DNA of 64,000 bases, taken from contig JAFTKO010000043.1 of the NCBI GenBank assembly GCA_017453205.1, positions 3,454-67,453 on the forward strand. Reading direction: 5' to 3'. Source of the stretch: Clostridia bacterium (GTDB lineage Bacteria; Bacillota; Clostridia; Oscillospirales; CAG-272). This document shows, one piece after another, positions 1 through 64,000 of the stretch; position 1 is the first letter of the stretch, and each line of letters opens with the position of its first letter. The notes beneath the pieces are model-generated. The model worked only from the letters and a program-made list of their open reading frames with translations. It was not told the DNA's origin and did not search any database. Both the position numbers and the translations under genes were made by a program.

Positions 1-1
1 T

Positions 2-1165
2 GAGGTGATTTCCAATAAGATTGAGCATCCCATCAACGCCGGCAACAAAAAGATTTTGATATTTACCGCTTTCTCCGATACCGCAAATTATCTCTATGAA
101 AACGTATCTGCATTTGTGAAAAATAAATATGGATTGAATACAGCGCAGATTACAGGAACGGTTGACGGCAAAACAACCATCCCGCGCTTCTCGGCAACGC
201 TTAATAACGTGCTGACCTATTTCTCCCCTATATCAAAGGACAAGCAGGTGCTGATGCCCAATAATAACGATAGCATTGATGTGCTGATCGCTACCGACTG
301 TATTTCCGAAGGTCAAAATCTGCAGGACTGCGATTACTGTATCAACTACGATATCCATTGGAATCCCGTTCGTATCATTCAGCGCTTTGGTCGAATCGAC
401 CGTATCGGATCAAAGAATGCTCATATTCAGCTTGTGAACTTCTGGCCAAATGTAACGCTTGACGATTACATCAATCTCAAGAGCCGCGTTGAGACTCGAA
501 TGAAGATTACGGTAATGACTTCTACGGGTGATGATGATCTCATCAATGCAGAGGAAAAGGGCGACCTTGAATACCGTAAAGCACAACTAAAACGACTTCA
601 GGAAGAGGTCGTAGATATTGAGGAAATGTCCAGCGGTATTTCTATTATGGACCTGGGGCTTAACGAATTTCGCCTTGATCTTCTGTCTTATACAAAGAAC
701 CACGGCGATCTTGACCACGTTCCATTCGGCATGAACGCAGTCGTTCCCGCAAGTGAGGATATGCCCGCAGGCGTGATATTCGTTCTAAAAAACCGCACCA
801 ATGCCGTCAATATCGGACATCAGAATCGCCTGCATCCGTTCTATATGGTGTATGTGGCAGAGGACGGTTCGGTGATTTGCGACCATCTTTCTCCCAAAGA
901 ACTGCTCGATAAAATGCGCTATCTTTGTAAGGACAAGACCTCGCCCTACGCCGAACTTTGCGCTGCGTTTAACCGTGAGACACGTGATGGCAAGGATATG
1001 AGAGTGTGCTCCAAGCTTCTTGGTGATGCGATACACTCTATCATTCACGTCAAGGAAGAAAGCGACATCAACAGTTTCCTCGGAGGTGAGCAGATCAGCT
1101 TTGCTGAGGGCGGCATTTCAGGGCTTGACGATTTTGAACTCATCTGTTTCTTAGTAGTAAAATAA
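2..1165 (+). CDS. SNF2-family helicase, C-terminal part (5' end outside window)
   Basis: The frame is open to the window edge. Helicase C-terminal motifs: KILIFTAFSDTANYL, IDVLIATDCISEGQNLQ, NYDIHWNPVRIIQRFGRIDRIGS (motif VI, QRxGRxxRxG type). Confidence 0.8.
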   Translation, partial: EVISNKIEHPINAGNKKILIFTAFSDTANYLYENVSAFVKNKYGLNTAQITGTVDGKTTIPRFSATLNNVLTYFSPISKDKQVLMPNNNDSIDVLIATDCISEGQNLQDCDYCINYDIHWNPVRIIQRFGRIDRIGSKNAHIQLVNFWPNVTLDDYINLKSRVETRMKITVMTSTGDDDLINAEEKGDLEYRKAQLKRLQEEVVDIEEMSSGISIMDLGLNEFRLDLLSYTKNHGDLDHVPFGMNAVVPASEDMPAGVIFVLKNRTNAVNIGHQNRLHPFYMVYVAEDGSVICDHLSPKELLDKMRYLCKDKTSPYAELCAAFNRETRDGKDMRVCSKLLGDAIHSIIHVKEESDINSFLGGEQISFAEGGISGLDDFELICFLVVK

Positions 1166-1175
1166 AGGAGTTGCT

Positions 1176-1481
1176 ATGACAAACGATACTATAATAACAA
1201 CAGTTTTAGAATATTTAAAGCAACGCCACCATCTTACCGATTTGGAAAAATCCATAATCGAAACCGCCAACGAGCTATCAAAGTATCCTTTTCAGCGTGA
1301 CAGTGCCGAGAAGAAGGTTGGAGAAAATTATTTGATGCATGGAGAACTGTTTGAAAATGAATTCAAGCATGCAAGTGTATTCGTCAAACCTCTTAATCAG
1401 TTGCCTGATGAAGATATTTTGGGAAATTTAAAGTTTCAGTTATTAAAAATGTGTGCAAAGGAACTGTCCAATCTACAATAA
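1176..1481 (+). CDS. Hypothetical 101-aa protein in the helicase/R-M operon
   Basis: ATG lies 7 nt after AAAGGAG and 10 nt after the helicase stop. No family recognised. Confidence 0.45.
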   Translation: MTNDTIITTVLEYLKQRHHLTDLEKSIIETANELSKYPFQRDSAEKKVGENYLMHGELFENEFKHASVFVKPLNQLPDEDILGNLKFQLLKMCAKELSNLQ

Positions 1482-1493
1482 GGAGGAATATCA

Positions 1494-2114
1494 GTGTTAG
1501 GTTTACCATCAAAAGCGAAAGTATCAAAAATGCTTCCCAAAAAAGCAATATACGAAAAATTCAATATGACCACAGCTCAAAAGGCAAAATTTGACGCTGA
1601 TATATCCCGTATCTCTATTGTTGGAGAGATTACACCGACAACTACGCAAATTGCGGCGGGAAAGGACATACAAGGCTTTTACATACTTCAAATCGTACTG
1701 AAGAACAAAAAGTACGACGAAAAGGCTATTGCGAGCCTCTCCAAACTGATACCTCAGCGTATGATTTTCCTTTTGCAGTATGAAAATCAGTATTGCCTTG
1801 CGTACTATCATAATCGCCTATACCACACGGAATGGGTGGAGCTTGATAGGCTTTTAGTGCCACTGTCGGGACTTGATCTTGACATTGTATGGGAAAACAC
1901 TATAAAACAGATTGTTTGCGGTGAAAATAGTGCTGCATGGGATGTCAATGCAACGATTGAGGAAAACATTGCTACGGAAACGCATCGGCGCAAATTGATA
2001 ACGGATATCGCATCGTTGGAAAAGAAGATACGTAGCGAGAAGCAACTAAATAGACAAATTCAGCTGAATGAAGAATTAAAACGCTTGAAAAAGGAGCTGG
2101 AGCAAATATCATGA
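1494..2114 (+). CDS. DUF4391-like protein
   Basis: GTG start after AAGGAGG. The N-terminal pattern LPKKAIYEKFNMT..QKAKFDADISRI, the size (~206 aa) and the position between an SNF2 helicase and a Mod-type methylase match my recollection of DUF4391 loci. Not verified by search. Confidence 0.5.
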   Translation: MLGLPSKAKVSKMLPKKAIYEKFNMTTAQKAKFDADISRISIVGEITPTTTQIAAGKDIQGFYILQIVLKNKKYDEKAIASLSKLIPQRMIFLLQYENQYCLAYYHNRLYHTEWVELDRLLVPLSGLDLDIVWENTIKQIVCGENSAAWDVNATIEENIATETHRRKLITDIASLEKKIRSEKQLNRQIQLNEELKRLKKELEQIS

Positions 2115-3268
2115 TTCAAGAATATCTTTTCATAAATAAGACAGAGAAAGAAAAAATCGAACAATATACTCCCGATGACATAAAAATTGAAATATATGAT
2201 ATTGATAATTCCGATTGCTGGATTGCAACATTTTCCTTGTCAAGCGAAAGTGAACCAAGCGCAAATACCTTATCGAAGGTTCACGAGTATATCATTGGAG
2301 AATTTCACCCCATTGTTTTGAGCAACGGTTGCTCTGCGTATTATAATAAAGCTCTTTTTCCCCATTTTAACGAATTCGAAAGAAAGCTGAGAAAATTGCT
2401 TTACCTAAAAAGTGCGCTGAGCAAGAATTCCAAAGATGCAGAGATCATAAAGGATTTGGAAAGCAAGGATTTCGGAGAAATATTTACTCTTTTGTTCTCG
2501 GATGCTCAGTTCGTACAAAATGCTAAGAAAACAATTGGCGATAAAACGTGGCAGTTTACCAAAGCTGAAATAGTTGCCGCGATAGAACAATTGTCCGAAC
2601 ATACTGTTTGGGATAACTTGATAGGAAAAGATGCGGTTCCACTGTTGCGTTCAGATTTTATTAAAGTTAAGAATTTTCGTAACGATGTAATGCATGCGCA
2701 TGCGATGAATGCCAAAAGTTATTCTTCTGCATTAAAGCTTATAAAAAAGATAAATGAGCAACTTGATACCGAAATTGGTAAAATTATTGTAGCCAAGGAG
2801 AATACGGTTCAACAAGAACCTGAACAGGATTTCAATACGGCTATGGGAGATGCTATAAAAGACATGGATTCTGTGCAGACCGCAAAAAGCTGGCAAGAAC
2901 AATTAGCAGAGCTGCAAGCTATGGCTTCTGGAATAAAGCCCCAGGGTATGATTGCGGCAATTGAAGAATACCGCCGTCTGACAAAATCGCCTGAAATAGT
3001 TGCTATGAGAGAATATCTTGTATCACCCGAATTTGCAGACATAACGAAACATGTTCAAGAAATATCAAAAATTCAATTGGATATTCCCCCAGTTGTTAAA
3101 GAGTTGCAGGAGCTTGCGGCATCAATGAAAGAATATAAAATCACTATTCCGCAGGAATTATTAGAATTGCAAAAATCTCTAAAAGATTTCAAACCGGATC
3201 CCGCATTAATTGAATTAGCCAAAAGCATGAAAGAAATAACAGGAGAAACAAAATCATGGAAAAAATGA
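2111..3268 (+). CDS. HEPN-domain protein (Swt1-like pattern) with a repeat-bearing helical C-terminal half
   Basis: ATGA overlap with the upstream stop. FERKLRKLLY helix plus an Rx4H motif, FRNDVMHAH (R at 2678-2680, H at 2693-2695). The C-terminus contains ELAASMKEY and ELAKSMKEI repeats. Confidence 0.5.
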   Translation: MIQEYLFINKTEKEKIEQYTPDDIKIEIYDIDNSDCWIATFSLSSESEPSANTLSKVHEYIIGEFHPIVLSNGCSAYYNKALFPHFNEFERKLRKLLYLKSALSKNSKDAEIIKDLESKDFGEIFTLLFSDAQFVQNAKKTIGDKTWQFTKAEIVAAIEQLSEHTVWDNLIGKDAVPLLRSDFIKVKNFRNDVMHAHAMNAKSYSSALKLIKKINEQLDTEIGKIIVAKENTVQQEPEQDFNTAMGDAIKDMDSVQTAKSWQEQLAELQAMASGIKPQGMIAAIEEYRRLTKSPEIVAMREYLVSPEFADITKHVQEISKIQLDIPPVVKELQELAASMKEYKITIPQELLELQKSLKDFKPDPALIELAKSMKEITGETKSWKK

Positions 3269-5256
3269 GAATGGAATCGGTAAATATGACCGAGCAGAAT
3301 ATAGAAAAGATCGGTGCGTTGTTCCCGAATTGTATCACGGAAACTGTAGATGAGAACGGGAAACTCAAGAAAGCAATCAATTTTGATATTCTCCGTCAGA
3401 TGCTGACCGAGGAAGCTATTGTGGGCGATGAAAAATATGAGTTTACATGGGTAGGTAAGAAAGCGGCAATTGTAGAAGCTAACAAGCCGATTCGTAAAAC
3501 TTTGCGCCCCTGTCCCGATGAAAGCAAAAATTGGGATTCGACCGAGAACCTATACATTGAGGGAGATAACCTTGAAGTGCTGAAGCTGTTGCAGGAAAGT
3601 TATCTTGGCAAGGTAAAGATGATCTATATTGATCCACCGTACAACACCGGAAATGATTTTGTATATAAAGACAACTATACAACGGACACCAATCAATACG
3701 CAGAACAAATCGGAGTTTTTAACGAGGATAACAATCGTTTGTTTCATAATACGGAAACCAATGGACGTTTTCATTCCGACTGGTGTAGTATGCTCTATGC
3801 CCGCCTACAACTTGCAAAGAATCTTTTAACTGATGATGGTGTTATTTTTATATCCATAGATGATAGTGAAATTCGAAATCTAAAGAATATTTGTGACGAG
3901 ATATTTGGAGGAGCGAACTTTATAGCTCAATTGATTTGGCAAAATAAAAAAGGCGGAGGCAATGATTCCACTCACATCGCAATTGAGCACGAATATATTT
4001 TGACTTATGCTAAAAACAAGGTCTTGTTAGGAGAGTTTTACGAATCCTATTCTGCAGAATATATAAAACGCTATAAAGAGGTTGATGATGTAGGTAGGTT
4101 TTATTGGGATACTTTTAAGCGTAAGGCTGGAAAACAATACTATCCGATTACATGTCCCGATGGAACTATCCTTGAATACGACGATGATGGCAACGCAATT
4201 AGTTGGCTAAGATCGAAAGAGCGATTTGATTCAGATATTAAAGCTGGGGAAATTAGAATCATTAAAGTAAACGACAAATGGTCGGTACAATTCAAGCAAC
4301 GAATTCCTTTAGGTAAAACCCCACGCAGTATTTTTACAACTAATACGGTTATTTCGGACAAAGGAACTACGAGTGCAGGAGCTAATGATGTATACGAATA
4401 CTTTAAGAAAGATGTCTTTTCCAATCCTAAGCCAGTTGCTTTGATTGAGTTTTTACTTGGCTTTGGGTTAGGCAAAGATGATATCGTATTGGACTTTTTT
4501 AGCGGATCGGGAACAACCGCTGAAGCGGTTATGCGTTCCAATCTTGATGGTAATCATAGAAAGTTTATCTTGGTTCAATTAGATGAAAACATCGATCCGA
4601 TGCTCAACAGTTCATCAGCAAATGCAAAGAGAGTGGCTGAGAATGCTGTGTCTGTTCTTGATCAGTTAAAACTACCACACACCATCCCTGAATTAGCCAA
4701 AATACGAATTAAAAGAGCTGGCGATAGCATAAAACAAAAATTGTTGGGAGAAGCTGCAATTAATCTGTTTGCAATAGACTTCAATCGTGATTTGGAACAA
4801 GAATTAAATCAAAGAACTGAATCAAAACTTGATTTGGCATCGGATTTAGACATCGGCTTCCGTGTGTTCAAGCTCGATGAATCCAACATGAATAGCGTAT
4901 ATTACAGTGCTGATGACTACTCCCAGGACATGCTCTCTATGTTGGAATCAAATATCAAGGACGACCGTACCGACCTCGATTTGCTGTTTGGTTGCTTACT
5001 TGAATGGGGATTGCCTCTTTCTCTGCCGTATAAATCCGAAAAAATTGAGGACTATACCGTTCACACCTATAATGACGGAGACCTGGTAGCATGCTTTGAG
5101 GAAAACATTCCCGAAACTGTCATTAAGGAGATCGCGAAGCGCAAACCTCTCCGCGCAGTCTTCCGCGACAGCAGCTTTGCCAATAGCCCTGCCAAGATCA
5201 ACGTAACAGAAATATTCAAGCTTCTTGCTCCCGATACAAGAGTGAAGGTGATCTGA
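3256..5256 (+). CDS. Site-specific DNA methyltransferase, Type III Mod-like (beta-class N6A/N4C)
   Basis: Motif IV, IYIDPPYNTGNDF, lies upstream of motif I, LDFFSGSGTTAEAV (beta-class order). GGAG sits 10 nt upstream of the ATG. The start overlaps the upstream gene; alternative in-frame ATGs run up to 3286. Confidence 0.85.
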   Translation: MEKMRMESVNMTEQNIEKIGALFPNCITETVDENGKLKKAINFDILRQMLTEEAIVGDEKYEFTWVGKKAAIVEANKPIRKTLRPCPDESKNWDSTENLYIEGDNLEVLKLLQESYLGKVKMIYIDPPYNTGNDFVYKDNYTTDTNQYAEQIGVFNEDNNRLFHNTETNGRFHSDWCSMLYARLQLAKNLLTDDGVIFISIDDSEIRNLKNICDEIFGGANFIAQLIWQNKKGGGNDSTHIAIEHEYILTYAKNKVLLGEFYESYSAEYIKRYKEVDDVGRFYWDTFKRKAGKQYYPITCPDGTILEYDDDGNAISWLRSKERFDSDIKAGEIRIIKVNDKWSVQFKQRIPLGKTPRSIFTTNTVISDKGTTSAGANDVYEYFKKDVFSNPKPVALIEFLLGFGLGKDDIVLDFFSGSGTTAEAVMRSNLDGNHRKFILVQLDENIDPMLNSSSANAKRVAENAVSVLDQLKLPHTIPELAKIRIKRAGDSIKQKLLGEAAINLFAIDFNRDLEQELNQRTESKLDLASDLDIGFRVFKLDESNMNSVYYSADDYSQDMLSMLESNIKDDRTDLDLLFGCLLEWGLPLSLPYKSEKIEDYTVHTYNDGDLVACFEENIPETVIKEIAKRKPLRAVFRDSSFANSPAKINVTEIFKLLAPDTRVKVI

Positions 5257-5822
5257 TGAAAAATCCATCATTAGCATATTTGGCGAAATCATTTTATAAT
5301 GCGTATATTGCCCTTGATCAGCTTGAACCGGATCAGGACGAATTGCTTTTGTATATCCCTAAATTGGTTAATGGAGCTTTTTCTGCTGAATTGATAATCA
5401 AGGCTATTTTAGTGGAACAAGATATACCTTATAATAACGAACATAATCTTAAAATTCTTTTTGAAAAACTTCCTATGGATTTTCAAAATAGAGTTTGGTA
5501 CTTTCTTGCTCAAAAAGCGCCGGAGTATGCAGATACGGAAAAGCGAGAAAACGAATTATTACTTATGTCAGATGCTTTTGTACAATGGAGATACTGTTAT
5601 GAAGGAAAGTTTGCACCTGCCTTCGATATACGATTTCTTTCGGCATTTACCAATGCACTTATTATTGTGATGTTCGAACTGGGATATAATGTGTTCTTTA
5701 CAAAATCAGAAATGGCACTTTCGCCAGAAGAATGTGCTGAGATTGATAAAAAAATTGAAAATAATCGCCGTGAATGTATGAAGAATAATGAAGCTAATAT
5801 AAAAAAGAAAAGCAGGAGGTGA
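5256..5822 (+). CDS. Small all-helical protein, possibly classical HEPN fold
   Basis: TGATG overlap with the mod stop. The pattern AELIIKAILVEQ..EHNLKILFEKL followed by FVQWRYCYE resembles PF05168-type HEPN (KALL..H.L..L ... RY). Weak, by eye only. Confidence 0.35.
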   Translation: MKNPSLAYLAKSFYNAYIALDQLEPDQDELLLYIPKLVNGAFSAELIIKAILVEQDIPYNNEHNLKILFEKLPMDFQNRVWYFLAQKAPEYADTEKRENELLLMSDAFVQWRYCYEGKFAPAFDIRFLSAFTNALIIVMFELGYNVFFTKSEMALSPEECAEIDKKIENNRRECMKNNEANIKKKSRR

Positions 5823-5827
5823 AAGAT

Positions 5828-8800
5828 ATGAAACTCCAATTTAAACATCAAAAATTCCAAGCTGACGCTGCCAAAGCGGTTGTAGATGTTTTTGCCGGAC
5901 AGCCCTATCTTACACCATCCTATATGATGGACAAAGGTAGCGTTTATCAGATGAAAACGACAGACGATGAAGATTTTACGGGCTGGCGCAATGAGCGTAT
6001 TGTGCCCGGACTTTCCGATGCCGTTATATTGGAGCATCTAAATAAAATACAACGTGCCAATCAAATTGCCCCCTCACTTCAGCTTGAAGGACGGTACAAT
6101 CTGACGATTGAGATGGAAACAGGCGTTGGCAAAACTTATACATACATCAAAACCATGTATGAGTTAAATAAGCATTACGGATGGAGCAAATTCATCGTGG
6201 TTGTTCCAAGCGTGGCAATCAGAGAGGGTGTTTACAAATCCTTTCAGGTAACGCAGGAGCATTTTGCGGAGGAATACGGTAAAAAAGTTCGCTTCTTTAT
6301 CTACAATTCTGCTCAGCTTACCGAGATTGACCGTTTTGCGTCTGACAACGGAATTAACGTTATGATCATCAATTCCCAAGCATTCAATGCTAAGGGCAAG
6401 GATGCGCGACGCATTTATATGAAGCTTGACGAATTCCGTTCCCGCCGTCCGATTGATATTATTGCAAAAACAAATCCTATTGTAATCATTGATGAGCCTC
6501 AGTCGGTAGAGGGAAAGCAAACCAAGGAGAGACTGAAGGAATTCAATCCTTTAATCACCTTGCGTTATTCGGCAACTCACAAATCCGACAGTATTTATAA
6601 TATGGTGTACCGTCTGGATGCAATGGAGGCGTACAACAAACGATTGGTAAAGAAGATTGCCGTAAAAGGAATTACCGAAACAGGAAGCACTGCAACCGAG
6701 GGATACGTATATCTTGAAAGCATCAATCTTTCAAAAGCAGATCCTACGGCAACCATTCAATTTGATGTCAAAGGTGCTTCGGGAATCAAGAAAAAGACGG
6801 CAACAGTCAATATCGGATATAATCTGTACGATCATTCAGGCAATCTTGATGAATACAAAAACAATTTTGTTGTTAAGGCAATTGACGGTCGTGACGATTC
6901 GGTGGAATTTCTTAATGGTATCAAAATTTACGCAGGCGATGTTATAGGCAAAGTAGCAGAGGATCAGTTACGCCGTATACAGATTCGAGAAACCATTCTA
7001 TCCCATATCGAGAGAGAAAGAAAGCTGTTCCACAAGGGGATCAAGGTGCTGTCTTTGTTCTTCATTGATGAAGTGCAAAAGTACAAGCAATATGATGAGG
7101 CAGGACAACCCTTTAATGGTATTTACGCTGATATGTTTGTTGAGGAATACAACGATATTCTCGGTAATATGCAGCTTCAGTTCGGTGACGATGATTATAT
7201 GCGTTATCTCAATGCGATTGATGCGAACGCTACACACGCCGGATACTTTTCTGTTGATAAAAAAGGACGTATGACCGATAGCAAATTCTCCGACAAAGCG
7301 GAAAAGACTTCAGATGATATTGATGCGTATGACCTAATCATGAAAAACAAGGAGTTGTTACTCGATCGTAATCCCAAGCGTTCACCGGTTCGCTTTATCT
7401 TCTCCCACTCTGCGTTAAGAGAAGGCTGGGATAATCCTAATGTATTCCAAATTTGCACGTTAAAGCAAAGTAGCAGCGAGGTGCGTAAGCGTCAGGAAGT
7501 CGGTCGCGGGTTGCGTCTTTGTGTCAATCAGGACGGAGAGCGTATGGATGCCAACGTGCTCGGAAACGATGTTCACAGCATCAATGTACTTACCGTTATT
7601 GCAAGTGAGAGCTACGACAAGTTTGCCAAAGGATTACAAGAGGAATTGGCAGATGCGGTGGCTAACCGTCCGCGCGCTGTTACCGTTGATTTGTTCAAGG
7701 GTAAGGTTATTAAGGATATCGACGGAAATGAAGTTGTTGTAGATGCAGACCTCGCTCAAGCTATTCACTATGAGATGATCATCAATGGCTATATCGACCG
7801 AAAAGGTAATCTTACGGATAAATATTACGAAGATAAGTCCAATTCGGAGATTAAGGTTGCGGAGGAGGTTGCCGATTGCACAGAATCAATCATTGATATC
7901 CTTGATTCTGTATATGACAGCAAGGCAATGCAGCCAGAAAATGCTCGAAGCAACAATGTGGAGTTACAGGTAAACAACGATAAGCTTCAAATGCAGGAAT
8001 TTAAAGCGCTATGGAAGCGTATCAATGCAAAATCCGTATACGTTGTGGATTTCGATACAGAGGAGCTGATTTCAAAAGCAATAGACAAATTGAATCTCAA
8101 GCTCAGAGTATCGAAGGTTTTCTTCAAAATCGAAAGCGGAGCAATGTCTGAAATAAAATCAAAAGAATCTTTACTGGAGGGATCGTCATTTACCAAAGAA
8201 AAATCCTCTATGTACAATCTTGAAAACACAATTCGCGCAAATCAAAGCGTTAAATACGATTTGGTTGGAAAGCTGGTAGAGGAAACAGGACTGACTCGCA
8301 AAGCGATCGTTGCTATTCTTCAAGGCATCGACAAAACTGTTTTTGATCAATTTAAGGACAATCCAGAAGATTTCATTATAAAAGCAGCTCAATTGATCAA
8401 TGACGAAAAGGCAACGGCAATTATTCAGCATATAACCTATAGTGTGATTGATGACTGCTATGATACGGATATCTTTACCGATGCTACAATCAAGGGTAAG
8501 CTTGGTGTAAATGCAATGAAAGCAAATAATCACCTGTACGATCATATCGTCTATGATTCTACTAATGAGCGCAATTTTGCAACAGAGCTTGATACAAATA
8601 CGGATGTTGCTGTATACGTTAAGCTTCCGAATAGCTTTTACATTACTACTCCGGTAGGCAAATATAACCCAGACTGGGCAATTGCCTTTTATGAGGGTAA
8701 GGTAAAGCACATCTATTTTGTAGCTGAAACCAAGGGTACAATGGATACAATGACATTTAACCACATTACTCCTGTTGAACAAGCAAAGATTGATTGTGCA

Positions 8801-8890
8801 AGAGAGCATTTTAAAGCTATTAGCGGTGATGATGTGGTGTATGATGTGGTCGATAGCTATCAAAGCCTGCTTGAAAAGGTTATGAAGTGA
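5828..8890 (+). CDS. Type III restriction enzyme Res subunit (helicase-nuclease)
   Basis: AGGAGG 8 nt upstream of the ATG. Walker A METGVGKTYT, motif II VIIDEPQSVEG, motif VI QEVGRGLRL. C-terminal PD-(D/E)xK-like YNPDWAIAF...YFVAETKG. Confidence 0.85.
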   Translation: MKLQFKHQKFQADAAKAVVDVFAGQPYLTPSYMMDKGSVYQMKTTDDEDFTGWRNERIVPGLSDAVILEHLNKIQRANQIAPSLQLEGRYNLTIEMETGVGKTYTYIKTMYELNKHYGWSKFIVVVPSVAIREGVYKSFQVTQEHFAEEYGKKVRFFIYNSAQLTEIDRFASDNGINVMIINSQAFNAKGKDARRIYMKLDEFRSRRPIDIIAKTNPIVIIDEPQSVEGKQTKERLKEFNPLITLRYSATHKSDSIYNMVYRLDAMEAYNKRLVKKIAVKGITETGSTATEGYVYLESINLSKADPTATIQFDVKGASGIKKKTATVNIGYNLYDHSGNLDEYKNNFVVKAIDGRDDSVEFLNGIKIYAGDVIGKVAEDQLRRIQIRETILSHIERERKLFHKGIKVLSLFFIDEVQKYKQYDEAGQPFNGIYADMFVEEYNDILGNMQLQFGDDDYMRYLNAIDANATHAGYFSVDKKGRMTDSKFSDKAEKTSDDIDAYDLIMKNKELLLDRNPKRSPVRFIFSHSALREGWDNPNVFQICTLKQSSSEVRKRQEVGRGLRLCVNQDGERMDANVLGNDVHSINVLTVIASESYDKFAKGLQEELADAVANRPRAVTVDLFKGKVIKDIDGNEVVVDADLAQAIHYEMIINGYIDRKGNLTDKYYEDKSNSEIKVAEEVADCTESIIDILDSVYDSKAMQPENARSNNVELQVNNDKLQMQEFKALWKRINAKSVYVVDFDTEELISKAIDKLNLKLRVSKVFFKIESGAMSEIKSKESLLEGSSFTKEKSSMYNLENTIRANQSVKYDLVGKLVEETGLTRKAIVAILQGIDKTVFDQFKDNPEDFIIKAAQLINDEKATAIIQHITYSVIDDCYDTDIFTDATIKGKLGVNAMKANNHLYDHIVYDSTNERNFATELDTNTDVAVYVKLPNSFYITTPVGKYNPDWAIAFYEGKVKHIYFVAETKGTMDTMTFNHITPVEQAKIDCAREHFKAISGDDVVYDVVDSYQSLLEKVMK

Positions 8891-8942
8891 TAAAACTATA
8901 ATTCTGAAATAATTGCAGTATAAACATACGGAGAAAAACAAT

Positions 8943-9725
8943 ATGAGTAACGATATAAATCAAGATCTTGCAAAGGAATTGGTTGCGCAGACCGCTGGTA
9001 AAACTTATGATGATATTGCGCATCCTACCGCTCACGCGACAGGGCAAATTATAAGTTTTATCCCAAGAACTATTAAGGTATGGCTTGGAAAGTGGGAAAA
9101 ATGGATTCTCAACGGTGAATATGCGATAAAAGAAACAGAGATACTTCTGGCAGAAAAGTTAAAACACATACCTGAAGAAAAAATCGTAGAGCCCGAGCCT
9201 TATGTTGCTGTGCCTGCATTGCAACAGTTGAGCTATAGTCTTGATAGTGAAGAGTTAAGAGAATTGTATGCAAATCTACTTGCTTCTTCGATGAATGCAG
9301 ACACAAAAGGAGATGTCCATCCCGCATTTGTGGATATTATTAAACAATTAGCTCCAGATGAAGCAAAATTGTTACGCTATTTTTCTGAACAAAAAGCTAT
9401 ACCTGCGGTAGAGGTTAGAAAACGGTCAGAAACTGGTACAGGTTTCAGAATTCTTGCAAAACTAAATTTTACAATGCCAGATGGATTGTTAGATGTTCCT
9501 CAAAATTATCTCGTGTATGTGGACAATTTAATTAGATTGCAACTTGTAGAAATTCCTGCAGATACACATTATTCCAACGAGTCTCTATATAAACCTCTTG
9601 AAAATCCAATTATCTATCTCGGTGCACCTACTGAACGATTAGTGTTTGAAAGGAAAATAGTTAAAATTTCTCCTTTTGGGAAGCTTTTTGTAAAAACATG
9701 CCAACCCAAACAAGAGGGAAAATAA
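8943..9725 (+). CDS. Abi-alpha / DUF4393-like abortive-infection protein
   Basis: GGAG upstream of the ATG. Pattern ...YDDIAHP..., VPALQQLSYSLDSEELRELYANLLASSMN, VHPAFVDIIKQLAPDEAKLL is typical of the Abi-alpha family as I recall it. Confidence 0.6.
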   Translation: MSNDINQDLAKELVAQTAGKTYDDIAHPTAHATGQIISFIPRTIKVWLGKWEKWILNGEYAIKETEILLAEKLKHIPEEKIVEPEPYVAVPALQQLSYSLDSEELRELYANLLASSMNADTKGDVHPAFVDIIKQLAPDEAKLLRYFSEQKAIPAVEVRKRSETGTGFRILAKLNFTMPDGLLDVPQNYLVYVDNLIRLQLVEIPADTHYSNESLYKPLENPIIYLGAPTERLVFERKIVKISPFGKLFVKTCQPKQEGK

Positions 9726-10096
9726 TGACAAAACAAGAATTTCTTGAATACTGCCTTGATACATACGGCACATCACCAGACTATCCGTTTGACGAGGATT
9801 TTGAGACGGCGGTGCTGAGGCACACGGACAATCGCAAGTGGTATGCGATTGTGATGAAGGTCTCGCGGTGCAAGTTTGGGTTTGACAGCGACGAGTTAAT
9901 CGACGTTGTCAATCTCAAGCTGCCGACGGAAATGTTCGGTTCGTTCGGTGCAGCGGACGGAGTATATCCAGCGTATCATATGAATAAGCTTCATTGGATT
10001 TCGGTGCTACTGCCCGATGCGCCTGAGGACGTGGTGCAGTTTCTCGTGAACGTAAGTTTTGAAGCCACAAAATCAGTTAAGAAAAGGGCAAAATAG
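9725..10096 (+). CDS. MmcQ/YjbR-family protein
   Basis: TAATG overlap with the upstream stop. YPFDEDFETAVLRHTDNRKWYAIVM and AYHMNKLHWISV are typical of YjbR-like proteins. It is more GC-rich than its neighbours. Confidence 0.6.
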   Translation: MTKQEFLEYCLDTYGTSPDYPFDEDFETAVLRHTDNRKWYAIVMKVSRCKFGFDSDELIDVVNLKLPTEMFGSFGAADGVYPAYHMNKLHWISVLLPDAPEDVVQFLVNVSFEATKSVKKRAK

Positions 10097-10159
10097 TCAT
10101 TTATCATACCGATTTTGAGAATGTCACAAAAAAGGCGGAAAAAAGGCAGAGATAAGCCG

Positions 10160-10188
10160 ATGACAAGTTAAAGTAAATATGTTATAAT
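10160..10188 (+). promoter_or_regulatory. Sigma-A-type promoter with extended -10
   Basis: -35 ATGACA (10160-10165), 17-nt spacer, TGT-TATAAT (-10 at 10183-10188). Confidence 0.5.
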
Positions 10189-10194
10189 GGTAAT

Positions 10195-10327
10195 GTCAAA
10201 AAGTGTAAGCTTTGATCGGGGCGTGGAGTTCCGGTTTTAGCTTGCACTTTTCATTTTGGCGCAGGCATAAATAAAGAGCCGCTATCAAGGCGTTTTCGTA
10301 ACGCTTTCGATAACGGCTTTTTCTTAT
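10195..10327 (+). ncRNA. Candidate small RNA (promoter, 12-bp stem-loop, intrinsic terminator); family unknown
   Basis: Sits downstream of the promoter above. The stem AAAGTGTAAGCT (10200-10211) pairs with AGCTTGCACTTT (10239-10250) with one G-U. A long imperfect hairpin at 10278-10317 is followed by TTTTTCTT. There is no SD-preceded ORF. Confidence 0.3.
10278..10327 (+). terminator. Rho-independent terminator
   Basis: Stem GCCGCTATCAAGGCG / CGCTTTCGATAACGGC (imperfect, ~15 bp) followed by a T-run. Confidence 0.5.
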
Positions 10328-10729
10328 GCAATTTTTGAAACGAAAAATAATTTTCAAAAATTTTCGGAAACGTGATGAGATTTTGCGTCAAAATTCCCAC
10401 TGTATTAGTAAAGACACTTAAAGCTCCTTTGAAAAATCAGAAAAGCTTGGGTGAAAAAATTCAATTTTTTTGAAAAAAGGTATAAAAATCGAGAGTTTTA
10501 AGTGTGGTTACAGTTGAAAGGCAAATAAATCTGCCTTTCTCCAAACTCAGATTTTAAGCTCGATCTGAGTGAGGTAATAGAAAGCTTGAAAGGAGGTGAA
10601 CACAGCAGTTTTCTATCAATACAGACATGAGTTTAAGACAAAGACAAGCATTAAAATTCCATCAGGACAAACGGTATCTGAATATCAAAAGAGCCACGCG
10701 TCAATAATTCAATGAAAGGAGTGAGCTGT

Positions 10730-10966
10730 ATGGAAATAAATGTTTATGACAACAAAAAATACGTATCGATATGGCTCACTCGCGGTGAGTCACGTGACAA
10801 TGCGCTTCGCGAAGATCTGAAACCGATCTACCAAAAATACAAGGCAATGGACTATAAGGTTGTGGTTTTTGAATCCGGCAACGGCGATCTGACTACGCTT
10901 ACCCAAAGTCTTCTTTCCTACAATCATCTGCTCAATGCACGCAAGGAGGCATCAGCGGATGGATAA
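10730..10966 (+). CDS. Hypothetical 78-aa protein immediately upstream of the recombinase (possible excision cofactor, speculative)
   Basis: AAAGGAG 7 nt upstream of the ATG at 10730. No family recognised. Confidence 0.45.
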   Translation: MEINVYDNKKYVSIWLTRGESRDNALREDLKPIYQKYKAMDYKVVVFESGNGDLTTLTQSLLSYNHLLNARKEASADG

Positions 10967-10994
10967 ACAATATTGTAAACATTTTTCTGTCATA

Positions 10995-11023
10995 TTGACT
11001 TGAAAACGAAAATATGTTACAAT
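10995..11023 (+). promoter_or_regulatory. Sigma-A-type promoter with extended -10 for the recombinase gene
   Basis: -35 TTGACT (10995-11000), 17-nt spacer, TGT-TACAAT (-10 at 11018-11023). AAAGGAG precedes the ATG at 11056. Confidence 0.5.
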
Positions 11024-11055
11024 GTTGTTAGCGATAACAAGAAAGGAGATATAAA

Positions 11056-13281
11056 ATGGTAGAAAGATACAAAATTGCCGCTTATACCCGTATTTCGGTG
11101 GACGTTGAGAAAGACACCGACAACACGAGTATCGAGAACCAAAAGGCAATTATTGCTGAGTATTGTAAGACTCACTTTCCAACGAGTACGGTGGATTACT
11201 ATGAAGACCGTGATAAATCCGGATATACGTTTAATCAGCGTCCGTGTTATTATTACGAGCTTCGTCCGAAGCTGATGAGCGGTGAGTATGATATTTTGAT
11301 CATCAAGGATCTGAGCCGTTTTTCTCGCCGTACAGGAAAGGGACTTGCCGAGTTTGAGGATCTTGTTGAAAATAATCTTCGCATCATTTCGATTGGTGAA
11401 TCCATCGATTACGAGGAGGGCAAGACCGACGACTGGTTGCAGATAAAGCTCTATTTCTTCGTTAACGAAATGCCCGTAACCGATGCCAGCAAAAAGGTAT
11501 TGGCAGTCATCGCAAACCGTCAGAAGAAGGGTGAGTGGGTCTGTTCGGTTCCTTACGGCTACGTAATGAAGAACACCAAAAAGATGATCTACGAGATTGA
11601 CGAGCCTGCCGCTGAGGTGGTTCGCGAGATCTTCCGCCTCTACATAAGTGGTTGGGGGTACAAGAGAATCGCCAATCATCTGACCGATAAAAAAATCCCA
11701 ACGCCGAGAATGTGCGAGAAAGCTCGCAAGGAGGCGATGGGAGATGAGTATCATGCGAAGGTTCGTGAGGAGTGGAGCATCATAACGGTATCGGAGATAC
11801 TCTGTAATGATTTCTATATCGGCACGCTTCGTTGCAAGAAATTTCAGCGGCAGAGGATCAATGGTCCCGACGTACCCGTTCACGAAAGCCAGCATATCGT
11901 TTTTGAGAACCATCATACGCCTATCGTTGACTCACGCACATTTATGACGGCGAAAGAGCAGCTGGAGCGCAGAAAGAAAGATCACTATCGCGGAGTAAAG
12001 AAAAACGAGAATAACTATTCCGGTTTCTTGATTTGCGGTGATTGCGGTTCTCCGATGTTTGCGAGAAATCGAGAGACTCTGAACGATGCCTACGTTTGCG
12101 GAAGGTATCACAGAAGAGGGCTGAAGGGATGCAAGGCTCACACGGTTAAGGTCGATTTTCTTGATGAAGTATTGAAGGAATATATCCGAAAGATCCGCGA
12201 TAATTCCGCTTCGATGATTGATGTTTTGAAGGATGCTATCAAAAACGAAGATCAGCGTACCGCTAACGGAAAGGAAGCCGCCGAGACTCTTATTGCGGAA
12301 ATTGAGGAGGAGCGCGACGTGCTTCGTTCCTTGGTAAAGCAAAGAGCCAAGGAGCTTGCAAGATCGGGCGAGGGATCCATTATGGTTGAATCCTACGATA
12401 TGGAGATTGACAGTTCCAGAAACCGTATTGAGGGCTTGCAAAATCAGCTTGAAATGGTGGCAAACACAACCAACACGATGGTTCGAGTTAATCGCGTTGC
12501 CAAGACCGTCATTGACGTTTTTAACGACATTTTGGAAAAGGATCACCTTGACAAGAACGATATCAACCTGATTATCAGTCACATGGTTGTTTTTGAGGAT
12601 CATATCGAGATCAAGCTGAAGGCGGAGATCGATGAGCTTCTAAGAACGGGTACGATCGAGCAGCTGAAACAGAATGAGGAAAGCGGAGCAGCCGTAAATT
12701 TTGACAAAGACACGGAAAATATCGAAAGCGCCGACGATTTCTATGAAATCGAGGCAGTACAGCGTGCAAATAAGCAGCATGACAAGGTTTTTCGTGTCAA
12801 TATTATCAGTGTGGGCGACCCGCTTGAAATCTATACTGACCGCGAAGGTGAAGTCATCTTTAAAAAATATTCTCCCATCGGCGAGCTCGCCTCGTTTGCG
12901 TCGCAATACGCCGAAACCCTGCACAAGACCTGTTCCCTTTCCGTCGTGATCTGTGACCGCGACGCCGTGATCGCTTGTGCGGGAGTCCCGCGCAAGGATT
13001 ACACCGACAAGGCACTCTCCGAGGAGCTGGAACAGATCATTGAGAACCGCTCTCTGTACTTCCACCGAGAGGACAGCGAGCCCATCCCCGTGCTTGCGGA
13101 AGGCGGAAGCTACTATGTCAGCTGTGCCATGCCCATCATCAGCGAGGGCGACATTGTCGGGTGCGTAGCGTCTGTTACCGATCAACCCGGAGCAGCGCGG
13201 CGCGAAGTTCCCGGAGGAGAAGTGGAAAGCAAGCTGATCCTTACCGCCGCCGGGTTTCTCGGCAGACAGCTGGAGAACTGA
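11056..13281 (+). CDS. Chimeric ORF: large serine recombinase (aa 1-586) read in frame into the spoVT 3' portion (aa 587-741)
   Basis: Resolvase N-terminus AAYTRISVD...IENQ, recombinase domain VPYGY, zinc ribbon CGDCGSPMF..YVCGRYHRRGLKGCKAH, then a coiled coil. From GDPLEIYTDREGEVIFKKYSPIGEL onwards it is colinear with SpoVT up to TAAGFLGRQLEN. Confidence 0.85.
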   Translation: MVERYKIAAYTRISVDVEKDTDNTSIENQKAIIAEYCKTHFPTSTVDYYEDRDKSGYTFNQRPCYYYELRPKLMSGEYDILIIKDLSRFSRRTGKGLAEFEDLVENNLRIISIGESIDYEEGKTDDWLQIKLYFFVNEMPVTDASKKVLAVIANRQKKGEWVCSVPYGYVMKNTKKMIYEIDEPAAEVVREIFRLYISGWGYKRIANHLTDKKIPTPRMCEKARKEAMGDEYHAKVREEWSIITVSEILCNDFYIGTLRCKKFQRQRINGPDVPVHESQHIVFENHHTPIVDSRTFMTAKEQLERRKKDHYRGVKKNENNYSGFLICGDCGSPMFARNRETLNDAYVCGRYHRRGLKGCKAHTVKVDFLDEVLKEYIRKIRDNSASMIDVLKDAIKNEDQRTANGKEAAETLIAEIEEERDVLRSLVKQRAKELARSGEGSIMVESYDMEIDSSRNRIEGLQNQLEMVANTTNTMVRVNRVAKTVIDVFNDILEKDHLDKNDINLIISHMVVFEDHIEIKLKAEIDELLRTGTIEQLKQNEESGAAVNFDKDTENIESADDFYEIEAVQRANKQHDKVFRVNIISVGDPLEIYTDREGEVIFKKYSPIGELASFASQYAETLHKTCSLSVVICDRDAVIACAGVPRKDYTDKALSEELEQIIENRSLYFHREDSEPIPVLAEGGSYYVSCAMPIISEGDIVGCVASVTDQPGAARREVPGGEVESKLILTAAGFLGRQLEN
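12814..13281 (+). pseudogene. spoVT: spoVT 3' fragment (lacks about the first 30 codons of the AbrB-type DNA-binding domain)
   Basis: 155 aa colinear with B. subtilis SpoVT, recalled from memory, from ...EGDPLEIFVDRDGEVILKKYSPISELGDFAKEYA... to ...TAAGFLARQMEQ. It has no start codon or RBS of its own. Confidence 0.8.
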
Positions 13282-13294
13282 CGTCAAAACAATA

Positions 13295-13329
13295 GGGACG
13301 CCTCGTTTTTGCGAAGCGCCCCTTATTTT
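13295..13329 (+). terminator. Rho-independent terminator after spoVT
   Basis: GGGACGCCTCG / CGAAGCGCCCC stem followed by TTATTTT. Confidence 0.5.
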
Positions 13330-13479
13330 CTGGAATAATTTTTATTCTTAATCAAAATTATCCATAGAATAAAGCTTTTGATACGGAGCATACTAACAAC
13401 AGCCGGAGAATTTTATTCAATATTCACGTCCTGCCGTTTCATATTCGCGGCAGGTCACAATCCGACTCGGAAAGGAGTT

Positions 13480-13701
13480 ATGGTTATGATCATGGATCGC
13501 ATTGCGCTCATCCTTACCATTCTCGGTGCCCTCAACTGGGGCAGCATCGGTCTGTTCCAATTCGACATCGTGGCATGGATCTGCGGCGGACAGGCCTCTC
13601 TGCTCAGCCGTATTATTTATACCGTGATCGCGCTTGCGGGTATCTGGTGTATTTCGCTCGTGTTCCGCGCCCGCGACAGCTTTGACCAGATTGAGGAATA
13701 A
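13480..13701 (+). CDS. DUF378-family small membrane protein
   Basis: DRIALILTILGALNWGSIGLFQFDIVAWICGG is typical of DUF378. GGAAAGGAG lies upstream. The start could be 13480, 13486 or 13492. Confidence 0.7.
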   Translation: MVMIMDRIALILTILGALNWGSIGLFQFDIVAWICGGQASLLSRIIYTVIALAGIWCISLVFRARDSFDQIEE

Positions 13702-13720
13702 TCAATCCTGCGCTGTTTAA

Positions 13721-13761
13721 AATAAGAGGCTGACTCAAAAACCATGAGTCAGCCTCTTATT
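13721..13761. terminator. Perfect 14-bp hairpin, bidirectional terminator
   Basis: AAGAGGCTGACTCA / TGAGTCAGCCTCTT, flanked by A and T runs. Confidence 0.6.
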
Positions 13762-13854
13762 ACATCAAGTATGTTTGGTTAGCAACTCCATTTTTGTCCG
13801 CTTTTTTATTTTCTACTTCATATACTGAAAGCAGAACGAAAAAGGAGCCGACCT

Positions 13855-14478
13855 ATGGAAAACATTCTGCTTGATCTGTTCAAATCCTGTCTTTCGCAAA
13901 GCTACAACGAGGTGGAAAACGGCGGGAGCTTCGCGTGCGAGAGACACGGTGACACTCTTTATATTTGGTTCGAGCAAAGCCACGGCATCACCGACTGGCT
14001 CAATAACCTCCGTTTTGCCGCCGCGCCCTATCGGGAAATGGAACCTGTTTGGCAATGTCACGCAGGCTTTCTCAAGGTTTGGAAAAGTGTCAAGCCCTAT
14101 CTTGAGCCCTCGATTTTGGACACCTCTGTCAAACAAATTTGTACGGTCGGGTACAGCCACGGCGCCGCGCTTGCCGTCCTCTGTCATGAGTTTATTTGGT
14201 ACCGTCGCCCCGATCTGCATCAAGGCATGTGCGGCTTTGGTTACGGTTGTCCACGTGTGCTCTTTGGTTGTGTCCCTCCCGAAATTGCACCTCGCTGGGA
14301 TACTTTTTACGTTGTACGCAACCTCGACGATCTTGTCACACATCTTCCGCCACGCGCCGCAGGATACTGCCATGTCGGCAATCTTGTGACAGTGGGAACG
14401 GCGGGAAAATATTCGTCGATCGATGCACACCGCCCCGAAAGCTATCTGGAGGAGCTAAAGAACATGGAAATTCATTGA
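13855..14478 (+). CDS. Class 3 lipase-family protein
   Basis: Nucleophile elbow GYSHGAALA (GxSxG) preceded by HAGFLKVW. AAAAGGAG is the RBS. Confidence 0.7.
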   Translation: MENILLDLFKSCLSQSYNEVENGGSFACERHGDTLYIWFEQSHGITDWLNNLRFAAAPYREMEPVWQCHAGFLKVWKSVKPYLEPSILDTSVKQICTVGYSHGAALAVLCHEFIWYRRPDLHQGMCGFGYGCPRVLFGCVPPEIAPRWDTFYVVRNLDDLVTHLPPRAAGYCHVGNLVTVGTAGKYSSIDAHRPESYLEELKNMEIH

Positions 14479-14496
14479 AAAGTCATAAGTATTTAC

Positions 14497-14525
14497 TTGA
14501 CAATAAGAAAAGAAACTGGTATAAT
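14497..14525 (+). promoter_or_regulatory. Sigma-A-type promoter upstream of holB
   Basis: TTGACA (14497-14502), 17-nt spacer, TGG-TATAAT (-10 at 14520-14525). Confidence 0.5.
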
Positions 14526-14555
14526 AAATAATGGTATATTATCATCATTGATACT

Positions 14556-14569
14556 GCCACATATGTGGC
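14556..14569. promoter_or_regulatory. Perfect 14-bp palindrome in the holB leader (possible operator)
   Basis: GCCACATATGTGGC lies between the promoter and the RBS. Confidence 0.25.
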
Positions 14570-14587
14570 GGAAAGGAGTGTCACAAA

Positions 14588-15619
14588 TTGAAGCCCGCTT
14601 TTACCGATGTCCTTGGAAATCTCGCTCTGCGAAACCGTCTTGGCGATGATATCCAAAACGGCAGGATCTCTCACGCTTATATCATCGAGGGAGCTTACGG
14701 AACGGGAAAACATATGCTGGCACTCCGCATTGCCGCCGCACTTGCGTGTGAGAATAAAGACAGTCCCGCCACGCCCTTGCCCTGCATGGGATGCCTTTCC
14801 TGCCGCAAAATTCTCGGCGGCAACTCCCCCGACGTGATCTTTATCAATCGCGGGGACAAGGCAACGTTGGGTGTCGAGGCGATCCGCAATTTAAAACAAG
14901 ATGTGTGCGTCGCGCCAAATGATGTCTCGGTCAAGATCTATATCATCGAGGATGCGCATCTGATGACTGTACAGGCACAAAACGCGTTTCTTTTGACTCT
15001 GGAGGAACCGCCCCCCTATGTGCTTTTCCTCTTGCTTTGCGAGAGCGTTACGCCCCTGCTGGAAACCATCCGCAGCCGCGCGCCAACGCTCCGCACCGAG
15101 CCGATCCCCGCGGAGGAGATCGGAAAGCATTTGTGCCGCGTCAACACCGACGCCGCTGGTCTTGCAAAAGCTTCACCAAAGGATTTCTCCGAGATCCTTG
15201 CCGCCGCGGATGGGAGCATCGGCAAAGCGCTGAATCTGCTTGACGCAAAAGCACGAAAGCCCATCATCGCACGCCGCGAGACCGCTCGAGAGTTTGTCCG
15301 TCTCTGCTCCTCCCGTCGTAACAGCTCCGCCGCTCTGCGTTTTCTCAACAGCTTGGGACAAAAGCGCGAGGAATTGACCGAACAGTTGAGCATCATTTTG
15401 CTCTGTCTGCGCGATCTGTTGCTTTGCAAGCAGACCGAACAAGCCCCCCTCTGTTTTTTCTCGGACCGTGAGGAGGCATCCGCGCTGTCCTACGGTTTTA
15501 CCACGCCGGCGCTCTTAGAACTGTGCGACCGTGTCTGTGATGCGATCTCCCGCTTGCGTGTGAATGCCAATGTACGTTTGACACTGACGGAGCTTGCCGT
15601 ACAGACAAGTCTGCTGTAA
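14588..15619 (+). CDS. holB: DNA polymerase III delta' subunit
   Basis: GRISHAYIIEGAYGTGK P-loop-like segment, Zn module CMGCLSCRKI, SRAPTL sensor. TTG start after GGAAAGGAG. Confidence 0.85.
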   Translation: MKPAFTDVLGNLALRNRLGDDIQNGRISHAYIIEGAYGTGKHMLALRIAAALACENKDSPATPLPCMGCLSCRKILGGNSPDVIFINRGDKATLGVEAIRNLKQDVCVAPNDVSVKIYIIEDAHLMTVQAQNAFLLTLEEPPPYVLFLLLCESVTPLLETIRSRAPTLRTEPIPAEEIGKHLCRVNTDAAGLAKASPKDFSEILAAADGSIGKALNLLDAKARKPIIARRETAREFVRLCSSRRNSSAALRFLNSLGQKREELTEQLSIILLCLRDLLLCKQTEQAPLCFFSDREEASALSYGFTTPALLELCDRVCDAISRLRVNANVRLTLTELAVQTSLL

Positions 15620-15702
15620 GCTCACCGTTATTTTGATAACCATACCGACAAAACTTGTTTGTTTTGTTGATTTGCCTATAGATAGAAAGGATCCCAAAAT
15701 TC

Positions 15703-17121
15703 ATGACAGACAACAATCAACCGATACAAAATGCCGAAGCCCGCGAAAACAACGCGGCAAAAAGCGGTAACCGTAACCAACGCAACCGCCACCGCCCACA
15801 TAACAAAGCAGGCAACCGTCCCCGTCCCGAAACGGCGGCGCAGGAGACAAAAGCGTCCGAAACAGTCGAGCCCGCGCAAAAGCAGCAGCACAACAACGGC
15901 GGTAAAAATAATCAGGGAAGCCGCAACCACCCCAAAAAGAACAACAACCCCAACAATAAAAACCGCGCTCAGCGTCCCGGCAGAGGGAATCGCCACGGTG
16001 CCGAGGGACGCCCCTATGACCCTTACGAAGCACCGAGCAAGGAGGAAATCGAGCTTTCCGAGCTTCGTGCAAAGATCGTTATGAAGGCAGCCGATGGCAG
16101 TGTCCCCACGGTCTACGGTACACAGTCCGAAAAAAAGCCGACACCGACCGCCACTCCCGCCGCACAGACCTCTGCGCCCGAAGCATCGTCAGCCGACACG
16201 CCCATGTCTCCCGCGCCCGATACCCCCGCTCCGGTCAATGAGAACGTCAAAAAAGTGGAGGTCATCGGCATTCGGTTCCGCTCCGCCGGTAAAATGTACT
16301 ATTTTGACCCCCACGGCATCAAAGCCAAAAAGGGGGACTCTGCCATTGTGGAGACCACAAGAGGTCCCGAGTTTGGCGATGTTTGCCTTGGCAACAGCAT
16401 GGTCAACGCGGACGACACGGTCGCGCCGCTTCGCCCCGTGCTCCGTATCGCAACCCCCGCGGATATCGCACGCAATGCCGAAAACCGCGAAAAAGAAAAA
16501 GAAGCACTGAAGGTCTGCCAACAGAAAGTGCGTGAGCACGGACTGGAAATGAAGCTGATCGACGTACAGTATGCCTTTGACGGCTCCAAGATCCTATTCT
16601 ATTTCTCCGCAGACGGACGTATCGACTTCCGCGATCTGGTCAGAGACCTCGCCTCGGTATTCCGCACCCGCATTGAGCTCAGACAGATCGGCATCCGCGA
16701 CGAGGCAAAGCTCCTCGGCGGCATTGGTGCTTGCGGCCGCTCACTCTGCTGTGCCACTTTCTTACCCGACTTTGCACAAGTCTCTATCAAAATGGCAAAG
16801 GATCAAAGTCTCTCGCTCAACTCCGCAAAGATCTCGGGAGTATGCGGGCGCTTGATGTGCTGTTTGCGTTATGAGGAGGATGTTTATCTGGAGGAGATCC
16901 GCAAAACCCCCTCCAACGATACGGCGGTGCGCACGCCCGATGGCGTAGGAACGGTGATCGGATCGAGTCCCTTGGCAGGTACCGTGCGTGTAATTCTCAA
17001 GGATCAGCCCGATACACCGCCCAAACAGTACCACCGCGATGATGTCACCGTGCTCTCCAAAGAGCGAAAGAGTGCACAAAATAACGAAAATAACACCGAA
17101 AAAGGCACAAAAAATAACTGA
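15703..17121 (+). CDS. ricT: PSP1-domain protein RicT/YaaT with a long low-complexity N-terminal extension
   Basis: PSP1 core VEVIGIRFRSAGKMYYFDP..., Cys clusters CGRSLCCATF and CGRLMCCLRYE. It follows holB, as in Bacillus. Confidence 0.85.
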   Translation: MTDNNQPIQNAEARENNAAKSGNRNQRNRHRPHNKAGNRPRPETAAQETKASETVEPAQKQQHNNGGKNNQGSRNHPKKNNNPNNKNRAQRPGRGNRHGAEGRPYDPYEAPSKEEIELSELRAKIVMKAADGSVPTVYGTQSEKKPTPTATPAAQTSAPEASSADTPMSPAPDTPAPVNENVKKVEVIGIRFRSAGKMYYFDPHGIKAKKGDSAIVETTRGPEFGDVCLGNSMVNADDTVAPLRPVLRIATPADIARNAENREKEKEALKVCQQKVREHGLEMKLIDVQYAFDGSKILFYFSADGRIDFRDLVRDLASVFRTRIELRQIGIRDEAKLLGGIGACGRSLCCATFLPDFAQVSIKMAKDQSLSLNSAKISGVCGRLMCCLRYEEDVYLEEIRKTPSNDTAVRTPDGVGTVIGSSPLAGTVRVILKDQPDTPPKQYHRDDVTVLSKERKSAQNNENNTEKGTKNN

Positions 17122-17176
17122 AATCACATCAAATCGCACAGTTTATAAATTTTTTTTGAAAAATTGAAAAAAACAG

Positions 17177-17204
17177 TTGCATTTCAAAAAAAATGTGATA
17201 CAAT
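17177..17204 (+). promoter_or_regulatory. Sigma-A-type promoter for the ferredoxin gene
   Basis: TTGCAT, 16-nt spacer, TGA-TACAAT. Confidence 0.45.
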
Positions 17205-17272
17205 ATAAGTGTAGGACAACCCGACACTTTGTGCCCGATTGCCCAAAAAATCTCACAGGAGGTACCGTACCA

Positions 17273-17443
17273 ATGGCATACAAAATTTCTGACGATTGCG
17301 TATCCTGCGGCGCTTGCGCAGAGGCTTGCCCCACTGAGGCAATTTCCGAAGGCGACGGCAAGTACGAAATTAATGCCGATGTATGCGTTAGCTGCGGCGC
17401 TTGCGCTGATGCTTGCCCTGTTGGCGCTCCCGCTGAGGAGTAA
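17273..17443 (+). CDS. Clostridial-type 2x[4Fe-4S] ferredoxin (56 aa)
   Basis: Two CxxCxxCxxxCP motifs: CVSCGACAEACP and CVSCGACADACP. AGGAGG is the RBS. Confidence 0.9.
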   Translation: MAYKISDDCVSCGACAEACPTEAISEGDGKYEINADVCVSCGACADACPVGAPAEE

Positions 17444-17574
17444 TACATCACCCGCAAACGGCGGAGCAAGCGGTTTTTCTGCCTGCTCCGCTGTTGCGTT
17501 CCAAAAAGAAAACACTCACCCTGTGTGAGTTTCTCATACAGTTCCGCACCTACCGGAAAGAAAAGGAGAGACGT

Positions 17575-18360
17575 ATGGACATCGCCAAAGACGTCACACC
17601 GCGGCTGTTGTCGGATGAACGGCTTGACGAAGTCAACGCATCGATCCGTTTGATACAGAAGAAACAGGGCTTGACCTTTGGCACCGATGCCTATCTGCTC
17701 GCCGCCTATGTCCGTCCGCAGCACCGCGCTCGCGCCGTCGATCTCGGCAGTGGCACAGGGATCCTCCCTCTGCTTTTGCTTGCAAGACAAAAGGCAGCAT
17801 TCGTGACAGCAGTGGAGGTGCAAGAAAGCTTTGCTGACTTGATCGCCCGCAATGCCGCGCTTAACGGTTTTTCCGACCGTATCACACCACTCTGTGCCGA
17901 CGTTCGCACACTCTGTGCCACACAGCTTGGGGGGGAAGTCGATTTGGTAATATCCAATCCGCCTTACATGAAGTGCAACACGGGAAAGCGGAATGCGCAT
18001 GATGAAAAATACATAGCACGCCACGAAGTATGCGGCGGCATCGGCGATTTTTGCGATGCCGCAGGAAGGCTCTTACGCTACGGCGGAAGATTTGTATGCG
18101 TATGGCGACCCGATCGGCTGACCGAGCTTTTGGCGGCGCTCGACCGTGCTTCACTGGAACCCAAACGCATGACCTTCGTCCATGCCGATGCGGAAACAGA
18201 GCCGTGTATGGTACTGACCGAGGCGGTCAAAGGGGGTGCCCCCTCCTTGCGCATGAGCGCTCCGCTGTTGCTGTACCGTCCGCGACGCGAGGGAGAAAAA
18301 AACCGTGTTCTTACCGATGCGGCACAAAAAATTTACGAAACCTGCAATTTTTCTTTCTGA
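17575..18360 (+). CDS. TrmN6/YfiC-like tRNA (adenine-N6)-methyltransferase
   Basis: Motif I VDLGSGTGILPL, motif IV ISNPPYM. N-terminal LIQKKQGLTFGTDAYLLAAYV. Confidence 0.7.
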   Translation: MDIAKDVTPRLLSDERLDEVNASIRLIQKKQGLTFGTDAYLLAAYVRPQHRARAVDLGSGTGILPLLLLARQKAAFVTAVEVQESFADLIARNAALNGFSDRITPLCADVRTLCATQLGGEVDLVISNPPYMKCNTGKRNAHDEKYIARHEVCGGIGDFCDAAGRLLRYGGRFVCVWRPDRLTELLAALDRASLEPKRMTFVHADAETEPCMVLTEAVKGGAPSLRMSAPLLLYRPRREGEKNRVLTDAAQKIYETCNFSF

Positions 18361-18422
18361 AAAGAGATTGCGGGAGCCTCAAAATGTTAAATCTATAAAT
18401 ATATATAATAAGGAGACACATC

Positions 18423-18623
18423 ATGAACAAAAATGTAAAAATCGCCATCGGCGTGGGCATTGCCGCCGCAGCTGTTACCGTAATCACCATCGGTATCATT
18501 CGCCAGCTCAAAGCAATTAAAACCCTCACCATCGACGCAGACGAAATTCCCGATGAACTCGGTGAATGCGATATCGAGCTTGACGAGGCTGATGTTGCCG
18601 AGGCTGAAGAAGCTGCCGAATAA
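18423..18623 (+). CDS. Small membrane protein with an acidic tail (hypothetical)
   Basis: AAGGAG RBS. One hydrophobic helix (IAIGVGIAAAAVTVITIGII), then a D/E-rich tail. Confidence 0.4.
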   Translation: MNKNVKIAIGVGIAAAAVTVITIGIIRQLKAIKTLTIDADEIPDELGECDIELDEADVAEAEEAAE

Positions 18624-18687
18624 GAAAAGGAAACGGTTGGGGGTGTTGCGCTTGCGGCACCCCTGATTTGTGTATATCAACCCAAAT

Positions 18688-19452
18688 ATGGAACATATCA
18701 AACGAATTTTAAGCTTTACCCGCCGTGCGCTGGACGACTACCAAATGATCGAGGCGGGAGACAAGATCGCCGTGGGGGTATCCGCGGGAAAGGACTCGCT
18801 CACCCTGCTTTGTGCCATGGCAGAGCTGCGCCGTTTTTATCCCGTCCCCTTTGAACTGATCGCCATCACCATAGACATGGGATTTGAAGGGACGGACTTT
18901 ACACCGATCGCCAAGCTGTGCGAGGAACTGGATGTCCCCTATCATATCGTCCCCACCGAGATCTCTCGCATTATTTTTGATGTGCGAAAAGAAAAGAACC
19001 CCTGCTCACTCTGCGCCAAGATGCGTCGCGGGGCACTCCACAACGCGGCAAAGGAGTTGGGTTGCAACACGGTGGCGCTTGGGCATCACTTTGACGATGC
19101 GGTAGAGACCTTTATGCTCAACCTCTTTTTTGAGGGACGCATCGGCTGTTTTTCGCCCGTCACGTATCTTTCCCGTGTCGGCATCAAGCTGATCCGCCCC
19201 ATGCTCTATATGCCCGAAAAGGATGTGCGTTATTTTGCCTCCAAGGTACAGCTCCCCGTGATCAAATCCCCCTGCCCCGCCGACGGCAACACTCAGCGTG
19301 AGGAAATGAAGCAACTGCTGAACCAACTTGACCGCAAACACGACGGTCTGCGCTACCGCATCTTCGGCGCTATGCAGCGCGGCGAGATCGACGGTTTTAA
19401 AGAAATGGCAGGCATGCAGGGTAAAAAGGCATATCGGAACGAGGAAGAATAG
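18688..19452 (+). CDS. TtcA-family tRNA 2-thiocytidine synthase-like PP-loop ATPase
   Basis: PP-loop VGVSAGKDS, CSLCAKMRRG, and CPADG near the C-terminus. Confidence 0.8.
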   Translation: MEHIKRILSFTRRALDDYQMIEAGDKIAVGVSAGKDSLTLLCAMAELRRFYPVPFELIAITIDMGFEGTDFTPIAKLCEELDVPYHIVPTEISRIIFDVRKEKNPCSLCAKMRRGALHNAAKELGCNTVALGHHFDDAVETFMLNLFFEGRIGCFSPVTYLSRVGIKLIRPMLYMPEKDVRYFASKVQLPVIKSPCPADGNTQREEMKQLLNQLDRKHDGLRYRIFGAMQRGEIDGFKEMAGMQGKKAYRNEEE

Positions 19453-19465
19453 GGATGCTTTTTTC

Positions 19466-19748
19466 TTGGGAAACTTCTTGAAAGAAGTTTCCCAAACCCT
19501 TCAAGAACTTTAAACGCATTTTGAGATTTAGAAAACGGTGACATTTCTGCCCCGTTTCATAATGCAGGGCAATATTGGGTATGTTTGTACGCTTTTCGTC
19601 AGGTACTCCCGCAAGCGGTTAGGCACCGCCAAGACCCTGCCCGCTCCAAGATGTTATTTCCCTAAAAAAGAGACAACTATAATACTCCAAAAATGCGTTA
19701 AAAGTTTTGAGGGGGTGCGGGGGAACTTTCTCAAAAGTTCCCCCGCAA
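19466..19748. repeat. MITE-like element or large structured RNA: about 60-bp imperfect terminal inverted repeats, each with its own hairpin
   Basis: The left arm 19468-19527 (GGGAAACTTCTT/AAGAAGTTTCCC hairpin ...AACGCATTTTGAG) matches the reverse complement of the right arm 19684-19746 (..AAAATGCGTT.. GCGGGGGAACTTT/AAAGTTCCCCCGC hairpin). Confidence 0.4.
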
Positions 19749-19771
19749 AAAAGATAAAGAAAGGAACAACC

Positions 19772-21793
19772 ATGAATACAACAGGCTTTTTGCCGCTCTC
19801 GCGTGCGGAGATGGAAGCACGTGGGTGGGACGCACCCGATTTCGTATACGTGACGGGCGACGCTTACGTCGATCACCCGTCCTTTGGCGTTGCCATTATT
19901 TCGCGCGTGCTGGAGGACGCGGGATATCGTGTGGCGATCCTCTCACAGCCCGATTACAAGACCTGCGACGCCTTTCGCGAGTTTGGCAGACCCCGTCTCG
20001 GCTTTCTCGTGACGTCGGGCAACATCGACAGCATGGTGGCGCATTACACCGCCGCCAAAAGAAAGCGCAGCTTCGACTACTACACAGCGGGCGGCGAGAT
20101 GGGCAAGCGCCCCGACCGTGCCGTGATCGTTTACTGCAACCGCATCCGCGAGGCTTATGGCGATGTGCCGATCATTCTCGGCGGTCTGGAGGCCTCTCTG
20201 CGCCGCTTTGCGCACTACGACTACTGGGATAACAAGGTGCGCCGCTCGGTGCTGGTAGACAGCCGCGCCGACCTTTTGACCTACGGCATGGGAGAAAAAA
20301 TCCTCTGCCGCATTGCCGAGCTGCTTAACAAAGGCGTACCGATCCGCAAGATCCGAGACGTGCGCGGAACGGTCTACCTTGCCAAGCCCGAGGATCCCAT
20401 CCACTACGAGGTCGCCGCCATCTTTGACTATAACGAGCTCAAGGAGAACAAGCACAAATACGCCGAGGCGTTTGGCGTGCAATACAAAAATCAAGACTCG
20501 ATCAACGGCAAAGCCATTTGCGAGCGCTACGACAACAAGCTCCTGGTACAAAATCCGCCCATGCCGCCTCTGGAGCGTGAGGAGCTCGACCACGTCTATT
20601 CTCTCCCTTATATGCGCGACTATCACCCATCCTACAAGCCTGCCGGCGGTGTCCCGGGAATTGAAGAGGTCAAGTTCTCGATCACACACAATCGCGGCTG
20701 TTTCGGTGGCTGTAACTTCTGTGCGCTTGCCTTCCACCAAGGAAGAACCGTGCGCTCCCGCAGTGTCAAAAGTGTTGTGGAAGAGGCACGCAAGATCACC
20801 GCGCTCCCCGATTTTAAGGGATACATCCACGACATCGGCGGTCCGACAGCAAATTTCCGTTACCCCGCCTGCGACAAACAGCTCAAGGACGGTGTATGCG
20901 CAAGCCGCAAGTGTCTCGCCCCCACGCCTTGCAAAAACCTCAAGGTCAATCATGAGGAATATCTGCATCTTTTGGAAGAGGTGGAAGCGCTCCCCAAGGT
21001 CAAAAAAGTATTTATCCGCAGCGGCATCCGCTTTGACTATCTGATGGCAGATCCCGACGATGCTTTCTTTTACAAGCTGGTCAAGGATCATGTCAGCGGT
21101 CAGCTCAAGGTCGCGCCCGAGCATTGCTCCGATGGGGTACTTTCCTGCATGGGCAAACCGAATTTTGGCGTGTACGAGAGCTTTCGCAAAAAGTTCTTTG
21201 ATATCACCAAGCAGATCGGCAAGGAGCAATACCTTGTCCCCTATCTCATGTCCAGCCACCCCGGCTCAACCTTGAACGACGCCATTGAGCTGGCGCTCTG
21301 CCTCAAAAAGAACGGCTACGCACCCGAACAGGTGCAGGACTACTATCCCACCCCCGGCACGGCGTCCACGGTCATGTACTACACAGGCATGAACCCCTTG
21401 AATATGAAGCCCGTCTACGTTGCCACCGACTATCACGAAAAACAGCTCCAACGCGCCCTACTTCAGTTCAACCGTCCGCAAAACGCGGATTTGGTGCGTG
21501 AGGCGTTGACACGTGCGGGTAGGACCGATCTCATCGGCTTTGGTCCCGATTGTCTTGTGCGTCCCGCAAACGCGCACATCAAGAAAGACGCACCGCAAAA
21601 AAATGGCAAACAGAAAGGCAATGCGAAAGGTCGCCAAACCGCGCCAAGCAAGCAGAGCCGACAACCGCGCAACGGCAAGAGCGAACACTCTGCCACACAA
21701 AGGAATACGCACAAGACCGCAAAATCAAAGCCCGCGGGCACAAGACCGCAGGCGAGAAAAAACAATAATGTAAAAAATAGGAAGAGCTTTTGA
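19772..21793 (+). CDS. ygiQ: YgiQ-family radical SAM protein (UPF0313) with a basic C-terminal tail
   Basis: FLPLSRAEMEARGWDAPDFVYVTGDAYVDHPSFG. Radical-SAM CFGGCNFC (Cx3Cx2C). The ORF-track start at 19538 is a spurious extension. Confidence 0.9.
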   Translation: MNTTGFLPLSRAEMEARGWDAPDFVYVTGDAYVDHPSFGVAIISRVLEDAGYRVAILSQPDYKTCDAFREFGRPRLGFLVTSGNIDSMVAHYTAAKRKRSFDYYTAGGEMGKRPDRAVIVYCNRIREAYGDVPIILGGLEASLRRFAHYDYWDNKVRRSVLVDSRADLLTYGMGEKILCRIAELLNKGVPIRKIRDVRGTVYLAKPEDPIHYEVAAIFDYNELKENKHKYAEAFGVQYKNQDSINGKAICERYDNKLLVQNPPMPPLEREELDHVYSLPYMRDYHPSYKPAGGVPGIEEVKFSITHNRGCFGGCNFCALAFHQGRTVRSRSVKSVVEEARKITALPDFKGYIHDIGGPTANFRYPACDKQLKDGVCASRKCLAPTPCKNLKVNHEEYLHLLEEVEALPKVKKVFIRSGIRFDYLMADPDDAFFYKLVKDHVSGQLKVAPEHCSDGVLSCMGKPNFGVYESFRKKFFDITKQIGKEQYLVPYLMSSHPGSTLNDAIELALCLKKNGYAPEQVQDYYPTPGTASTVMYYTGMNPLNMKPVYVATDYHEKQLQRALLQFNRPQNADLVREALTRAGRTDLIGFGPDCLVRPANAHIKKDAPQKNGKQKGNAKGRQTAPSKQSRQPRNGKSEHSATQRNTHKTAKSKPAGTRPQARKNNNVKNRKSF

Positions 21794-21807
21794 TTCTTCC
21801 TATTTTT
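21776..21807 (+). terminator. Rho-independent terminator overlapping the ygiQ stop
   Basis: AATAGGAAGA / TCTTCCTATT 10-bp stem followed by TTT. Confidence 0.6.
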
Positions 21808-21843
21808 GCGTTCAAGTGAAAGTCATGCGATCTCTCGGTTTCA

Positions 21844-22632
21844 TTATTCACGCCATTTTTTACGGTAAGCACTTGGGGAGATTCCCATCTGTCTGGCAAA
21901 AAAACGCGAAAATTGCAAAACGTCATCAAATCCGACCGAAATAGCCACCTCTGTGATCGTGCAATCGCTTTTTCGGAGCAATTCCAAAGCGTTTTGAAGC
22001 TTTACTTTGTTCAAATATTGCTTGGGAGACACCCCTTGATATTTGATAAAAAGATTATAAAGATAACGATCCGCAATATTTTGTGACGCAGCAATTTCTT
22101 TTACCGTAAGAGGACGGTGAAAGTTCAGATGAATGTAATTTTGAGCTTCGGTCACATAATGATTGTCGGAACGCGGCAAAGACACCTTGTGCATGGATAA
22201 CAGATAAAAAAATAATGACATCGCTTCCGCCTCTCCCAACGGAAACTTTTCGGAAAATATCTTACCAATTTGAAAAATCAAGTTTTGACAAAAGCCGTAA
22301 GTAAATATCCCGTGCGTATCGGTTTTAATATATTTTTGACATATTTGATCGGCACATTCACCCTCAAACACCACCCAAAAATATTTCCACGGATCGATCT
22401 CATCAAAATGATATTCCACACTCTGCATAGGACGGATCAAAAAGCCTTGCCCATTTTTTACGGAAAAATCATTAAAAAAACCGCTTCCTTCCAAAACGTA
22501 ATGCAAGATATAAACATTTCTGCTCCCACGCCCCCACTTGGCATCATTACCGATATTCTCATAACCGAAATGACAAATTTTCAACAGTAAAGAATCACCT
22601 TGGAAAACAGATCTCATTTTCATCTTCCTCAC
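21844..22632 (-). CDS. AraC-family transcriptional regulator
   Basis: N-terminal cupin-like sensor, C-terminal double HTH (...ITEVAISVGFDDVLQFSRFFARQMGISPSAYRK). Divergent from the GH27 gene. Confidence 0.8.
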   Translation of the reverse strand: MRKMKMRSVFQGDSLLLKICHFGYENIGNDAKWGRGSRNVYILHYVLEGSGFFNDFSVKNGQGFLIRPMQSVEYHFDEIDPWKYFWVVFEGECADQICQKYIKTDTHGIFTYGFCQNLIFQIGKIFSEKFPLGEAEAMSLFFYLLSMHKVSLPRSDNHYVTEAQNYIHLNFHRPLTVKEIAASQNIADRYLYNLFIKYQGVSPKQYLNKVKLQNALELLRKSDCTITEVAISVGFDDVLQFSRFFARQMGISPSAYRKKWRE

Positions 22633-22725
22633 CCCCTATGATTTTACCATAAATAACTATGTTTTGTCAATAGGAAATAAAATCTATATATGCTATAATA
22701 AATAAAAAATCAGGAGGAACCGACG

Positions 22726-24177
22726 ATGAGAACAATCCGTATTGCAACCGCCATGCCTTTTACCGGGGCACCCAAAATCAATCTTGCTTCCGTTTTCGGA
22801 GCATCACCGAACAAACCCTTTCTATTAAGGATCCCCGTTACAGGGGAACGCCCCATTTCGTACAGTGCACTTGATCTACCCGAAGGCCTTGTACTGAACG
22901 ATAACATCATCTCCGGTAGCGTCGTTTCGGCAGGAAATTATCAAATCACGCTTATCGCCCAAAACCGCCACGGCGTTGATCGCAAAAAGCTTTTGTTGGA
23001 AATTCGACCGGAAAACGTACTTGTAACGCCCTTGCTTGGCTTTACGACGTGGAACGCCTTTGGCTCCGAGGTATCACAAGCCTCCGTTTTAAATATCGTT
23101 AAGCGATTGACCGAGCTTGGTATTACGGAATACGGATACCGTTACGTCAACATCGACTCCGGTTGGCAATCTCAATACGGCGGTAAATTTGACGCCGTTA
23201 TGCCAAATCAAAAGTTTCCGAATATGAAGTACCTCACCGATACATTGCACGCCTTGGGATTGAAATGCGGAATCTATTCCACTCCGATGCTCAACGCATG
23301 GGGATGTCCCAAGGAGTTCTCCTCTATTCCCGGTTGTACCACGGGTGAGCCCGACAAACGCTTTGCCTCGACCATGGGTGGGATTGGTGTTGTCCGCAAA
23401 GAAAAAAACAATGTACTGCAATGGACGGAATGGGGCTTTGACTACCTAAAATACGATTGGACACCGACTGATCCGGTCAATGCCGAGCTCATGCGAAGCG
23501 AGCTGATGCGCTCTGACCGCGACTTTGGATTTTGTGTCACCGTACATGCACTCAAGGAATATCATGAGTATTGGTCAAAATATTGCAGCTCTTACCGATC
23601 CAATACCGACTCGTTTGGAAATTGGAGCAATCTATTGGATATCTATCGATCGTATTTTACATTTATGCCCTATATCAATAAAGGACACTATTTTGATTTG
23701 GATATGTTGGATATCGGCACTTGTAATTACAGTGCCGTCGGTAAGGAGTTTACTGAGGACGAGATGATCGTTGCGTATTCAATGCGGGCTTTTTTTAATT
23801 CGCCCATTCAAATCAGCAGCACCCTCGAAAACATCAGCAAATTCGAGCTTTCGCTTTACTGTAATGACGAAATCATCGCAATCAATCAAGACACTGCTTT
23901 TTCCACGGCAACTCCAATCTATCAAATCGAAGAAAACGGAAGGCTTCTGCACGTTTTTGAAAAAAAGCTGGAAGATCAAACATACGCATACGCTTTTTTC
24001 CAGCTCGGAGATCAAGAGGAGCACTTACACATCATTTTTGACGGTATCGGCAGCTTACGAGATGTATGGGCAAAAGAGGATATTGGGTTGAGCGATAAAA
24101 TCGATCTGTCCATGTCTCCTCATAGCGTTCGTATTATAAAAAGCACGAAAGCTTTAAAAACGGTAACTATACAATAA
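22726..24177 (+). CDS. GH27-like alpha-galactosidase / alpha-N-acetylgalactosaminidase with an N-terminal Ig-like domain
   Basis: LLGFTTWNAFGSEV..., GYRYVNIDSGWQ, FPNMKYLTDTLHALGLKCGIYSTP, DYLKYDW (clan GH-D motifs). Confidence 0.7.
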   Translation: MRTIRIATAMPFTGAPKINLASVFGASPNKPFLLRIPVTGERPISYSALDLPEGLVLNDNIISGSVVSAGNYQITLIAQNRHGVDRKKLLLEIRPENVLVTPLLGFTTWNAFGSEVSQASVLNIVKRLTELGITEYGYRYVNIDSGWQSQYGGKFDAVMPNQKFPNMKYLTDTLHALGLKCGIYSTPMLNAWGCPKEFSSIPGCTTGEPDKRFASTMGGIGVVRKEKNNVLQWTEWGFDYLKYDWTPTDPVNAELMRSELMRSDRDFGFCVTVHALKEYHEYWSKYCSSYRSNTDSFGNWSNLLDIYRSYFTFMPYINKGHYFDLDMLDIGTCNYSAVGKEFTEDEMIVAYSMRAFFNSPIQISSTLENISKFELSLYCNDEIIAINQDTAFSTATPIYQIEENGRLLHVFEKKLEDQTYAYAFFQLGDQEEHLHIIFDGIGSLRDVWAKEDIGLSDKIDLSMSPHSVRIIKSTKALKTVTIQ

Positions 24178-24221
24178 TCGACCGAAAAAAAATCGTCATA
24201 TCATCCTCCCGTGACAAAAAT

Positions 24222-24248
24222 GGGAAGAAATCGTTACGGTTTCTTCCC
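24222..24248 (+). terminator. Hairpin after the GH27 gene
   Basis: GGGAAGAAA / TTTCTTCCC 9-bp stem; weak T-tail. Confidence 0.4.
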
Positions 24249-24420
24249 ATTCATGTTTATATTTTCACGACTTTTCCAATCTTAGCTTTCGGGTGGACCT
24301 CGGCGGCACCGCTGTATTCCAAGACCTCGATCTCACAGCCCTCACCGATGACGGCGTCGGTGCAACGGACAATCTTGGCTATCGTATAGCATAACATTGT
24401 TACATTGTCAAGAGAATTTG

Positions 24421-24455
24421 AAAAAAATGTGGGGAAGCCTCTAAAAAGCTTCCCC
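24421..24455 (-). terminator. Rho-independent terminator of the GH36 gene
   Basis: GGGGAAGC / GCTTCCCC stem followed, on the minus strand, by a T7 run. Confidence 0.6.
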
Positions 24456-24476
24456 ACCAAAGATCAAATATTCAAA

Positions 24477-26663
24477 TCATTCCTCTACTGCGGTAAAGTG
24501 ATGCGTCACAGTTCCAAAGTCGCCGCGCGGGAAACGGGCAAGCAACCCCACATTCATCAGCGTGGAGCCACTGAGCACCTTATCCAAGCCCGAAACACGG
24601 TACTTTTTATTCGCATCCAAGCCACACACACGCAGATATTTGGTCTCGACCTGTGCGCCGCCCATGCGTCGGTATGCGGTCAAAAGCGCGTCGTTCTGAT
24701 CCTTGGAGACCAACATAAATCCAAAGTAATTGGAGTTGTAGATATCCTCGGTACGGTAAAGATCGCCGTTCAGTACCAATTCCTCCATCCCGTGGTAATC
24801 CTCGACCTGTGCCTTGGTCGTTTCGCGATCCTCGTCGGTAAAGCTCGAGGTATCCAGCTCATAGCCTGTCGCGCCAAGATGTGCAATGTCGGCACGGGTC
24901 TTCATCGGTGTGACACGCGTGGTCTGATGGTTGGGTACCACTGAAACATGACAGCTCATAGTAGACACGGGGTAAACCATCGAGGTGCCGTATTGGATCC
25001 TCGTGCGTTCCTCGGCGTCACTGTCGTCGGAGGTCCAGATCTGCGGGAAGTAGTACAGCATGGCAGGATCAAAACGTGCGCCGCCGCCCGAACAGCCCTC
25101 AAAGAACACGTCGGGATTGGCATTGACGATCCGCTCGCACAGGTCATACACGCCCAATGCATAACGGTGCGCGAACTCTGCCTGTCTCTCGGGCTCACGT
25201 CCCAAAGAAAAAGACTCGGTCACATTGCGGTTATAGTCCCATTTGACATACTCAATTTGGTTCTCACGCAGGATCTTGTTGACCGCCCCTACAACGGCAT
25301 CGCGCACTTCCTTGCGCGTCAAATCGAGCATATACTGTGTGCGACTGGTGCAACGTGCGCGTCCCGGAACACCGATGGCATAATCGGGGTGCGCACGGTA
25401 AAGATCGGAATCCTCACTGATCATTTCGGGCTCAAACCAAAGACCGAAATTCATGCCGAGGCTGTGCACATAATTGATGATCTCGGTCAGCCCGCCTTGG
25501 AGCTTTTGGGAGTTGACCACCCAGTCACCCAAGCCGGATCTATCATTGTCACGCTTGCCAAACCAACCGTCGTCAAGAACGAAGGTATCGATCCCCGTCC
25601 CCGCAACCGCCTTTACAATGGCTTTGAGCTTTTCATTGTCAAAATTAAAGTAAGTCCCCTCCCAGTTGTTGATGACCACAGGGCGATGGCTACGCACATA
25701 GCGCGGATTGATGAGGTGGTTGCGATAAGCGTCGTGGAACTGTCGGCTCATCCCGCCAAGTCCCTCATGCGAGTAAGCAAGAACGACCTCGGGCGTTTCA
25801 AAGCTCTCACCCGCGCCCAGCTTCCATGCAAAATCAAAGTCGTTGATACCGCCGGTCAGGAGCACATTTCCACTCTCATTCTTTTCGGCTTTTAAAACGT
25901 AAGACGAGGAATAGACCAAGCTTACACCGTAGGCATTGCCTTGGAGCTCGTCGGTAGTCTTGCCGACGATTGCCATAAAGGGATTGAGGGTTGCCGATGA
26001 GGTGGTACGCTTGGAGTCGACCGATGTCACGCCGTAAGGCAGAGGCGTTCTCTGCACGGCACGCTCGGTCGCCCATGCGCCGTGGAGCGAGATCATGTCA
26101 TAGTCGCCGCCCGGCAAAGACATGGCAAAGGAATAGGCGCGATTCAGCATAACGGGCGTTTTTGCACCGTTCTTGTAAACGGCACGGCGCGCGATCACAC
26201 CGCAATCGTCGTATACCGTGTAATAAAGATCGCAGGCAAAGGCAGTAAATTGATCCTTCAAATGTACCACCAAGGTCTCGCCGCCACGCATCGAGGGCAT
26301 TCCCGTGATCGCGGGCTTTTCCGAAAGGATCTCGTGACCGTCGTAAAGCAATTCCGCCAGGCGATCTCCCGCGGCGTTGGTCACAGCAACCGTCGGCTCG
26401 CGGTAATCCCCCGTTCCAAAAAAGGAAAGCTCGGTCGGAAATTGTCCGTAGTAGCAAAGTCCGTTGACATTCTCCTTGCCCGGAATTTTCACCACAAAGC
26501 TCTGCACCCCGCGTTCTCTTGTATAGGAGAGATCGTCATGCGCAATGGGCTGTCCGTAATACAAATGCTCGGCATAACCATGCTCGTTAATGAAAAAGGC
26601 ATAGGTCATGCCCTTTCCGTCCAAATAAAAGGTTTTTGTGCTTGCGTCAAAAGTAATCGACAT
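24477..26663 (-). CDS. GH36 alpha-galactosidase
   Basis: FVLDDGWFGKRDNDRSGLGDW, YVKWDYNR, CSGGGARFD. ATG at 26663 after GAGGA. Confidence 0.9.
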   Translation of the reverse strand: MSITFDASTKTFYLDGKGMTYAFFINEHGYAEHLYYGQPIAHDDLSYTRERGVQSFVVKIPGKENVNGLCYYGQFPTELSFFGTGDYREPTVAVTNAAGDRLAELLYDGHEILSEKPAITGMPSMRGGETLVVHLKDQFTAFACDLYYTVYDDCGVIARRAVYKNGAKTPVMLNRAYSFAMSLPGGDYDMISLHGAWATERAVQRTPLPYGVTSVDSKRTTSSATLNPFMAIVGKTTDELQGNAYGVSLVYSSSYVLKAEKNESGNVLLTGGINDFDFAWKLGAGESFETPEVVLAYSHEGLGGMSRQFHDAYRNHLINPRYVRSHRPVVINNWEGTYFNFDNEKLKAIVKAVAGTGIDTFVLDDGWFGKRDNDRSGLGDWVVNSQKLQGGLTEIINYVHSLGMNFGLWFEPEMISEDSDLYRAHPDYAIGVPGRARCTSRTQYMLDLTRKEVRDAVVGAVNKILRENQIEYVKWDYNRNVTESFSLGREPERQAEFAHRYALGVYDLCERIVNANPDVFFEGCSGGGARFDPAMLYYFPQIWTSDDSDAEERTRIQYGTSMVYPVSTMSCHVSVVPNHQTTRVTPMKTRADIAHLGATGYELDTSSFTDEDRETTKAQVEDYHGMEELVLNGDLYRTEDIYNSNYFGFMLVSKDQNDALLTAYRRMGGAQVETKYLRVCGLDANKKYRVSGLDKVLSGSTLMNVGLLARFPRGDFGTVTHHFTAVEE

Positions 26664-26730
26664 CGTAAAATCCTCACTGTAATTCAAAATGCGTGAAAGG
26701 TTTTTGAAAGAGCTTGAGGAAAAGGCGTTA

Positions 26731-27660
26731 TTAATGCTCCCCGATGGTATGCGTTTTCAAGAACTCCTCGACCTCAGAGGCAACGGGGATCGAAACCGCG
26801 GCGCCGGGACGGCTGACGGTAATCGCCGAAACAGCGGCGGCATAGGTAACCGCGCGGTCAAGATCCCATCCCTCGCAAAGCTTGGAGCAGATGCCGCCGA
26901 TAAAGCTGTCGCCAGCGGCAGTGGTATCGACACGTTGGACCTTGTAGATCCCCGCAAAGTGCACATCATCGCCCACACCGTAGGCACAGCCCTTGCCTCC
27001 CAAGGTAACAATGGCGTTTTGACAGCCCATTTCACGCAGCTTGGCAATGGCGTTGCGTGCGTCATCATCGTTGTTCTGCGCAATGCCCGTAATCAGCTGC
27101 GCCTCAAACTCGTTGGGGATCATCAGATCCACATATCGGTAAAGCTCGGCGTCAACCTCTTTCACCGGTGCGGGATTGATGACAACCATTTTGCCGCGCT
27201 CCTTTGCCATACGTGCGGCGGCAATCACCGACTCGGTGGGAATTTCGTACTGCATCACAACAATGTCCGCCCATGCAAACAGGTCGGCGCGCTCGGCAAT
27301 ACGTTTAGGCGTGACATAACCGTTGGCGCCCACATCGAGAATGATGTGGTTATCCCCACCGCAGACCGTAATGACCGCCGCTCCCGTAGGAGCATCCACA
27401 CGCAGGACTTCGCTGCTGTCCACACCGCAATCCTCGAGGTTCTTAAGGGCAAGATCGCCGGAAAGGTCATTTCCCACGGCTCCCAGCATCTTAACACTGC
27501 ACCCCGCCTTGGCGATCGCCACCGCCTGATTGGCACCCTTACCGCCAAAGTTCATGGCAAAATCACTGCCGGTAATCGTTTCGCCAAGCTTTGGAAGACG
27601 GTCGGTATGAATGACATAATCAACATTGATACTGCCGATCACCAAAATATTTTTACTCAT
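26731..27660 (-). CDS. rbsK: Ribokinase
   Basis: VIGSINVDYV, GGKGANQAVA, VDTTAAGDSFIGG (PfkB signatures arranged as in RbsK). Confidence 0.8.
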   Translation of the reverse strand: MSKNILVIGSINVDYVIHTDRLPKLGETITGSDFAMNFGGKGANQAVAIAKAGCSVKMLGAVGNDLSGDLALKNLEDCGVDSSEVLRVDAPTGAAVITVCGGDNHIILDVGANGYVTPKRIAERADLFAWADIVVMQYEIPTESVIAAARMAKERGKMVVINPAPVKEVDAELYRYVDLMIPNEFEAQLITGIAQNNDDDARNAIAKLREMGCQNAIVTLGGKGCAYGVGDDVHFAGIYKVQRVDTTAAGDSFIGGICSKLCEGWDLDRAVTYAAAVSAITVSRPGAAVSIPVASEVEEFLKTHTIGEH

Positions 27661-27850
27661 CTTTTCAAAAAATCCTTTCTGAACCTTTATATTATAACAT
27701 TGATTTCATTGAAAATCCATTGCATAAAGTAACTGAAATATGGCATATAGTAACTATTCAAAAGCAATGTCCGTTTTACTTATTCTATCATAAACACAAA
27801 GTAAAGTCAACAAAATTTTTGATTATTTTCCGATACAAGGCAAAAATTTT

Positions 27851-27877
27851 CGAGGCGATTGCAATACAACCGCCTCG
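27851..27877 (-). terminator. Hairpin downstream of the fucosidase gene
   Basis: CGAGGCG / CGCCTCG stem; A/T run follows on the minus strand. Confidence 0.4.
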
Positions 27878-27888
27878 TTTCCTATCAA

Positions 27889-29079
27889 TCACCACTCGAT
27901 CTCGATCACAAGCGGCTCCGCGGGATAATCATCCACAGGGATCCCTGTGATGCTGACGAACGGACCTGCGGCTCTGCCGCCCCAAATATACGCGGGGAGT
28001 GTCTCGTAACGCAACCCAAGCGTCTCTCCGCCGTTGAGCAACCTTGCGCACTTGGGTACCGAAGGCGCGTTGACAAAGTTGATCGCGGAAGAACTCGATC
28101 CCGCATAATAGCACAGATAGGTTTTTTCGTTCTTGCGGAAAGCAACAAAGGGATCCTTGCCCTTTGTCGTCAATCCCAAAGGATCCTTTTCGTGTCCCTC
28201 GAGTACGCCGTTCATGCGACAGTACCAGTCGCCCACGCGCTTGATGATCGAAGCACTCTTTTCGTCAATCTTTCCGTTTGCCATCGGTCCGACATTGAGC
28301 AAATAACTGCCGCCCATTGCCATGATCTTGCAGATGGAGCTTGTCAGATATCGGATCGAAAAATAGTCCTCGTTCTCGCGATATCCCCACGATTGCTCAC
28401 CTACCGACTCACACGCCTCGGTCATGCGCACAAAGCGATTCCCCTCGGGAACCTCGCGCTCGGGAGTTTCAAAGTCACCGTCATCATAGCCGCGATTGTT
28501 GATGAAAATACCCGGCTGCAGCTCTCTGATCAGCTCGTTCATCGATTGATCGATATACTTGGGAGGGATATCCCAAAAAAAGGTATAGATCTCGCCGTAG
28601 TTTGTCAACAACTCACGCACTTGATTTTTGACATACGCACGGTATTTTTCTCTGTCGCCCGCACTTGGATTGACCGCCTTCCATTGATGGGTAGAGTAGG
28701 AATTGTAGCCGTTTTCGTGGTGCCAATCGGGGTTGGAGTAGTAGAGAGAAAGCTTCATGCCATGCTTGCGGCAGGCATCGGCAAGCATTTTGAGCACATC
28801 CTTGCCATAGGGGGTATTCATAACATTGTAGTCGGTATACTTGGTATCCCACATGCAAAAGCCGTCGTGATGCTTGGTCGTAAAGCAGATGTACTTCATG
28901 CCTGCATTCTTTGCAAGCAATACCCATTCCTCGGGGTCGTACTCGGTTGGGTTGAACTGTCCTACCAGCTTGTCGTATTCCTCATGCGACATATCATTCC
29001 GTGCGATCACCTGCTCCTGCACACCCGTCAGCGCGTAGATGCCCCAGTGAATAAACATTCCGAATTTGTTGTTTTCCAT
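27889..29079 (-). CDS. GH29 alpha-L-fucosidase
   Basis: FGMFIHWGIYA, GMKYICFTTKHHDGFCMWDT. ATG at 29079 after GAGGGG. Confidence 0.9.
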   Translation of the reverse strand: MENNKFGMFIHWGIYALTGVQEQVIARNDMSHEEYDKLVGQFNPTEYDPEEWVLLAKNAGMKYICFTTKHHDGFCMWDTKYTDYNVMNTPYGKDVLKMLADACRKHGMKLSLYYSNPDWHHENGYNSYSTHQWKAVNPSAGDREKYRAYVKNQVRELLTNYGEIYTFFWDIPPKYIDQSMNELIRELQPGIFINNRGYDDGDFETPEREVPEGNRFVRMTEACESVGEQSWGYRENEDYFSIRYLTSSICKIMAMGGSYLLNVGPMANGKIDEKSASIIKRVGDWYCRMNGVLEGHEKDPLGLTTKGKDPFVAFRKNEKTYLCYYAGSSSSAINFVNAPSVPKCARLLNGGETLGLRYETLPAYIWGGRAAGPFVSITGIPVDDYPAEPLVIEIEW

Positions 29080-29203
29080 TGTATTCCCCTCAATTTTGTT
29101 TTCTGTTGGTTGCATTATAACACGGCGCGGAACAAAAGTCAATAAATTATCAACGCACTTTTTATAAAATATCAACTCAATTTTATAAATTTAGAATTTG
29201 TGA

Positions 29204-29632
29204 TTATTTAGAAAAATCAATTTCATACCGTGTGCCGTGTGAAAATAAAAGTCCATCGGTTAGTTTAATACAAAGAATACAAGTATTTATATCATCAAAA
29301 TTATTGTGACCGTTATCAATCCACTCGGAAAATGCCACTTTCATCTTTTTTGCGATGCGTGCATTTTCTGCTTTTCCAAAATAGCCTAAATTAATCCCTT
29401 TGCCATGTGCGGTAAACCAATCCCCCGATATCGCAACCGTAGGATTATGTTCGATTTGTCTCATTTTATTTGACAATCCATAAGTAAGCACATAAAAAGC
29501 ACCGTTGTCATAAAATGCGTTCACGTTACGGACATAAGGAACGTCATCAATTGTTGTTGCCAGTGCAATGATACAATCTTTGCCAAATCGGTCTATTAGT
29601 ATTGCTTCTGCCGCTTTTGATAATTTTTCCAT
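29204..29632 (-). CDS. Pyridoxamine 5'-phosphate oxidase-like FMN-binding protein
   Basis: Size and pattern (IIALATTIDDVPYVRNVNAFYDNGAFYVLT ... NPTVAISG). GGAGGT is the RBS. Confidence 0.5.
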   Translation of the reverse strand: MEKLSKAAEAILIDRFGKDCIIALATTIDDVPYVRNVNAFYDNGAFYVLTYGLSNKMRQIEHNPTVAISGDWFTAHGKGINLGYFGKAENARIAKKMKVAFSEWIDNGHNNFDDINTCILCIKLTDGLLFSHGTRYEIDFSK

Positions 29633-29753
29633 TGGTGTTACCTCCACAAAGCCAAATTTACCGTCAGTTCATTATATCACAAAATGATAAAACTATAATT
29701 CAGCACCTAATCTCACCGACAAATTGGAATTTGTCGCTCCGAATAAATACATT

Positions 29754-30500
29754 TTACAGTTCAAAATAATGCATCGTAGATTTCAAAACAAATCCGCTTG
29801 AGACAGCCAATTTATTAGATGTTATGTTGTCAGCATTACATACCCAGTAGACAGATTGATTCTTTTCTTGACAGTGTAACAAAAAGGCATTTACCATTTT
29901 CTTGGCATATCCTAATCCGCGATACTGCTCATCTATCCATATGTTAATCCCATGACTGTTGTTATTACTGTATTCACTTAAACAATACCCGGATACGACA
30001 CCATCCATAACCAAAGCCAACCCAAATCCGTTTTGATAAAAATCTTCCACATCCGTATAAGAATACAATTCACTTATAACCAATTCAGTATTAGGCAAAT
30101 TATTCTCCATAAGGTTTCGCGTAATTTGAACTACACATTCGCTATCGTCATTAAGTTCGGTAATATTTTTATTATCGAACTGATATAAATTGAGATATCT
30201 GTCTTTCAACTTGTCTGAAAGTGTACTTTTAATAAAAGAACGCCATCTGTCATCCGGATAATAGAGATATAGTGGTTTATCATAATCATCTAATATTGAA
30301 ATAACTTTTTCACCATTCGCTTTTGAAAAATCTCCGCCAATAAAAGCACTTAGTCCCCATGATATCATGGCACTGCCATTCTCAACTAAAAAATGAACCT
30401 TACCCTGTTTTCTCAACAGAAGTGATTGTATTAAATTTTGGTAAATATAATAACTGTATAACGAAGAAATATCTGTTGTGAATTTATCATTATCTCTCAT
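29754..30500 (-). CDS. GNAT-family N-acetyltransferase
   Basis: C-terminal acetyl-CoA motif region YRGLGYAKKMVNAFLLHC. Very AT-rich gene. Confidence 0.6.
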   Translation of the reverse strand: MRDNDKFTTDISSLYSYYIYQNLIQSLLLRKQGKVHFLVENGSAMISWGLSAFIGGDFSKANGEKVISILDDYDKPLYLYYPDDRWRSFIKSTLSDKLKDRYLNLYQFDNKNITELNDDSECVVQITRNLMENNLPNTELVISELYSYTDVEDFYQNGFGLALVMDGVVSGYCLSEYSNNNSHGINIWIDEQYRGLGYAKKMVNAFLLHCQEKNQSVYWVCNADNITSNKLAVSSGFVLKSTMHYFEL

Positions 30501-30646
30501 TATCTTTCCCCTTTATGACCCGGTCGCTTTCTTTTCCCTTGGAGCAACAAATTCAAGTTTATCTGTTAGTTACATTCTACCATAAAATCATAGAAAAGTA
30601 AATAAGAGAGTCCAATTTTTGCAATTTTATATCACCCCGTTTCATT

Positions 30647-31522
30647 TTAATAATTTGGAACTGCCTGCATATGCGCCACAACATAGCCGCTGACCTCTGC
30701 CGCCTTTTGCATACAAGCCTCTATCGGCATCCCGTTCAAATAAGATACCAACCACGCCGCTGCAAAGCTGTCACCCGCACCGACAGTGGAAACCACCTTA
30801 TTTCCCACCGCACCTTGACGGTACTCCTTTTTCTCTTCCGATAAATACGCATAGGATCCATCCTTTCCGAGCGTTAAGATTAAAACCCGAATTTGAGGAT
30901 ATTTTTTACAGATTGCCCGCGCAATCGAAGAATAGGACTCCGACTCGGGGACATATCCCGCAAGACTGCGTAACAGACCCTCTTCCTCGATACTTACTTT
31001 TAATACCGTTGCATGGCGCATACAAAAATTCACCGACTCCGCGTCGTAGCAATTCGGGCGCAGATTGACATCACAGATCACATGAGCAAATGAACAGCGG
31101 GACACCAACTCGCAAACCGTTTTTCGTGACACAATATTTCTTTGTATCAGTGTTCCGAAATACAAGGCATCGTAGCCCTCCCTTGCAATACTCGCAAGTT
31201 CCTCATCGGCAAGACAGATATGATCATATGCCACATCACGCAAAACATTGTAATGCGGGACGGCGTTTTCATCCAATGTCACCAAGCATTGCCCTGTCGA
31301 TTGAGGATTGACTTTCACATATTTGTCAACGATTCCAAACGAATGCAACCATTTCATCGCTTCCTCGCCCAAAAGATCCTGTCCGACTGCCGAGATCAAG
31401 GCACTTTCCGCACCGCAAAGAACCGCATGTGCTGCAAAATTCAACGGTGCACCGCCAATGGTCTTTTTTTTCGGATAAATATCCCAAATGATTTCTCCAA
31501 TTGAAATAATTTTCTTTTTCAC
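30647..31522 (-). CDS. PfkB-family sugar kinase (fructokinase-like)
   Basis: IISIGEIIWD, GGAPLNFA, TVGAGDSFAAAW. GTG start at 31522 after AAAGGAG. Confidence 0.75.
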   Translation of the reverse strand: MKKKIISIGEIIWDIYPKKKTIGGAPLNFAAHAVLCGAESALISAVGQDLLGEEAMKWLHSFGIVDKYVKVNPQSTGQCLVTLDENAVPHYNVLRDVAYDHICLADEELASIAREGYDALYFGTLIQRNIVSRKTVCELVSRCSFAHVICDVNLRPNCYDAESVNFCMRHATVLKVSIEEEGLLRSLAGYVPESESYSSIARAICKKYPQIRVLILTLGKDGSYAYLSEEKKEYRQGAVGNKVVSTVGAGDSFAAAWLVSYLNGMPIEACMQKAAEVSGYVVAHMQAVPNY

Positions 31523-32009
31523 TACCGGTTCTCCTTTTATTTTTTTCAATTATACTCTTTTATTTTTATAATGTCAATACAAAAGGAGACAAATTAGTTG
31601 AATTATTGGGCATTGTAGCATTAATCGTAACCTTTACAACGCCCATTTTATCAGCTACTGATTCAAACAATTTATAGTGTATCTGACAGGAATTTGCGGT
31701 ACGTCTTAAAATAATCAAGCCATTCTCCTACTATCGAATTTATGATTTCGGCTAATCCAATCATCATGACCATCGGCTAAGCCGTGGCTTGCTCACGAAT
31801 CCCAAGCTGAGGTGTGAGTGCTTTTCTGCAAAGGAGGGAAAAGATTTTGGAGAAATGAGAGAAAAACAGTGAAAATTAAGTTTGGAGAAAAGTTTTTTCC
31901 ATTTTGCCAGTTTTTTAAATTCATGCACGCAAAAGCAAGCGTGACCTGCATCGTTACCTTCGCAGGTGTTTTTCAATACGACTTCCTTTTTGTCTACAAT
32001 CTGAATTTA

Positions 32010-32035
32010 CCGCAAATTGCAATAGCAATTTGCGG
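32010..32035. terminator. Perfect 11-bp hairpin downstream of the HAD gene
   Basis: CCGCAAATTGC aata GCAATTTGCGG. Confidence 0.4.
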
Positions 32036-32044
32036 CAAATAAGT

Positions 32045-32686
32045 TTATATCTGGGGATCGCTTTGTAACAAATATTTTATCCGACTTAATTTTGAAACGC
32101 GGTATTCCACCTCAAGCTCCGGATAATATTCTGCGTCATCAATGAGTATTCCGCTTATTTTTGCGTTTTTACCCGCAAGAATGTCTATATCACGATCACC
32201 TATCATAACGCATTTATGGGGCTCTATCCCGTGCTTACTCATAAGTGCGAGCAACGCATCGGGGGCAGGCTTTCTCGGGTACCGGGTGTCACCGAGCATA
32301 TAATCGACAAAATATTTTTTAAAGCCCCACCTGCTGACATTTTGCACAACTATGTTTCCGCTATGTGAATAGACGTAACTTTTTCCTCCGTTTTCAGAAA
32401 TAAAACGCAAAAGATCTTCTGCCCCCTCCATAGCCGTAGCTTCGGTACTCAACAATTCCTCCGACAGCCTTTGAAACTCACTGTAAGCACCATCTCGATA
32501 CTTTCCAAAGCCAAGCGTATCAAACAGATATACCGTACTGTGCTTTTTCAAAAGACGGTATATCTGTTCATCCGATGAAGGAACGCCATACTTATCTGCG
32601 ATCGATTTTGCTGCCTTAACGAAAGCAGGATAACTGTCCGAGAGCGTCCCATCAAAATCAAATATAAAATGATCGTATTTCAGCAT
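32045..32686 (-). CDS. HAD-family phosphatase
   Basis: Motif I FIFDFDGTLSDS; motif IV IGDRDIDILAG. Confidence 0.8.
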   Translation of the reverse strand: MLKYDHFIFDFDGTLSDSYPAFVKAAKSIADKYGVPSSDEQIYRLLKKHSTVYLFDTLGFGKYRDGAYSEFQRLSEELLSTEATAMEGAEDLLRFISENGGKSYVYSHSGNIVVQNVSRWGFKKYFVDYMLGDTRYPRKPAPDALLALMSKHGIEPHKCVMIGDRDIDILAGKNAKISGILIDDAEYYPELEVEYRVSKLSRIKYLLQSDPQI

Positions 32687-32708
32687 TCTTTTCCTCCTTT
32701 TATGAACT

Positions 32709-33323
32709 CTACAAATTCAGATCCTCTATCATACGGGTATCAGCTAAATTTTTAAGCAATCTTATTTCATTATCCAGCAAATTTATATTTTCTTTCATAC
32801 ATAACCATTCTTCCTTATCTCTATTCGGAAATGTTGGACATGTATGAATCCTAATCATTTTCGGCAAAAAAGCTCTTGCCAACATAAGACTGCGCTTCAT
32901 ATGCCAAAATGAAGTAACTAAAGCAATCCCGCTTACGTCGTTAAATCTGCATTTGCGATTGATCTGCAGCGTGCCGTATATCATATTTTCTCGAGTTGTA
33001 AGCGCTTCGTTTTCAATCACGATAGCTTCGGCAGGAACCCCATTATCTGTCAATATTTGTGACATAAAGCAAGCTTCCGTCATCGATACACCATTATTAA
33101 TCCAACTGACCCCTCCACTGGGTACGATGTATTTCACTCTTCCTTCGTGATAAAGCTTTGCGGCAGTAATTGCACGTTCCTCTGCGAGTTCGGGACAACT
33201 GCCAAGAAGCAACGCAAATTCACTGAACGCGCCATCGTCCGTTATATCTTTGCAAACAATATTCCATTTTTCACTTGGTGTCATTGACATTAATTTTTCG
33301 AGAGTAATTTGTGATATTTTCAT
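32709..33323 (-). CDS. YdcF/DUF218-family protein
   Basis: YIVPSGGV..., ENEALTTRENM, LVTSFWHMKRS are typical of DUF218. Confidence 0.6.
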   Translation of the reverse strand: MKISQITLEKLMSMTPSEKWNIVCKDITDDGAFSEFALLLGSCPELAEERAITAAKLYHEGRVKYIVPSGGVSWINNGVSMTEACFMSQILTDNGVPAEAIVIENEALTTRENMIYGTLQINRKCRFNDVSGIALVTSFWHMKRSLMLARAFLPKMIRIHTCPTFPNRDKEEWLCMKENINLLDNEIRLLKNLADTRMIEDLNL

Positions 33324-33377
33324 ACGTGATCTCGCCTTATATACAGCATCTGTCCGTTCGTAAAATCATAGGTACTT

Positions 33378-34097
33378 TCAATTTTTGTTTTTCTGTTTTG
33401 CTATAACGTAAGGAACAAGCAGATCGGGGAAATTGACCGTCATACCGTCAACACCGCTATCATAAGCATGCTTCATTAACTCGACGTTGGAAACACCCCA
33501 CGCTCTTACACTGTACCCCAAACGATGCCATTGCTCTACCTTTTCTTTTGTTACGTGTTCGGCTTGCGGACAAAGTTGTTCAACACCCGCCTTTTTGGTT
33601 TCAGCCAATGCCTCACTGTCAAAGTCAGCTGCCAAATATCCCACTTTATATGTTCGAGAAAGTGCTTTAACGGTTTTGAGACATTCAAACTTAAAGGACG
33701 TCACAACGGTTTTTTCTCTCATACCGTAGCGTTCAAGCAAATCAAGAACCTCTTTCTCAGTTCCCACTTCCTTCAGTTCAATGGCAAAATGAATATCGCG
33801 AAAACCAAAATAGTGCAAAAAGTCCTCAAACCTTACGATTATATCCTCGGTTGCCGTTTTGTGATTCTTCACTCGCATTTTCAAAAGCTCTGCATAGGTA
33901 AAGTCACCAACGCCTCCGAAATTTCCAATCACTCTTTCCAAGGTTTTATCGTGAAAAAGCACCAAAACACCGTCTTTTGTTTTGCGAACATCCGTTTCTA
34001 TTCCGTTCGCGCCTTGCTTTAAGCCAAGATAGAACGAGCTCATCGTATTTTCGGGTGCGTATTCACTGGCTCCTCTGTGTGCGTATACTATAAACAT
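33378..34097 (-). CDS. Glycerophosphodiester phosphodiesterase
   Basis: [13 protein letters not shown] and [21 protein letters not shown] at 34097 after AAGGAG. Confidence 0.85.
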
Positions 34098-34117
34098 GGT
34101 TAACCTCTCCTTTACCG

Positions 34118-35290
34118 TCAAAATTGATCATACTTTTTAATCGGCCGGTCATACATATGATCCAATATAAACTGAACAAAAATACGAACTCCAATCTCCA
34201 ATGCATCCTCATCAATATCAAATCGGTCTTGATGCAATCCGTGTACAAAGCCCTTTTTCTCGTTGCGTACACCGAGCCGAAACATGCACGCAGGCTTTTT
34301 CAGCGCAAAATAGGAGAAGTCCTCCCCTTCCATACTGCGACGGTAAAGTTTGACACCATCCCTTCCTACGACTTTTTCGGCGGCAAGACGAATGTGATTG
34401 CTAACAGCTTCATCATTCACCAAAATGGGATAATGCTTATGACGCGTCAGTGTTGCGTGACCTCCTGCCGTTGATGCTACGGCATCAATGATCCGTTGTA
34501 TTTTATCAAATGCATATGCGGCAACCGCATCATCATATGTACGCAAAGTGCAAAACAGCGAACAATGATCCGCAATGATGTTGTTTGTATCTCCACCGTG
34601 AAATGCACCAACATTGAATAAAATCGGTGATTGTACATCAAATTCTTTTGCGATCATAAGCTCAATATCGGTGTAAGCTCTCACTGCCATCATGATAGCG
34701 TCCACACCGCTATTTTGATTTGCAACATGACAACTTTTACCGTAAAAATCAATGGTAAAGCCATCGCTGGTAGCATTTTGCTCCCCCGCCGTAACACCTA
34801 CGCATCCAACCGACATCGTGGGTTGACAATGTAACGCGACGATACAATCAATATCATCCATGACGCCGTCTTTTACCATCAGCATCGCTCCTGAAGGCGC
34901 GTATTCCTCGGCACTTTGAAATAAGAATTTTACCCTGCAAGCAATCTGATCCCGTTTCTCCCAAATTTCCTTGAGCGTCGCAAGTGCAATGGCTGTGTGG
35001 GCATCATGTCCGCAAGCGTGCATCTGTCCCTCAATTTGCGATTTATAAGAAACGTTATTTTGTTCTTTTATGGGCAACGCATCCATATCAGCTCGAATAC
35101 CGATCGTAAAATCGGTAATATGTGAGTTGACCGTGGCAACGATACTGCTTTTTCCATATTCCTCTGTATACATAATTCCCAGTTTATCAAGCTCCGCTCT
35201 AATCAATTCCAACGTTTTGGGAAGCTCAAAACCAATTTCGGGATACATATGAAGTCGACGTCTGATTTGCCTTGCATAGGACTGTGTCAT
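34118..35290 (-). CDS. M20D-family amidohydrolase (N-acyl-amino-acid amidohydrolase type)
   Basis: MHACGHDAH motif; M20 dimerisation and catalytic pattern; 390 aa. Confidence 0.8.
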
Positions 35291-36150
35291 ATCTGCTCCT
35301 TAGTGAAGTTAGGGATTGTTTTATGATATTTCCCCGTACGTTTCAAATAATCAATCAACATCATCGGCCAGTCGGTTTGAATTAAATCAAAGCCTTTGTC
35401 CGCAAGCCAGCCCCAGCCGGCATCCTCTGATACGGTCAGTGCCACATCGTCCGAATGCCCCGCTGCAATCTGTCTTTGGCAATCGTAGATAATGGAATTT
35501 ACCCAAACAAGCTTGCTGTCACGATGCATCATTTGGATAAACGCATCTGAAGCGACCTCATCTTCATCGTCGTAAAACAGTACCTCTGCGCCCACATAGT
35601 TGATGTTTCGCTTCAAGAGCGAACGGTGTTGTTCAAAGACGCGTTTTACCACTGGCATATACGCAAGTGTGGGGGCAATATCCTCCAATACACGCAGTAC
35701 GGCATCGGTTGGCGGTGCTTTTACTACAATCTGATCTATCATATCGTGCCGCTCTATGGCATGGTATATTGCTTCCGGATGATCCCAAAATTTATCCACA
35801 TTAATAAAGCATCTGTCTTTAAAATGTTCCAAAAAATCATCAAAACGCATAATACCAAACTGAGTGGGTACATTATCAATATTCACATACCGAAGTGAAG
35901 CCACGCTTTCCCAAGTCATTTCACGCAGGGATCGGTCAAGGCAAAGGTGTGCGCTCTCCTTACCCGGATGAAATACGATCAGCTCACCGTCGGAGGTCAT
36001 ACTGATATCGGTTTCAATCATATCGGCCCCTTGCTTCAAGCTGACTTCATAAGACGCAGTCGTATTGCAAGGGATATTTCCACCAAAAACACCTCGGTGT
36101 GCCACAATCAAAAGCTTTTCTTTTGCTGATTCATAGATATTAAAACTCAT
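35287..36150 (-). CDS. GDPD-family phosphodiesterase (divergent)
   Basis: VAHRGVFGGNIPCNT and IETDISMTSDGELIVFHP. ATGA overlap with the downstream gene. Confidence 0.7.
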   Translation of the reverse strand: MSFNIYESAKEKLLIVAHRGVFGGNIPCNTTASYEVSLKQGADMIETDISMTSDGELIVFHPGKESAHLCLDRSLREMTWESVASLRYVNIDNVPTQFGIMRFDDFLEHFKDRCFINVDKFWDHPEAIYHAIERHDMIDQIVVKAPPTDAVLRVLEDIAPTLAYMPVVKRVFEQHRSLLKRNINYVGAEVLFYDDEDEVASDAFIQMMHRDSKLVWVNSIIYDCQRQIAAGHSDDVALTVSEDAGWGWLADKGFDLIQTDWPMMLIDYLKRTGKYHKTIPNFTKEQI

Positions 36151-36168
36151 ATCCGTATCAAGCTCCTA

Positions 36169-37116
36169 TTAGTCTGCCCCATTTATCGTAGCAATCGTTC
36201 TTGGCGTGTAGGTAAGAAGACCGGCGGCAGCTTTACGCAATACAGCCGCGGTTTCTTCACTGTCCAATCCGCCTTTAAAACGAATGTTTTCGGGAGATTG
36301 ACCAAACAGAACCGTATAGAAATCGCACGCAATCAGCACGCTACCTGCCAAAGACGGATGTCTTTCGTCAGTATGAAAAAGATTGATTTCGGGATTGGAC
36401 GAAAGAACGCTGTTGAAGGTGGCTCCCGCATACACCACCTTGCAATTCAATTTTTGGGCAACAGCTGCATCATAAGCAATTACAAGATTGCTAAGCTCTA
36501 CCGAGGTTATATTTTCTTTGGTGTGATCTTGGAAGGTCAAAGAGCCTTTATTGACACCAAACGTGGAATAGATCACAGGAATCGCACCTGCATCTCGGAT
36601 TTTTTCAGTCAATTCCTTTGCCGCTTCATAGACCTTCAAAGGATAATCGGGGAAATATTCCTCCATTACCACACCGTTACGGTCGGTTTGAAAAACTACC
36701 ACATCCCATGCTCTGGACGTGAGCTTAGTGTCGATTTCCGACCACATCGTTTCATCATCCTTCATCATGGCAATGTTTTGTCCGGCATACGTCAACCGTT
36801 CCGCATCAACGATCTTACCATCCAAAATACAAAGATTTTCAAAAAGCTCCGGCATATCGTTATAATAAGTCAAGCTATTACCAATAAACAGAACCTTAAT
36901 TCCCCTTGTCGTTGCCTTCTCTCTCAAAAGCTCCCATTCATCCTTGGGAGCCCACTCCGGCGGTGTGGTTTCAGCTTGGGTTGTTACGGAAGGAGTATTC
37001 GTATCATTGGTACTCAAGTTTTCCTTATTGTCTTGCTGTGCGCACGAGGTTACAAGAATTGTCAAACATATCAACAACATCAATACTCTTATCAAAGAAT
37101 GAATCTTATTCTGCAT
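36169..37116 (-). CDS. SGNH-like (DUF4886-type) hydrolase lipoprotein
   Basis: Lipobox LVTSC after a signal peptide. VLFIGNSLTYYNDMP block I variant. AAGGAG is the RBS. Confidence 0.5.
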   Translation of the reverse strand: MQNKIHSLIRVLMLLICLTILVTSCAQQDNKENLSTNDTNTPSVTTQAETTPPEWAPKDEWELLREKATTRGIKVLFIGNSLTYYNDMPELFENLCILDGKIVDAERLTYAGQNIAMMKDDETMWSEIDTKLTSRAWDVVVFQTDRNGVVMEEYFPDYPLKVYEAAKELTEKIRDAGAIPVIYSTFGVNKGSLTFQDHTKENITSVELSNLVIAYDAAVAQKLNCKVVYAGATFNSVLSSNPEINLFHTDERHPSLAGSVLIACDFYTVLFGQSPENIRFKGGLDSEETAAVLRKAAAGLLTYTPRTIATINGAD

Positions 37117-37254
37117 TTTTTCTCCTTCTTTATACGGCTTTACAAAAGCACGTCTTTCTTCTTGATTTGCAATCATAAAAAAATAAGTATTTTGGGATTG
37201 ACGGTATAACCGCCAATCCCAAGGTCATAAACACCGTTAAGCAATCACTTATCG

Positions 37255-38172
37255 TTAAAATTGATAATATTCATACGACTTTTCTTTTAAAAAGTCGTCT
37301 ATCCGGCTTTGTATGCCCTTCATATCCGTGGCAGAATTGAATATTTTGTGAAAATTGGTAACAAAGTTATTATAGCAATAATGTTTTCTTTGATATAGCT
37401 CAAAATCAAATTTTACATGAACGGAAGAATCATTACAAAATGAATAGCTTTGTCCAACGGCACTCTTCCCCGTCATGGCACAATACAGCATCAGTGATGT
37501 GATATAACCCGACAATATGTTGGGATGAAATCCGTCAATCTCACTTTTACAAATGATAAAGCTGTTTTTATCGTACGGTTGAGTAGAGTTGGCTACGGCA
37601 ATCGTTCCGTTAATCAATCCCATTACGAAACCGCCCCAATCCACTACCGTAACTCCCATACTCCCTAATAGCTTTAGGCTGTTCAGTATGTTGTCTTGTA
37701 TTTTGTGACATGAAGAAATACCGTAGGATGCCACGTTACATAAGTAGAAAAATTTCACGTTTGGGTTTACAGATTGAAAAGTATCTATGATCTTTTGAAT
37801 ATCATCAAGAAAATATACATCCGATTTACTTCTGCTTCCCGCCGAAATCACAACGTAATCGTAAAAACGGTCGGTCAATCTGCTTAAATGGTCTTCACCG
37901 TCACACCCTCGGTCAGCTCGGCAACATCCGCCAAACAAATCGGTTAAGGTGTGTCCGCCAAAGGTCCACGCTGTTACGTCTACGTGTTCACCATTGGCTT
38001 TGCAAAGCTGATAAAAATATCCCCGATCTCCGTTGCGTTCTTCTTGACCCAGAACGGTTTGCGGAATGCGGAAAACGGTAAATCCATGATGAATAAAAGA
38101 ATTACCAATAAATATAATTTTTTTACCTTCAAGTGAAATCTCTCGATCGTCCGTCAGTTTCATATTTGCCAT
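37255..38172 (-). CDS. SGNH-like (DUF4886-type) hydrolase, no signal peptide
   Basis: KIIFIGNSFIHHG block-I-like motif; distant paralogue of the neighbouring gene. Confidence 0.4.
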   Translation of the reverse strand: MANMKLTDDREISLEGKKIIFIGNSFIHHGFTVFRIPQTVLGQEERNGDRGYFYQLCKANGEHVDVTAWTFGGHTLTDLFGGCCRADRGCDGEDHLSRLTDRFYDYVVISAGSRSKSDVYFLDDIQKIIDTFQSVNPNVKFFYLCNVASYGISSCHKIQDNILNSLKLLGSMGVTVVDWGGFVMGLINGTIAVANSTQPYDKNSFIICKSEIDGFHPNILSGYITSLMLYCAMTGKSAVGQSYSFCNDSSVHVKFDFELYQRKHYCYNNFVTNFHKIFNSATDMKGIQSRIDDFLKEKSYEYYQF

Positions 38173-38199
38173 AGTAAGTTTGCCTCGATTTATCTGTAT

Positions 38200-39996
38200 C
38201 TAAAAAGAAATATCCACCAACACGGGACAATGATCCGATGCGATCATCGTATAGGTAGCGGTTAGGGTTGAAAGCCTGTTTACCGTCATATTATCGGAAG
38301 AAACCCATACTTGATCAATCGCCGCGCTGTATTTACCGGTTGGACGATACAAGTTGATATAGGTTTGGTAGTCAGCGCTGTACTCGGCGTGTTGATGATG
38401 GGTGGAAACGTCATTCTTTTGCACAGCGAGATCCCACGCGAATTGCAAACCGCCCATACTGAGGATATTGGCAGGCTCCGAGGAAACCGTACAGTTCAAA
38501 TCTCCTCCCGCCACCAACGGCAGCTCTGCATACTCCGCGTTTGCGCGTATGGATGCAATCAGATCAATCAATTCCGTTGCGTTTGAAATTCGCGCCGCAG
38601 CTCCCTCCTCGGTACTTTCCCAGTAGAAGTGAGTGGACATAGCAATAAAGCGTTCTCCCGTTTGCTTTACAGAAAACACCGCCCACGTCACCGATTTGGA
38701 ATTGACATCGTTCAGTCCGCTATAAAGCTGATATCCCGACTCCACCACCTCCAGCACGTCTGTTTTATAAAACAGAGGCGTAAAATTCGAGTAGGCATTT
38801 TTCGGCTTCACTTCGGCGTAGCCCAACTGTGACAGATCACTGATCAAGCCTCCGAGTCTGACACTTGAACTGAATTCCTGCAATCCGATGACGTCGGGAG
38901 AATAGGTTTTAAACAGCTCCAGTTGCATTTCCTTACGCACGCTGGTACTATAATTCTCCCAACCGTAAATGTTGTAATACATCACACGCACATCTCCCGA
39001 TGCCGTGATGGAGCTTGCCGTTCTTTCCTCAAACCCCGATATTGCGTTTACGGTAGTTTCGGTTTCGGCGATCGTGTAACAAGCACCGGATTTGGAGGGG
39101 ATCAGCGTTTTGGTAACATACTGATACAACTCGTCGTAAGCCGAATAGCCGTTTGCGGAAAGCTCCAGAGTTTTGCCGCTTGCTTTTACGATGTACTCAT
39201 CTTCATCCGCATGCGAGGTAGAACGTGCGGTGTCACCAATCAGAATATCGCGTTCCCCCGCAGTTGCGGAATCATTTACGATATCCAACAAAACACCGTA
39301 GTGCTTCATTAGCCAATATCGAAGCTGATAGGCAAAATAATTTTCGTTGACATCTGCGTGCTCGGGAATGACCATACGGTACTCGGAAAGCTCGGCTCCC
39401 AATAAAGAAACGCTGTCAATACCGTAAACTGCTTTTTGCAAATGGTTGTCCTTGGAAGAAAACGTAATACTCTTACCGTTTTGTGTTTGTGAAAGCAACA
39501 CGTTGTTCATAAAATATTGAACAGCCGTTGTAGATGTTTCCGCGTTTTGTGCGCAAATAACAAGCTTATTTCCAACAACGCCGATATAATAGTCGTTCAG
39601 CTTTGTCAGCTTTGCGGCAATCTCCTGCGATTCTGCCCATTGCGTAACGCCTATGAGAATTGCAGGCTGATTTGCCATGGTGTCCTTGTAGTATCGGTCG
39701 GTGGTCATGGAAAGCCTTGCCCCCGTGCCGTTATAAATCATTTTGGACATGGCTCCCACAACGGATATAAAATCGTCATTGGAAGCATAGGATTTATCAT
39801 AGTAAATGTTGTATTCACTTTGCCCGTTGTCAACGATCGTCAAAACGGTTTCGGCTAAATCCGAAGAATCGGTGGACAATTCGGTACCCACCGTTTCTTC
39901 GTTGTTTTGTTGATCATTGCAGCCGGAAAAGCATACAGCCAGCATTGCCGCGATCAGCGCAATGCAGATTATGCGATAAAGACCTCTCCGCGTCAT
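38200..39996 (-). CDS. Lipoprotein with a C-terminal endonuclease/exonuclease/phosphatase (EEP) domain
   Basis: Lipobox FSGC. EEP motifs VRVMYYNIYGW, DVIGLQEF, STHFYW, ASDHCPVLVDI. Confidence 0.75.
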   Translation of the reverse strand: MTRRGLYRIICIALIAAMLAVCFSGCNDQQNNEETVGTELSTDSSDLAETVLTIVDNGQSEYNIYYDKSYASNDDFISVVGAMSKMIYNGTGARLSMTTDRYYKDTMANQPAILIGVTQWAESQEIAAKLTKLNDYYIGVVGNKLVICAQNAETSTTAVQYFMNNVLLSQTQNGKSITFSSKDNHLQKAVYGIDSVSLLGAELSEYRMVIPEHADVNENYFAYQLRYWLMKHYGVLLDIVNDSATAGERDILIGDTARSTSHADEDEYIVKASGKTLELSANGYSAYDELYQYVTKTLIPSKSGACYTIAETETTVNAISGFEERTASSITASGDVRVMYYNIYGWENYSTSVRKEMQLELFKTYSPDVIGLQEFSSSVRLGGLISDLSQLGYAEVKPKNAYSNFTPLFYKTDVLEVVESGYQLYSGLNDVNSKSVTWAVFSVKQTGERFIAMSTHFYWESTEEGAAARISNATELIDLIASIRANAEYAELPLVAGGDLNCTVSSEPANILSMGGLQFAWDLAVQKNDVSTHHQHAEYSADYQTYINLYRPTGKYSAAIDQVWVSSDNMTVNRLSTLTATYTMIASDHCPVLVDISF

Positions 39997-40004
39997 TGCT
40001 TGTA

Positions 40005-40142
40005 TTAGCTGTTGTAAAGGTCATTGATGCTCATACCGTCAACAAGATCATCATTATACACCAGTGCAACAGATGCCGTAACGATATCCTGCATATCGAA
40101 AAGCATAACATTCAATTGAGGATCGATGTAAGTTTTTTTCAT
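40005..40142 (-). CDS. Unannotated 45-codon ORF (MKKTYIDPQLNVMLFDMQDIVTASVALVYNDDLVDGMSINDLYNS)
   Basis: GGAG 7 nt upstream of the ATG at 40142. The stop lies 8 nt before the ATG of the EEP lipoprotein gene. It fills the only gap in the operon and is below the 60-aa cutoff of the ORF track. Confidence 0.4.
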   Translation of the reverse strand: MKKTYIDPQLNVMLFDMQDIVTASVALVYNDDLVDGMSINDLYNS

Positions 40143-40164
40143 ATTCATTCTCCATTATATTTCA

Positions 40165-41448
40165 TTATTGTAGTGAAAAATCCACGATTTTGGGATTATG
40201 ATCCGAGGAAAAGCAAGCATAGCGGTCGGCAACGGTTGCAAACAGTTCAATCGAAATACCCTCGTACCAAACGTGGTCGATGGAATAGGTTGCGTCCCGG
40301 TCGATGTGGGAATAATAAGATGTAAACAGCTCTTTTTCGGAATCCCACGTAGCATATGCGCCGTGACCGTTTACCGAGTTGACCGCACATCCCGCGTCAT
40401 CCGCTGTTCCCTGCGCCCACAAAAGACCGCCACCCTCCAACTCGCTCAACGGAGCGTGCCGTGTTCTTGCAAAGCCGGTGTTCATGTCACCGCCGATCAC
40501 CACGCCCAAGTCCCCGTACTCCTCACGAATCTCCGACAAAAGTGCCAACAGCTCCTTGGCGTTTTGTTGACGGAGCACATCGGCCGCTTCATCAACAAGA
40601 TCCGAGTACTGCTCGTCGGTCATATCCTCGGTACGTGTTACCAAGCTTCCTGTGGTGTCGTTCCACATAAAGTGGGTTGACATGGCGATAAAACGATCTC
40701 CGTTTTGGTCGGAGAACACCGCCCAGGTTACCGATTTGGAATTGACATCGTTGATACCGCTATACAGCAGGTATCCGCAATCCACAACGGTAAGCGTATC
40801 CTTTTTGTAAAACAGAGGTGTAAAGTTTGCGCCGTCGGTATTCAAAAGTGTGCCGTCACCAACCTCGGAGTAGCCAAGCTCGGCAAGATCTGCCAAAAAG
40901 GACTCGGAGCGATAGCGCACAGTACCTTTTTCCGTGCTGTTGCTAAATTCCTGAAATGCCAAAATATCGGCATCATAGGATTTTAACAAAGAGACTTGAT
41001 ACGGTTGGCGAAGTGCGACGGTGGTGTTGTGCGATGTGTTTGCCCAACCATATACGTTGAGCGTAAGAAAGCGAATTTGTCCCTCTTGCTTTTGACCGCA
41101 AGTCTGTAGCGCGTCACCGTTTCCAAACAACTCCAAGCCGCTTTTTAAGCATCCGTTGGTTTGCAATTCTCCACACACCGCAGCCACAGCCGCCTCAAAT
41201 CCATAAGTAGAACCCGCAGAAATGTATACGCAAGTACCGGCGGTGGTAACGGAATATGCGTTCCCGACCGGTACCTTTTTGGAATACACTGTATTTCCAA
41301 CGTAAATATCTTCGTTGGAGGCGGTTACATCATCATATACAATATCGACCTCTGCCCCTTGATAGTCGGCAAACGCCGCCCGCAGCTCCGATGCGGCGTA
41401 AACCTCGTCAAGCGTGGCATTGGCGGATATGACAATCCGTGGGTTCAT
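40165..41448 (-). CDS. EEP-family phosphodiesterase/phosphatase (paralogue of 38200..39996, no signal peptide)
   Basis: IRFLTLNVYGW, DILAFQEF, STHFMW, SSDHNPKIVDF. It shares FTPLFYK..L.VV..GY.LYSG.NDVNSKSVTWAVFS with the paralogue. TAATG overlap with the upstream gene. Confidence 0.75.
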   Translation of the reverse strand: MNPRIVISANATLDEVYAASELRAAFADYQGAEVDIVYDDVTASNEDIYVGNTVYSKKVPVGNAYSVTTAGTCVYISAGSTYGFEAAVAAVCGELQTNGCLKSGLELFGNGDALQTCGQKQEGQIRFLTLNVYGWANTSHNTTVALRQPYQVSLLKSYDADILAFQEFSNSTEKGTVRYRSESFLADLAELGYSEVGDGTLLNTDGANFTPLFYKKDTLTVVDCGYLLYSGINDVNSKSVTWAVFSDQNGDRFIAMSTHFMWNDTTGSLVTRTEDMTDEQYSDLVDEAADVLRQQNAKELLALLSEIREEYGDLGVVIGGDMNTGFARTRHAPLSELEGGGLLWAQGTADDAGCAVNSVNGHGAYATWDSEKELFTSYYSHIDRDATYSIDHVWYEGISIELFATVADRYACFSSDHNPKIVDFSLQ

Positions 41449-42689
41449 TATGCTAAAGGGGACGCAGTAATCGTTCCGTCCGCTCCGATCGTCACGTTGT
41501 ATATCGTACCGACCTTGGCAGTGTCGCCATCCATGTAGTAAGCGGCAATTTGAAGCGCATAAGTTTTGCCTACCACAAGATCATTTAGGTTGAGGCAATA
41601 CAGATAGTCAGCTCCAAGATACCATGCGGGTACATTGTTACCGTCAGCCGTAATGCTGTTAAATACGGTGTTGCACTGCTTGTCAACAGTGTTGGTACCG
41701 ATCAGACGGAAGCCGATCTTTGCATTCTGCAAATCGGGAGTATTCAGCGTAGCAACAAAACGCGCCGAATAGGTGGTGCCCTCCTCCCCAATTTCGGTGG
41801 TTTGAACGCCAACGATCTCGGTATCTGCAATTTCAGCAGCATCGCTTTGAGCCTTACCTTGCAGGGTTACGTTAACAAGAGCGTTGGTGCTACCGGAGTT
41901 TGCCCATGCACGATAGTCGGTAGTTTCATCAGGTGCCGCGCCACCGGTAGTGGTGTAGAGATCGGCTGTGGCTTTGTGCATATAGGTAAAACCGATCTTA
42001 ACATTAACATTCTCGCCGTTACCAAGCGCCGAACGGATCGATTCGGGCATCGGAATTACGATCTCATATCCGGCACCATCCTCCTCCCAAGGAGCATCGC
42101 TCGTAGTGCCGGGATGATTCAAACCGCAAAAGATGCCGTAATCCAACGCATTCTCGGCATTTACAGCACTACTTGTGGGATAAACGCCGTCAGTCATATC
42201 CTCCGTAAATACACCGAAACGGTAATAAAATTCGTAACCATTCTCGTATCTCGAAGCAGTAGTGGAACCATTATAGTAGTTAACGTTCGTCTTTGTTGTA
42301 CCATCTTTCAAATACGTGTAAGGTCCATAGTTTAGGCCTCCTACAATCTGATATTTTGTACTGTCGTCAAGCTCAATGTAAATATGCGCTTCAAAGCTCT
42401 TCCGGTTAGCATAAATATTGTTAGCCCAAGAAACCAAATAGAGGTAGTCGCCGTCGTGCGCGATCTTCAAAGTACCGGTATAATCGGAGGTTTCGGTTTG
42501 CGGATACAAAATACCTGAGTACACATTGTTCTCATCCTTACCGTCCGCTAAAGAAGCGATATCAATTCTGCCGATCTGTTCAATAACAGTATCATTGGTT
42601 TTTGTGGTTTCGGTTTCGGTTGCCGTAGCGGTTATGCCAAAGGATAACAGCATTGCGCAAACCAACAAAATGGAAAGAAATTTTTTCAT
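41448..42689 (-). CDS. Secreted protein with a putative carbohydrate-binding beta-sandwich domain
   Basis: Signal peptide MKKFLSILLVCAMLLSFGITATA. The N-terminal domain is homologous to that of 42708..44474 (KIAHDGDYLYL, NYGPYTYL). Confidence 0.45.
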   Translation of the reverse strand: MKKFLSILLVCAMLLSFGITATATETETTKTNDTVIEQIGRIDIASLADGKDENNVYSGILYPQTETSDYTGTLKIAHDGDYLYLVSWANNIYANRKSFEAHIYIELDDSTKYQIVGGLNYGPYTYLKDGTTKTNVNYYNGSTTASRYENGYEFYYRFGVFTEDMTDGVYPTSSAVNAENALDYGIFCGLNHPGTTSDAPWEEDGAGYEIVIPMPESIRSALGNGENVNVKIGFTYMHKATADLYTTTGGAAPDETTDYRAWANSGSTNALVNVTLQGKAQSDAAEIADTEIVGVQTTEIGEEGTTYSARFVATLNTPDLQNAKIGFRLIGTNTVDKQCNTVFNSITADGNNVPAWYLGADYLYCLNLNDLVVGKTYALQIAAYYMDGDTAKVGTIYNVTIGADGTITASPLA

Positions 42690-42707
42690 GTCATTTCTCC
42701 TTAAAAC

Positions 42708-44474
42708 TTATTTTTTGTTTTTTCTTTTTTTACCAAGGATTGCCGCAGAGGCAACTGCCGCCATCATCGCAAATCCCGAAAATCCAAGAGACGAAGCACA
42801 GCCGCCCTCTGCCTCGGCAGGTTCGGATGTGGAAACGGGATCGGTATCGGTTTCGGTGTCTCCTGTGGTAGTTTCATTGGTATCGGTTCCGGGCGTGACC
42901 GTGGGTACTTGAACCGGATTTTTTTCCAGATAATCCGCATAAGATGCCGTAATAAACGCCTCAAATTTGGGCATTACCAGCTTCATGCCGTCTACGTTCA
43001 AGTGGGAAATGTCGGTTGCCGTCAGACAATACGTGGAACGAAAGCTTTCGCTGGTCATATCCACACCCGAAACGGTGGGATCGTTTGCCTTGAAGCAATA
43101 CACACCCTGCGCCTCGCAAACAGCAATCATCGCGTTGGCGTAATCGGAGGATGTCAAGCCAATGTCATTGGTTCCTCCGTAATTCCAAACGGTGGTACAC
43201 ATGATTACAGCTTTGGGGTATTTTGCCTGTAAGCCGTCAATCAGTACGTTTAACGCACCCATATAGGTATTGGTATCGGTGCTGTCAACCGAACCCAAAG
43301 GAACCTCGTTGTTGTAGTCGTTTCTGCCGCCGTTTACCAAAATCAAATTGGCGTTGTTGTCTGCCATGCTTTGGTAACGGGTTACCATTGGCTCGGAATC
43401 CACGCCCGGTGCGTAGGTGGAAACCATTCCGCCGTTTTTACCGTAATTATTGAACTTCCAATAATACTTTTCCGCAAGAAGCTTGGGCCAAACAAAATCC
43501 GATCCCATGGTGTGTCCCGCGAAATAACTGTCACCGATGATATTCACCGTCAGATCCTCAAGGTTGATATCATAAGTGCGGTTTCTGTCCGCCTCCACCC
43601 ATGCCGTTACCTTCTCAGCCAAATTTTCTTCGGTTACGTGATTGTTGGAATTTTCGATCACATGATCGGGGGTCACCGTTCCGCTTCCCTTTTTGAGGGT
43701 GAGCGTTGTCAGCTTTCCCTCGGTAATGTCCTCGTAGAAATCATTGCCGCAGTTGGTTTCATGATCGATCGTAAAGCTGCCGCAGTTGGTGTAATAGCGT
43801 ACCGCACCGGCGGTTTTGCATTGAATAAATGCATATCCAACTCCGATATTGCAAGAACCGTTTGCAAGAGCCTCCTTATTTGCCTCACTCAACGGAACGG
43901 CAACGTGATAGATACACTCCTCTGCATCTTTTGCCGAATACTCATTTCTGCCAAACAGAACGCCCGTTGCAAGACCCGAATCTTTATTCACGGTATTGTT
44001 ATAAGCGGGGCCCCACTTGTCATTCTGACGCGCTCTGTCCACAACACCCTCTTGATAATAAGAAACGTTGCTTCCGTTCAGTGTATAGGGGCCGTAGTTG
44101 GGCTTCATAATAATGGTATAGTCGACCACGCCGTCACCCGCGATCAAATCTACGTAGATAAATTCCTCAGACTGGGTACGATAGTCGTAAATTGTGGGAA
44201 CCTTTGTGTAAATGTAAATATAATCGCCCGCATGGGTAATTTTAAACTCGGCATTCCCCTCATAGCCGCTATCATTGGCATCGCCCGAGATCGAAACGGC
44301 GTTGCTCCAATCATACGCCGCATCACCCGAAAGCTCCGCGTTGATCTGCTCATAGGTCATACCGTTGCTTTGCGGAACCTCAATAGCGGTGTCGGGCACT
44401 GTCCAAGCCGTGGCGGAAACACTTAAGCTGAAAGCCATTACACAAACAAGCAATAAAGACGTAATTTTTTTCAT
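42708..44474 (-). CDS. Cell-surface SGNH/GDSL esterase with an N-terminal binding domain and a C-terminal Cys-containing anchor
   Basis: Signal peptide. NIIGDSYFAGH (block I), LVNGGRNDYN (block III). T/D/E linker, then GGCASS + hydrophobic helix + KKRKNKK. Confidence 0.7.
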   Translation of the reverse strand: MKKITSLLLVCVMAFSLSVSATAWTVPDTAIEVPQSNGMTYEQINAELSGDAAYDWSNAVSISGDANDSGYEGNAEFKITHAGDYIYIYTKVPTIYDYRTQSEEFIYVDLIAGDGVVDYTIIMKPNYGPYTLNGSNVSYYQEGVVDRARQNDKWGPAYNNTVNKDSGLATGVLFGRNEYSAKDAEECIYHVAVPLSEANKEALANGSCNIGVGYAFIQCKTAGAVRYYTNCGSFTIDHETNCGNDFYEDITEGKLTTLTLKKGSGTVTPDHVIENSNNHVTEENLAEKVTAWVEADRNRTYDINLEDLTVNIIGDSYFAGHTMGSDFVWPKLLAEKYYWKFNNYGKNGGMVSTYAPGVDSEPMVTRYQSMADNNANLILVNGGRNDYNNEVPLGSVDSTDTNTYMGALNVLIDGLQAKYPKAVIMCTTVWNYGGTNDIGLTSSDYANAMIAVCEAQGVYCFKANDPTVSGVDMTSESFRSTYCLTATDISHLNVDGMKLVMPKFEAFITASYADYLEKNPVQVPTVTPGTDTNETTTGDTETDTDPVSTSEPAEAEGGCASSLGFSGFAMMAAVASAAILGKKRKNKK

Positions 44475-44488
44475 ATGCTCCTCCGTTC

Positions 44489-45973
44489 TTACTGAAGTGC
44501 GACGGAAAGCAACTTCGTACTCAACGCTTTAATGTAACCTTCCACAGTAGGAATGGTATCGTTGATATAATTTTCCCACGTTCTGCCGTCCTGGAGCACG
44601 TATCCGGGAGCATCACACACGTATTTGGTTTCTTGCGCGTAAATTCTTGCGCAATCAAACCATGCAGTATCGCGAATCAATTGCAGCATCTCGGTCATTT
44701 CGGGAGATGTGGATCTCAGATACTTCATACATTCTTCAAAAATAACGGGAGTGGTCTGACGGTAGCCCTCGCTTGCAAGGCATTCCAGCACAGCCGATAC
44801 CTCACTAACCCGTTCGGTGGGCAAATTTAACATCATACCGTAAAGGGTAATGGGCTGACGAACCGTAGAATAGTAGGTTTCTTGCTCGCCGGTATATTTG
44901 GGCATCGGAACACAACCGTATTCAAAGTCAACGTCGGAAAAAGAGTTCAGACCCGCGCCGCTATCAATGATAAAGAAAAGATTGGTTCCGGCAACAAAGC
45001 CTGCGCTCGACTCGTTTACAAGCACCTGCTTTGCGCTGATTGCATCGGCGATTTTATTCATGATGCTCATGGCTTTTTCGCCCTTATACTCTGCGTTCAT
45101 CACAAAGGAGCCTGCCGCATCCTTTTCCACAATCGGAAGACCGCAACCGTGTAATATTGCCGGCCATGCATAATACGAGCCCACAATTCCAACGCGGTCG
45201 GTAACCTCAACCGTTTCATTCTCATCCATGCTCAGATAAACATCTTTTGTCATGGTGAGCATATTGTCAAGCGTCCACTCGTTGTTAGCAACCATATCAT
45301 AAGGAGAGGACAATCGCAAATCATCAACCAGATCGGCGTTGAAATACATGCAGTAGGTTGCTTGAATTAAATTGGTAGAAATATCTCCCGTTGCAAAATA
45401 GAACGTGTTTCCAACCGAAGTCTTTTCAATCACGTCATCCGACCACCAAGGCTGGCTGAAATCCAGATAGCTATCCTGCAAGCCACCCAAGTTTTTCAAA
45501 AGACCGGCACTGGCGCAAATGGCGGTACTGCGCGTGTAGGATGCAATAATATCCCAATAATCTCCGCCATTGTATGCGTTTAAGACCTTTTGCTTGTAGT
45601 CACCGCAGTATTTTACGCTTCCATTGGTTTCCTCAAAGGACAACGTAATGCCAATCCGTTCCTCAACGGTTGCGTTTCTTTCAAAGATTGCATTGTCGAT
45701 CACGTTATCACCGTACTCCGTTTCAAACTCCGAACGCGGGGCATTCCAACAAAGCACCGTGACATCGTCGCCATGGTAATTCAACTTTGGCAAAGAGTCT
45801 TTTTTGTAACCGTTTTCATCGTACAAAATATCCTCGTTGCCACTGTCGGCGGGGGCTTGCGAGTCGGTATTGGGATCCGGTTCGTTTTTCTTACAACCGG
45901 CCAACACACTCACGGTAAGTGCAAATGTCAAAATCAATAGCAAGATTTTGACAACTCCTGTTTTGCTTTTCAT
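44489..45973 (-). CDS. ABC-transporter extracellular solute-binding lipoprotein (no cognate permease genes in window)
   Basis: Lipobox VLAGC. The ~490-aa family-1 SBP architecture is typical of sugar/oligosaccharide binding proteins. Confidence 0.7.
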   Translation of the reverse strand: MKSKTGVVKILLLILTFALTVSVLAGCKKNEPDPNTDSQAPADSGNEDILYDENGYKKDSLPKLNYHGDDVTVLCWNAPRSEFETEYGDNVIDNAIFERNATVEERIGITLSFEETNGSVKYCGDYKQKVLNAYNGGDYWDIIASYTRSTAICASAGLLKNLGGLQDSYLDFSQPWWSDDVIEKTSVGNTFYFATGDISTNLIQATYCMYFNADLVDDLRLSSPYDMVANNEWTLDNMLTMTKDVYLSMDENETVEVTDRVGIVGSYYAWPAILHGCGLPIVEKDAAGSFVMNAEYKGEKAMSIMNKIADAISAKQVLVNESSAGFVAGTNLFFIIDSGAGLNSFSDVDFEYGCVPMPKYTGEQETYYSTVRQPITLYGMMLNLPTERVSEVSAVLECLASEGYRQTTPVIFEECMKYLRSTSPEMTEMLQLIRDTAWFDCARIYAQETKYVCDAPGYVLQDGRTWENYINDTIPTVEGYIKALSTKLLSVALQ

Positions 45974-46277
45974 ACAAAACCTCCTTATTTTTTATATAAA
46001 TCGGGCAAAAACGATACAACAATTTGGTATGTCGGTTCATATATCGGTCTTGGATTTGCTATTTTGTTGTTTCATTTGTGCATGTGACTTATATTTGAGT
46101 CCATTATAACACACGAAAAAAATGATGTCAACAATATAATAAATTTGGGGTATGCCCATATTTAAAGTTGGGCTACCTCCTCCAAATTTTCAAAATCTAT
46201 CAAAACAGGGGTTGCAATATTTTAAAAAATGTGGTAAAATATCTCTATCAAGTAATGCTTACGGAGGTTCAGCCATT

Positions 46278-47129
46278 ATGGAATTGCTTCAATTACGTTA
46301 TTTTTACGATAGTGCAAAAACCGAAAGCTTTGCAAAAACAGCAGAAAAATATATGGTTCCCGCCACCTCAGTATCCGCCTCGGTAAAAAAATTGGAAAAA
46401 GAGCTGGGGTGCCCACTCTTTGACAGAACTACCAATCGTATCTTGCTAAACGATAATGGAAAACGGTTACAACAGTCGTTATGCTCCATTTTCGAGGAGT
46501 TGGATTCCGTAGTAAACAACCTCTCTCTGACTACTCTATCGGACAAAAGAGAAATTAATATCCTTGCCAGATCCTTACGCAGCACGCTTACAGATTATAT
46601 CATCGAATACAAGGCAAAAAACCCACAAGCCCGCTTTAAAATTGCCTTTGATTTTGATAACGACAATTATAAAAATTATGACATTATTATTGACGAGCTA
46701 ACCGATGCTTACCACGAGTATGAAAAATTTGAGCTTTGCAGCTTGCGTATTCGCATCGCTTGCTCTGCTAACAATCATTTGTGCGGCAAACAACTCACCC
46801 TAAAACAGCTCTGCAATCAACACTTTATTACGTTTGGTGAAAAAAGCAATCTCCAAAAAATTTTGATCAACGCTTGTAAACGCGCGGGATTTACACCTGA
46901 TATTTTGATACAAGTAAACGATCACATTTGCTACGAAAAATGTATCGCGTCCGGATTGGTTTTGGGGTTGAGCCGTGATTACGCGCACAAACCTCACAAT
47001 GATAAAATCAGTTTTTTGGATGTAAAAGACTTTAATGAACGTCAAACCATTTGTGCATTTTATAGGAAAGAATCTAATTACGGTTATATCAAGCATTTTT
47101 TAGATTTTATCAGAAGCCGCGAAATGTAG
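46278..47129 (+). CDS. LysR-family transcriptional regulator
   Basis: N-terminal wHTH MELLQLRYFYDSAKTESFAKTAEKYMVPATSVSASVKKLEKELG. GGAGG is the RBS. Divergent from the SBP operon. Confidence 0.85.
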   Translation: MELLQLRYFYDSAKTESFAKTAEKYMVPATSVSASVKKLEKELGCPLFDRTTNRILLNDNGKRLQQSLCSIFEELDSVVNNLSLTTLSDKREINILARSLRSTLTDYIIEYKAKNPQARFKIAFDFDNDNYKNYDIIIDELTDAYHEYEKFELCSLRIRIACSANNHLCGKQLTLKQLCNQHFITFGEKSNLQKILINACKRAGFTPDILIQVNDHICYEKCIASGLVLGLSRDYAHKPHNDKISFLDVKDFNERQTICAFYRKESNYGYIKHFLDFIRSREM

Positions 47130-47163
47130 AATAAAATGCAAATTTGTGGTAAAATAGAAAGAG

Positions 47164-47190
47164 CCCCCGAAAACCCAGTGTTTTCGGGGG
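47164..47190. terminator. Perfect 11-bp GC-rich hairpin
   Basis: CCCCCGAAAAC ccagt GTTTTCGGGGG. A T-rich tail is present only on the minus strand. Confidence 0.5.
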
Positions 47191-47325
47191 TAGTGGAAGT
47201 TTCCGTGTTCGTCACATACAAGCGGGCTATCCTCGCGGAAATAGTACTCTTTCCGTAATTCCTCTATCATTTAACTGCCGTATCGTTTAGCCGTATCCCA
47301 ATTTTAATAGCAAGAAAATCGAGTA

Positions 47326-47359
47326 GGGTCTGTTGCAAATAAAGATTTGCGATAGACCC
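47326..47359. terminator. Hairpin immediately downstream of the AraC gene; T-rich on both sides
   Basis: GGGTCTGTTGCAAAT / ATTTGCGATAGACCC (2 mismatches). Confidence 0.5.
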
Positions 47360-47365
47360 ATTTCT

Positions 47366-48130
47366 TTATATCCTTGTGCCTTCGCGCCTAATCTCAAGCG
47401 AAGTTTTGCCGGTTACCTTGCGAAGCTGCTTGCGAAAATACGCCGCGTTGCAAAAACCTGTGCGTGAGCAAATCTCCTCAACTGAGAGGTCAGTCGTCAA
47501 AAGCAACTCTACCGCCCTTTTTACAAGTATTTGGTTTTTCAATTCGACAGGCGTCAGTCCCCCGTACTGCTTGAAAAATGCGAAAAGCCCCGACTCGCTC
47601 ATATGGCAGTGCGCGGCGAGCTCACACACGCGAAAATTTGGGTGCTCGGATACGTATTTTACCGCCCTCTCCCACGCCGCCGCGCGAGAATCGGCAGTAT
47701 CGCGGCGCATATTTTCCAACGACAGACCGACAAAGAGATACAAAAGTCCAACCGAGGTCGGCGACACCTTGATATCGCGCGAGAGCGTATCGAGCATCTC
47801 CCTCTCTGCCTCACTTGCCTCTATTTTTTGCATCGCGTAGTGAATTTCGCTTGAGACGGGCATCATTTTAAAGCCGTAAGACTCCCACGCGACCTCACTT
47901 GCCTCGCCGCAAGACCAATAGGAATGGTATTTCAGTCCCTTGGGCAGATAAAATATCTCACCCTCGCCCACCTCTATCGTCTCGCCCGACAGGGAAACGA
48001 TCTTCGCGCTCCCCGAGATCATTCTTGCGATATAATGATACGGTATGCCGCAGGAATTGTCGGTTCGGCTTGCGCAGGAGCGATGGTGCACATTAAACCG
48101 AAATGAATTGTAGAAAGATATCTGTTCCAT
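47366..48130 (-). CDS. AraC-family regulator (cupin + HTH)
   Basis: C-terminal HTH ...VEEICSRTGFCNAAYFRKQLRKVTG. Divergent from the oxidoreductase operon. Confidence 0.8.
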   Translation of the reverse strand: MEQISFYNSFRFNVHHRSCASRTDNSCGIPYHYIARMISGSAKIVSLSGETIEVGEGEIFYLPKGLKYHSYWSCGEASEVAWESYGFKMMPVSSEIHYAMQKIEASEAEREMLDTLSRDIKVSPTSVGLLYLFVGLSLENMRRDTADSRAAAWERAVKYVSEHPNFRVCELAAHCHMSESGLFAFFKQYGGLTPVELKNQILVKRAVELLLTTDLSVEEICSRTGFCNAAYFRKQLRKVTGKTSLEIRREGTRI

Positions 48131-48248
48131 ATCACTTTTCTCCGCTTTTTTAGAGTATCGCATTCTTTTTTTACAGTATAGCATATTGCAAGTCGCACGT
48201 CAAGATGGTAAAATAAATAAAAATAAAAAACGAAAGGAAACCAAACAT

Positions 48249-49256
48249 ATGTCTAACAAAGGTATATTTTTTGTAGCGTCGGGCGTCGCGGAGCTTCAAG
48301 ACAAGGAGATGCCCGATATTTCCGACAAACCCAATTATATTATAGTAAAAACTGCGGTATCAAGCGTCAGTGCAGGAACTGAGCGTGCAAATCTCCTCGG
48401 TGACCCCTCAAACTCGGCAGGCACGAAGCGGTTTCCCTGCCAGCTTGGCTACAGCCTCAGCGGTGTCATTGTGGAGATTGGCAACGCGGTAAAAAAGGTT
48501 AAGGTCGGCGACCGCGTGGCGTGTCGCTGGACTACCCACTCGCTCTATTGCGCGATAGATCAAGACCTCGCCGAAATTATCCCCGACAACGTGTCGTTTG
48601 AGGAGGCGGCGCTCACCAATATCGCAACCTTTCCTATGGCGGCAATCAGAAAGTGCCGTCTTGAGCTTGCCGAGTCGGCAATCGTTATGGGACTCGGCGT
48701 ACTGGGAATCTTCGCGATCGAGGAATTAAAGCTTGCGGGCGCGGCTCCGATCGTAGCCGTCGATCCGATCCTCGAAAAGCGTGAGCTTGCCATAAAGCTT
48801 GGCGCAGATTACGCCTTTGATCCCTTTGAGAAAGGCTTTGCCGAGAAAGTCAAGGCGGTCACAGGTGGTGGCGCAAAGGTCGCTATCGAGGTCACGGGCA
48901 ATGGTCAAGGACTTGATATGGTGCTTGACTGTATGGCAAGATTCGGACGCGTGGCGCTGCTTGGTTGTACAAGAAATTCCGACTTCACGATAGATTATTA
49001 CCGCAAGGTACACAATCCCGGAATCACGCTTGTCGGCGCACACACAAGTGCGCGACCGGATATTGAATCGCACGAGGGCTGGTGGACACAGAGCGACGAT
49101 ATGAAAGCAACTCTCCGCCTCATCTCGCTCGGTCGATTCAACGTCAAAAAGCTGATCGACGAAACCTTCTCCCCCGACCAAGCCCCCGAGGTCTACGGAC
49201 GCCTTGCAAAGGAGCCATCGTTCCCGATCGTTCAGTTTGATTGGAGAGCGCTTTGA
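48249..49256 (+). CDS. Medium-chain (zinc-type) alcohol/polyol dehydrogenase family protein
   Basis: GroES-like N-terminus and Rossmann GLGVLGIFAIEELKLAGA. Confidence 0.7.
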   Translation: MSNKGIFFVASGVAELQDKEMPDISDKPNYIIVKTAVSSVSAGTERANLLGDPSNSAGTKRFPCQLGYSLSGVIVEIGNAVKKVKVGDRVACRWTTHSLYCAIDQDLAEIIPDNVSFEEAALTNIATFPMAAIRKCRLELAESAIVMGLGVLGIFAIEELKLAGAAPIVAVDPILEKRELAIKLGADYAFDPFEKGFAEKVKAVTGGGAKVAIEVTGNGQGLDMVLDCMARFGRVALLGCTRNSDFTIDYYRKVHNPGITLVGAHTSARPDIESHEGWWTQSDDMKATLRLISLGRFNVKKLIDETFSPDQAPEVYGRLAKEPSFPIVQFDWRAL

Positions 49257-49257
49257 T

Positions 49258-50265
49258 ATGAGAAAAATAAGGATCGCACAGATCGGTATCAACCAGTACA
49301 GCCACGGCCCTGAGATATTCACGAGCCTCGTTGAGCTTAAAGATATTTTCGAGGTGGTCGGCTACGCGCTTGTCGAGGATGAGCGTGAGCGATGCGTCGA
49401 CAAGCTCCACGTTTTCGAGGGCTACCCCGAGCTGACTCTCGAAGAAATTCTGAACGACAAGGGTATTGAGGCAGTGACGGTCGAGGTCGACGAGATACAC
49501 CTCAGTAAATACGCCAAAATGGCGGTCGACGCGGGCAAGCATGTTCATATGGAAAAGCCGGGAAGCCAGGATCTTTCAAGCTTCGAGTCCCTTATCAAGA
49601 GTGTCAAGAGGAGCGGAAAGGTATTCCACATCGGATATATGTACCGCTATAACGAATTTTTAGCCAATGCCATCGACGATGCCAAGACAGGCAAATTCGG
49701 AACGATATTCAGCATTGAGGCTCATATGAGCCGCTGGGACAACAAAAAAACACGCGAGTGGCTTGGCACCTTTCAGGGGGGGATGATGTTCTATCTCGGC
49801 TGTCACCTCGTTGACCTCGTGTTGCGCATCCAAGGCATCCCCGACGAGATAGTTCCTATGACCGCGTCATCGGGCATCGACGGAGTGGAATCCGAGGATG
49901 TAAGCTTCGCCATGCTCAAATACCCGCACGGTGTGTCGGTGATCAGAACCTGCGCCGGCGAGGTCGGTGGATTTTTCCGCCGTCAGCTCGTCATCTGCGG
50001 CTCGAAGCGCACGCTTGAAATAAAACCTATCGAGGGTATCGAAAACGGACTCTACACCGAGCAGGTCGATAGGATTATGACGGGGAACAAAGGCAGCCGC
50101 GGCGAGGTCGAGCATAAGCGAAGTCAGCCATTCAGCAGATACGACAAAATGTTAAAATCCTTTGCCGCAATGGTGCGCGGCGAGATCGACAACCCCTACA
50201 CCGCAGACTACGAGCTTGCGCTTTTCCGCACAATTCTCAAATGCTGCGGCGTTGAAAATGAATAA
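49258..50265 (+). CDS. Gfo/Idh/MocA-family oxidoreductase
   Basis: IRIAQIGINQYSHG Rossmann start; HVHMEKPG (EKP motif). The start lies 1 nt after the upstream stop. Confidence 0.8.
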   Translation: MRKIRIAQIGINQYSHGPEIFTSLVELKDIFEVVGYALVEDERERCVDKLHVFEGYPELTLEEILNDKGIEAVTVEVDEIHLSKYAKMAVDAGKHVHMEKPGSQDLSSFESLIKSVKRSGKVFHIGYMYRYNEFLANAIDDAKTGKFGTIFSIEAHMSRWDNKKTREWLGTFQGGMMFYLGCHLVDLVLRIQGIPDEIVPMTASSGIDGVESEDVSFAMLKYPHGVSVIRTCAGEVGGFFRRQLVICGSKRTLEIKPIEGIENGLYTEQVDRIMTGNKGSRGEVEHKRSQPFSRYDKMLKSFAAMVRGEIDNPYTADYELALFRTILKCCGVENE

Positions 50266-50277
50266 AGGAGTAAGATT

Positions 50278-51264
50278 ATGAAAGCAATATTGGTAGATAA
50301 AAACGACAGAAGCCTGCATTGGAGCGACGTACCCGATCCCGTAATGCAGAGCAATGAGGTGCTGGTAAAGATCGAGGCGACAGCACTCAACAGAGCCGAC
50401 TTGATGCAACGCGAGGGCGATTATCCGCCCCCTCCCGGCGCTCCCGATTGGATGGGTCTGGAGATTGCGGGAACCATCGTAAGCGTGGGTAAGGAAGCCC
50501 AAAAGAACTCCTCATGGAAGGTTGGCGACAAGGTGTGCGCACTGCTTGGGGGCGGTGGATATGCCGAATACGTAACCGTGCGCTACGATATGCTCATGCC
50601 AATTCCCGAAAATTGCTCGATGGTGGAAGCCGCGGCGATCCCCGAGGCGTTTGCAACGGCGTATCTCAACCTGTTTATCGAGGGGAAGATCCAAGCAGGG
50701 AACACACTCTTAATGAACGCGGGCGCCAGCGGACTTGCCAGCGTGATTATTCCCATGGCAAAGGCGTTTGGCGTACGTGTGATCACCACCGTACTATCTG
50801 ATGAAATCGCGGCGTCGATCAAGCACCTAAATGCCGACGTGGTGGTGAATACACGCAAGGAAAATATTGCCGAGGTACTGAAGCGCGAGCTGGAGAACGG
50901 TCATTCCGTGGACGTGGCGATCGACTGTCTGGGCGGTGAGATCATGGGGCAGTGCCTGCATTATCTGACGCACGGCGCGCGTTGGATCGTGATCGCGGCT
51001 CTTGCAGGTCAGAAAACCGAGATCGACCTCAAAAACATCTACGTCCGCAACGTGCGTATCATGGGTAGCACGCTTCGCTCGCGTACACCCACGGTCAAAG
51101 CCGAGATTTTGGCAAGCCTTGTGCGCGATGTATGGCCCAAGGTTGCAAGCGGCGAGGTGAAGCCTACGATCTACAAGGTTCTGCCGATCACAGAGGCAGA
51201 GGCGGCGCACGATATTCTGTATCGCGGCGAGAATGTGGGCAAGGTCGTATTGACGGTCGAATGA
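50278..51264 (+). CDS. NAD(P)H:quinone oxidoreductase (PIG3/Qor type)
   Basis: VLVKIEATALNRADLMQREGDYPPPPGAPDWMGLEIAGTIVSVG; NAGASGLAS. Confidence 0.8.
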   Translation: MKAILVDKNDRSLHWSDVPDPVMQSNEVLVKIEATALNRADLMQREGDYPPPPGAPDWMGLEIAGTIVSVGKEAQKNSSWKVGDKVCALLGGGGYAEYVTVRYDMLMPIPENCSMVEAAAIPEAFATAYLNLFIEGKIQAGNTLLMNAGASGLASVIIPMAKAFGVRVITTVLSDEIAASIKHLNADVVVNTRKENIAEVLKRELENGHSVDVAIDCLGGEIMGQCLHYLTHGARWIVIAALAGQKTEIDLKNIYVRNVRIMGSTLRSRTPTVKAEILASLVRDVWPKVASGEVKPTIYKVLPITEAEAAHDILYRGENVGKVVLTVE

Positions 51265-51890
51265 GGATCACGCCACTCAAATACGCGTCCTCGATGTTGT
51301 CGGAGGCAGCAATCCTTCGCGGTGGCGACCCCGGGCGCGTATTGCCGATCGATTTTATCATATATCTCATCGAAGTCGGAGAACGTAAGCTGCTCGTAGA
51401 TACCGGGTGTGTAACGATGCCCGGATTTGAGATGCGGGATTTTTGCGGTCCGATCAATGCTTTGCAGGCTTATGGTGTGGAACCGACCGACATCACCGAT
51501 CTTTTAATTACGCACGCGCATCACGATCATATTGAGTGCGCCAACGCCTATCCCAATACAACGATTTTCATTCAATCCGATGAATATGAGAAAGCAAAAA
51601 AACAAAATTACATTTCCGAGCGGGCTAACGTACAATTGTTTTCGGAACGTATTGAAATATGCAGGGGTGTGGAAATGCGAAGGATCGGCGGACACAGCAT
51701 CGGCTCGTCGGTGGTACATATCCGTGACGGAGCGTATGAATACGTGATCGTGGGGGACGAATGCTACAAGAAAGTGTGTATGGAGCGTGGCATCCCAACC
51801 GGTTGCTCACGTTGTCCCGAAAAAAGCGAGGCATTTATTCAAACCTACAGTAATCCAAAATATACACTTCTTTATTGTCATGACACGTAA
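51261..51890 (+). CDS. Small MBL-fold hydrolase (lactonase-like)
   Basis: ITHAHHDH (HxHxDH). ATGA overlap with the upstream gene. Confidence 0.65.
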   Translation: MRITPLKYASSMLSEAAILRGGDPGRVLPIDFIIYLIEVGERKLLVDTGCVTMPGFEMRDFCGPINALQAYGVEPTDITDLLITHAHHDHIECANAYPNTTIFIQSDEYEKAKKQNYISERANVQLFSERIEICRGVEMRRIGGHSIGSSVVHIRDGAYEYVIVGDECYKKVCMERGIPTGCSRCPEKSEAFIQTYSNPKYTLLYCHDT

Positions 51891-51985
51891 TTAAAAACAC
51901 AGGTGTTTTGTCGGGGCATTCCGAGAGAAATATATACTATGTGGGTTTGAATACAGTAAAGTTAGTATTAAGGCGGTTTCAAAAG

Positions 51986-52024
51986 AACGACAGTTTTTTA
52001 CCGGAAAGGTATTGAACTGTCGTT
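51986..52024. terminator. 10-bp perfect hairpin between convergent operons
   Basis: AACGACAGTT ... AACTGTCGTT with a 19-nt loop. Confidence 0.4.
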
Positions 52025-52055
52025 TGCTTTGTAATATGCAATCGTTTCTTTAAAA

Positions 52056-53201
52056 TTATTGCTCGTTAACCTCGTCAACGAATACTTTCTTGACCGCCTC
52101 AAGGTAGCCGTAGCCGTATACATTGTCCGGCTGGAGGTAGCTTGTTTCCGTCCATTCGTTCCAGCTGTTTACAGTGATCAGAGGCGCCTTGAGCTTATCC
52201 ATATGCGCGTCAACGAAATTTCTTGCTCTTCTGAACGCCTCCTCAACAAGCTCCGGAGTGTTGCCATAACAAACATTCTCATGATGAATATTGTATCTGG
52301 GGTTGGCATCCCAACCCACGGATACATGAGGATAGTAAGGAACGCAGTAGCTCTCTATCATATTATTCCATTCTCTTTCGGCAGCATCGATGAGCGCGGA
52401 ATAGTGATTCTTCATGCGCATAAAGTGACAGAACTGATAATTGGATACGCCTGTGATACCAACTCCCTCCGCAACTTCTCTCTCGGATACCTTCTCGCTA
52501 CCGTCAACTCCGCTTTCGTTTTCAACCCCCGAGCCATAGGATACCATTTGAATTTCAAGACCGGGAAATCCCGCCTCGACAGTTTTTGCCTTGAAGAATT
52601 CAAGCGCCTCGCGTGTTGCGTCAAATCCGCCAAGCCCGTGCATCAGATTACCGAGCGAATAGATCATAAACACAGGCTTGCCGTCAATCTTATAGTAGTT
52701 GGGCTGTGAAAAATATTTGGTGATCATGCGGTCAACGATAATGTCAAACTGCCCTCTGTCAACAGATCCGTCCCAAATGGTAGGATTTGAGGTTTGAACC
52801 ATATCGGAATTACGCTTGTCCCATGTGTAGTTTGCATCATGATTAGCCCACATGATATAGAACTTCATTTTATCCTTATTGGATGCCTTGAGGAAGCCGT
52901 CATCAAGACACTGCTCAAGAAAAGGACGATTCTCATACCAATACCAATCATAGATAAAGACGTTCACGCCGTGCTTTACCGCTTCTTCAATCTGGAATTC
53001 CATCACCTTGGGGTCTGCCTCGTCCCGATAGCCCCAAAGAGGCTTTCTGTCCCAATAATAGTTAATTTCGGGGATATCCATGACGGTATCGCGTACCGTC
53101 TGCCATTCACCGATGTCTTCGGACCAGAATATCTTGGTTCTGGGCTCCTTACCTGTATACGCAGGCCAAATAAACGCCGCAACGTCATATTTCTTTTGCA
53201 T
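52056..53201 (-). CDS. GH99-like / WbsX-like domain protein
   Basis: VAAFIWPAY...GEWQTV, GYRDEADPKVMEFQIEEAVKHGVNVFIYDWYW and YIMWANHDANYTWD parallel the WbsX-family pattern as I recall it. AAAGGAG is the RBS. Confidence 0.5.
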   Translation of the reverse strand: MQKKYDVAAFIWPAYTGKEPRTKIFWSEDIGEWQTVRDTVMDIPEINYYWDRKPLWGYRDEADPKVMEFQIEEAVKHGVNVFIYDWYWYENRPFLEQCLDDGFLKASNKDKMKFYIMWANHDANYTWDKRNSDMVQTSNPTIWDGSVDRGQFDIIVDRMITKYFSQPNYYKIDGKPVFMIYSLGNLMHGLGGFDATREALEFFKAKTVEAGFPGLEIQMVSYGSGVENESGVDGSEKVSEREVAEGVGITGVSNYQFCHFMRMKNHYSALIDAAEREWNNMIESYCVPYYPHVSVGWDANPRYNIHHENVCYGNTPELVEEAFRRARNFVDAHMDKLKAPLITVNSWNEWTETSYLQPDNVYGYGYLEAVKKVFVDEVNEQ

Positions 53202-53258
53202 AGTCTGCTCCTTTCGGATTGTAATAATCAAAATATTGAATCATATGGATATTATATT

Positions 53259-55511
53259 TTACACCAAAGTTACTTCGACGGTATGCTCGTCAAGATCGGA
53301 AAACAACGGAACAACGTTCCCCTCAATAGGCTTGCCGTCCACTTTCAGAGAAACGGAGCTCCCGCCCTTATTAACATAATGGAAGTTTAGCTTATTTCCT
53401 CGGAAACGCCGAGTCGCGCTTACCGTTTCCCATTGCTTCGGGAAGGCAGGTTGAATGTGCAGACCGTCATAATGCCGTTGCAATCCCAAGATTCCCTCGT
53501 AGCAACACATCAATCCCCACGCCGATGTTCCCGTTTTCCATGAGGAACCTACGCGCATATCGCAGTTGGGATGCTTCAAATAACAGTTTGTAAAAACGTA
53601 CGGCTCGGTAGTAGTAATGTCGGACGGATTACTCTTTCCGTCGGGAAGAATTTTGAGCAGGGTCGCCACGGCTTCATCCGCCCGTCCAAGACGGCAATCT
53701 GCCATCACCTTAAAACAGCCTGCGTGGTTATAAATGCCACCGTTTTCATAAATTCCGGGGAGCATCCCGCTCATGCGGCCAACCGCTTCGTCAAAGGCAA
53801 CATACGCAGGAGAACAAAGCGGAACACCCTCGTCCGTTTCCATAGCATCAATTGCCCCCAACACGGAAGAACGCCGTTCTTCGGTACAAATTCCTGACAG
53901 AATAGACCAACCTTGGGGATTGACGTAGATTTTACCTCCATTTTGAGCATCATGATCTCCTACAGTACCGAAACGGGAAAACGCGCGCACATAATATTCT
54001 CCATTATATGCCACACCGTTTACGGTATTTTTTAAGGTTTCATACTTTTCCCACACAGCCTCTGCATATCCGATCTTGCCAATGTATCGGGCAAGTTGCT
54101 CCATCTCAAGATATACGCATCCGATCAGCATTGCCATCAACACCGACTCACCGTTTTCATCCGGAATATTCAGTGCGTCATTCCAATCGGCGTAATGGAT
54201 CTTCGGAAGTCCGTTTGGTCCGTAATTCTCGAGTGCGGAAAGCCATTCCACAGCCCTTTCGAGATGCTCCCAAACACTTCCATCTCCACCGTCCAGATAA
54301 GCAAAGCTTTGATCCAAAAAGTCAATGTCTCCCGTTTCCTTAATATACTCACAGATCGAATAAACAAGCCAACAGGACGGATCGGAATATACATGCTTAT
54401 CCACGACAGGATACCAAAGAAGAACCGAATGTCCGTCCGAATACTGATGAACAATGCACTCCTTGATCACCTCTCCCGCTTTATCGGAATCGCAGTTTAG
54501 AATCCCCATAGCTAATTGCGAATTGTCGCGCACGGCTTTCTTTCCCAACATACAAAGGCGGATCTGATGCTCAGCCCAATGGTTTAGCACGCGATTGATC
54601 TGCGGCTCGGGGCAACTGACAGAAAGAGAACCAAAGGGTGACGGAGAGGAAAGACGGGTTTCAAAGATCGCACGACACTCTTCATAAAATTCTTGACGGG
54701 ATTGAATAATCTCGTCCTTATGTTCGGCAAGTCCCAGCGCATAATATACGGTGATCGATTCGTCCTTTTGCAACACGACTTGACTTTGTAATATCCCCGC
54801 TCTGCTTCGAACATCGGAATGATCGTTTGCACAATCCAAGCCCTGCGCAATCACTCGCGGGATCGTGGGGGTTCCCATCGTTCCAATAAACTTTTCGCCG
54901 TTTCCGCTATACGCCTTGATCGGTAATGAGGTAACGATATACCCCGAGCATCGCTTATGAGGCTTGAACGGATTTTGGTTTTCACACCACAAGCCTCCTG
55001 CATCTTCGCAAAACTCCGTTGCGCATGTTGTTTTCATGTTATAGTAAAAGGGTTGACTAAAGCCACCGAGCGAAAACTGTGTATACGTAAAAAGTGACAG
55101 CGTGCGCGTTTTGTCGGAACGGTTCGTCAGAGTGACACGCCACAGCTCTCGCGTATCATGGGGATCGACCGTATAAACGATCTCGCCTGCAATATTCTCG
55201 GTGACAGAGGATATCCTCGTATAGGTCTGCGCGTGCTCACAGCAATACTCATCAATCGGTGCAACCGTCGGATAGCCGCCGATGTTCCAAAATTTTTTAT
55301 TTTCCTCGTCACGCACGTAGAAAAAGGATTGACCGTCATTATATGCGATCGATATCGCGTCCTCGTTCAAATATCTTGACGAAGTTGCCCCCGTGTGTGC
55401 GACCGTGCAAATATAACCCATATCGTTAAAAAGGAAATTCGACCATTCTTTACCCGTTTCGGGATCATAAAGAAAGAATTGCCCTTTTTCGGTATTAAAA
55501 TCGTATTTCAT
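53259..55511 (-). CDS. GH94-like (cellobiose-phosphorylase superfamily, (alpha/alpha)6) glycoside phosphorylase/hydrolase
   Basis: 750 aa. The N-terminal pattern F..YDPETGKEWSNFLFND...YVRDEENKKFWNIGGYP is typical of proteins annotated with a 'GH36-type glycosyl hydrolase domain'. The family call is tentative. Confidence 0.4.
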   Translation of the reverse strand: MKYDFNTEKGQFFLYDPETGKEWSNFLFNDMGYICTVAHTGATSSRYLNEDAISIAYNDGQSFFYVRDEENKKFWNIGGYPTVAPIDEYCCEHAQTYTRISSVTENIAGEIVYTVDPHDTRELWRVTLTNRSDKTRTLSLFTYTQFSLGGFSQPFYYNMKTTCATEFCEDAGGLWCENQNPFKPHKRCSGYIVTSLPIKAYSGNGEKFIGTMGTPTIPRVIAQGLDCANDHSDVRSRAGILQSQVVLQKDESITVYYALGLAEHKDEIIQSRQEFYEECRAIFETRLSSPSPFGSLSVSCPEPQINRVLNHWAEHQIRLCMLGKKAVRDNSQLAMGILNCDSDKAGEVIKECIVHQYSDGHSVLLWYPVVDKHVYSDPSCWLVYSICEYIKETGDIDFLDQSFAYLDGGDGSVWEHLERAVEWLSALENYGPNGLPKIHYADWNDALNIPDENGESVLMAMLIGCVYLEMEQLARYIGKIGYAEAVWEKYETLKNTVNGVAYNGEYYVRAFSRFGTVGDHDAQNGGKIYVNPQGWSILSGICTEERRSSVLGAIDAMETDEGVPLCSPAYVAFDEAVGRMSGMLPGIYENGGIYNHAGCFKVMADCRLGRADEAVATLLKILPDGKSNPSDITTTEPYVFTNCYLKHPNCDMRVGSSWKTGTSAWGLMCCYEGILGLQRHYDGLHIQPAFPKQWETVSATRRFRGNKLNFHYVNKGGSSVSLKVDGKPIEGNVVPLFSDLDEHTVEVTLV

Positions 55512-55551
55512 TCGTATTCCTTTCTGTTTTCGTATCTTTAGCTCTCATTCA

Positions 55552-57378
55552 TCACCGATACAACCACACAGCGCATTTAGATTCTTCGTCCCATGTCTTT
55601 CCTGCAGAGGCATAGTCAACAAGACGTACAGATGTGCCATCGAGCTGTTGCAGCTCTACACAGATCTCATGATCGGGGATTTCGGGACAATCGCAACTAC
55701 GGCTCTCGACCAAACCGTTTTGATCGTACACGATAGGGTGTGCCATATCAGGATCACTGATGCGACGGTCGGAAGCAAGCATGATCGCGCCCCTGCGATA
55801 CGCCGCATACAGATTTTGATTTTCTGCTCCCACGGGCGGAAGAATACGCGCCACCGTCATGTCAAGCGTCAACACGATCGTATCGCCGTTCTTCCAAATC
55901 CGCGTCACAGTTACGTAGCCGTTTTGTGTGGAATGTACTTCCCCGTTTACGGTCAGACCTGCCTTGCGGCACCACGCGGGGATGCGCAAGGTGAGGGCAA
56001 ACCGCTCCTCGCTTTCAAGCGATAGCTTCACCGCAACCTTTCCGTCATACGGATAGGCGGTATCAATAGCGAGATGTAAGGGCTTTCCGCTCGGCGTGGT
56101 TGTATCGATATTGCCCGGCAGATAGAAATTCAACACCACACCATGTTCCGAGCGCATACATGCGTTCTGTAGCATCACGCCGATGCCTGCCGCGCCGATA
56201 CAGGCGCAACAACCATAAAAGCTACCGTCACCAAAGGATTGGTAGCCCCCCACCTTGCGTCCGCGTGTTCCTGCGGTCAAAGGGCTGTAGCTGTCAAACG
56301 GCAAGAATTGGGGGATATCCATTTCAGGCTGCTCCTCACTGACCACTTTTTTGTGATGCGTATTGAGACAGCCGAGATAGGCATTGTAAAAGCTCTGTTC
56401 GATTTGATCTGCGTACGTCGCATCTCCCGAAAGCTTTAGGAGTGCGGCACAAAGCTTCATCAACGTAACCGTTACGCAGGTTTCCTGCATAATGCCCGGA
56501 TAATCGTTTTTGGTTTGCATCACCGACGTGTGATCGAACAATTCGTGCGTACAACCCGAACACCCGATCACGCTGACCTCGGTTTCCAAAACTTTTTTCC
56601 CGAAATTGAGCGCGGCAATCTTATAGATCTCGATTCCCGTCACCTCGTAGTAGGCGATTAAGCCCTCAAAGCAAGACATGATCTCATACGCCTTCACCGA
56701 AGGATATTCAAACGGAATACGAACATCCTCCAGCGCACGCTTGATGAGATTTCCATCCAAACAGAAGCCGCGATCTACGATATACGACGCAAAATCGAGA
56801 TATTTTTGCACGCCCGTCAAACGGTAGAGTCGCACCATCGGCTCCAGAATGGAGGAAGAATTGACCGCACCCCAAGCTCGTGAGGTGCGTAAAATATCCA
56901 ATTTTCCTTTCTCCGAACCGATCTTATCCAAAATATAATCGGCATGACGGCACATGGCGGCAACAATCCGCTCTTTGAGCAAACCATCTCGGCAAATCTC
57001 AAGAAAATATTGGAAGCCAAGAAGCACATACTTGCGGCACCACATATCCCAACCGTTAAATTCCAATTCTACGGTGTAGGTCGAAAACCTGCCCAACTCG
57101 TCCTGCGTTGTCAAAAGATCATGTACACTGTCCTCCAGTACGCGATATAATTCATCATCGTGAGTACAGGATTGGATCATGCACGCCCCGCGCATCATCT
57201 TCCCCCAATATTCACCTCTCCACGCCCTTTTTTTTCCGTCGGGACGAATACGGAACTGCTCCACGCATTTCCGCCACAGTGCCACGTCCATAATTTGATT
57301 TTCTTTGATAAATGTGATAGCCTTTGCCAACGCTCCCTTAAGGTCGGCATAGCAGATAGTCTCTCTCTCCAAAACCAT
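55552..57378 (-). CDS. GH127-like (DUF1680) glycoside hydrolase
   Basis: QETCVTV (E-x-C metal/acid motif context) and a downstream GCCACIG Cys cluster. Size ~610 aa. GGAGG is the RBS. Confidence 0.5.
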   Translation of the reverse strand: MVLERETICYADLKGALAKAITFIKENQIMDVALWRKCVEQFRIRPDGKKRAWRGEYWGKMMRGACMIQSCTHDDELYRVLEDSVHDLLTTQDELGRFSTYTVELEFNGWDMWCRKYVLLGFQYFLEICRDGLLKERIVAAMCRHADYILDKIGSEKGKLDILRTSRAWGAVNSSSILEPMVRLYRLTGVQKYLDFASYIVDRGFCLDGNLIKRALEDVRIPFEYPSVKAYEIMSCFEGLIAYYEVTGIEIYKIAALNFGKKVLETEVSVIGCSGCTHELFDHTSVMQTKNDYPGIMQETCVTVTLMKLCAALLKLSGDATYADQIEQSFYNAYLGCLNTHHKKVVSEEQPEMDIPQFLPFDSYSPLTAGTRGRKVGGYQSFGDGSFYGCCACIGAAGIGVMLQNACMRSEHGVVLNFYLPGNIDTTTPSGKPLHLAIDTAYPYDGKVAVKLSLESEERFALTLRIPAWCRKAGLTVNGEVHSTQNGYVTVTRIWKNGDTIVLTLDMTVARILPPVGAENQNLYAAYRRGAIMLASDRRISDPDMAHPIVYDQNGLVESRSCDCPEIPDHEICVELQQLDGTSVRLVDYASAGKTWDEESKCAVWLYR

Positions 57379-57407
57379 TTTAAAACCTCCGAATGATATG
57401 CTTTCGT

Positions 57408-59168
57408 TTATTGCTTGATCGGGCATAACTCTATGCTTCCCGATGCAGGAACCCTCAACAACGCCACCGCAGTATTTGAAAAAGCCCCCTTGTCTAAGCA
57501 GTTGCCAAGACAATCGAATATTTTATAATCAAAGCCCAGTGCAGAGTTAGCCAAAATCGTGACATTTTCATCCGTAGTAGCATTGAACAGGCGATAGCTG
57601 TTATTCTCTTGTACCTCAAACGGTACGGACAGATAGCGCACGGCAACCGCTTTGTGATCCTTTTGTGCCATGACCATGCTATAGCACACATCGGGATCCT
57701 TTACAATCAGCTTGCCTTCAAGTAACACATCACGATGCTTACGCCAGAACGACAGGAAATATGCCAACAGCTGCCTGTGATCTTCTTTCAGCTCGGGAAT
57801 ACGAAGGGAAATCTGGGGGACACCAAATATCACCGCCAAAAGCTGCGCCGCAGCCGCTTCATTGGTTTCATCATGATGCCACATGATCATATCCGAGTGA
57901 ACCGCAGTACTGCCCGAAATCAAACGCAGATCAATAATACCGTTGCGGTTGGATTGCGTGTCATTTGGACAGTCTGCCACGCGCAACATATTGCCGTATT
58001 TGCGGATCGTAGGACCGACGTAGGTCTGTCGGAACTCGATTAGGATCTCGGGATTGATCGCGCGAAGTTTTTCCATCACCTCACGCAACAATGTTTCCAC
58101 ACCGTTTTCTAAGGATACGTTTCCATCATCAAAGGTCTTCCCCACCGATATTTCGGAAAGCGAGAAAGCATCAATAAAATCTAATTTCAAGCCGTCAAGA
58201 CCGTAGTTTTTGACAGCGTTCACATAAATATCGGAAAGATAATCGCGTACCTTTTTATAGCGCGGATCAAGCACCATCACCGTTCTGTTGCGCGCCGCCG
58301 AACAGAGATACATATCCTCAAACTCAGCATACGCCCTCGAATGGATCCCCACGTAAGGTACCGAAAACCATAGCATCACTTTCATGCCGATTGCATGCAG
58401 GTCATCCACCAGCTTCTTCAGATCGGGAATTTTTCCTTTTGCAAGCTCCCAATCCCCGCAGTATTCGTAGCCGCGGTGATTATCGTCGGTTTGCCAACCA
58501 TCATCAATAATCACGGTATCCATACCAAGGGCTTTGGATGCCTTACATTCCGCGAGAATCGATGCGGGATCAAGCTCTTGATGAAAGGAATACCAAAGAG
58601 AATCCACGGGCAGCTTGGCTGCGTCGGGGATGTACGCTTCGGCAAAGCCGAGATCGTCACACCACCACTTTTCCACGTCGGCAAGTGCATCGTAAAAAGG
58701 AATGTCGCGTTGATCGACCCGCACTGTGATCTCATAAGAATCCAAGGGACTGACCAACTGTGTAAAAAGATCGATCCTAAATTCAAGCTCCGCCGTTTCC
58801 TCCAAAACACCGCACCCGATCGTACAAGGCATTTGCGCATCGGATAGTGCTACCGTAACGCGATTATTTCCACCCTTCGAGAGCATAGACAGAACAGGAG
58901 CGCCTGATGCCAAACGAGAAGCAGCCGTCAGCTTGCGCCAATTGGGCGCAACATTGCGCACAGTTCCCCCCACAGGCCGCCATGTACTGAACACGTCCAC
59001 ACACGGAGCAGTAAAGGTAAATGTTGCCTTATCGGGAGTAATACATGAATCGAATGCAAATAAAATGCGCACAAGTGTAATTCCCGTCCCCCCACTCTCG
59101 GAAGTCACGGATATGTTGCTTGCTTGATTCTTTTTTTTGCAAATTAAAACGGGACGTTCAAACATCAT
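57408..59168 (-). CDS. Clan GH-D (GH36-like) alpha-galactosidase-type hydrolase
   Basis: DTVIIDDGWQTDDNHRGYEYCGDW, GMKVMLWFSVPY, GLKLDFID. Confidence 0.55.
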   Translation of the reverse strand: MMFERPVLICKKKNQASNISVTSESGGTGITLVRILFAFDSCITPDKATFTFTAPCVDVFSTWRPVGGTVRNVAPNWRKLTAASRLASGAPVLSMLSKGGNNRVTVALSDAQMPCTIGCGVLEETAELEFRIDLFTQLVSPLDSYEITVRVDQRDIPFYDALADVEKWWCDDLGFAEAYIPDAAKLPVDSLWYSFHQELDPASILAECKASKALGMDTVIIDDGWQTDDNHRGYEYCGDWELAKGKIPDLKKLVDDLHAIGMKVMLWFSVPYVGIHSRAYAEFEDMYLCSAARNRTVMVLDPRYKKVRDYLSDIYVNAVKNYGLDGLKLDFIDAFSLSEISVGKTFDDGNVSLENGVETLLREVMEKLRAINPEILIEFRQTYVGPTIRKYGNMLRVADCPNDTQSNRNGIIDLRLISGSTAVHSDMIMWHHDETNEAAAAQLLAVIFGVPQISLRIPELKEDHRQLLAYFLSFWRKHRDVLLEGKLIVKDPDVCYSMVMAQKDHKAVAVRYLSVPFEVQENNSYRLFNATTDENVTILANSALGFDYKIFDCLGNCLDKGAFSNTAVALLRVPASGSIELCPIKQ

Positions 59169-59174
59169 TTCACC

Positions 59175-60356
59175 TCAATCAGAAAAAGTCTTTTGTGTCA
59201 ACGAAATGTCTTTTATGCCATCGTCTGCAAGGATCACCCTTTTCACTTGCATTTTTTTCAACAAAAAGTCATTTGGTGCCAACGCCCAATCCTCGCCCCG
59301 AATACGTCCGTACTTATCGTTGGATGTGGAATAAATAACCGTGTGGGGATCAATCAAGTCGTACAAATCGGGAGTTCCTCCACTATCGCCGTGATGGGGA
59401 ACCTGCAAAATATCACTTTTCATATATTCCCGCATATTGTTTTGCAGCAAAGAAGAACGGGAACGCGTTTGAATGTCACCGGTCACCAACAGTGTTGTGC
59501 CATCAGGGGATGTAATTTTGGTGATTGTGGAAGCATCGTTAAAGCAGGTGACAGGTAACGGAAGGATATCCTGATGTGTAAAAAGCACCTCAATACGAAC
59601 GTTTTGAAATTGAAACTTCATGCCCGTGTAAGGAATCAGCTTCGTTGCATCTGCATAGTAGAGGTCTATCAATTCGGACACCGTAGCCAAGTAATCTTTT
59701 CCTTCTCCGCAATGATTTACGGGATTGAGCAGGAAGTACTTTACCTTAACAAGATCGTGATATTTCTTTAAAAACCATACAAATGCACCATAATGATCCT
59801 CATGTCCGTGTGTAATGATCCACGCTGTAATGCAAATGCCATCGGTACGGGTATTCCTTTGCGTTAGGAAATTCAGTATGCGATCGGCATCGCTTTCCAG
59901 GAAGCCGCCGTCGTATATCACAAAACTACCGTCATCAAGTGTCAAAACCAGTCCAAGTCCATTATCGTGACTGGGTTGAAGCTCATAGGACATATTCAGT
60001 ACGGAAAGCGTAGGAGCAGTGTTCGACGTAAAATTAAGTTCCTCCGCCAACGGATATGCACTACGTGGGGAAACAACGGCACGTAGGCGATGCTCGGAAT
60101 CTGTATAATATACGTAAATGTCCAACTCTCCCACCGAAAACAGTCGGTACAGATTGTTCAAAATGCGATTTTCGTAACGCCGTTGTCCGTTTAAATAGGA
60201 ACAAAACTCCTCGTACAAGGAAAGCCCCGCGTTTTCGGCAATCAACTCCAAAGCCTCACCATATAAGGAAAACACTCTCGCACTTACGCCATGCGCGGTT
60301 TCCAACCACGCAAACGCCTCGTCAATGATTTTACGGATTTGCTCCGATGATTTCAT
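59175..60356 (-). CDS. ComEC-type MBL-fold hydrolase (standalone, cytoplasmic)
   Basis: ITHGHEDHYGAF and VPHHGDSGG. Paralogue of 63108..>64000. ATGA-type overlap with the upstream GH gene. Confidence 0.6.
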   Translation of the reverse strand: MKSSEQIRKIIDEAFAWLETAHGVSARVFSLYGEALELIAENAGLSLYEEFCSYLNGQRRYENRILNNLYRLFSVGELDIYVYYTDSEHRLRAVVSPRSAYPLAEELNFTSNTAPTLSVLNMSYELQPSHDNGLGLVLTLDDGSFVIYDGGFLESDADRILNFLTQRNTRTDGICITAWIITHGHEDHYGAFVWFLKKYHDLVKVKYFLLNPVNHCGEGKDYLATVSELIDLYYADATKLIPYTGMKFQFQNVRIEVLFTHQDILPLPVTCFNDASTITKITSPDGTTLLVTGDIQTRSRSSLLQNNMREYMKSDILQVPHHGDSGGTPDLYDLIDPHTVIYSTSNDKYGRIRGEDWALAPNDFLLKKMQVKRVILADDGIKDISLTQKTFSD

Positions 60357-63088
60357 ACTTTATCCTCATTTCCGTTTTGCTTGGCGAAAAGCCCAACCTC
60401 GGCAAAACAATAGTTTTCGTCCCAAATCGGTTCAAGATTCCAAAAGCTCTTGTCCTTCTGAAAGCTACCCGGACGGGTATAGATCGGCTCCTCACCACAG
60501 TGGTGAGGCCCCAGAAGATTGCGCAGATTGTTGGTCAGCGTAAGCGCGATGCGGTTTCTGCCCTCGGTCAAATGCGGTGTCAACTCCATCGAAAGAGGCT
60601 CCCACATCAGTTTACCAAGCTCTCCCCCATTCAGCTTGACCTCGACACAGTTCACGCCCCGCTTTTCAAAGGCAAGGTAAAGATCCTCGCCGCTCCAATC
60701 AAATTCCTTTTCCAAGGTCATACTGCCCGCAAAGAACGGAAACCCTTGACGCTCTAAATTCGTGAGCCGTACATATGTTGTCGGCGCGGTCAGTGTAAAA
60801 TTCCCCGCCGTAATCGCCGCATTGCGTTCAGTCTCGTTCCATGCTCCGTTGCATCTGATTCCGAACGCTCCCACCAGATAGAAGTTTTCCAGCTCTCTCT
60901 CACAGGTAAAGCGGTTCTTTTCCACCTCAAACAGATACGCCTTTCGAATATTTTCATAGGTCTTTTGCGACTGTGCAAAATCCATTTCTGCTTCGATAAC
61001 GTTTTCACCGATCTTGAAGCAATCGGCAATATCAAGTTTGCGGAAGGAACGGTCAACAAAATATCCTCGATCGGTCTTATCGATCGGCTTTCCGTTGCAG
61101 GTAAGCGTGTAGAAGTCGGGCGTTTCAGTTACCAGATACAGTGCTTTCGGTTTATAGTCTGCTTGTACGCGGAACTGCAATTTTACACGCACCGGACGCT
61201 CCAAAGCCAGTGCCTTGTGCATCACGCTCAATACATATTCATTCTCACCCTGCTTCTCGCCGTCAAACCAATAGTCGCACTTGTCCAGCGTCATGGCGTT
61301 TTCATCCATGCCTGTGATCTTCCACTCACCGCCGAGATCAAGAACGGCAGTATTCTTTTTCTCGCTTTTCTCGTTTTTCACGTGCTCTGCGCCGGTGTCA
61401 AGGATCAAAAGACTTTCGTAGGGTGCAAACGTATAATTTCCGTCAAACGGCTCCGTATCGCCGGTTTCGGGATGGATACGGATATTTCCTTTTGTGACGT
61501 ACGCCCTTTGCTCCGTTGGATTGCTGTTGACAAAATAATAGATCTTTTGATCTTCAAAAATCCGCTCGGTATAGGTAATATTGGGATTATCGACAACCGT
61601 ATTTGCGGGAAGCTCCTCCGCCGTAACGATCTGACCGCCGTTTTTGCGGTACTCGTTAAGCAGACGCTCGGTGTTCTCAAACAGACGAAGGTATCGCGGC
61701 AACACAATCTTGGTATAGCGTTGCTTCCCGATGACAAGCGATTTACCGTCCACGTACGCGTGACGCTCCATGATCGTTTCATCTCCGAGATGAAACAGAA
61801 CGTGCTTTTGCTCCAGCATACGAATAACGGACAGCAGATCATGGTTTAATTCGTCCAAGCCTTCATTGGTAAGGCTGTCAAAGAGCAACCATGCGCTCGA
61901 TTGCGGATGGAGCAGCAACGTATCGTACTTCACTTCTCCCTCGGTCAGAATCTTTCCAATGCGCGAAACAGTGTCGTTAAACAAACGGTAGTGCTTCCAC
62001 CACGGCTGTTGATAGTTGAGTGCAGGCGGGTAATCACGCTTACGCAGTCCGCGCAAAGAGTAGCCGCTCAGATGCTGGCACAACAGCGTGATACCGTGTA
62101 CCATTTGCCACTCGTAAAGTCCCTTTAACTCGTCATGACCTACGTTGTGACCGCATCCCGCAAAGGTTTCGGAAAGGATCTGCTTTTGCCCCAGCTGGTG
62201 CGCAACCGACGATACCTGCAAGGGGGTTAGGCACTCCTTAATGGGCTTGCCGAGCCAATCCATGCCGGGGATATCAAAATACTCGTAATGCGGCATGATT
62301 GCACCGTGACAGAGAAGCTGTGATTGCAACGTCTCCTCGCAGAGCAGATGCCCAGTTAGGCGCAGACCGTTTGCATGGCAAAAATCCTGCACCTGCTTCA
62401 TGTAGCTTTCGGAAAACAGATCGGTGATCAGCTTCCAAAAATGAAAGCGTGTGGCTTGATAATCTCCCACGGGATAGAAAATCTCGTGCAGATGCTCTTC
62501 CAAACGCACGCCGTAACGCTTGAAATAAGCATCGGGCAATACAAAGCTCCATGGCATCGAATAGCGTGAAACCTGCGGCTCATCGGTAAAGAAGCCCTCG
62601 ATCTCGTGTCCGTATTTGTCCACGTAGGGTTGATAGATGCTATCGATAAAAAGTTTGACGACTTTTGCATCCATGGTATCGACGTAAAAAGGGTTAACCT
62701 CGTAATAAAGATGGTAACCGCCCACATGCGTGATCGTGGTACTGCAGGTGCGGTCGCCTTCCTCGATACGGAGATATTTGAGCTGATACTCCTCACCCAT
62801 ACCGCTGACGATGCCGCCGCCAAAGCCGCTGGGCCAACCGTCCTCGTCATATACCCATGGGTGCATACCGCGTTCGCTTGCGGTGTTGATCGACGCGCGG
62901 ATATTGTCATGCCATTCTTCACCCATATATTTGGTTTGAAGGCCGCCGCGTGCGTGCATAAAAAAGCCTCCGATGCCCGCCTCGCCCATGAGACGAATTT
63001 GACGTGCCGTCTCCTCTGTGTCCAACTTCTCGTTCCAAGACCAGAACGGAATCGGACGGTATTTGTTTTCTATTGTTTTGAAATCCAT
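60353..63088 (-). CDS. Large (911 aa) glycoside hydrolase; TIM-barrel-like N-terminus plus beta-sandwich domains; family uncertain
   Basis: RPIPFWSWNEKLDTEE...GIGGFFMHARGGLQTKYMGEEW, a pattern seen in uncharacterised GH106/GH2-like enzymes. No signal peptide. Confidence 0.45.
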   Translation of the reverse strand: MDFKTIENKYRPIPFWSWNEKLDTEETARQIRLMGEAGIGGFFMHARGGLQTKYMGEEWHDNIRASINTASERGMHPWVYDEDGWPSGFGGGIVSGMGEEYQLKYLRIEEGDRTCSTTITHVGGYHLYYEVNPFYVDTMDAKVVKLFIDSIYQPYVDKYGHEIEGFFTDEPQVSRYSMPWSFVLPDAYFKRYGVRLEEHLHEIFYPVGDYQATRFHFWKLITDLFSESYMKQVQDFCHANGLRLTGHLLCEETLQSQLLCHGAIMPHYEYFDIPGMDWLGKPIKECLTPLQVSSVAHQLGQKQILSETFAGCGHNVGHDELKGLYEWQMVHGITLLCQHLSGYSLRGLRKRDYPPALNYQQPWWKHYRLFNDTVSRIGKILTEGEVKYDTLLLHPQSSAWLLFDSLTNEGLDELNHDLLSVIRMLEQKHVLFHLGDETIMERHAYVDGKSLVIGKQRYTKIVLPRYLRLFENTERLLNEYRKNGGQIVTAEELPANTVVDNPNITYTERIFEDQKIYYFVNSNPTEQRAYVTKGNIRIHPETGDTEPFDGNYTFAPYESLLILDTGAEHVKNEKSEKKNTAVLDLGGEWKITGMDENAMTLDKCDYWFDGEKQGENEYVLSVMHKALALERPVRVKLQFRVQADYKPKALYLVTETPDFYTLTCNGKPIDKTDRGYFVDRSFRKLDIADCFKIGENVIEAEMDFAQSQKTYENIRKAYLFEVEKNRFTCERELENFYLVGAFGIRCNGAWNETERNAAITAGNFTLTAPTTYVRLTNLERQGFPFFAGSMTLEKEFDWSGEDLYLAFEKRGVNCVEVKLNGGELGKLMWEPLSMELTPHLTEGRNRIALTLTNNLRNLLGPHHCGEEPIYTRPGSFQKDKSFWNLEPIWDENYCFAEVGLFAKQNGNEDKV

Positions 63089-63107
63089 AATAGCTCCCTT
63101 ATCGTGT

Positions 63108-64000
63108 TTATTTCAAATTGATCATTTGAAGCGTTCCGTCGGCAACAGTATAATTTGTTCCAACGATTTCCCAAAGTGTCGCGTTGGGCGCATACTGACT
63201 GTTATATCCTTCCTGCAATTGCTCAAATTTTGTATTCGAGGTACAATAAACGGCATATGACGGATCGATTACTTGATACAATGCAACGGTTCCGCCACTG
63301 TCTCCGTGGTGAGGCACCTGCAAAATATCGCTCTTAAGATAATCCCCGTAGGAATTTACCAGCATCTCCGAGGGCTTATAGGTTGCCATATCCTGAATAT
63401 CTCCCGTAACCAAAACGCTCTTGCCCCCGTCCACGGTGACGCGGGAAACGATACTACAATCATTGAGTGTAGTCAGTGCGTTAGGTTGATAATCCTCATG
63501 CGTGTAGAGAATCTCAACCTGCATATTTTGGAAATAGAGCTTCATTCCCGTGTGTACGGTATAAAGTCGGCTTCCTGCAAAATTCTTTGCCAACTCGCTT
63601 CCCAACGTTACCAAGGGATCGCTCTCTTCCGCATTGATCACGGGATTGTAATAAAAGCCGGTTACCGTTATCTTGTCATTGTAAAGCGTCATAAATTGCG
63701 CAAGTCCACCGTAGTGATCGTCATGCCCGTGCGTGATGAACCACCCCTCAATCACAATCTTTCCATCCTTGCGTTGATTGTTCGCCGCAAGATAATTATA
63801 GAGATTCACCGCGTCGTTTGCGTTGTAGCCACTGTCATAGATCAGATAACTGCCGTCGTCAAGCGTAAAGATCAAGCCCATACCGTTATCCTGTGCAGGC
63901 TGATTCGCATAGTCCATATTCAAGATCGCGAGCTTGGGATCGTTCGTTCCACCGACCGCCTGCGCACCAAAATTCTCGGGCAGGTGAGCGTCCTCTATGT
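63108..64000 (-). CDS. ComEC-type MBL-fold hydrolase, 5' end outside window
   Basis: ITHGHDDHYGGL and VPHHGDSGG. The frame stays open past 63923 to the window edge and keeps aligning with the paralogue (GGTNDPKLAILNMDYANQP versus SNTAPTLSVLNMSYELQP). Confidence 0.6.
   Translation of the reverse strand, partial: IEDAHLPENFGAQAVGGTNDPKLAILNMDYANQPAQDNGMGLIFTLDDGSYLIYDSGYNANDAVNLYNYLAANNQRKDGKIVIEGWFITHGHDDHYGGLAQFMTLYNDKITVTGFYYNPVINAEESDPLVTLGSELAKNFAGSRLYTVHTGMKLYFQNMQVEILYTHEDYQPNALTTLNDCSIVSRVTVDGGKSVLVTGDIQDMATYKPSEMLVNSYGDYLKSDILQVPHHGDSGGTVALYQVIDPSYAVYCTSNTKFEQLQEGYNSQYAPNATLWEIVGTNYTVADGTLQMINLK

Follow-up and report, generated by a model that had tools for sequence, protein, structure and literature searches.

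A Type III restriction-modification operon with a conserved SNF2-family helicase and DUF4391 gene, and variable genes at its junctions

The window analysed here is the whole stretch of 64,000 nucleotides, and its first 9.7 kb hold seven tightly packed co-directional genes followed by an Abi_alpha gene, all on the + strand. An open reading frame check of the window confirmed their positions, and the gene order and coordinates of the initial annotation stand. The seven genes encode, in order, the C-terminal part of an SNF2-family ATPase, a 101-aa protein, a DUF4391 protein, a 385-aa protein, a Type III Mod, a 188-aa protein and a Type III Res. We re-read the junctions from the sequence and they are as first described. 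A 10-nt gap separates the helicase from the 101-aa frame and a 12-nt gap separates that frame from DUF4391, each with an AGGAG. DUF4391 and the 385-aa frame share an ATGA overlap at 2111, the 385-aa frame overlaps Mod by 13 nt at 3256, Mod and the 188-aa frame meet in TGATG at 5256, and a 5-nt gap with AGGAGG upstream leads to the ATG of Res at 5828. The largest intergenic gap across the 9.7 kb is at most 52 nt, and a terminator scan found no convincing + strand terminator inside this run of genes. Across 12,114 bases the metagenome contig L001 matches the window with 100% identity. The operon proteins were matched to families in Pfam, NCBIfam, PADLOC and PHROGs, the last of which gave nothing further.

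The Abi_alpha gene (8943..9725, + strand) matches PF14337 over its full length (1.7e-57; 195 bits against a cut-off of 29) as well as the PADLOC candidate PDC-S47 (3e-82). Its start is more likely the ATG at 8943, which gives 260 aa, has GGAG upstream and is the choice of the gene callers, than the TTG at 8913. The start of a YjbR/MmcQ-family gene (9725..10096, + strand; PF04237, 2.6e-15) overlaps its stop by 1 nt in the junction TAATG, so the Abi_alpha unit extends beyond 9725. Abi_alpha does follow Res as the initial annotation said. Neither Abi_alpha nor YjbR was seen beside other related loci, and the two are a separate neighbour outside the conserved operon. Further along lies a large serine recombinase (11056..13281, + strand), with Resolvase, Recombinase, Zn_ribbon_recom and SpoVT_C matches in one open reading frame, at the right end of an element of about 20.3 kb. 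This element splits spoVT. The 5' part of spoVT is found at L001:895-1080 and the recombinase frame continues in frame into the 3' part, with the junction falling between REGDP and LEIY.

Classical Type III restriction-modification (R-M) systems such as EcoP15I, EcoP1I and StyLTI are textbook two-subunit machines, Mod2Res1-2, whose ATP-dependent cleavage requires a pair of unmethylated sites in inverse orientation and which hemimethylate an asymmetric site. The locus resembles them in having Mod followed by Res, both matching Type III profiles over their full length. Mod (666 aa, 3256..5256, + strand) is a beta-class N6-adenine methyltransferase, with matches to PADLOC MTase_III (full-length, 1.2e-205) and N6_N4_Mtase (3e-37) and with the motif order of that class, DPPY at residue 126 and then FSGSG at 415. 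Res (1020 aa, 5828..8890, + strand) combines an SF2 ATPase with a C-terminal PD-(D/E)XK nuclease and matches PADLOC REase_III (2.9e-284), RE_endonuc (5e-34) and ResIII (1.4e-14). Its motifs are a Walker A GVGKT near residue 101, DEPQ at 222, SAT, PD at 948 and ETK at 967. The full-length profiles and the motifs bear out the original view that Mod and Res make a complete Type III pair. The 188-aa gene lies between mod and res. Against NF012027, the equivalog of the StyLTI/EcoP15I type, Res reaches 351 bits where the cut-off is 564, and this places it in another clade than that type. Unlike the classical systems, an SNF2 ATPase and DUF4391 come before Mod, and accessory genes lie between the core genes.

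Only the C-terminal 387 aa of the 1072-aa helicase are encoded in the window (2..1165, + strand; Helicase_C, 1.3e-15). The N-terminal 685 aa lie upstream and were recovered from the identical contig L001. The initial annotation had recommended a search with the missing 5' part included, and when the full-length protein was run against PADLOC it matched PDLC01075, 'C3a139 HKD+Snf2', from end to end (6.7e-124). The ATPase motifs GLGKT, DESH, SAT and QRFGRIDRIG are all intact. The HKD half of the name is another matter. The HKD/phospholipase-D motif HxK(x)4D(x)6GSxN does not occur, the best-fitting helicase segment reading MMGFINVDD...NGFTT, and there is no conserved His in residues 1-240 among six helicases from four phyla. 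We see therefore no nuclease in this region, and no specificity of its own, and we read it as a probable PLD-like domain without its catalytic His and Lys. Helicase identity across phyla is 52-74%. In profile searches the ATPase core draws matches to DrmD, ZorD, HmaA and BrxHII. RapA, the RNA polymerase-associated SNF2 protein, is among its closest solved relatives, and there too only the ATPase core matches.

To place these genes we assembled a comparison set of about 160 related loci, with surveys anchored on the helicase and on Res; a single-protein DUF4391 scan yielded only 3 loci. In species-level genomes 581 of 599 helicase pattern matches were relatives. The best 80 of the 581 were taken, and 59 of these loci reach Res. 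All 59, which come from different species, show the order helicase, DUF4391, Mod, Res, with DUF4391 directly after the helicase (59/59), although these come from the 80 closest relatives and more distant helicases might have other contexts. The window and L001 have the same four-gene order on one strand. The four-gene loci span Firmicutes, Bacteroidota, Proteobacteria, Actinobacteria, CPR bacteria, plasmids and a prophage; the plasmids include those of E. coli (IncFIB), Mycolicibacterium, Phaeobacter and Acinetobacter, and the prophage is Erysipelothrix phage phi1605. The initial annotation had called the helicase and DUF4391 extras, and so they are, but conserved ones. Turning the survey around, 35 Res-anchored loci have at least 8 kb upstream, and 23 of them carry helicase and DUF4391 while 9 have Mod-Res only. 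The pair was not seen without Mod-Res in any surveyed locus. Given that helicase loci have all four genes in 59/59 cases and that same-clade Mod-Res can be found by itself, helicase and DUF4391 look like an addition dependent on Type III R-M.

One could argue instead that helicase and DUF4391 are an autonomous defence or DNA-transaction module merely co-localised with Type III R-M in a defence island. The existence of Mod-Res alone is compatible with this, as are the many SNF2 proteins that serve other defence systems, to which the DrmD, ZorD, HmaA and BrxHII core matches point. The DUF4391 of the window locus also falls in a clade usually found alongside the other Res clade. Its identity is 42-47% in comparisons where that of Res is 45-48%, and drops to about 30% where that of Res is about 80%. 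Given this discordance, recombination can bring together different halves, a point against very tight partner specificity and in favour of autonomy. Yet order and strand are fixed in 59/59 loci, and the compact form of the operon consists mostly of overlaps or gaps below 20 nt. The distance matrices of the four core proteins, compared pairwise across 81 loci, correlate at r = 0.59-0.81, and correlations of this size (0.6-0.8) count against mere co-localisation. The pair would also have to act without a nuclease, a methylase or a recognisable sensor, and it keeps the company of Mod-Res wherever we met it. We consider autonomy improbable.

DUF4391 itself (206 aa, 1494..2114, + strand; PF14335, 3.8e-36) is the fastest evolving of the core proteins, with a mean p-distance of 0.65 against 0.37 for the helicase. 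K16 is the sole invariant residue in the alignment, which has no catalytic set. An AF2 model with a pLDDT of 95.6 gives an alpha/beta domain (1-145) and a helical hairpin (155-205), for which Foldseek found no match in the PDB or BFVD below E 0.016. Solved-structure profile searches with the DUF4391, 385-aa and 188-aa alignments returned coiled-coil noise or nothing. Weak Hjc and splicing-endonuclease rows led us to consider a PD-(D/E)XK fold, which we reject as no D...(D/E)xK set is conserved. We also reject possible DUF4391-HEPN fusions (P0105 and others) as Rosetta-stone evidence: their two domain matches have overlapping coordinates, which points to chimeric or frameshifted metagenome calls. 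The initial annotation knew of no mechanism for the SNF2/DUF4391 pairing, and our literature search likewise found neither a mechanism nor a functional paper on DUF4391.

A different role for the pair would be control or safety: the SNF2 motor would strip Mod/Res from host DNA and limit self-restriction. It could act where replication or repair has left sites unmethylated, or while the system is establishing in a new host. Type III methylation marks one strand only, so self-targeting is a real risk, and the system does sit on mobile elements that establish in naive hosts (plasmids, a prophage, the spoVT-splitting element). Other SNF2 enzymes displace proteins from DNA, and a helicase without a nuclease, with RapA among the closest solved relatives of its core, fits such work. 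That likeness is restricted to the ATPase core, however, and plain Type III systems do without such a module. The sequence does not tell a safety role from a booster of restriction. On balance we think a safety role unlikely.

The three remaining frames behave very differently from the core. They occupy what we call slots A, B and C, the helicase/DUF4391, DUF4391/Mod and Mod/Res junctions. In slot A is the 101-aa frame (1176..1481, + strand), variable cargo that matched nothing in Pfam, NCBIfam, PADLOC or PHROGs and is present only in the near-identical loci L001-L003 and L011. The same slot is occupied in 6/59 surveyed loci, where the unrelated genes found include SieB and GmrSD.

The 385-aa protein in slot B (2111..3268, + strand) has a ferredoxin-like N-domain (1-72), a helical domain and a variable coiled-coil tail. 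An alignment of 23 homologues with 44-67% identity has an invariant RNDxMH at 190-195, in which R190 and H195 fit the HEPN Rx4-6H motif. A Swt1-like HEPN is thus a plausible, if putative, assignment for the helical domain. HEPN_Swt1 matches occur in 7 of the 23 but are sub-threshold (E 0.011-0.14, far below the 27.5-bit cut-off), and the structure model (pLDDT 76) has nothing in the PDB below E 0.27 by Foldseek, the one resemblance being that of its N-domain to a ferredoxin-like fold, with none to HEPN. The family is found in slot B of L004-L010, L055, L069, L183 and L187, and it stands alone beside a KAP NTPase, outside any R-M operon, in L185/L186.

The 188-aa protein in slot C (5256..5822, + strand) resembles a classical HEPN, scoring 18.9 bits against PF05168 (E 0.0018; cut-off 22 bits). 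A relative in L059 reaches 6.6e-06 and some family representatives have a precomputed PF05168 match. E45, K49, H63, R112, Y113 and E116 are conserved, but the catalytic Rx4-6H dyad is missing: R112 is invariant and no His follows 4-6 residues on (WRYCYEGKF; family consensus WRY.fE). In L021/L022, members lie away from R-M operons. A comparison of the 385-aa and 188-aa families by hhalign gave no sign of kinship (probability 0.2%). The HEPN labels of the initial annotation are plausible but not established, the first having its motif with sub-threshold profile matches and no HEPN fold match, and the second lacking the dyad. Both proteins may be RNase-type effectors.

In other loci, slots B (filled in 43/59) and C (32/59) hold many other genes. 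Slot B has AAA_21/AAA_15, TIR, ThsB_TIR, SIR2+HerA, PDDEXK_3, SLFN_AlbA_2, AAA_13, KAP and others, and slot C has RhuM (7), YhcG/DUF1016 (4), 23S_rRNA_IVP (4), HEPN and SIR2. These observations bear on the idea of a single obligate composite machine built from all seven genes, with restriction, an ATP-dependent translocase and one or two RNases as subunits. Seven co-directional genes with overlapping or near-abutting junctions invite that idea, and the 385-aa gene keeps its ATGA overlap with DUF4391 in several related loci. But of the 59 loci 2 have the 385-aa family, 1 has the 188-aa family and none has the 101-aa frame, and 12 are compact four-gene operons with every slot empty. Unrelated genes sit at the same junctions elsewhere, and the 385-aa and 188-aa families also live away from R-M genes. 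We find an obligate seven-gene machine very improbable. What survives of the composite defence system first proposed is Type III R-M with a conserved SNF2/DUF4391 pair. The co-occurrence survey suggested at that time comes out in favour of the pair and against the inserted frames, which are extras as claimed and are not conserved with Mod/Res.

We found no named system in the literature that unites SNF2, DUF4391 and Type III R-M. DISARM (DrmD), BREX type 3 (BrxHII), Hma (HmaA) and the BREX-related DUF499 systems likewise combine an SNF2 motor, an adenine methyltransferase and a nuclease, and in the Hma operon, too, other defence genes insert at hot spots. None of them accommodates this locus. 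For DISARM, whose core is DrmA (a DUF1998 helicase), DrmB and DrmC, with DrmD in class 1, there is no DrmA, DrmB or DrmC among the operon proteins, and the match to the DrmD equivalog, with its cut-off of 610, reaches 77.7 bits over the ATPase core only. Hma is defined by an HmaA with a C-terminal NOV_C nuclease domain, an m5C methyltransferase HmaB and an ATPase HmaC. The HmaA profile covers helicase residues 571-824 only, Pfam finds no NOV_C, and the partners here are a Type III Mod and Res. PglZ/BrxC and the DUF499 ATPase are absent, which disposes of BREX and its DUF499 relatives. C3a139 'HKD+Snf2' was described as a gene cluster near some type III CRISPR-cas cassettes, in 4 cases (Shah et al. 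2018, PMC6546367); that paper describes no link to DUF4391 or Type III R-M, the partners found here. As for the cargo, putative effector genes embedded in R-M operons have precedent, for example PrrC, which is embedded in the Type Ic locus EcoprrI, and the wider class of HEPN-, RhuM- and AbiEii-type genes inside such operons (Anantharaman et al. 2013, PMC3710099; see also PMC12707154, PMC11232893). As in Type I loci with embedded toxins, RhuM, HEPN families and AAA_13/PrrC-like genes fill slots in the related loci. Unlike PrrC in EcoprrI, the host operon is Type III rather than Type I, and the cargo of the window has no ABC ATPase domain and a putative HEPN nature.

We believe the operon probably has two layers: a four-gene Type III R-M variant with a coupled SNF2 motor, and exchangeable back-up defence cargo at its junctions. 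Gene content, the pattern of conservation and the motifs, intact or missing, are direct observations; the physical coupling of helicase and DUF4391 to Mod/Res, the direction of its effect on restriction and any RNase activity of the cargo we infer. Mod and Res would supply site recognition, self-methylation and the sole nuclease. The helicase would be a second DNA motor, acting only with Mod/Res on unmodified invader DNA. DUF4391 may be the adaptor, itself non-enzymatic, through which the motor is coupled to the restriction complex. It evolves fastest among the core proteins, shows no conserved constellation of catalytic residues and closes with a helical hairpin. The likely outcome would be restriction that is stronger or broader than the plain Type III diffusion-and-collision mechanism permits. 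If PrrC of the EcoprrI locus is taken as the model, the three inserted frames would be portable second-line effectors of the abortive-infection type, riding and co-expressed with the R-M operon rather than serving as its subunits. Against the coupling stands the fact that same-clade Mod-Res works, or at least persists, without helicase and DUF4391 in about a quarter of loci.

A bolder version, which we entertain only tentatively, is that the pair defines an unrecognised, phylum-spanning Type III subclass in which a nuclease-less second motor, docked by way of a protein with a novel fold, changes the rules of restriction, and in which the three junctions are dedicated landing pads for Abi-type cargo that is coupled to the condition of the R-M complex. 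If true, the second motor might make two head-to-head sites unnecessary, or withstand phage anti-restriction.

The four-gene kind is widespread, and we found no functional paper on it. Two extra conserved genes accompany a large share of one Res clade (23/35 of the loci anchored on Res and, going by the helicase pattern, at least 581 species genomes), and one of them, DUF4391, has a confidently predicted fold for which no relative was found. The locus is also an example of defence cargo on an element that splits a sporulation gene. The slots between the four core genes offer a simple route for harvesting candidate defence genes, and a natural E. coli plasmid copy (pRHB17-C02_4) makes the role of a second motor in Type III restriction directly testable.

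The genes of interest form a block that runs without interruption along the + strand of the window (1-10096). It opens with the C-terminus of a SNF2-family helicase (2..1165; the window starts inside this gene), followed by a 101-aa ORF (1176..1481), DUF4391 (1494..2114; Pfam 3.8e-36), a 385-aa ORF (2111..3268), Mod (3256..5256; MTase_III 1.2e-205), a 188-aa ORF (5256..5822) and Res (5828..8890; REase_III 2.9e-284, RE_endonuc 5e-34). Abi_alpha (8943..9725; Pfam 1.7e-57, PADLOC candidate PDC-S47) and a YjbR/MmcQ-family gene (9725..10096) complete it, and Pfam, NCBIfam and PADLOC agree on Mod, Res, DUF4391 and Abi_alpha. Gaps of 10 and 12 nt, each with AGGAG, flank the 101-aa ORF; DUF4391 and the 385-aa ORF overlap at ATGA, the 385-aa ORF and Mod share 13 nt, Mod and the 188-aa ORF meet at TGATG, and Res follows 5 nt later with AGGAGG upstream. 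These junctions agree with the initial annotation, which leaves out the YjbR gene; Abi_alpha probably starts at ATG 8943 rather than TTG 8913. A terminator scan found no + strand terminator of note inside the block. Its G+C content is 38-42% against 48-54% in the adjoining chromosome, which fits what is expected of imported DNA. In 8943-10096 the stop of Abi_alpha and the start of the YjbR/MmcQ-family gene share a single nucleotide (TAATG), suggesting that the two genes form one unit; the pair was not seen beside the other related loci (about 180).

The block is cargo of an element of about 20.3 kb that splits spoVT after codon ~33 (REGDP|LEIY). In a large serine recombinase ORF (11056..13281, 741 aa) the recombinase is joined in frame to the 3' part of spoVT, so that it shares a single reading frame with the SpoVT C-terminal domain. 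The 5' part of spoVT lies at 895-1080 of L001, a metagenome contig with 100% identity to the window across 12,114 bases; the other junction is at about 12810-12830 of the window, and a short GGCGACCC-like core is common to both. Upstream, outside the window, the element also carries an ATPase_2/DUF234 protein (PADLOC candidate PDC-S27), an HNH-like protein and DUF6100. Two low-G+C blocks elsewhere in the window (22001-24000 and 28001-38000) may likewise be imported; they have 39-44%, compared with about 50% nearby.

Loci found through homologues of the 385-aa protein share helicase, DUF4391, Mod and Res as a framework and differ in their extra genes. In a survey anchored on the helicase, its motifs were scanned in one genome per species, giving at least 599 pattern matches and at least 581 relatives. 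We analysed the best 80 of these at least 581 relatives, and 59 extend to a Res gene. The co-occurrence of DUF4391 and SNF2 with Mod and Res, which the initial annotation had proposed to survey, holds throughout: in 59/59 the helicase is followed by DUF4391, Mod and Res in fixed order, and 12 of the 59 are compact four-gene operons. The helicases are 64-74% identical to the window protein in genome loci of Firmicutes, Bacteroidota, Campylobacterota and other phyla, and 52-54% on plasmids of E. coli, Phaeobacter and Mycolicibacterium. Pairwise distance matrices of the four core proteins correlate with r = 0.59-0.81 across 81 loci.

The four genes also travel on mobile elements, with nothing or with other genes between them. 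They occur on plasmids of Mycolicibacterium, Phaeobacter and Acinetobacter and on E. coli IncFIB plasmids; 10 of 5426 complete E. coli genomes carry them, nine on plasmids and one in the chromosome, and about 9% of the E. coli operon query is unmatched between copies. On the IncFIB plasmids, of which pRHB17-C02_4 is an example (CP057716.1, operon at 3234-12562), the compact four-gene operon lies directly after repA. In Erysipelothrix phage phi1605 (MF172979.1), a prophage-like record of 90 kb that also carries mef(A)/msr(D), positions 75033-83913 encode in the usual order a helicase with 42.5% identity to that of the window, a 714-nt gene, Mod and Res. The 714-nt gene, at the DUF4391 position, is annotated as a 'methyl-accepting chemotaxis protein', probably an error for a putative DUF4391 gene.

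Approached from Res, the picture is asymmetric. In 35 loci the upstream sequence reaches at least 8 kb: 23 of these have helicase and DUF4391, two have DUF4391 remnants and nine have Mod-Res only. No locus surveyed had the helicase/DUF4391 pair and lacked Mod-Res; Mod-Res can stand alone. A small HTH gene (HTH_26-like), which looks like a C-protein-like controller, sits just upstream of the helicase in 17/74 loci (L004:5832-6041, L018:1324-1533 and L016:5523-5708 are examples from the related loci collected). A Mycolicibacterium plasmid has a different HTH there, and the window's locus lacks the small HTH gene, the ATPase_2/DUF234 gene lying upstream instead.

The three junctions between core genes act as slots for cargo. 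Calling a slot occupied when the gap is at least 200 nt, slot A (helicase | DUF4391) is filled in 6, slot B (DUF4391 | Mod) in 43 and slot C (Mod | Res) in 32 of the 59 helicase-anchored loci. Some loci have SieB or GmrSD in slot A. Slot B holds AAA_21/AAA_15 ATPases, TIR, ThsB-TIR, SIR2 with HerA, PDDEXK_3, Schlafen/AlbA_2, AAA_13, a KAP NTPase, DUF4145, a trypsin-like protease and several DUFs; slot C holds RhuM (7), YhcG/DUF1016 (4), 23S_rRNA_IVP (4), TPR, HEPN and SIR2. In the window the 101-aa, 385-aa and 188-aa ORFs fill slots A, B and C respectively, and they are rare: the 385-aa family is found in 2/59 loci, the 188-aa family in 1/59 and the 101-aa ORF in 0/59. The initial annotation took these ORFs for parts of one composite system. 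The survey speaks largely against this: the 385-aa and 188-aa families are this rare and are also found away from R-M genes; they are portable genes, not subunits. Toxin-like genes that sit inside R-M loci, such as PrrC in EcoprrI, RhuM, HEPN and AbiEii-like genes, show the same pattern as here (PMC3710099; PMC12707154), and the insertion hot spots of the Hma operon are matched by these slots (PMC11232893). Most likely the cargo genes encode second-line effectors that act independently and are transcribed together with the R-M genes; they might, as PrrC does, sense that the R-M complex has failed.

The HEPN labels given to two of these ORFs are not established. The 385-aa protein has 230 well conserved N-terminal residues and then a variable coiled-coil tail, by alignment of homologues. 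Its AF2 model (pLDDT 76) is a ferredoxin-like beta-alpha-beta domain (1-72) followed by helices bearing invariant NEFERKLRKLLYLK and RNDxMH motifs, the latter fitting the HEPN Rx4-6H signature. HEPN_Swt1 matches occur in 7/23 members, all sub-threshold (E >= 0.011), and Foldseek found no HEPN structure for the model, so HEPN is plausible here but not shown. The 188-aa protein scores 18.9 bits against a Pfam HEPN threshold of 22, its relatives doing better (6.6e-06), and its conserved pattern (E..K, HNL, WRY..E) keeps the Arg of the catalytic dyad but not the His; it may be a non-catalytic HEPN. The 101-aa ORF matches nothing in Pfam, NCBIfam, PADLOC or PHROGs. Outside R-M loci, the 385-aa family lies directly upstream of a KAP-family NTPase with a 4-nt gap (L185/L186:1107-3983), near TnpV in a transposon-like setting, and the 188-aa family (in L021/L022) has an overlapping 74-aa gene downstream, far from any R-M gene. 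Each of these pairs may be a two-gene module of its own.

Mod and Res are ordinary Type III members by every sequence criterion. That they make a complete Type III pair was claimed from the start, and it stands on full profile matches and intact catalytic motifs (DPPY and FSGSG in Mod; GVGKT, DEPQ and PD...ETK in Res), although Res, at 351 bits, falls short of the 564-bit cut-off of the EcoP15I/StyLTI equivalog. Several related loci (L064, L169, L174, L132, L034) have two full-length Mod genes in tandem before a single Res, which may be two specificities or a phase-variable pair.

The whole helicase (1072 aa), recovered from L001, matches the PADLOC profile 'C3a139, HKD+Snf2' end to end (6.7e-124), a name taken from a list of genes near type III CRISPR cassettes that gives no functional information (PMC6546367). 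The SNF2 ATPase motifs are present. In six homologues, drawn from four phyla, the N-terminal 240 residues contain no conserved His. Even if the 'HKD' part does have a PLD fold, it is therefore catalytically dead, and the helicase is predicted to have no nuclease of its own.

The AF2 model of DUF4391 is very confident (pLDDT 95.6, pTM 0.86) and consists of an alpha/beta domain (1-145) and a long helical hairpin (155-205). No fold like it was matched with a meaningful score in PDB or BFVD, and PDB sequence profiles returned designed coiled coils only. Over 81 loci DUF4391 is the fastest-evolving of the four core proteins (mean p-distance 0.65; helicase 0.37). Its identities are only 20-47%. Among 38 diverse members K16 is the sole invariant residue, and a nuclease-typical acidic/basic constellation is absent. 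One paper lists DUF4391 as a domain enriched in those Actinomyces strains that are non-permissive for the epibiont TM7x (3/3, against 1/10 and 1/10 in the other two groups; PMC7784981), which hints weakly that it may help to resist foreign DNA or cells. Another paper uses the name by mistake for DUF7941.

The helicase/DUF4391 pair supplies a motor. It lacks a nuclease and a methylase, shows no evident sensor, and in the loci surveyed always stands before a complete Type III pair. The simplest reading is an accessory motor module. We infer that it would work with Mod/Res on DNA, with DUF4391 as the putative adaptor. We favour a boosting role, in which restriction would become more processive or less dependent on site geometry. 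A serious alternative is a safety role, in which the module strips complexes from host DNA while establishing in a new host. Tight-complex models call for caution at this locus. In a comparison with L004, L023 and others, the nearest relatives of the window's DUF4391 (42-47%) lie in loci with no more than 45-48% identity in Res, while loci with a Res about 80% identical have a DUF4391 about 30% identical; its DUF4391 clade usually travels with the other Res clade. This mismatch means that the operon is recombinant and its halves interchangeable, with the breakpoint probably at slot B.

DISARM, BREX, BREX-related DUF499 systems and Hma have only the SNF2 core in common with the window's operon, and we reject assignment to any of them as their defining partners are missing here. 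PADLOC has no model for the DUF4391, 385-aa, 188-aa or 101-aa protein. We found no literature naming or testing the four-gene arrangement, which agrees with the initial view that no mechanism is known for the SNF2/DUF4391 pairing; subscription papers were incompletely covered, and an earlier comparative-genomic mention is possible. We believe the four-gene system is a new, or at least an uncharacterised, form of Type III R-M, and the window's operon is one mosaic member of it with unusual cargo.

Follow-up and report, generated by a model that had tools for sequence, protein, structure and literature searches.

A 20.3-kb integrative element interrupts spoVT in a member of the Clostridia and may be subject to developmental excision

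The DNA analysed here, referred to below as the window, is a stretch of 64,000 nt from a genome assembly of a Clostridia bacterium. We found that its left end is the right part of a 20,336-bp element, which a large serine recombinase (LSR) inserted into the sporulation gene spoVT, within codon 32. Taken together, the data are probably best explained by an integrative element of spoVT, for which we also propose developmental excision. The elements of this family are apparently undescribed so far.

An element inserted in codon 32 of spoVT

The right junction lies within a single long open reading frame (ORF), and the features around it are as follows.

11056-13281, + strand: fused LSR-SpoVT ORF, 741 aa
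11056-12816, + strand: LSR coding part of the fused ORF (aa 1-587), based on Pfam, NCBIfam and PDB matches and invariant residues
12817-13281, + strand: 3' fragment of spoVT, codons 32-185 and the stop codon, based on Pfam, TIGR02851, empty-site alleles and 2W1T
13294-13323, strand not given: GC-rich, terminator-like hairpin on the host side, after spoVT

A first-pass annotation, made from the sequence alone, had assigned residues 1-586 of this ORF to a large serine recombinase. This assignment is supported by Pfam matches to Resolvase (PF00239, aa 8-161), Recombinase (PF07508, aa 185-306) and Zn_ribbon_recom (PF13408, aa 322-378), and by the alignment over aa 53-487 with SprA (9DXH; E 5e-19), the closest solved recombinase. 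This alignment also extends across the part of the protein that would hold the coiled coil listed in the first-pass annotation. Residues Y10, R12 and S14 and the cysteines Cys327, Cys330, Cys348 and Cys359 of the LSR are invariant among 27 family members. The LSR scored below the equivalog cut-offs of both CcrB (118 bits versus 900), which belongs to the CcrA/B/C group of SCCmec, and XisF (64 versus 375); judged by such scores, its relation to CcrA/B/C and XisF is one of general family similarity only.

The remaining residues, 587-741, had been suggested to match SpoVT, and three comparisons agree with this: SpoVT_C (PF15714) was found at aa 610-740 (E 1.4e-36), aa 580-740 cover profile positions 23-180 of the 180 in the NCBIfam model TIGR02851 (spore_V_T), and the same residues align with residues 24-177 of the B. 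subtilis SpoVT structure (PDB 2W1T; E 4e-31). Of the AbrB-type domain, the fragment encodes the last two strands; the GAF-like C-terminal domain is complete. The loss of about 30 codons noticed earlier is real and can now be given exactly; the break lies in codon 32, and the first 31 codons plus two bases of codon 32 are absent from this side. The base composition changes in the way that had been described, from AT-rich on the left to GC-rich on the right, with GC fractions of 0.37-0.43 over 1-11 kb, 0.46-0.47 in the LSR gene and 0.50-0.57 rightward.

No AbrB-type N-terminus, that is, no spoVT 5' end, was encoded anywhere in the window according to a six-frame motif search. The 5' fragment, which the first-pass annotation had proposed to look for upstream on the same strand, was found on a 167-kb contig (L003) that is identical to the window across an overlap of 11,481 nt; on this contig MKATGIVRRIDDLGRVVIPKEIRRTMRIREGDP occupies positions 1213-1311 and is followed by element DNA. 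By means of L003, the spoVT 5' end and attL are placed 7.5 kb upstream of the window start. Both junctions are thus known, and the element, which had been inferred to measure at least 12.8 kb and to have its attR side here, is 20.3 kb in full size, with window positions 1-12818 as its right 12.8 kb, attR included.

Uninterrupted spoVT loci, the other comparison that had been recommended, were obtained from two other samples of the same species (L010 and L011), where an intact 185-aa spoVT lies between the same flanks. The locus rejoined in silico is colinear with these loci, differs from them at 10 of 1589 nt without any indel, and encodes an identical 185-aa SpoVT; precise excision in silico restores the intact reading frame and the same protein as that of the empty-site alleles. 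The attB junction of the rejoined gene contains ATGCGTATCCGCGAGGGCGACCCGCTTGAAATCTATACT. The rejoined protein matches TIGR02851 over positions 1-180 of 180 with 223.3 bits versus a cut-off of 235.9, and PF04014 and PF15714 are both present on the intact alleles; in all but the strict score, the rejoined gene can be taken as a SpoVT orthologue. A genome scan for the spoVT site gave 539 matches, of which the best 80 are all from distinct genomes. This is weak evidence for a single spoVT copy per genome, and a divergent paralogue is not excluded.

The genes of the element within the window, apart from the LSR and its neighbour described below, are listed here.

5-1165, + strand: SNF2/ResIII-family helicase, C-terminal part, cut by the window start (1072 aa in full)
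1176-1481, + strand: 101-aa protein, no family match
1494-2114, + strand: DUF4391 protein
2111-3268, + strand: 385-aa protein, no family match
3256-5256, + strand: N6/N4 DNA methyltransferase, type III-like modification subunit (PF01555)
5256-5822, + strand: 188-aa protein, weak HEPN match (PF05168, E 0.0018, under the curated cut-off)
5819-8890, + strand: restriction subunit with ResIII helicase and RE_endonuc domains
8943-9725, + strand: Abi_alpha abortive-infection protein (PF14337, E 1.7e-57)
9725-10096, + strand: YjbR-family protein

The full helicase gene is at 6772-9990 of L003 and matches SNF2-rel_dom, ResIII and Helicase_C in Pfam; an ATPase_2/DUF234 ATPase and an HNH-like protein are further defence cargo of the element. 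From these domain matches, the cargo is predicted to serve anti-phage defence and to include a type III-like restriction-modification system. No capsid, portal, terminase or tail genes and no conjugation genes were found among the genes of the element, and no phage-structural genes in the sequenced parts of related elements that we examined. The first gene after attL encodes a DUF6100 protein on the + strand. The idea that the spoVT promoter drives a conserved excision gene at the left end was rejected, because the first gene after attL varies; other elements have a 223-aa gene there, on the - strand, or small ORFs.

Attachment sites, recombinase tail and partner protein

The sites and genes involved in the proposed recombination are the following.

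12794-12809, + strand: P-arm motif GTGTCAATATTATCAG, putative recombinase-binding site, 7 nt left of the crossover
12813-12822, + strand: GGGCGACCCG, 10-bp identity between attL and attR, their longest shared string
12817-12818, + strand: inferred crossover dinucleotide GA, first two bases of spoVT codon 32
10730-10966, + strand: 78-aa protein adjoining the recombinase, candidate recombination directionality factor, based on family conservation
10995-11023, + strand: sigma-A-type promoter-like site for the recombinase gene, TTGACT-17-TACAAT with TG (10/12, consensus match only)

The consensus of the P-arm motif was derived from 54 unique attR and 7 attL sequences, and the inverted partner of the window's copy is located at attL, at the far end of the element and outside the window. 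The imperfect palindrome that had been seen near the junction does exist as a part of GTGTCAATATTATCAG, but spans 12795-12808 rather than about 12796-12809. The dinucleotide GA is the centre of the dyad symmetry of attP, GTGTCAATRTTRTCAG-N7-GA-N7-inverted copy; the arms in full, from the same attR and attL sequences, read GTGTCAATGTTRTCAG-N7-GA-N7-CTGACAAYATTGACAC. In one related locus (L093) a duplication ends at GA, and the codon preceding GA differs by recombinase lineage. The crossover at GA is inferred from the shared string, the symmetry, this duplication and the codon variation, without biochemical mapping. The attB region is strongly conserved as DNA in 80 genomes. The attP junction of the predicted excised form contains GTGTCAATATTATCAGTGTGGGCGACCCGACACTGACAATGTTGACAC.

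The attP site is located inside the recombinase gene, which fixes in-frame read-through for the whole family and fuses the integrated recombinase to SpoVT residues 32-185. The excised recombinase would instead end in a conserved helical tail of about 28 aa from the left end of the element, 617 aa in total; integration replaces this tail with the SpoVT C-terminal domain. Beyond the binding arm, the tail shows a pS of 0.50 and a pN of 0.28 (ratio 0.56), and it is predicted as a helix with a pLDDT of 70-78. The possibility that the tail at attL completes the AbrB swapped-hairpin fold was discarded, for PF04014 ends at residue 32 of the hybrid and the AlphaFold model has a helix at 40-60 and no strands.

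Of 80 loci, 69 carry a homologue of the 78-aa protein, in most cases with its start 326-500 nt 5' of the catalytic motif of the recombinase, and the gene is kept beside the recombinase although the cargo of the elements is unrelated. The protein has no Pfam, PHROG or fold match; its model is of moderate quality (pLDDT 71), Foldseek gave nothing below E 0.4, and no kinship with any known directionality factor was detectable. It is a candidate directionality factor, with its function inferred. The sigma-A-like site of the recombinase gene is conserved in a related locus (L117). Good sigma-F or sigma-G consensus matches were seen upstream of the small gene in four lineages, whereas this promoter reading does not hold for the copy in the window (9/11, shuffle p = 0.4) or for the largest lineage.

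The excised form was not found. The attP pattern gave no match in IMG/VR, in 207 fetched loci or in plasmids, and the 617-aa recombinase was not found in IMG/VR, in plasmid and phage collections or in the 207 loci; none of these searches is sensitive. The single match to the attP pattern in a phage collection turned out to be a C-terminal remnant of a recombinase (GDPP-stop) beside unrelated genes. A chimeric query made of the recombinase end and the tail was uninformative, because known fusions escaped it and three attL ORFs were its only matches.

A mobile family of spoVT elements

The same spoVT junction was found in at least 200 fused ORFs (49-97% identity) and in at least 120 clusters of attL hybrid ORFs. 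GA is the cut site in all family members, and in all of the about 200 fused ORFs and about 120 attL ORF clusters seen both halves of spoVT are intact. Only the LSR and the adjacent protein of about 78 aa form the common core, with variable cargo. To judge from these matches, the family is very common in uncultured, Oscillospiraceae-like gut Clostridia. The first-pass annotation knew of no description of spoVT as a target, and no paper naming spoVT as an integration target was found in our literature search.

Recombinases with 98-99.6% aa identity were found with spoVT parts at a dS above 1. Since nearly identical recombinases are found beside spoVT sequences that differ greatly from host to host, the element moves horizontally. 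The identities of the recombinase part and the SpoVT part are decoupled (97% versus 75%, and 92% versus 54%), which points to horizontal insertion and not to an inherited domain fusion. As the fusions of relatives also always have foreign DNA on their left, the earlier preference for insertion over an evolved fusion holds. The recombinase is under purifying selection, with a dN/dS of about 0.08, from which its activity is inferred.

A first IMG/VR scan for relatives of the recombinase returned none. An alignment-based scan gave 8 loci; the six closest (48-61% identity) carry or end within a fused ORF, and the other two are distant recombinases (22-25%). In L202, the only IMG/VR locus whose genes were scanned, no structural genes of phages were seen. 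The best phage relatives of the recombinase are 47-50% identical and lie in small unannotated faecal contigs.

For the spoVT 3' part of occupied alleles, 236 nonsynonymous versus 2558 synonymous differences were counted. Such an excess suggests that the split gene is still constrained, although it is confounded by horizontal transfer; recent insertion into genes that had evolved while intact could also give a low dN/dS. For this reason we did not accept dN/dS, strong as the signal is, as proof that split spoVT is still in use. Several lineages have an intact spoVT beside a decaying attL relic, which we count as evidence for selection to regain spoVT and as an indication that carriage can be costly. 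Both occupied and empty alleles occur within a single species. Other sporulation genes are kept in the hosts, such as SpoVAC adjoining L117 and SpoIIE adjoining another locus (L027).

Possible developmental excision and its alternatives

The intervening elements of sporulation genes are a classic example of programmed DNA rearrangement; the accepted view is that they are tolerated since their excision is confined to the mother cell, which is terminally differentiated. The targets described in the literature (skin, SPbeta, vfbin, vrin, gin and yin class) are all mother-cell genes. The spoVT element has a serine recombinase at its edge and lies inside the coding sequence of a sporulation gene, as this class requires, but its target is not mother-cell-specific. 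In C. difficile, SpoVT is expressed in the forespore and needed for mature spores, and both there and in B. subtilis spoVT belongs to the sigma-F/sigma-G genes of the forespore (PMC3789822). For the present host, forespore specificity is an assumption based on orthology and on what we ourselves read as a sigma-G-like promoter ahead of spoVT.

Among the known systems, skin in sigK (SpoIVCA in B. subtilis; CD1231 with the directionality factor CD1234 in C. difficile) shares precise rejoining with the spoVT element, and cargo unrelated between members (Galperin preprint). In C. difficile the skin recombinase is sigma-A driven and constitutive, and a factor of about 72 aa without similarity to known proteins controls excision and sets the cell type (PMC5025042). 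Unlike skin, the spoVT element resides in a forespore gene, its recombinase ORF, lacking a stop codon of its own, continues into the target gene, and its excision is unobserved; the sequence similarity to skin is only at the family level. SPbeta, located in spsM and moved by SprA and SprB, likewise has an attP with inverted repeats around a short core, and its recombinase is the SprA noted above; its two-gene unit of integrase and directionality factor is portable between elements (PMC6957869). Unlike the spoVT element, which is devoid of phage genes, SPbeta is an active phage; its target spsM acts in the mother cell, and no relation of SprB to the 78-aa protein could be detected. The non-phage element gin, in the small transcription-factor gene gerE of B. 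cereus ATCC 10987, is similar in size (28.6 kb), and yin in yabG of C. botulinum exists in culture in both integrated and circular forms; gerE and yabG act in the mother cell, unlike spoVT, and gin and yin are rare or confined to certain strains, whereas members of the spoVT family abound in many host species. In active lysogeny, for example that of the comK phage of Listeria, excision without loss is followed by re-integration, which is the cycle that excision in the forespore would need. In the integration-dependent immunity of mycobacteriophages attP lies in a coding gene and integration alters the C-terminus of the protein, which is the repressor there and the integrase in the spoVT element. 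Both phenomena use recombinases, genes and triggers other than those of the spoVT element.

With these precedents, it is quite possible, though we put it forward only tentatively, that the element behaves as an intervening element of the skin/SPbeta class, with excision, timing and re-integration all inferred. The recombinase would be made constitutively from the sigma-A-type promoter, and the 78-aa protein, acting as directionality factor, would trigger precise attL x attR excision in sporulation and rebuild spoVT. Because SpoVT works in the forespore, restoring it would need excision from the germline compartment. The excised, non-replicating circle could survive there, since the spore does not divide, and at germination the attP x attB reaction, which needs no such factor, might return it to the chromosome. 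This complete cycle, in which excision is under forespore control and the recombinase senses its integration state by the swapped C-terminus, is possible but rather doubtful. To our knowledge, germline excision of an intervening element has no precedent, and it risks loss of the element.

Instead of being excised in development, the element may simply inactivate spoVT, which would be hit only because the DNA of codons 20-45 is extremely conserved; sporulation would be lost or weakened, gut lineages would tolerate this, and sporadic excision would serve only transfer. The conservation of attB as DNA, the coexistence of occupied and empty alleles, the lack of a detected excised form, the inconclusive small-gene promoter in the window's own element and the relics with restored spoVT are all in line with this, and defence cargo gives a benefit independent of sporulation. 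Against it, both halves of spoVT remain intact throughout the family, the split 3' half shows the strong, if confounded, synonymous excess, the hosts retain sporulation genes, and a module of recombinase and small protein is the usual equipment for regulated excision (PMC5025042). We think simple inactivation rather unlikely, but cannot dismiss it.

Compatible with either reading is the idea that the recombinase senses its state, with the swap between tail and GAF-like domain setting directionality, stability or ligand control. No member has a stop codon before the crossover, and past the arm the tail, a predicted helix, changes freely at synonymous sites and less in amino acids. But an attP within the gene leads to read-through automatically if the frames coincide (a one-in-three chance), the constraint on the tail is only moderate, and SpoVT's own function accounts for that on the SpoVT part. 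We know of no experiment or precedent for such sensing by serine recombinases via a C-terminus swap and regard it as unlikely. A vertically inherited fusion of recombinase and SpoVT C-domain without a mobile element, or an assembly chimera, is hardly credible. The same four-domain architecture does occur in hundreds of proteins, but the missing 5' half lies exactly one element-length upstream, empty sites exist, the divergences of recombinase and SpoVT are discordant, and the same junction was assembled independently across many studies and samples.

If developmental excision does take place, it would be the first developmental DNA rearrangement on the germline side in endospore formers; a recombinase that reads its integration state by the swapped C-terminus would add a new kind of serine-integrase regulation. 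A common family in a forespore gene breaks the logic of tolerance in the mother cell only, and leaves two possibilities, a mobile switch that turns sporulation, and hence transmission, off in many gut Clostridia or a reversible germline excision cycle; either bears on the variation in sporulation capacity of gut commensals. The family is also a natural carrier by which restriction, BREX, TIR and abortive-infection defences, as well as surface-polysaccharide clusters, pass from species to species. Of practical value is the compact, well-defined serine integrase system that it offers, with a symmetric attP of 48 bp, a conserved attB located in a gene that is near-universal among Firmicutes, and a candidate for the directionality factor.

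In NCBI records the two halves are mislabelled, under the names 'recombinase family protein' and 'AbrB/MazE/SpoVT family DNA-binding domain-containing protein'.

The fused reading frame and the empty site

The 741-aa ORF at 11056-13281 on the plus strand was matched by Pfam to Resolvase (aa 8-161), Recombinase (185-306), Zn_ribbon_recom (322-378) and SpoVT_C (610-740, E 1.4e-36). Its aa 580-740 matched positions 23-180 of the 180-position NCBIfam SpoVT equivalog profile (TIGR02851) and aligned to residues 24-177 of the B. subtilis SpoVT structure 2W1T (E 4e-31), while SPbeta SprA (9DXH) matched the recombinase part. These matches confirm the proposal of the first-pass annotation that a large serine recombinase ORF reads in frame into a 5'-truncated spoVT. 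The composition contrast it had described also holds, the GC content being 0.37-0.43 on the left and 0.50-0.57 on the right. Nowhere in the window is there coding sequence for an AbrB-type N-terminus. The exact 741-aa protein is present on six metagenome contigs. In the HMM and PDB searches the last ten recombinase residues, RVNIISVGDP (aa 580-589), paired with SpoVT residues 24-33 (T.RIREGDP); this pairing reflects P and B half-sites that resemble each other in sequence and are read in the same frame.

By walking leftward via a 101-aa protein of the window, we reached L003, a 167-kb contig from a different sample, whose 11,481 bases in common with the window are all identical. The missing spoVT 5' fragment lies at L003 1213-1311, which is MKATGIVRRIDDLGRVVIPKEIRRTMRIREGDP with a ribosome-binding site in front, and its reading frame extends 28 codons into low-GC DNA. 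The sequence GGGCGACCCG is common to attL (L003 1302-1311) and attR (window 12813-12822), and the distance from core to core is 20,336 bp. When the flanks were rejoined in silico, a 185-aa SpoVT was obtained, which matched TIGR02851 end to end with 223 bits, slightly below the cut-off of 235.9. Look-up of the downstream DUF378 protein retrieved two contigs from other samples, L010 and L011, in which spoVT is uninterrupted and the gene order (GH38 mannosidase, spoVT, DUF378, lipase, holB) is that of the window locus. The joined locus is colinear with them, with 10 mismatches in 1589 nt, no indel and an identical SpoVT protein; therefore the insertion is real, precise and polymorphic within the species. 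With attL, attR and the empty sites all identified, the earlier finding of an element inserted inside spoVT is correct, and it can be extended to an abundant family.

Attachment sites and the exchanged C-terminus

The deduced attP is GTGTCAATATTATCAG-TGTGGGC-GA-CCCGACA-CTGACAATGTTGACAC. Its 16-bp arms form inverted repeats, conserved across 54 distinct attR and 7 attL sequences, and each arm is 7 nt away from the central GA. The imperfect palindrome reported just before the junction by the first-pass annotation is the P arm of attP. Three independent lines place the crossover at the GA (window 12817-12818, positions 1 and 2 of the Asp32 codon): it is the centre of the attP dyad; the codon directly before it (Gly, Val, Pro or Ala) follows the recombinase lineage, not the host; and in L093, a locus with a duplicated spoVT 5' segment, the duplication stops exactly there. 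An 18.3-kb IMG/VR contig (L202 11600-11790, IMGVR_UViG_3300029705_005362), of which only one end could be read, terminates exactly at ...AGTGGTGA (...GGTGA), the inferred crossover. This end may reflect an assembly branch point, which could arise from coexisting integrated and excised forms or from several hosts in the sample.

No stop codon precedes the crossover in any family member, and in the excised circle the ORF would run into the left end and stop after about 28 codons, at 617 aa here. Integration therefore trades the C-terminus of the recombinase for SpoVT 32-185. Among attL ORFs the tail is kept at the protein level, as (T/S)L(T/I)xLTPx(D/N)RF(C/I)FAML(D/E)LSKRxG. Synonymous sites are constrained in the P' arm (pS 0.23) and free past it (pS 0.50), where amino-acid changes are fewer (pN 0.28). 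A helix was predicted by AlphaFold at residues 40-60 of the attL hybrid. Any functional role of the exchange is inferred. That the tail rebuilds the AbrB DNA-binding fold was ruled out, since the match to the Pfam AbrB/MazE model ends at hybrid residue 32.

A family of islands that splits spoVT

A search with the full ORF gave at least 120 protein clusters of 63-92% identity, all about 740 aa long and with all four domains, and a metagenome scan added 80 further loci with identity down to 49%. The junction ...VNV(I/V)SxG|DPLEI(Y/F)T... is the same in every scanned locus in which it is present. Searching with the attL hybrid ORF gave at least 120 clusters of 56-84 aa, and one such sequence appears in 994 of the collection's index blocks. 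The samples come from the gut of humans (Hadza and Nepali cohorts among them), ruminants, chickens and rodents; among genomes, the closest are MAGs of uncultured Eubacteriales, Oscillospiraceae or Clostridia, the top spoVT match being 91%. Identities of the recombinase and SpoVT parts are decoupled (97% versus 75%; 92% versus 54%), and recombinases 98-99.6% identical adjoin spoVT fragments with dS > 1; the family thus moves horizontally and re-targets one site. With a dN/dS of about 0.08, the recombinase is under purifying selection. These data show the integration and the structure of the family, an abundant group of serine-recombinase islands whose specific target is spoVT, and no earlier description of it was found.

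No phage or conjugation genes were found among the genes of the window's element, and no left-end gene is common to the family. The cargo comprises:

Window element: SNF2 helicase, DUF4391, type III-like methylase and restriction subunit, Abi_alpha, YjbR, weak HEPN match
Same element, left of the window: DUF6100, HNH-like protein, ATPase_2/DUF234 ATPase
Relative: type I restriction-modification, TIR/SEFIR protein
Relative: BREX BrxL, LRR protein, NikA-like protein
Relatives: polysaccharide-synthesis/capsule clusters, giant LRR/dockerin protein, tyrosine integrase
Relative: ParB-like proteins, second serine recombinase
Relative: type I restriction-modification, protein kinase, TnpV

Judging by the cargo of window 1-10096 and of the related loci L115, L117 and L017-L034, the family ferries defence and surface-variation genes.

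The sole shared partner of the recombinase is encoded at window 10730-10966, a protein of 78 aa whose counterparts in two elements of different cargo are 84% and 58% identical to it. Among the 80 loci with sufficient sequence upstream, 69 gave a homologue in a six-frame HMM search; its start is usually 326-500 nt ahead of the recombinase catalytic motif, on the same strand. It has no relatives in Pfam, in PHROG or by structure. Its location and its conservation alongside the recombinase make this protein the leading candidate for a recombination directionality factor, a role that remains inferred.

The recombinase gene has a promoter-like site at 10995-11023 (TTGACT-17-TACAAT, TG upstream), which is kept in L117. 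For the small gene, a GNATA box lies 47-54 nt upstream of the start codon in most lineages. The B. subtilis consensus is GYATR-N15-GGHRARHTX for sigma-F and GHATR-N18-CATXHTA for sigma-G. Against these, putative small-gene promoters scored 13/13 in L202, 12/13 in L186 and L201, and 10/11 for sigma-G in L115; a good match was missing in the largest lineage and in the window copy, which scored only 9/11 (shuffle p = 0.4).

Between YjbR and the 78-aa gene, 630 bp (10097-10729) hold no convincing ORF. The right half is well conserved with L117, e.g. GGAGGTGAAC...CAGTTTTCTATCA.TACAGACATGAGTTT.AGACAAAGACAAG. Rfam gave no match there, nor any family at threshold anywhere in the window; the region may be regulatory or a small RNA of the recombination module. 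In sample ERZ28018778 the element was assembled as two pieces (L002 and L004), one contig beginning 667 bp before the recombinase gene and the other stopping shortly past YjbR. The two pieces part within this non-coding region, which may reflect strain variation in it.

Fate of the split gene and possible excision

In the spoVT 3' fragment of occupied alleles, 236 nonsynonymous versus 2558 synonymous differences were counted over 219 pairs, and the window allele differs from the empty alleles within spoVT at 5 positions, all synonymous. As elements move between strains, this constraint may have arisen while the gene was still uninterrupted. Four GTDB genomes carry an attL-type hybrid ORF (spoVT codons 1-32 plus element tail) 1.05-1.5 kb upstream of an intact spoVT:

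L050 8932-10549
L083 47-1644
L093 1785-3471
L061 8515-10540

L050, L083 and L093 have two copies of the spoVT promoter region and 5' coding part, which in L093 do not differ between -65 and the GA crossover; the L061 duplication starts about 5 nt before the start codon and so does not include the promoter. The copies are separated by one or two unrelated genes on the minus strand (esterase-like, deacetylase-like, acyltransferase-like). These loci look like what is left of elements after a loss that restored spoVT, the mechanism that recreated the 5' half being unexplained.

As a skin-like intervening element, the island is of an ordinary kind. What sets it apart is that its target is a forespore gene, that its recombinase gene spans attP and is obligatorily fused in frame, and that the family is so prevalent. 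In the papers retrieved, such elements interrupt sigK, spsM, spoVFB, spoVR, gerE and yabG, and the phenomenon is described as belonging to the mother cell, with no change to the genome of the spore. No paper in the library searched connects spoVT to a recombinase, an integrase, a prophage or an intervening element. Upstream of spoVT we read a putative sigma-G-like promoter, GTATA-N17-AATACTA in relatives and GGATA-N18-AATAATA in this host. If the hosts need SpoVT, restoration must occur in the germline compartment. Since the spore does not divide, a replicon-less circle would escape dilution there and, after germination, could re-integrate by attP x attB. This model is coherent but untested, developmental excision and its compartment being inferred. 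No attP-form sequence was found in IMG/VR, plasmids, phages or the fetched loci, and one protein search, itself insensitive, did not find the excised-form recombinase.

A human faecal 'Bacteriophage sp.' sequence (L207 2640-2810, MT836257.1) holds a C-terminal remnant of a family recombinase, ...EDKVFRVHVISNGDPP-stop, with the P-arm motif, adjoining unrelated peptidase and oligopeptide-transporter genes. Without recombinase body and spoVT, it is thus a decayed right end in another context.

Elsewhere in the window, a lower-GC block (29754-39996, minus strand, 0.36-0.45) without sign of a mobile element carries ordinary metabolic genes, namely those for a GNAT acetyltransferase, PfkB kinase, HAD hydrolase, DUF218, two GDPD phosphodiesterases, an M20 peptidase and an Exo_endo_phos protein.

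Follow-up and report, generated by a model that had tools for sequence, protein, structure and literature searches.

An integrative defence island in spoVT of Oscillospirales and a candidate forespore-timed directionality factor

We analysed a 64,000-nucleotide stretch of DNA from a Clostridia bacterium (assembly GCA_017453205.1, contig JAFTKO010000043.1, positions 3,454 to 67,453 of the forward strand; hereafter the window) and found in it the right end of an integrative defence island of ~20.3 kb, placed by a large serine recombinase (LSR) in a core sequence at codons 31-33 of the sporulation gene spoVT. The element belongs to a family with a conserved module that, as predicted from sequence, consists of the LSR behind a sigma-A promoter, lying across its own att site, and of a small upstream gene with a forespore (sigma-F/G-like) promoter. 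The coordinates of all features are collected in Table 1.

The split spoVT gene and the cargo of the element

The LSR is in frame with residues 31-185 of SpoVT and the stop codon (12814..13281, forward strand). A tblastn search with B. subtilis SpoVT as query matched residues 31-178 to 12814..13278 of the window (E 7e-36) and returned nothing in the window for residues 1-30, and the Pfam domain SpoVT_C (1.4e-36) was found at residues 610-740 of the single 741-amino-acid ORF. The missing 5' part of spoVT, MKATGIVRRIDDLGRVVIPKEIRRTMRIREGDP, followed by element sequence, was recovered on L003, a longer contig from this organism, which holds the full element from the attL core at position 1302 through to attR. 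The first 33 codons therein lie ~20.3 kb upstream, beyond the window start, and the coding sequence is interrupted after codon 33 by the foreign element. The attL junction reads ...CGCGAGGGCGACCCG followed by ACACTGACAATGTTGACA and the attR junction TGTCAATATTATCAGTGT followed by GGGCGACCCGCTTGAA, and the attP rebuilt from them (TCAGTGT-GGGCGACCCG-ACACTGA) is made of imperfect inverted repeats flanking the small core.

Union of the two halves at GGGCGACCCG in silico gives a 185-amino-acid protein that is identical to that of the intact allele found on contigs L093 and L094, and residues 1-184 of the rebuilt SpoVT align collinearly with residues 1-177 of B. subtilis SpoVT (2W1T, E 4e-51). The protein of the intact allele comprises an AbrB-type N-terminal domain and the GAF-like SpoVT_C (Pfam PF04014 and PF15714). 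The two empty-site contigs come from the same species and have the same synteny without the element, their flanks being 99.2% identical to those of the occupied locus; five synonymous changes are the sole differences between the split and the intact spoVT. An assembly artefact was considered and ruled out, because the LSR-SpoVT_C fusion was assembled independently in at least six contigs of different samples, and both junctions as well as the empty site were recovered. The split of spoVT, as proposed in the initial annotation, is thus confirmed by the tblastn and Pfam matches, the 5' part on L003, the junctions and the empty site.

Table 1. Features of the spoVT locus and of the integrated element in the window
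Feature	Position	Strand	Remarks
Right-hand 12.8 kb of the ~20.3-kb integrated element	1..12812	+	attL and the left 7.5 kb precede the window
SNF2/HKD-type helicase, C-terminal part of 1072 aa (cargo)	5..1165	+	Pfam Helicase_C; PADLOC HKD+Snf2 3e-57; full length in L003
Type III R-M methyltransferase (cargo)	3256..5256	+	Pfam N6_N4_Mtase; PADLOC MTase_III 1e-205
Type III restriction enzyme (cargo)	5819..8890	+	Pfam ResIII and RE_endonuc; PADLOC REase_III 3e-284
Abi_alpha / PDC-S47 abortive-infection-type protein (cargo)	8913..9725	+	Pfam Abi_alpha 2e-57; PADLOC PDC-S47 3e-82
Forespore-type (sigma-F/G-like) promoter candidate	10680..10708	+	GAATA-N17-CAATAAT, with the small gene 22 nt downstream
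Conserved small gene, 78 aa, candidate recombination directionality factor	10730..10966	+	Upstream homologues in the family
Sigma-A-type promoter of the recombinase, extended -10	10995..11023	+	TTGACT-17-(TG)TACAAT
Large serine recombinase (aa 1-586), then SpoVT residues 31-185	11056..13281	+	One 741-aa ORF
attR element-side arm TGTCAATATTATCAGTGT	12795..12812		Imperfect inverted repeat of the left-end arm ACACTGACAATGTTGACA
10-bp core GGGCGACCCG	12813..12822		Common to attL, attR and empty attB; overlaps spoVT codons 31-33 (G-D-P, 12814..12822)
spoVT 3' part, codons 31-185 and stop	12814..13281	+	
Hairpin terminator 3' of spoVT	13294..13323		

The G+C content of the element is 38-46%, compared with 50-57% for the host DNA. 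Among the 14 cargo proteins scanned, 9 matched defence or other families and 5 matched nothing, and none matched phage structural, packaging or lysis families. A search of 50,697 phage records gave no close relative, the best matches being unannotated fragments with 50% identity, and the "viral" contigs that carry relatives of the element proved to be integrated copies including SpoVT_C. A prophage was therefore rejected, given that neither phage genes nor a close match in the phage collection were found. There is no relaxase in the element of the window and L003, while in P0215-type relatives a NikA-like protein and a relaxase adjoin the same module. An Rfam scan of positions 9900..13500 returned no match. 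The host DNA of the window holds genes of carbohydrate metabolism and no further sporulation genes.

The recombinase, the small gene and their promoters

The first ~585 residues of the ORF contain the Resolvase, Recombinase and Zn_ribbon_recom domains (Pfam PF00239, PF07508 and PF13408), with R12 and S14 invariant in the family alignment, and among solved structures SPbeta SprA/YokA (9DXH, E 3.5e-19) is the closest relative. The 3' end of the recombinase gene is set by integration: the integrated form ends with 155 SpoVT residues and the free form with a short element-encoded tail, in the element of the window one of 28 codons from the left end, and two attP-form copies (L176 and L281) have an intact palindromic attP within the recombinase ORF. 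A functional requirement for the fusion to SpoVT_C was considered and judged unlikely, as the insertion has the opposite orientation in six recombinase clusters, which bear a different tail; the fusion is therefore probably a by-product. The sigma-A-like character attributed to the recombinase promoter by the initial annotation was borne out by a TTGACT box and a TG-extended TACAAT box at a spacing of 17, and of 47 family loci 43 have TGnTAnAAT in front of the recombinase, where shuffled sequences gave 1.4. As an argument against developmental control, this promoter carries little weight, since in the skinCd element, which splits sigK of C. difficile, the recombinase CD1231 has also been shown experimentally to be constitutive, the regulated part of that system being the small, compartment-specific directionality factor CD1234 (PMC5025042).

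In at least 47 of the 80 family loci a homologue of the small gene is found immediately 5' of the recombinase, and the protein family counts 920 representatives in a 50% cluster library, where it has no annotation. The small proteins encoded beside the recombinase are acidic and ~65-85 residues long. That of the window matched nothing in Pfam or PADLOC and no fold in the PDB, its structure model being of moderate quality (pLDDT 76, no PDB fold match at E < 0.001), and it showed no detectable resemblance to known directionality factors, a group without a shared fold.

Scored against the sigma-F/G matrix, the promoter candidate of the small gene reached 12.0, just above the 95th percentile of the controls (11.7), the sigma factor matrices having been trained on mapped promoters of C. 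difficile. Unsupervised Gibbs sampling returned the motif TG[AC]ATA-N17-CA[AT]AAT at -49..-61 in ~28 of 35 non-redundant loci, and the motif in the window is this family motif at the same position; TG[AC]ATA alone is found at -66..-44 in 19 of the 35 loci, compared with 1.4% of 588 control gene upstream regions. The 95th percentile of the controls was exceeded by 23/35 small-gene upstream regions for sigma-F/G, by 2/35 for sigma-E and by 3/35 for sigma-K; among the recombinase upstream regions the count was 0/35. The un-integrated copy L176 has the same small-gene promoter. A matrix built from the spoVT promoters of the clade gave meaningless negative scores, dominated by conserved spacer columns, and was abandoned in favour of the C. 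difficile matrices. The forespore-type promoter of this conserved gene beside the recombinase had been overlooked in the initial annotation.

The interrupted gene itself is of forespore type, as had been claimed: spoVT of C. difficile is sigma-F/G-dependent and required for heat-resistant spores (PMC3789822), and the intact spoVT genes of the clade studied here are preceded by a conserved forespore-type promoter, G[TC]ATA-N17-[GA]A[TC]A[CA]TA. In this clade spoVT is under strong purifying selection (omega 0.04-0.14).

Distribution of the family and search for excised forms

The element is one of a large horizontally mobile family at the spoVT site in Oscillospirales of rumen and gut. The SpoVT_C fusion is found in 113 of the 120 nearest LSR clusters, and in 76 of 80 species-representative genomes with a relative the element is inserted in spoVT at the same codons, abutting SpoVT residues ~28-31. 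The carriers include four cultured strains, namely R. flavefaciens 007c and ATCC 19208, Ruminococcus sp. Marseille-P6503 and Hominimerdicola aceti. The elements move rampantly from host to host: LSRs that are 99.8% identical occur in hosts whose SpoVT_C are 59% identical, and 44 locus pairs combine recombinases at least 90% identical with host SpoVT_C less than 80% identical. With the low occupancy among species representatives (1/80 and 3/80), this fits elements that are often lost, for which regulated excision is not required. No frameshifted or truncated SpoVT_C was found in the 76 loci and 113 clusters. The undamaged state of the split halves was considered as evidence of selection while split and discarded as such, because near-identical recombinases in distant hosts indicate recent insertions. 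For the pair L147 and L148, dS is lower for the recombinase (0.69) than for the host (1.1-1.5), and SpoVT_C has an omega of 0.06. In the relative L180 the core is mismatched and the REGDP motif mutated, features to be expected of a copy that has lost the ability to excise.

The exact attP junction predicted for the element of the window was absent from the metagenome contigs, and a degenerate attP pattern gave 19 chance matches and one true attP, that of a distant relative. The excised form of the recombinase was absent from the protein collection, and in no sample examined did integrated and excised forms occur together. We found no paper combining spoVT with an intervening element, attB or integration, and the element family appears to be undescribed in the literature found.

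Explanations for a split forespore gene

As in the sporulation gene-intervening elements (skin, SPbeta, vfbin, vrin, gin and yin), a sporulation ORF is split here, a precise join would rebuild it and a site-specific recombinase is encoded at one end of the element. All those characterised so far sit in mother-cell genes, as the initial annotation had stated (PMC4191935, PMC5595907, PMC10747680), a location explained by the mother cell being discarded, and spoVT is not a mother-cell gene. The puzzle raised in the initial annotation, that of a split forespore gene, is real, and its interpretation is supported in part; the portion of its reasoning that relied on the sigma-A promoter loses force. 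Among the alternatives that it listed, excision in the forespore with later re-integration is the leading candidate. We propose that the small protein acts as a directionality factor with forespore timing, that spoVT is restored in the forespore and that re-integration replaces the protection otherwise given by the mother cell, a reading we hold tentatively, at somewhat less than an even chance. The small protein would be made solely in the forespore, beside a constitutively made recombinase, and would switch the latter to attL x attR excision, which would rebuild an intact spoVT in the very compartment that transcribes it. The excised circle would carry the recombinase gene in full again, attP being situated within the 3' end of that gene, and would not be diluted in the non-dividing spore; once the factor has disappeared, at germination, recombination of attP x attB, the default, could re-insert it. 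Both the target and the candidate factor have forespore-type promoters, and excision would therefore take place in the inherited genome. On this view the element would be a forespore equivalent of skin and SPbeta. Re-integration is here pure inference.

A rival explanation is plain insertional inactivation, in which spoVT is a conserved, vegetatively dispensable landing site, carriers sporulate poorly or not at all, the element is kept by transfer and by its defence cargo, and intact alleles come from strains that either were never invaded or shed the element by chance. The presence and absence of the element within one species with 99.2% identical flanks, the low occupancy, the 44 discordant locus pairs, the relaxase of some relatives and the seemingly locked-in, decaying L180 all agree with it, and recent insertion alone accounts for the undamaged halves. 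It does not explain, however, the conservation, beside recombinases only 51-89% identical, of a small gene whose promoter is of forespore type, it would make every element in a spore-spread lineage a dead end, and the lack of any damaged SpoVT_C in the loci and clusters surveyed speaks against it; we regard it as somewhat unlikely. The element could instead be excised in vegetative cells, stochastically or by growth phase, giving a mixed population in which solely element-free cells complete sporulation, an on/off switch at the level of the population, of the kind reported for the C. botulinum yabG element. The constitutive promoter of the recombinase and the two alleles in one species would suit such a switch, and mixed integrated and excised populations have a precedent (PMC10747680), but LSRs need a directionality factor to excise (PMC5025042), the sole conserved candidate for it has a promoter of forespore rather than sigma-A type, and neither a sample with both forms nor an attP junction was found; we consider this explanation improbable.

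That the insertion is costless, through a second functional spoVT or a sporulation programme no longer in use, is in our view very improbable. R. flavefaciens is described as non-sporulating, and the hosts in general are uncultured or so described, which would favour it. No second spoVT copy was seen, however, in a non-exhaustive set of 160 related SpoVT loci, each from a different genome bin, and the purifying selection on spoVT, together with its conserved forespore-type promoter, argues for use, as does the omega of SpoVT_C in the L147 and L148 pair. The trivial escapes that the initial annotation had left room for, a redundant or an unused spoVT, are thus unsupported, the split allele itself differing by synonymous changes alone.

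The forespore excision that we favour has partial counterparts in known systems. The skinCd element likewise combines an LSR transcribed from a sigma-A promoter with a nearby small acidic protein of unknown family (72 residues there) under a sporulation sigma factor, the corresponding promoter being predicted here, and splits a sporulation regulator whose ORF is restored by precise excision (PMC5025042), in our case in silico. In contrast, its target is a mother-cell gene and its factor is sigma-E/SpoIIID-dependent, so that excision occurs in a dying cell; its cargo is a phage remnant and not a defence island, and the two small proteins share no sequence similarity. SPbeta in spsM of Bacillus subtilis resembles the present element in its short core with inverted repeats inside a coding sequence and in its recombinase SprA, the nearest solved relative of our LSR; it has a sporulation-controlled small directionality factor, SprB (PMC4191935, PMC5499854), for which the small protein is the candidate counterpart here. 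SPbeta is however an active phage whose excision is mother-cell-specific by Southern blots, whereas no phage genes are present here and the compartment would be the forespore.

If the proposed model is true, the closest analogues in terms of inheritance would be the active lysogeny switches, such as the Listeria comK prophage phi10403S and Streptococcus pyogenes SpyCIM1 in mutL, in which excision gives the gene back for a limited time and the element, never lost, then re-integrates. A review of the concept by Feiner et al. (2015) is cited in PMC10747680. These switches rely on tyrosine integrases and operate in growing cells, and to our knowledge nothing comparable is known for the spore germ line. 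An attP inside the integrase gene, with integration altering the 3' end of the recombinase ORF, is also found in Myxococcus phage Mx8 (intP) and Sulfolobus SSV1, although both encode tyrosine recombinases, unlike the LSR described here.

The conserved family of 920 clusters without annotation supplies candidate directionality factors, and the elements provide recombinase/att pairs whose 10-bp core is defined. The proposed reading is directly testable, since elements of this family are present in four cultured strains. In its broadest form it would amount to a germ-line DNA rearrangement, in which sigma-F/G-driven excision rebuilds spoVT, the circle persists through dormancy and re-integration follows at germination, once per spore generation and in many gut and rumen Clostridia, a generalisation that we consider rather unlikely as it stands. 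If true, forespore excision would break the rule that developmentally excised elements sit in mother-cell genes and would call for re-integration as a new way to retain the element in the lineage, and it would bear on the sporulation and transmission of abundant uncultured Clostridia of the gut and rumen.

An integrated element within spoVT

The initial annotation had placed the 3' fragment of spoVT directly against a recombinase gene, and both prove to belong to one ORF. Its residues 1 to ~586 carry the Pfam Resolvase, Recombinase and Zn_ribbon_recom domains that mark a large serine recombinase, and residues 610–740 match SpoVT_C (1.4e-36). The DNA at 12814..13278 aligns with residues 31–178 of Bacillus subtilis SpoVT, and residues 1–30 have no match anywhere in the window. 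G+C content is 38–46% to the left of the spoVT fragment versus 50–57% to its right. The identical 741-aa ORF occurs on at least six metagenome contigs, which by their sample names derive from rumen or gut; an NCBI MAG labelled 'Clostridia bacterium' has it too (MBQ7348116.1). In what is apparently this one MAG, the fusion has a second, close-numbered accession (MBQ7348247.1) and the 61-aa 5' fragment a single one, suggesting that a contig was duplicated or forked (strain mixture) in the bin.

Features of the element and its surroundings in the window
Feature	Position	Strand	Basis or content
Small gene	10730..10966		conserved stretch upstream of recombinase
Sigma-A promoter, extended -10	10995..11023		between small gene and recombinase
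Recombinase-SpoVT fusion ORF, 741 aa, uninterrupted	11056..13281	+	ORF call
Att core, 10 bp	12813..12822		common to attL and attR
Cargo			Type III restriction-modification pair, SNF2/HKD helicase, DUF4391, Abi_alpha/PDC-S47 protein, ATPase_2/DUF234 protein, DUF6100
Minus-strand block, G+C 36–46%, below surroundings	29000..47000	-	GDPD, GDSL lipase, M20 peptidase, HAD, unknown proteins

The whole element, ~20.3 kb long, is visible on a 167-kb contig (L003), where the spoVT 5' end (MKATGIVRRIDDLGRVVIPKEIRRTMRIREGDP) continues into element DNA and stops as a 61-aa ORF. The attL site reads CGCGAGGGCGACCCG followed by ACACTGACAATGTTGACA and attR reads TGTCAATATTATCAGTGT followed by GGGCGACCCGCTTGAA, the shared core having imperfect inverted repeats on both sides. 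Pfam and PADLOC scans found neither phage genes nor a relaxase among the element's genes. The rebuilt attP falls within the recombinase ORF and, therefore, the free form would have, in place of the 155 SpoVT residues, a C-terminal tail of 28 residues encoded by the element. The stretch 10160..10325 has a strong sigma-A-like promoter (ATGACA-17-TATAAT with TG) and, ~100 nt after it, a long hairpin with a T run, with no ORF and no Rfam match; the element may encode a small RNA here. The long minus-strand block further along the window is perhaps another acquired island, or else a surface-polymer cluster.

Joined at the core, the two halves encode 185 aa that are collinear with SpoVT of B. subtilis, whose structure is solved (2W1T, E 4e-51), and this exact sequence is present in the protein collection. 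Two contigs (L093 and L094) carry the intact 185-aa SpoVT with the same neighbours (GH38, spoVT, DUF378, Lipase_3, holB, PSP1), flanks 99.1–99.2% identical to the window and attB as CGCGAGGGCGACCCGCTTGAAATC. Between the split and the intact allele there are five synonymous substitutions and no non-synonymous one; as both lie in near-identical flanks, the element is polymorphic within one species. On L093 (11865..12895), holB (DNA polymerase III delta') is found as two ORFs (135 and 208 aa) versus one of 343 aa in the window, which is a frameshift or sequencing error.

Relatives at the same site and age of the insertions

A SpoVT_C fusion of ~740 aa is present in 113 of the 120 nearest recombinase clusters (63–97% identity). 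One of the other seven is a truncated fusion, and six (P0161, P0165, P0170, P0218, P0221 and P0241) have C-termini that read as spoVT codons 1–33 translated from the reverse complement, thus occupying the same site the other way round, so that the central dinucleotide of their attP should be flipped. Scanning species-representative genomes, with counts that are lower bounds, returned at least 80 loci with recombinases 51–89% identical; in 76 of the 80 listed, SpoVT residues ~28–31 to 184 come immediately after the recombinase. Carriers include the cultured Ruminococcus flavefaciens 007c and ATCC 19208, Ruminococcus sp. Marseille-P6503 and Hominimerdicola aceti. A NikA-like protein and a relaxase stand beside the module in some relatives, which thus look mobilizable. 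Two loci, L176 and L281, are un-integrated copies with a palindromic attP within the 3' end of the recombinase gene. In L176, from a Defluviitaleaceae MAG, the small gene and recombinase module (4867..6918) with its intact attP lies among metabolic genes (aldolase, oxidoreductase, DUF885, NamZ) without spoVT nearby, as a solo or otherwise un-integrated copy. The recombinase of an R. flavefaciens MAG (L135, 10001..11869) ends in NGDAVLFNLFENSY, without SpoVT_C or the usual free-form tail.

Recombinases 92–97% identical to that of the window are joined to SpoVT_C parts only 60–75% identical to the best intact cluster, taken among the intact SpoVT clusters nearest to the window's SpoVT. Likewise, 44 pairs among 71 compared loci combine recombinases at least 90% identical with SpoVT_C parts below 80% (in the extreme pair, L105/L106, 99.8% versus 58.8%), and the reverse is also seen, with hosts' SpoVT_C 86–89% identical and recombinases only ~52%. 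Split spoVT accounts for 1/80 and 3/80 of the SpoVT loci nearest each query among the listed matches, a rough occupancy, and the gene is intact in R. flavefaciens Y1 and R. albus 8. Given this identity mismatch and low occupancy, the insertions are mostly recent, and hence the undamaged halves say little on selection while split. Between R. flavefaciens 007c and ATCC 19208, SpoVT_C has an omega of 0.06 and recombinase dS (0.69) is lower than host dS (1.1–1.5). Locus L180 has GC for GA in the attL core (GGCGCC, attL at 543..641, versus GGCGAC, attR at 11700..11740) and RMGAP for the otherwise invariant REGDP in the spoVT 5' fragment. From its sequence it looks like a copy no longer able to excise; the mismatch may reflect a locked element whose spoVT is decaying, or else an error in the MAG.

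Predicted promoters of the small gene, the recombinase and spoVT

Between R. flavefaciens elements of differing cargo, only ~370 bp upstream of the recombinase are conserved. They encode a small protein (~65–85 aa, median pI 5.8) with the motif ..Y.E.WLT..E....KV.VF.SG..L, found by a strict pattern in 47 of the 80 listed loci and with at least 920 representatives in the 50% cluster library; searches for Pfam, PADLOC and PDB fold matches returned none. The recombinase promoter had been annotated as sigma-A-like, in agreement with its extended -10 and with the occurrence of TGnTAnAAT between the two genes in 43 of the 47 loci versus 1.4 in shuffles. The recombinase 5' leader (window 11024..11055; also L132, L135, L141, L147, L148, L170 and L180) repeatedly shares the motif (A)ACATTG(T/A) with the attP arms (CAATGTTGACA / TGTCAATATT). 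Binding to this leader may let the recombinase regulate itself.

Upstream of the small gene, four tests agree and point to a predicted forespore-type promoter. Unsupervised Gibbs sampling of 35 non-redundant sequences gave TG[AC]ATA-N17-CA[AT]AAT at -49..-61 in ~28, and TG[AC]ATA is present at -66..-44 in 19/35 versus 1.4% of 588 upstreams of control genes at these loci. With matrices built on mapped promoters of C. difficile, distant from the host clade, the sigma-F/G matrix places 23/35 small-gene upstreams above the control 95th percentile and 7/35 above the 99th, compared with 2/35 for sigma-E, 3/35 for sigma-K and 0/35 for recombinase upstreams scored for sigma-F/G. The window site, GAATATC-N13-GTCAATAAT (within 10680..10708), scores 12.0 (threshold 11.7). 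In the Ruminococcus elements the -10 is preceded by a run of G (GGGCATAAT), a feature tied to sigma-F in C. difficile (PMC3789822).

The target gene was itself annotated as forespore-expressed, and separate lines agree that this probably holds in the host clade. The spoVT of C. difficile is sigma-F- and sigma-G-dependent, and the mutant lacks heat-resistant spores (PMC3789822). Intact spoVT genes of the clade are preceded by G[TC]ATA-N17-[GA]A[TC]A[CA]TA; 59/78 upstreams, versus ~9 in shuffles, score at least 11/12 against a B. subtilis-style consensus, and 30/76 exceed the control 95th percentile with the distant C. difficile matrix. Omega of spoVT in the clade is 0.04–0.14.

Proposed timing of excision and alternatives

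In skinCd, which has a constitutive recombinase, a 72-aa factor, CD1234, under sigma-E/SpoIIID, keeps excision to the mother cell, as shown experimentally (PMC5025042). The spoVT element similarly pairs a constitutive recombinase with a small protein under a putatively compartment-specific promoter but, unlike in skinCd, target and candidate factor both have forespore-type promoters. The most economical reading, which we hold tentatively at somewhat below an even chance, is that the small protein would time excision to the forespore and thereby rebuild spoVT. Since the lineage would lose the element if excision took place in the inherited genome, a forespore promoter is sensible in evolution only if the circle is kept through the spore and then re-integrates. 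This further step is rather doubtful, yet mechanistically plausible, because integration is the default of these enzymes without their factor, the circle would regain a complete, sigma-A-driven recombinase gene, and the spore does not divide.

Alternatively, the element may plainly inactivate spoVT and be frequently lost and re-acquired, a possible if somewhat unlikely course that accords with the polymorphism, low occupancy, horizontal transfer and L180 but leaves the conserved promoter and small gene unexplained. Stochastic excision during vegetative growth is improbable, and a redundant or unused spoVT very improbable.

The characterised sporulation gene-intervening elements (skin, SPbeta, vfbin, vrin, gin, yin) all lie in mother-cell genes (PMC4191935, PMC5595907, PMC10747680), as the initial annotation had stated, and in full-text literature searches no paper turned up that connects spoVT with an intervening element, attB or a recombinase target. 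The spoVT family shares the structure of these elements but its target is not a mother-cell gene; we thus regard it as a variant of the class and not a strict member.
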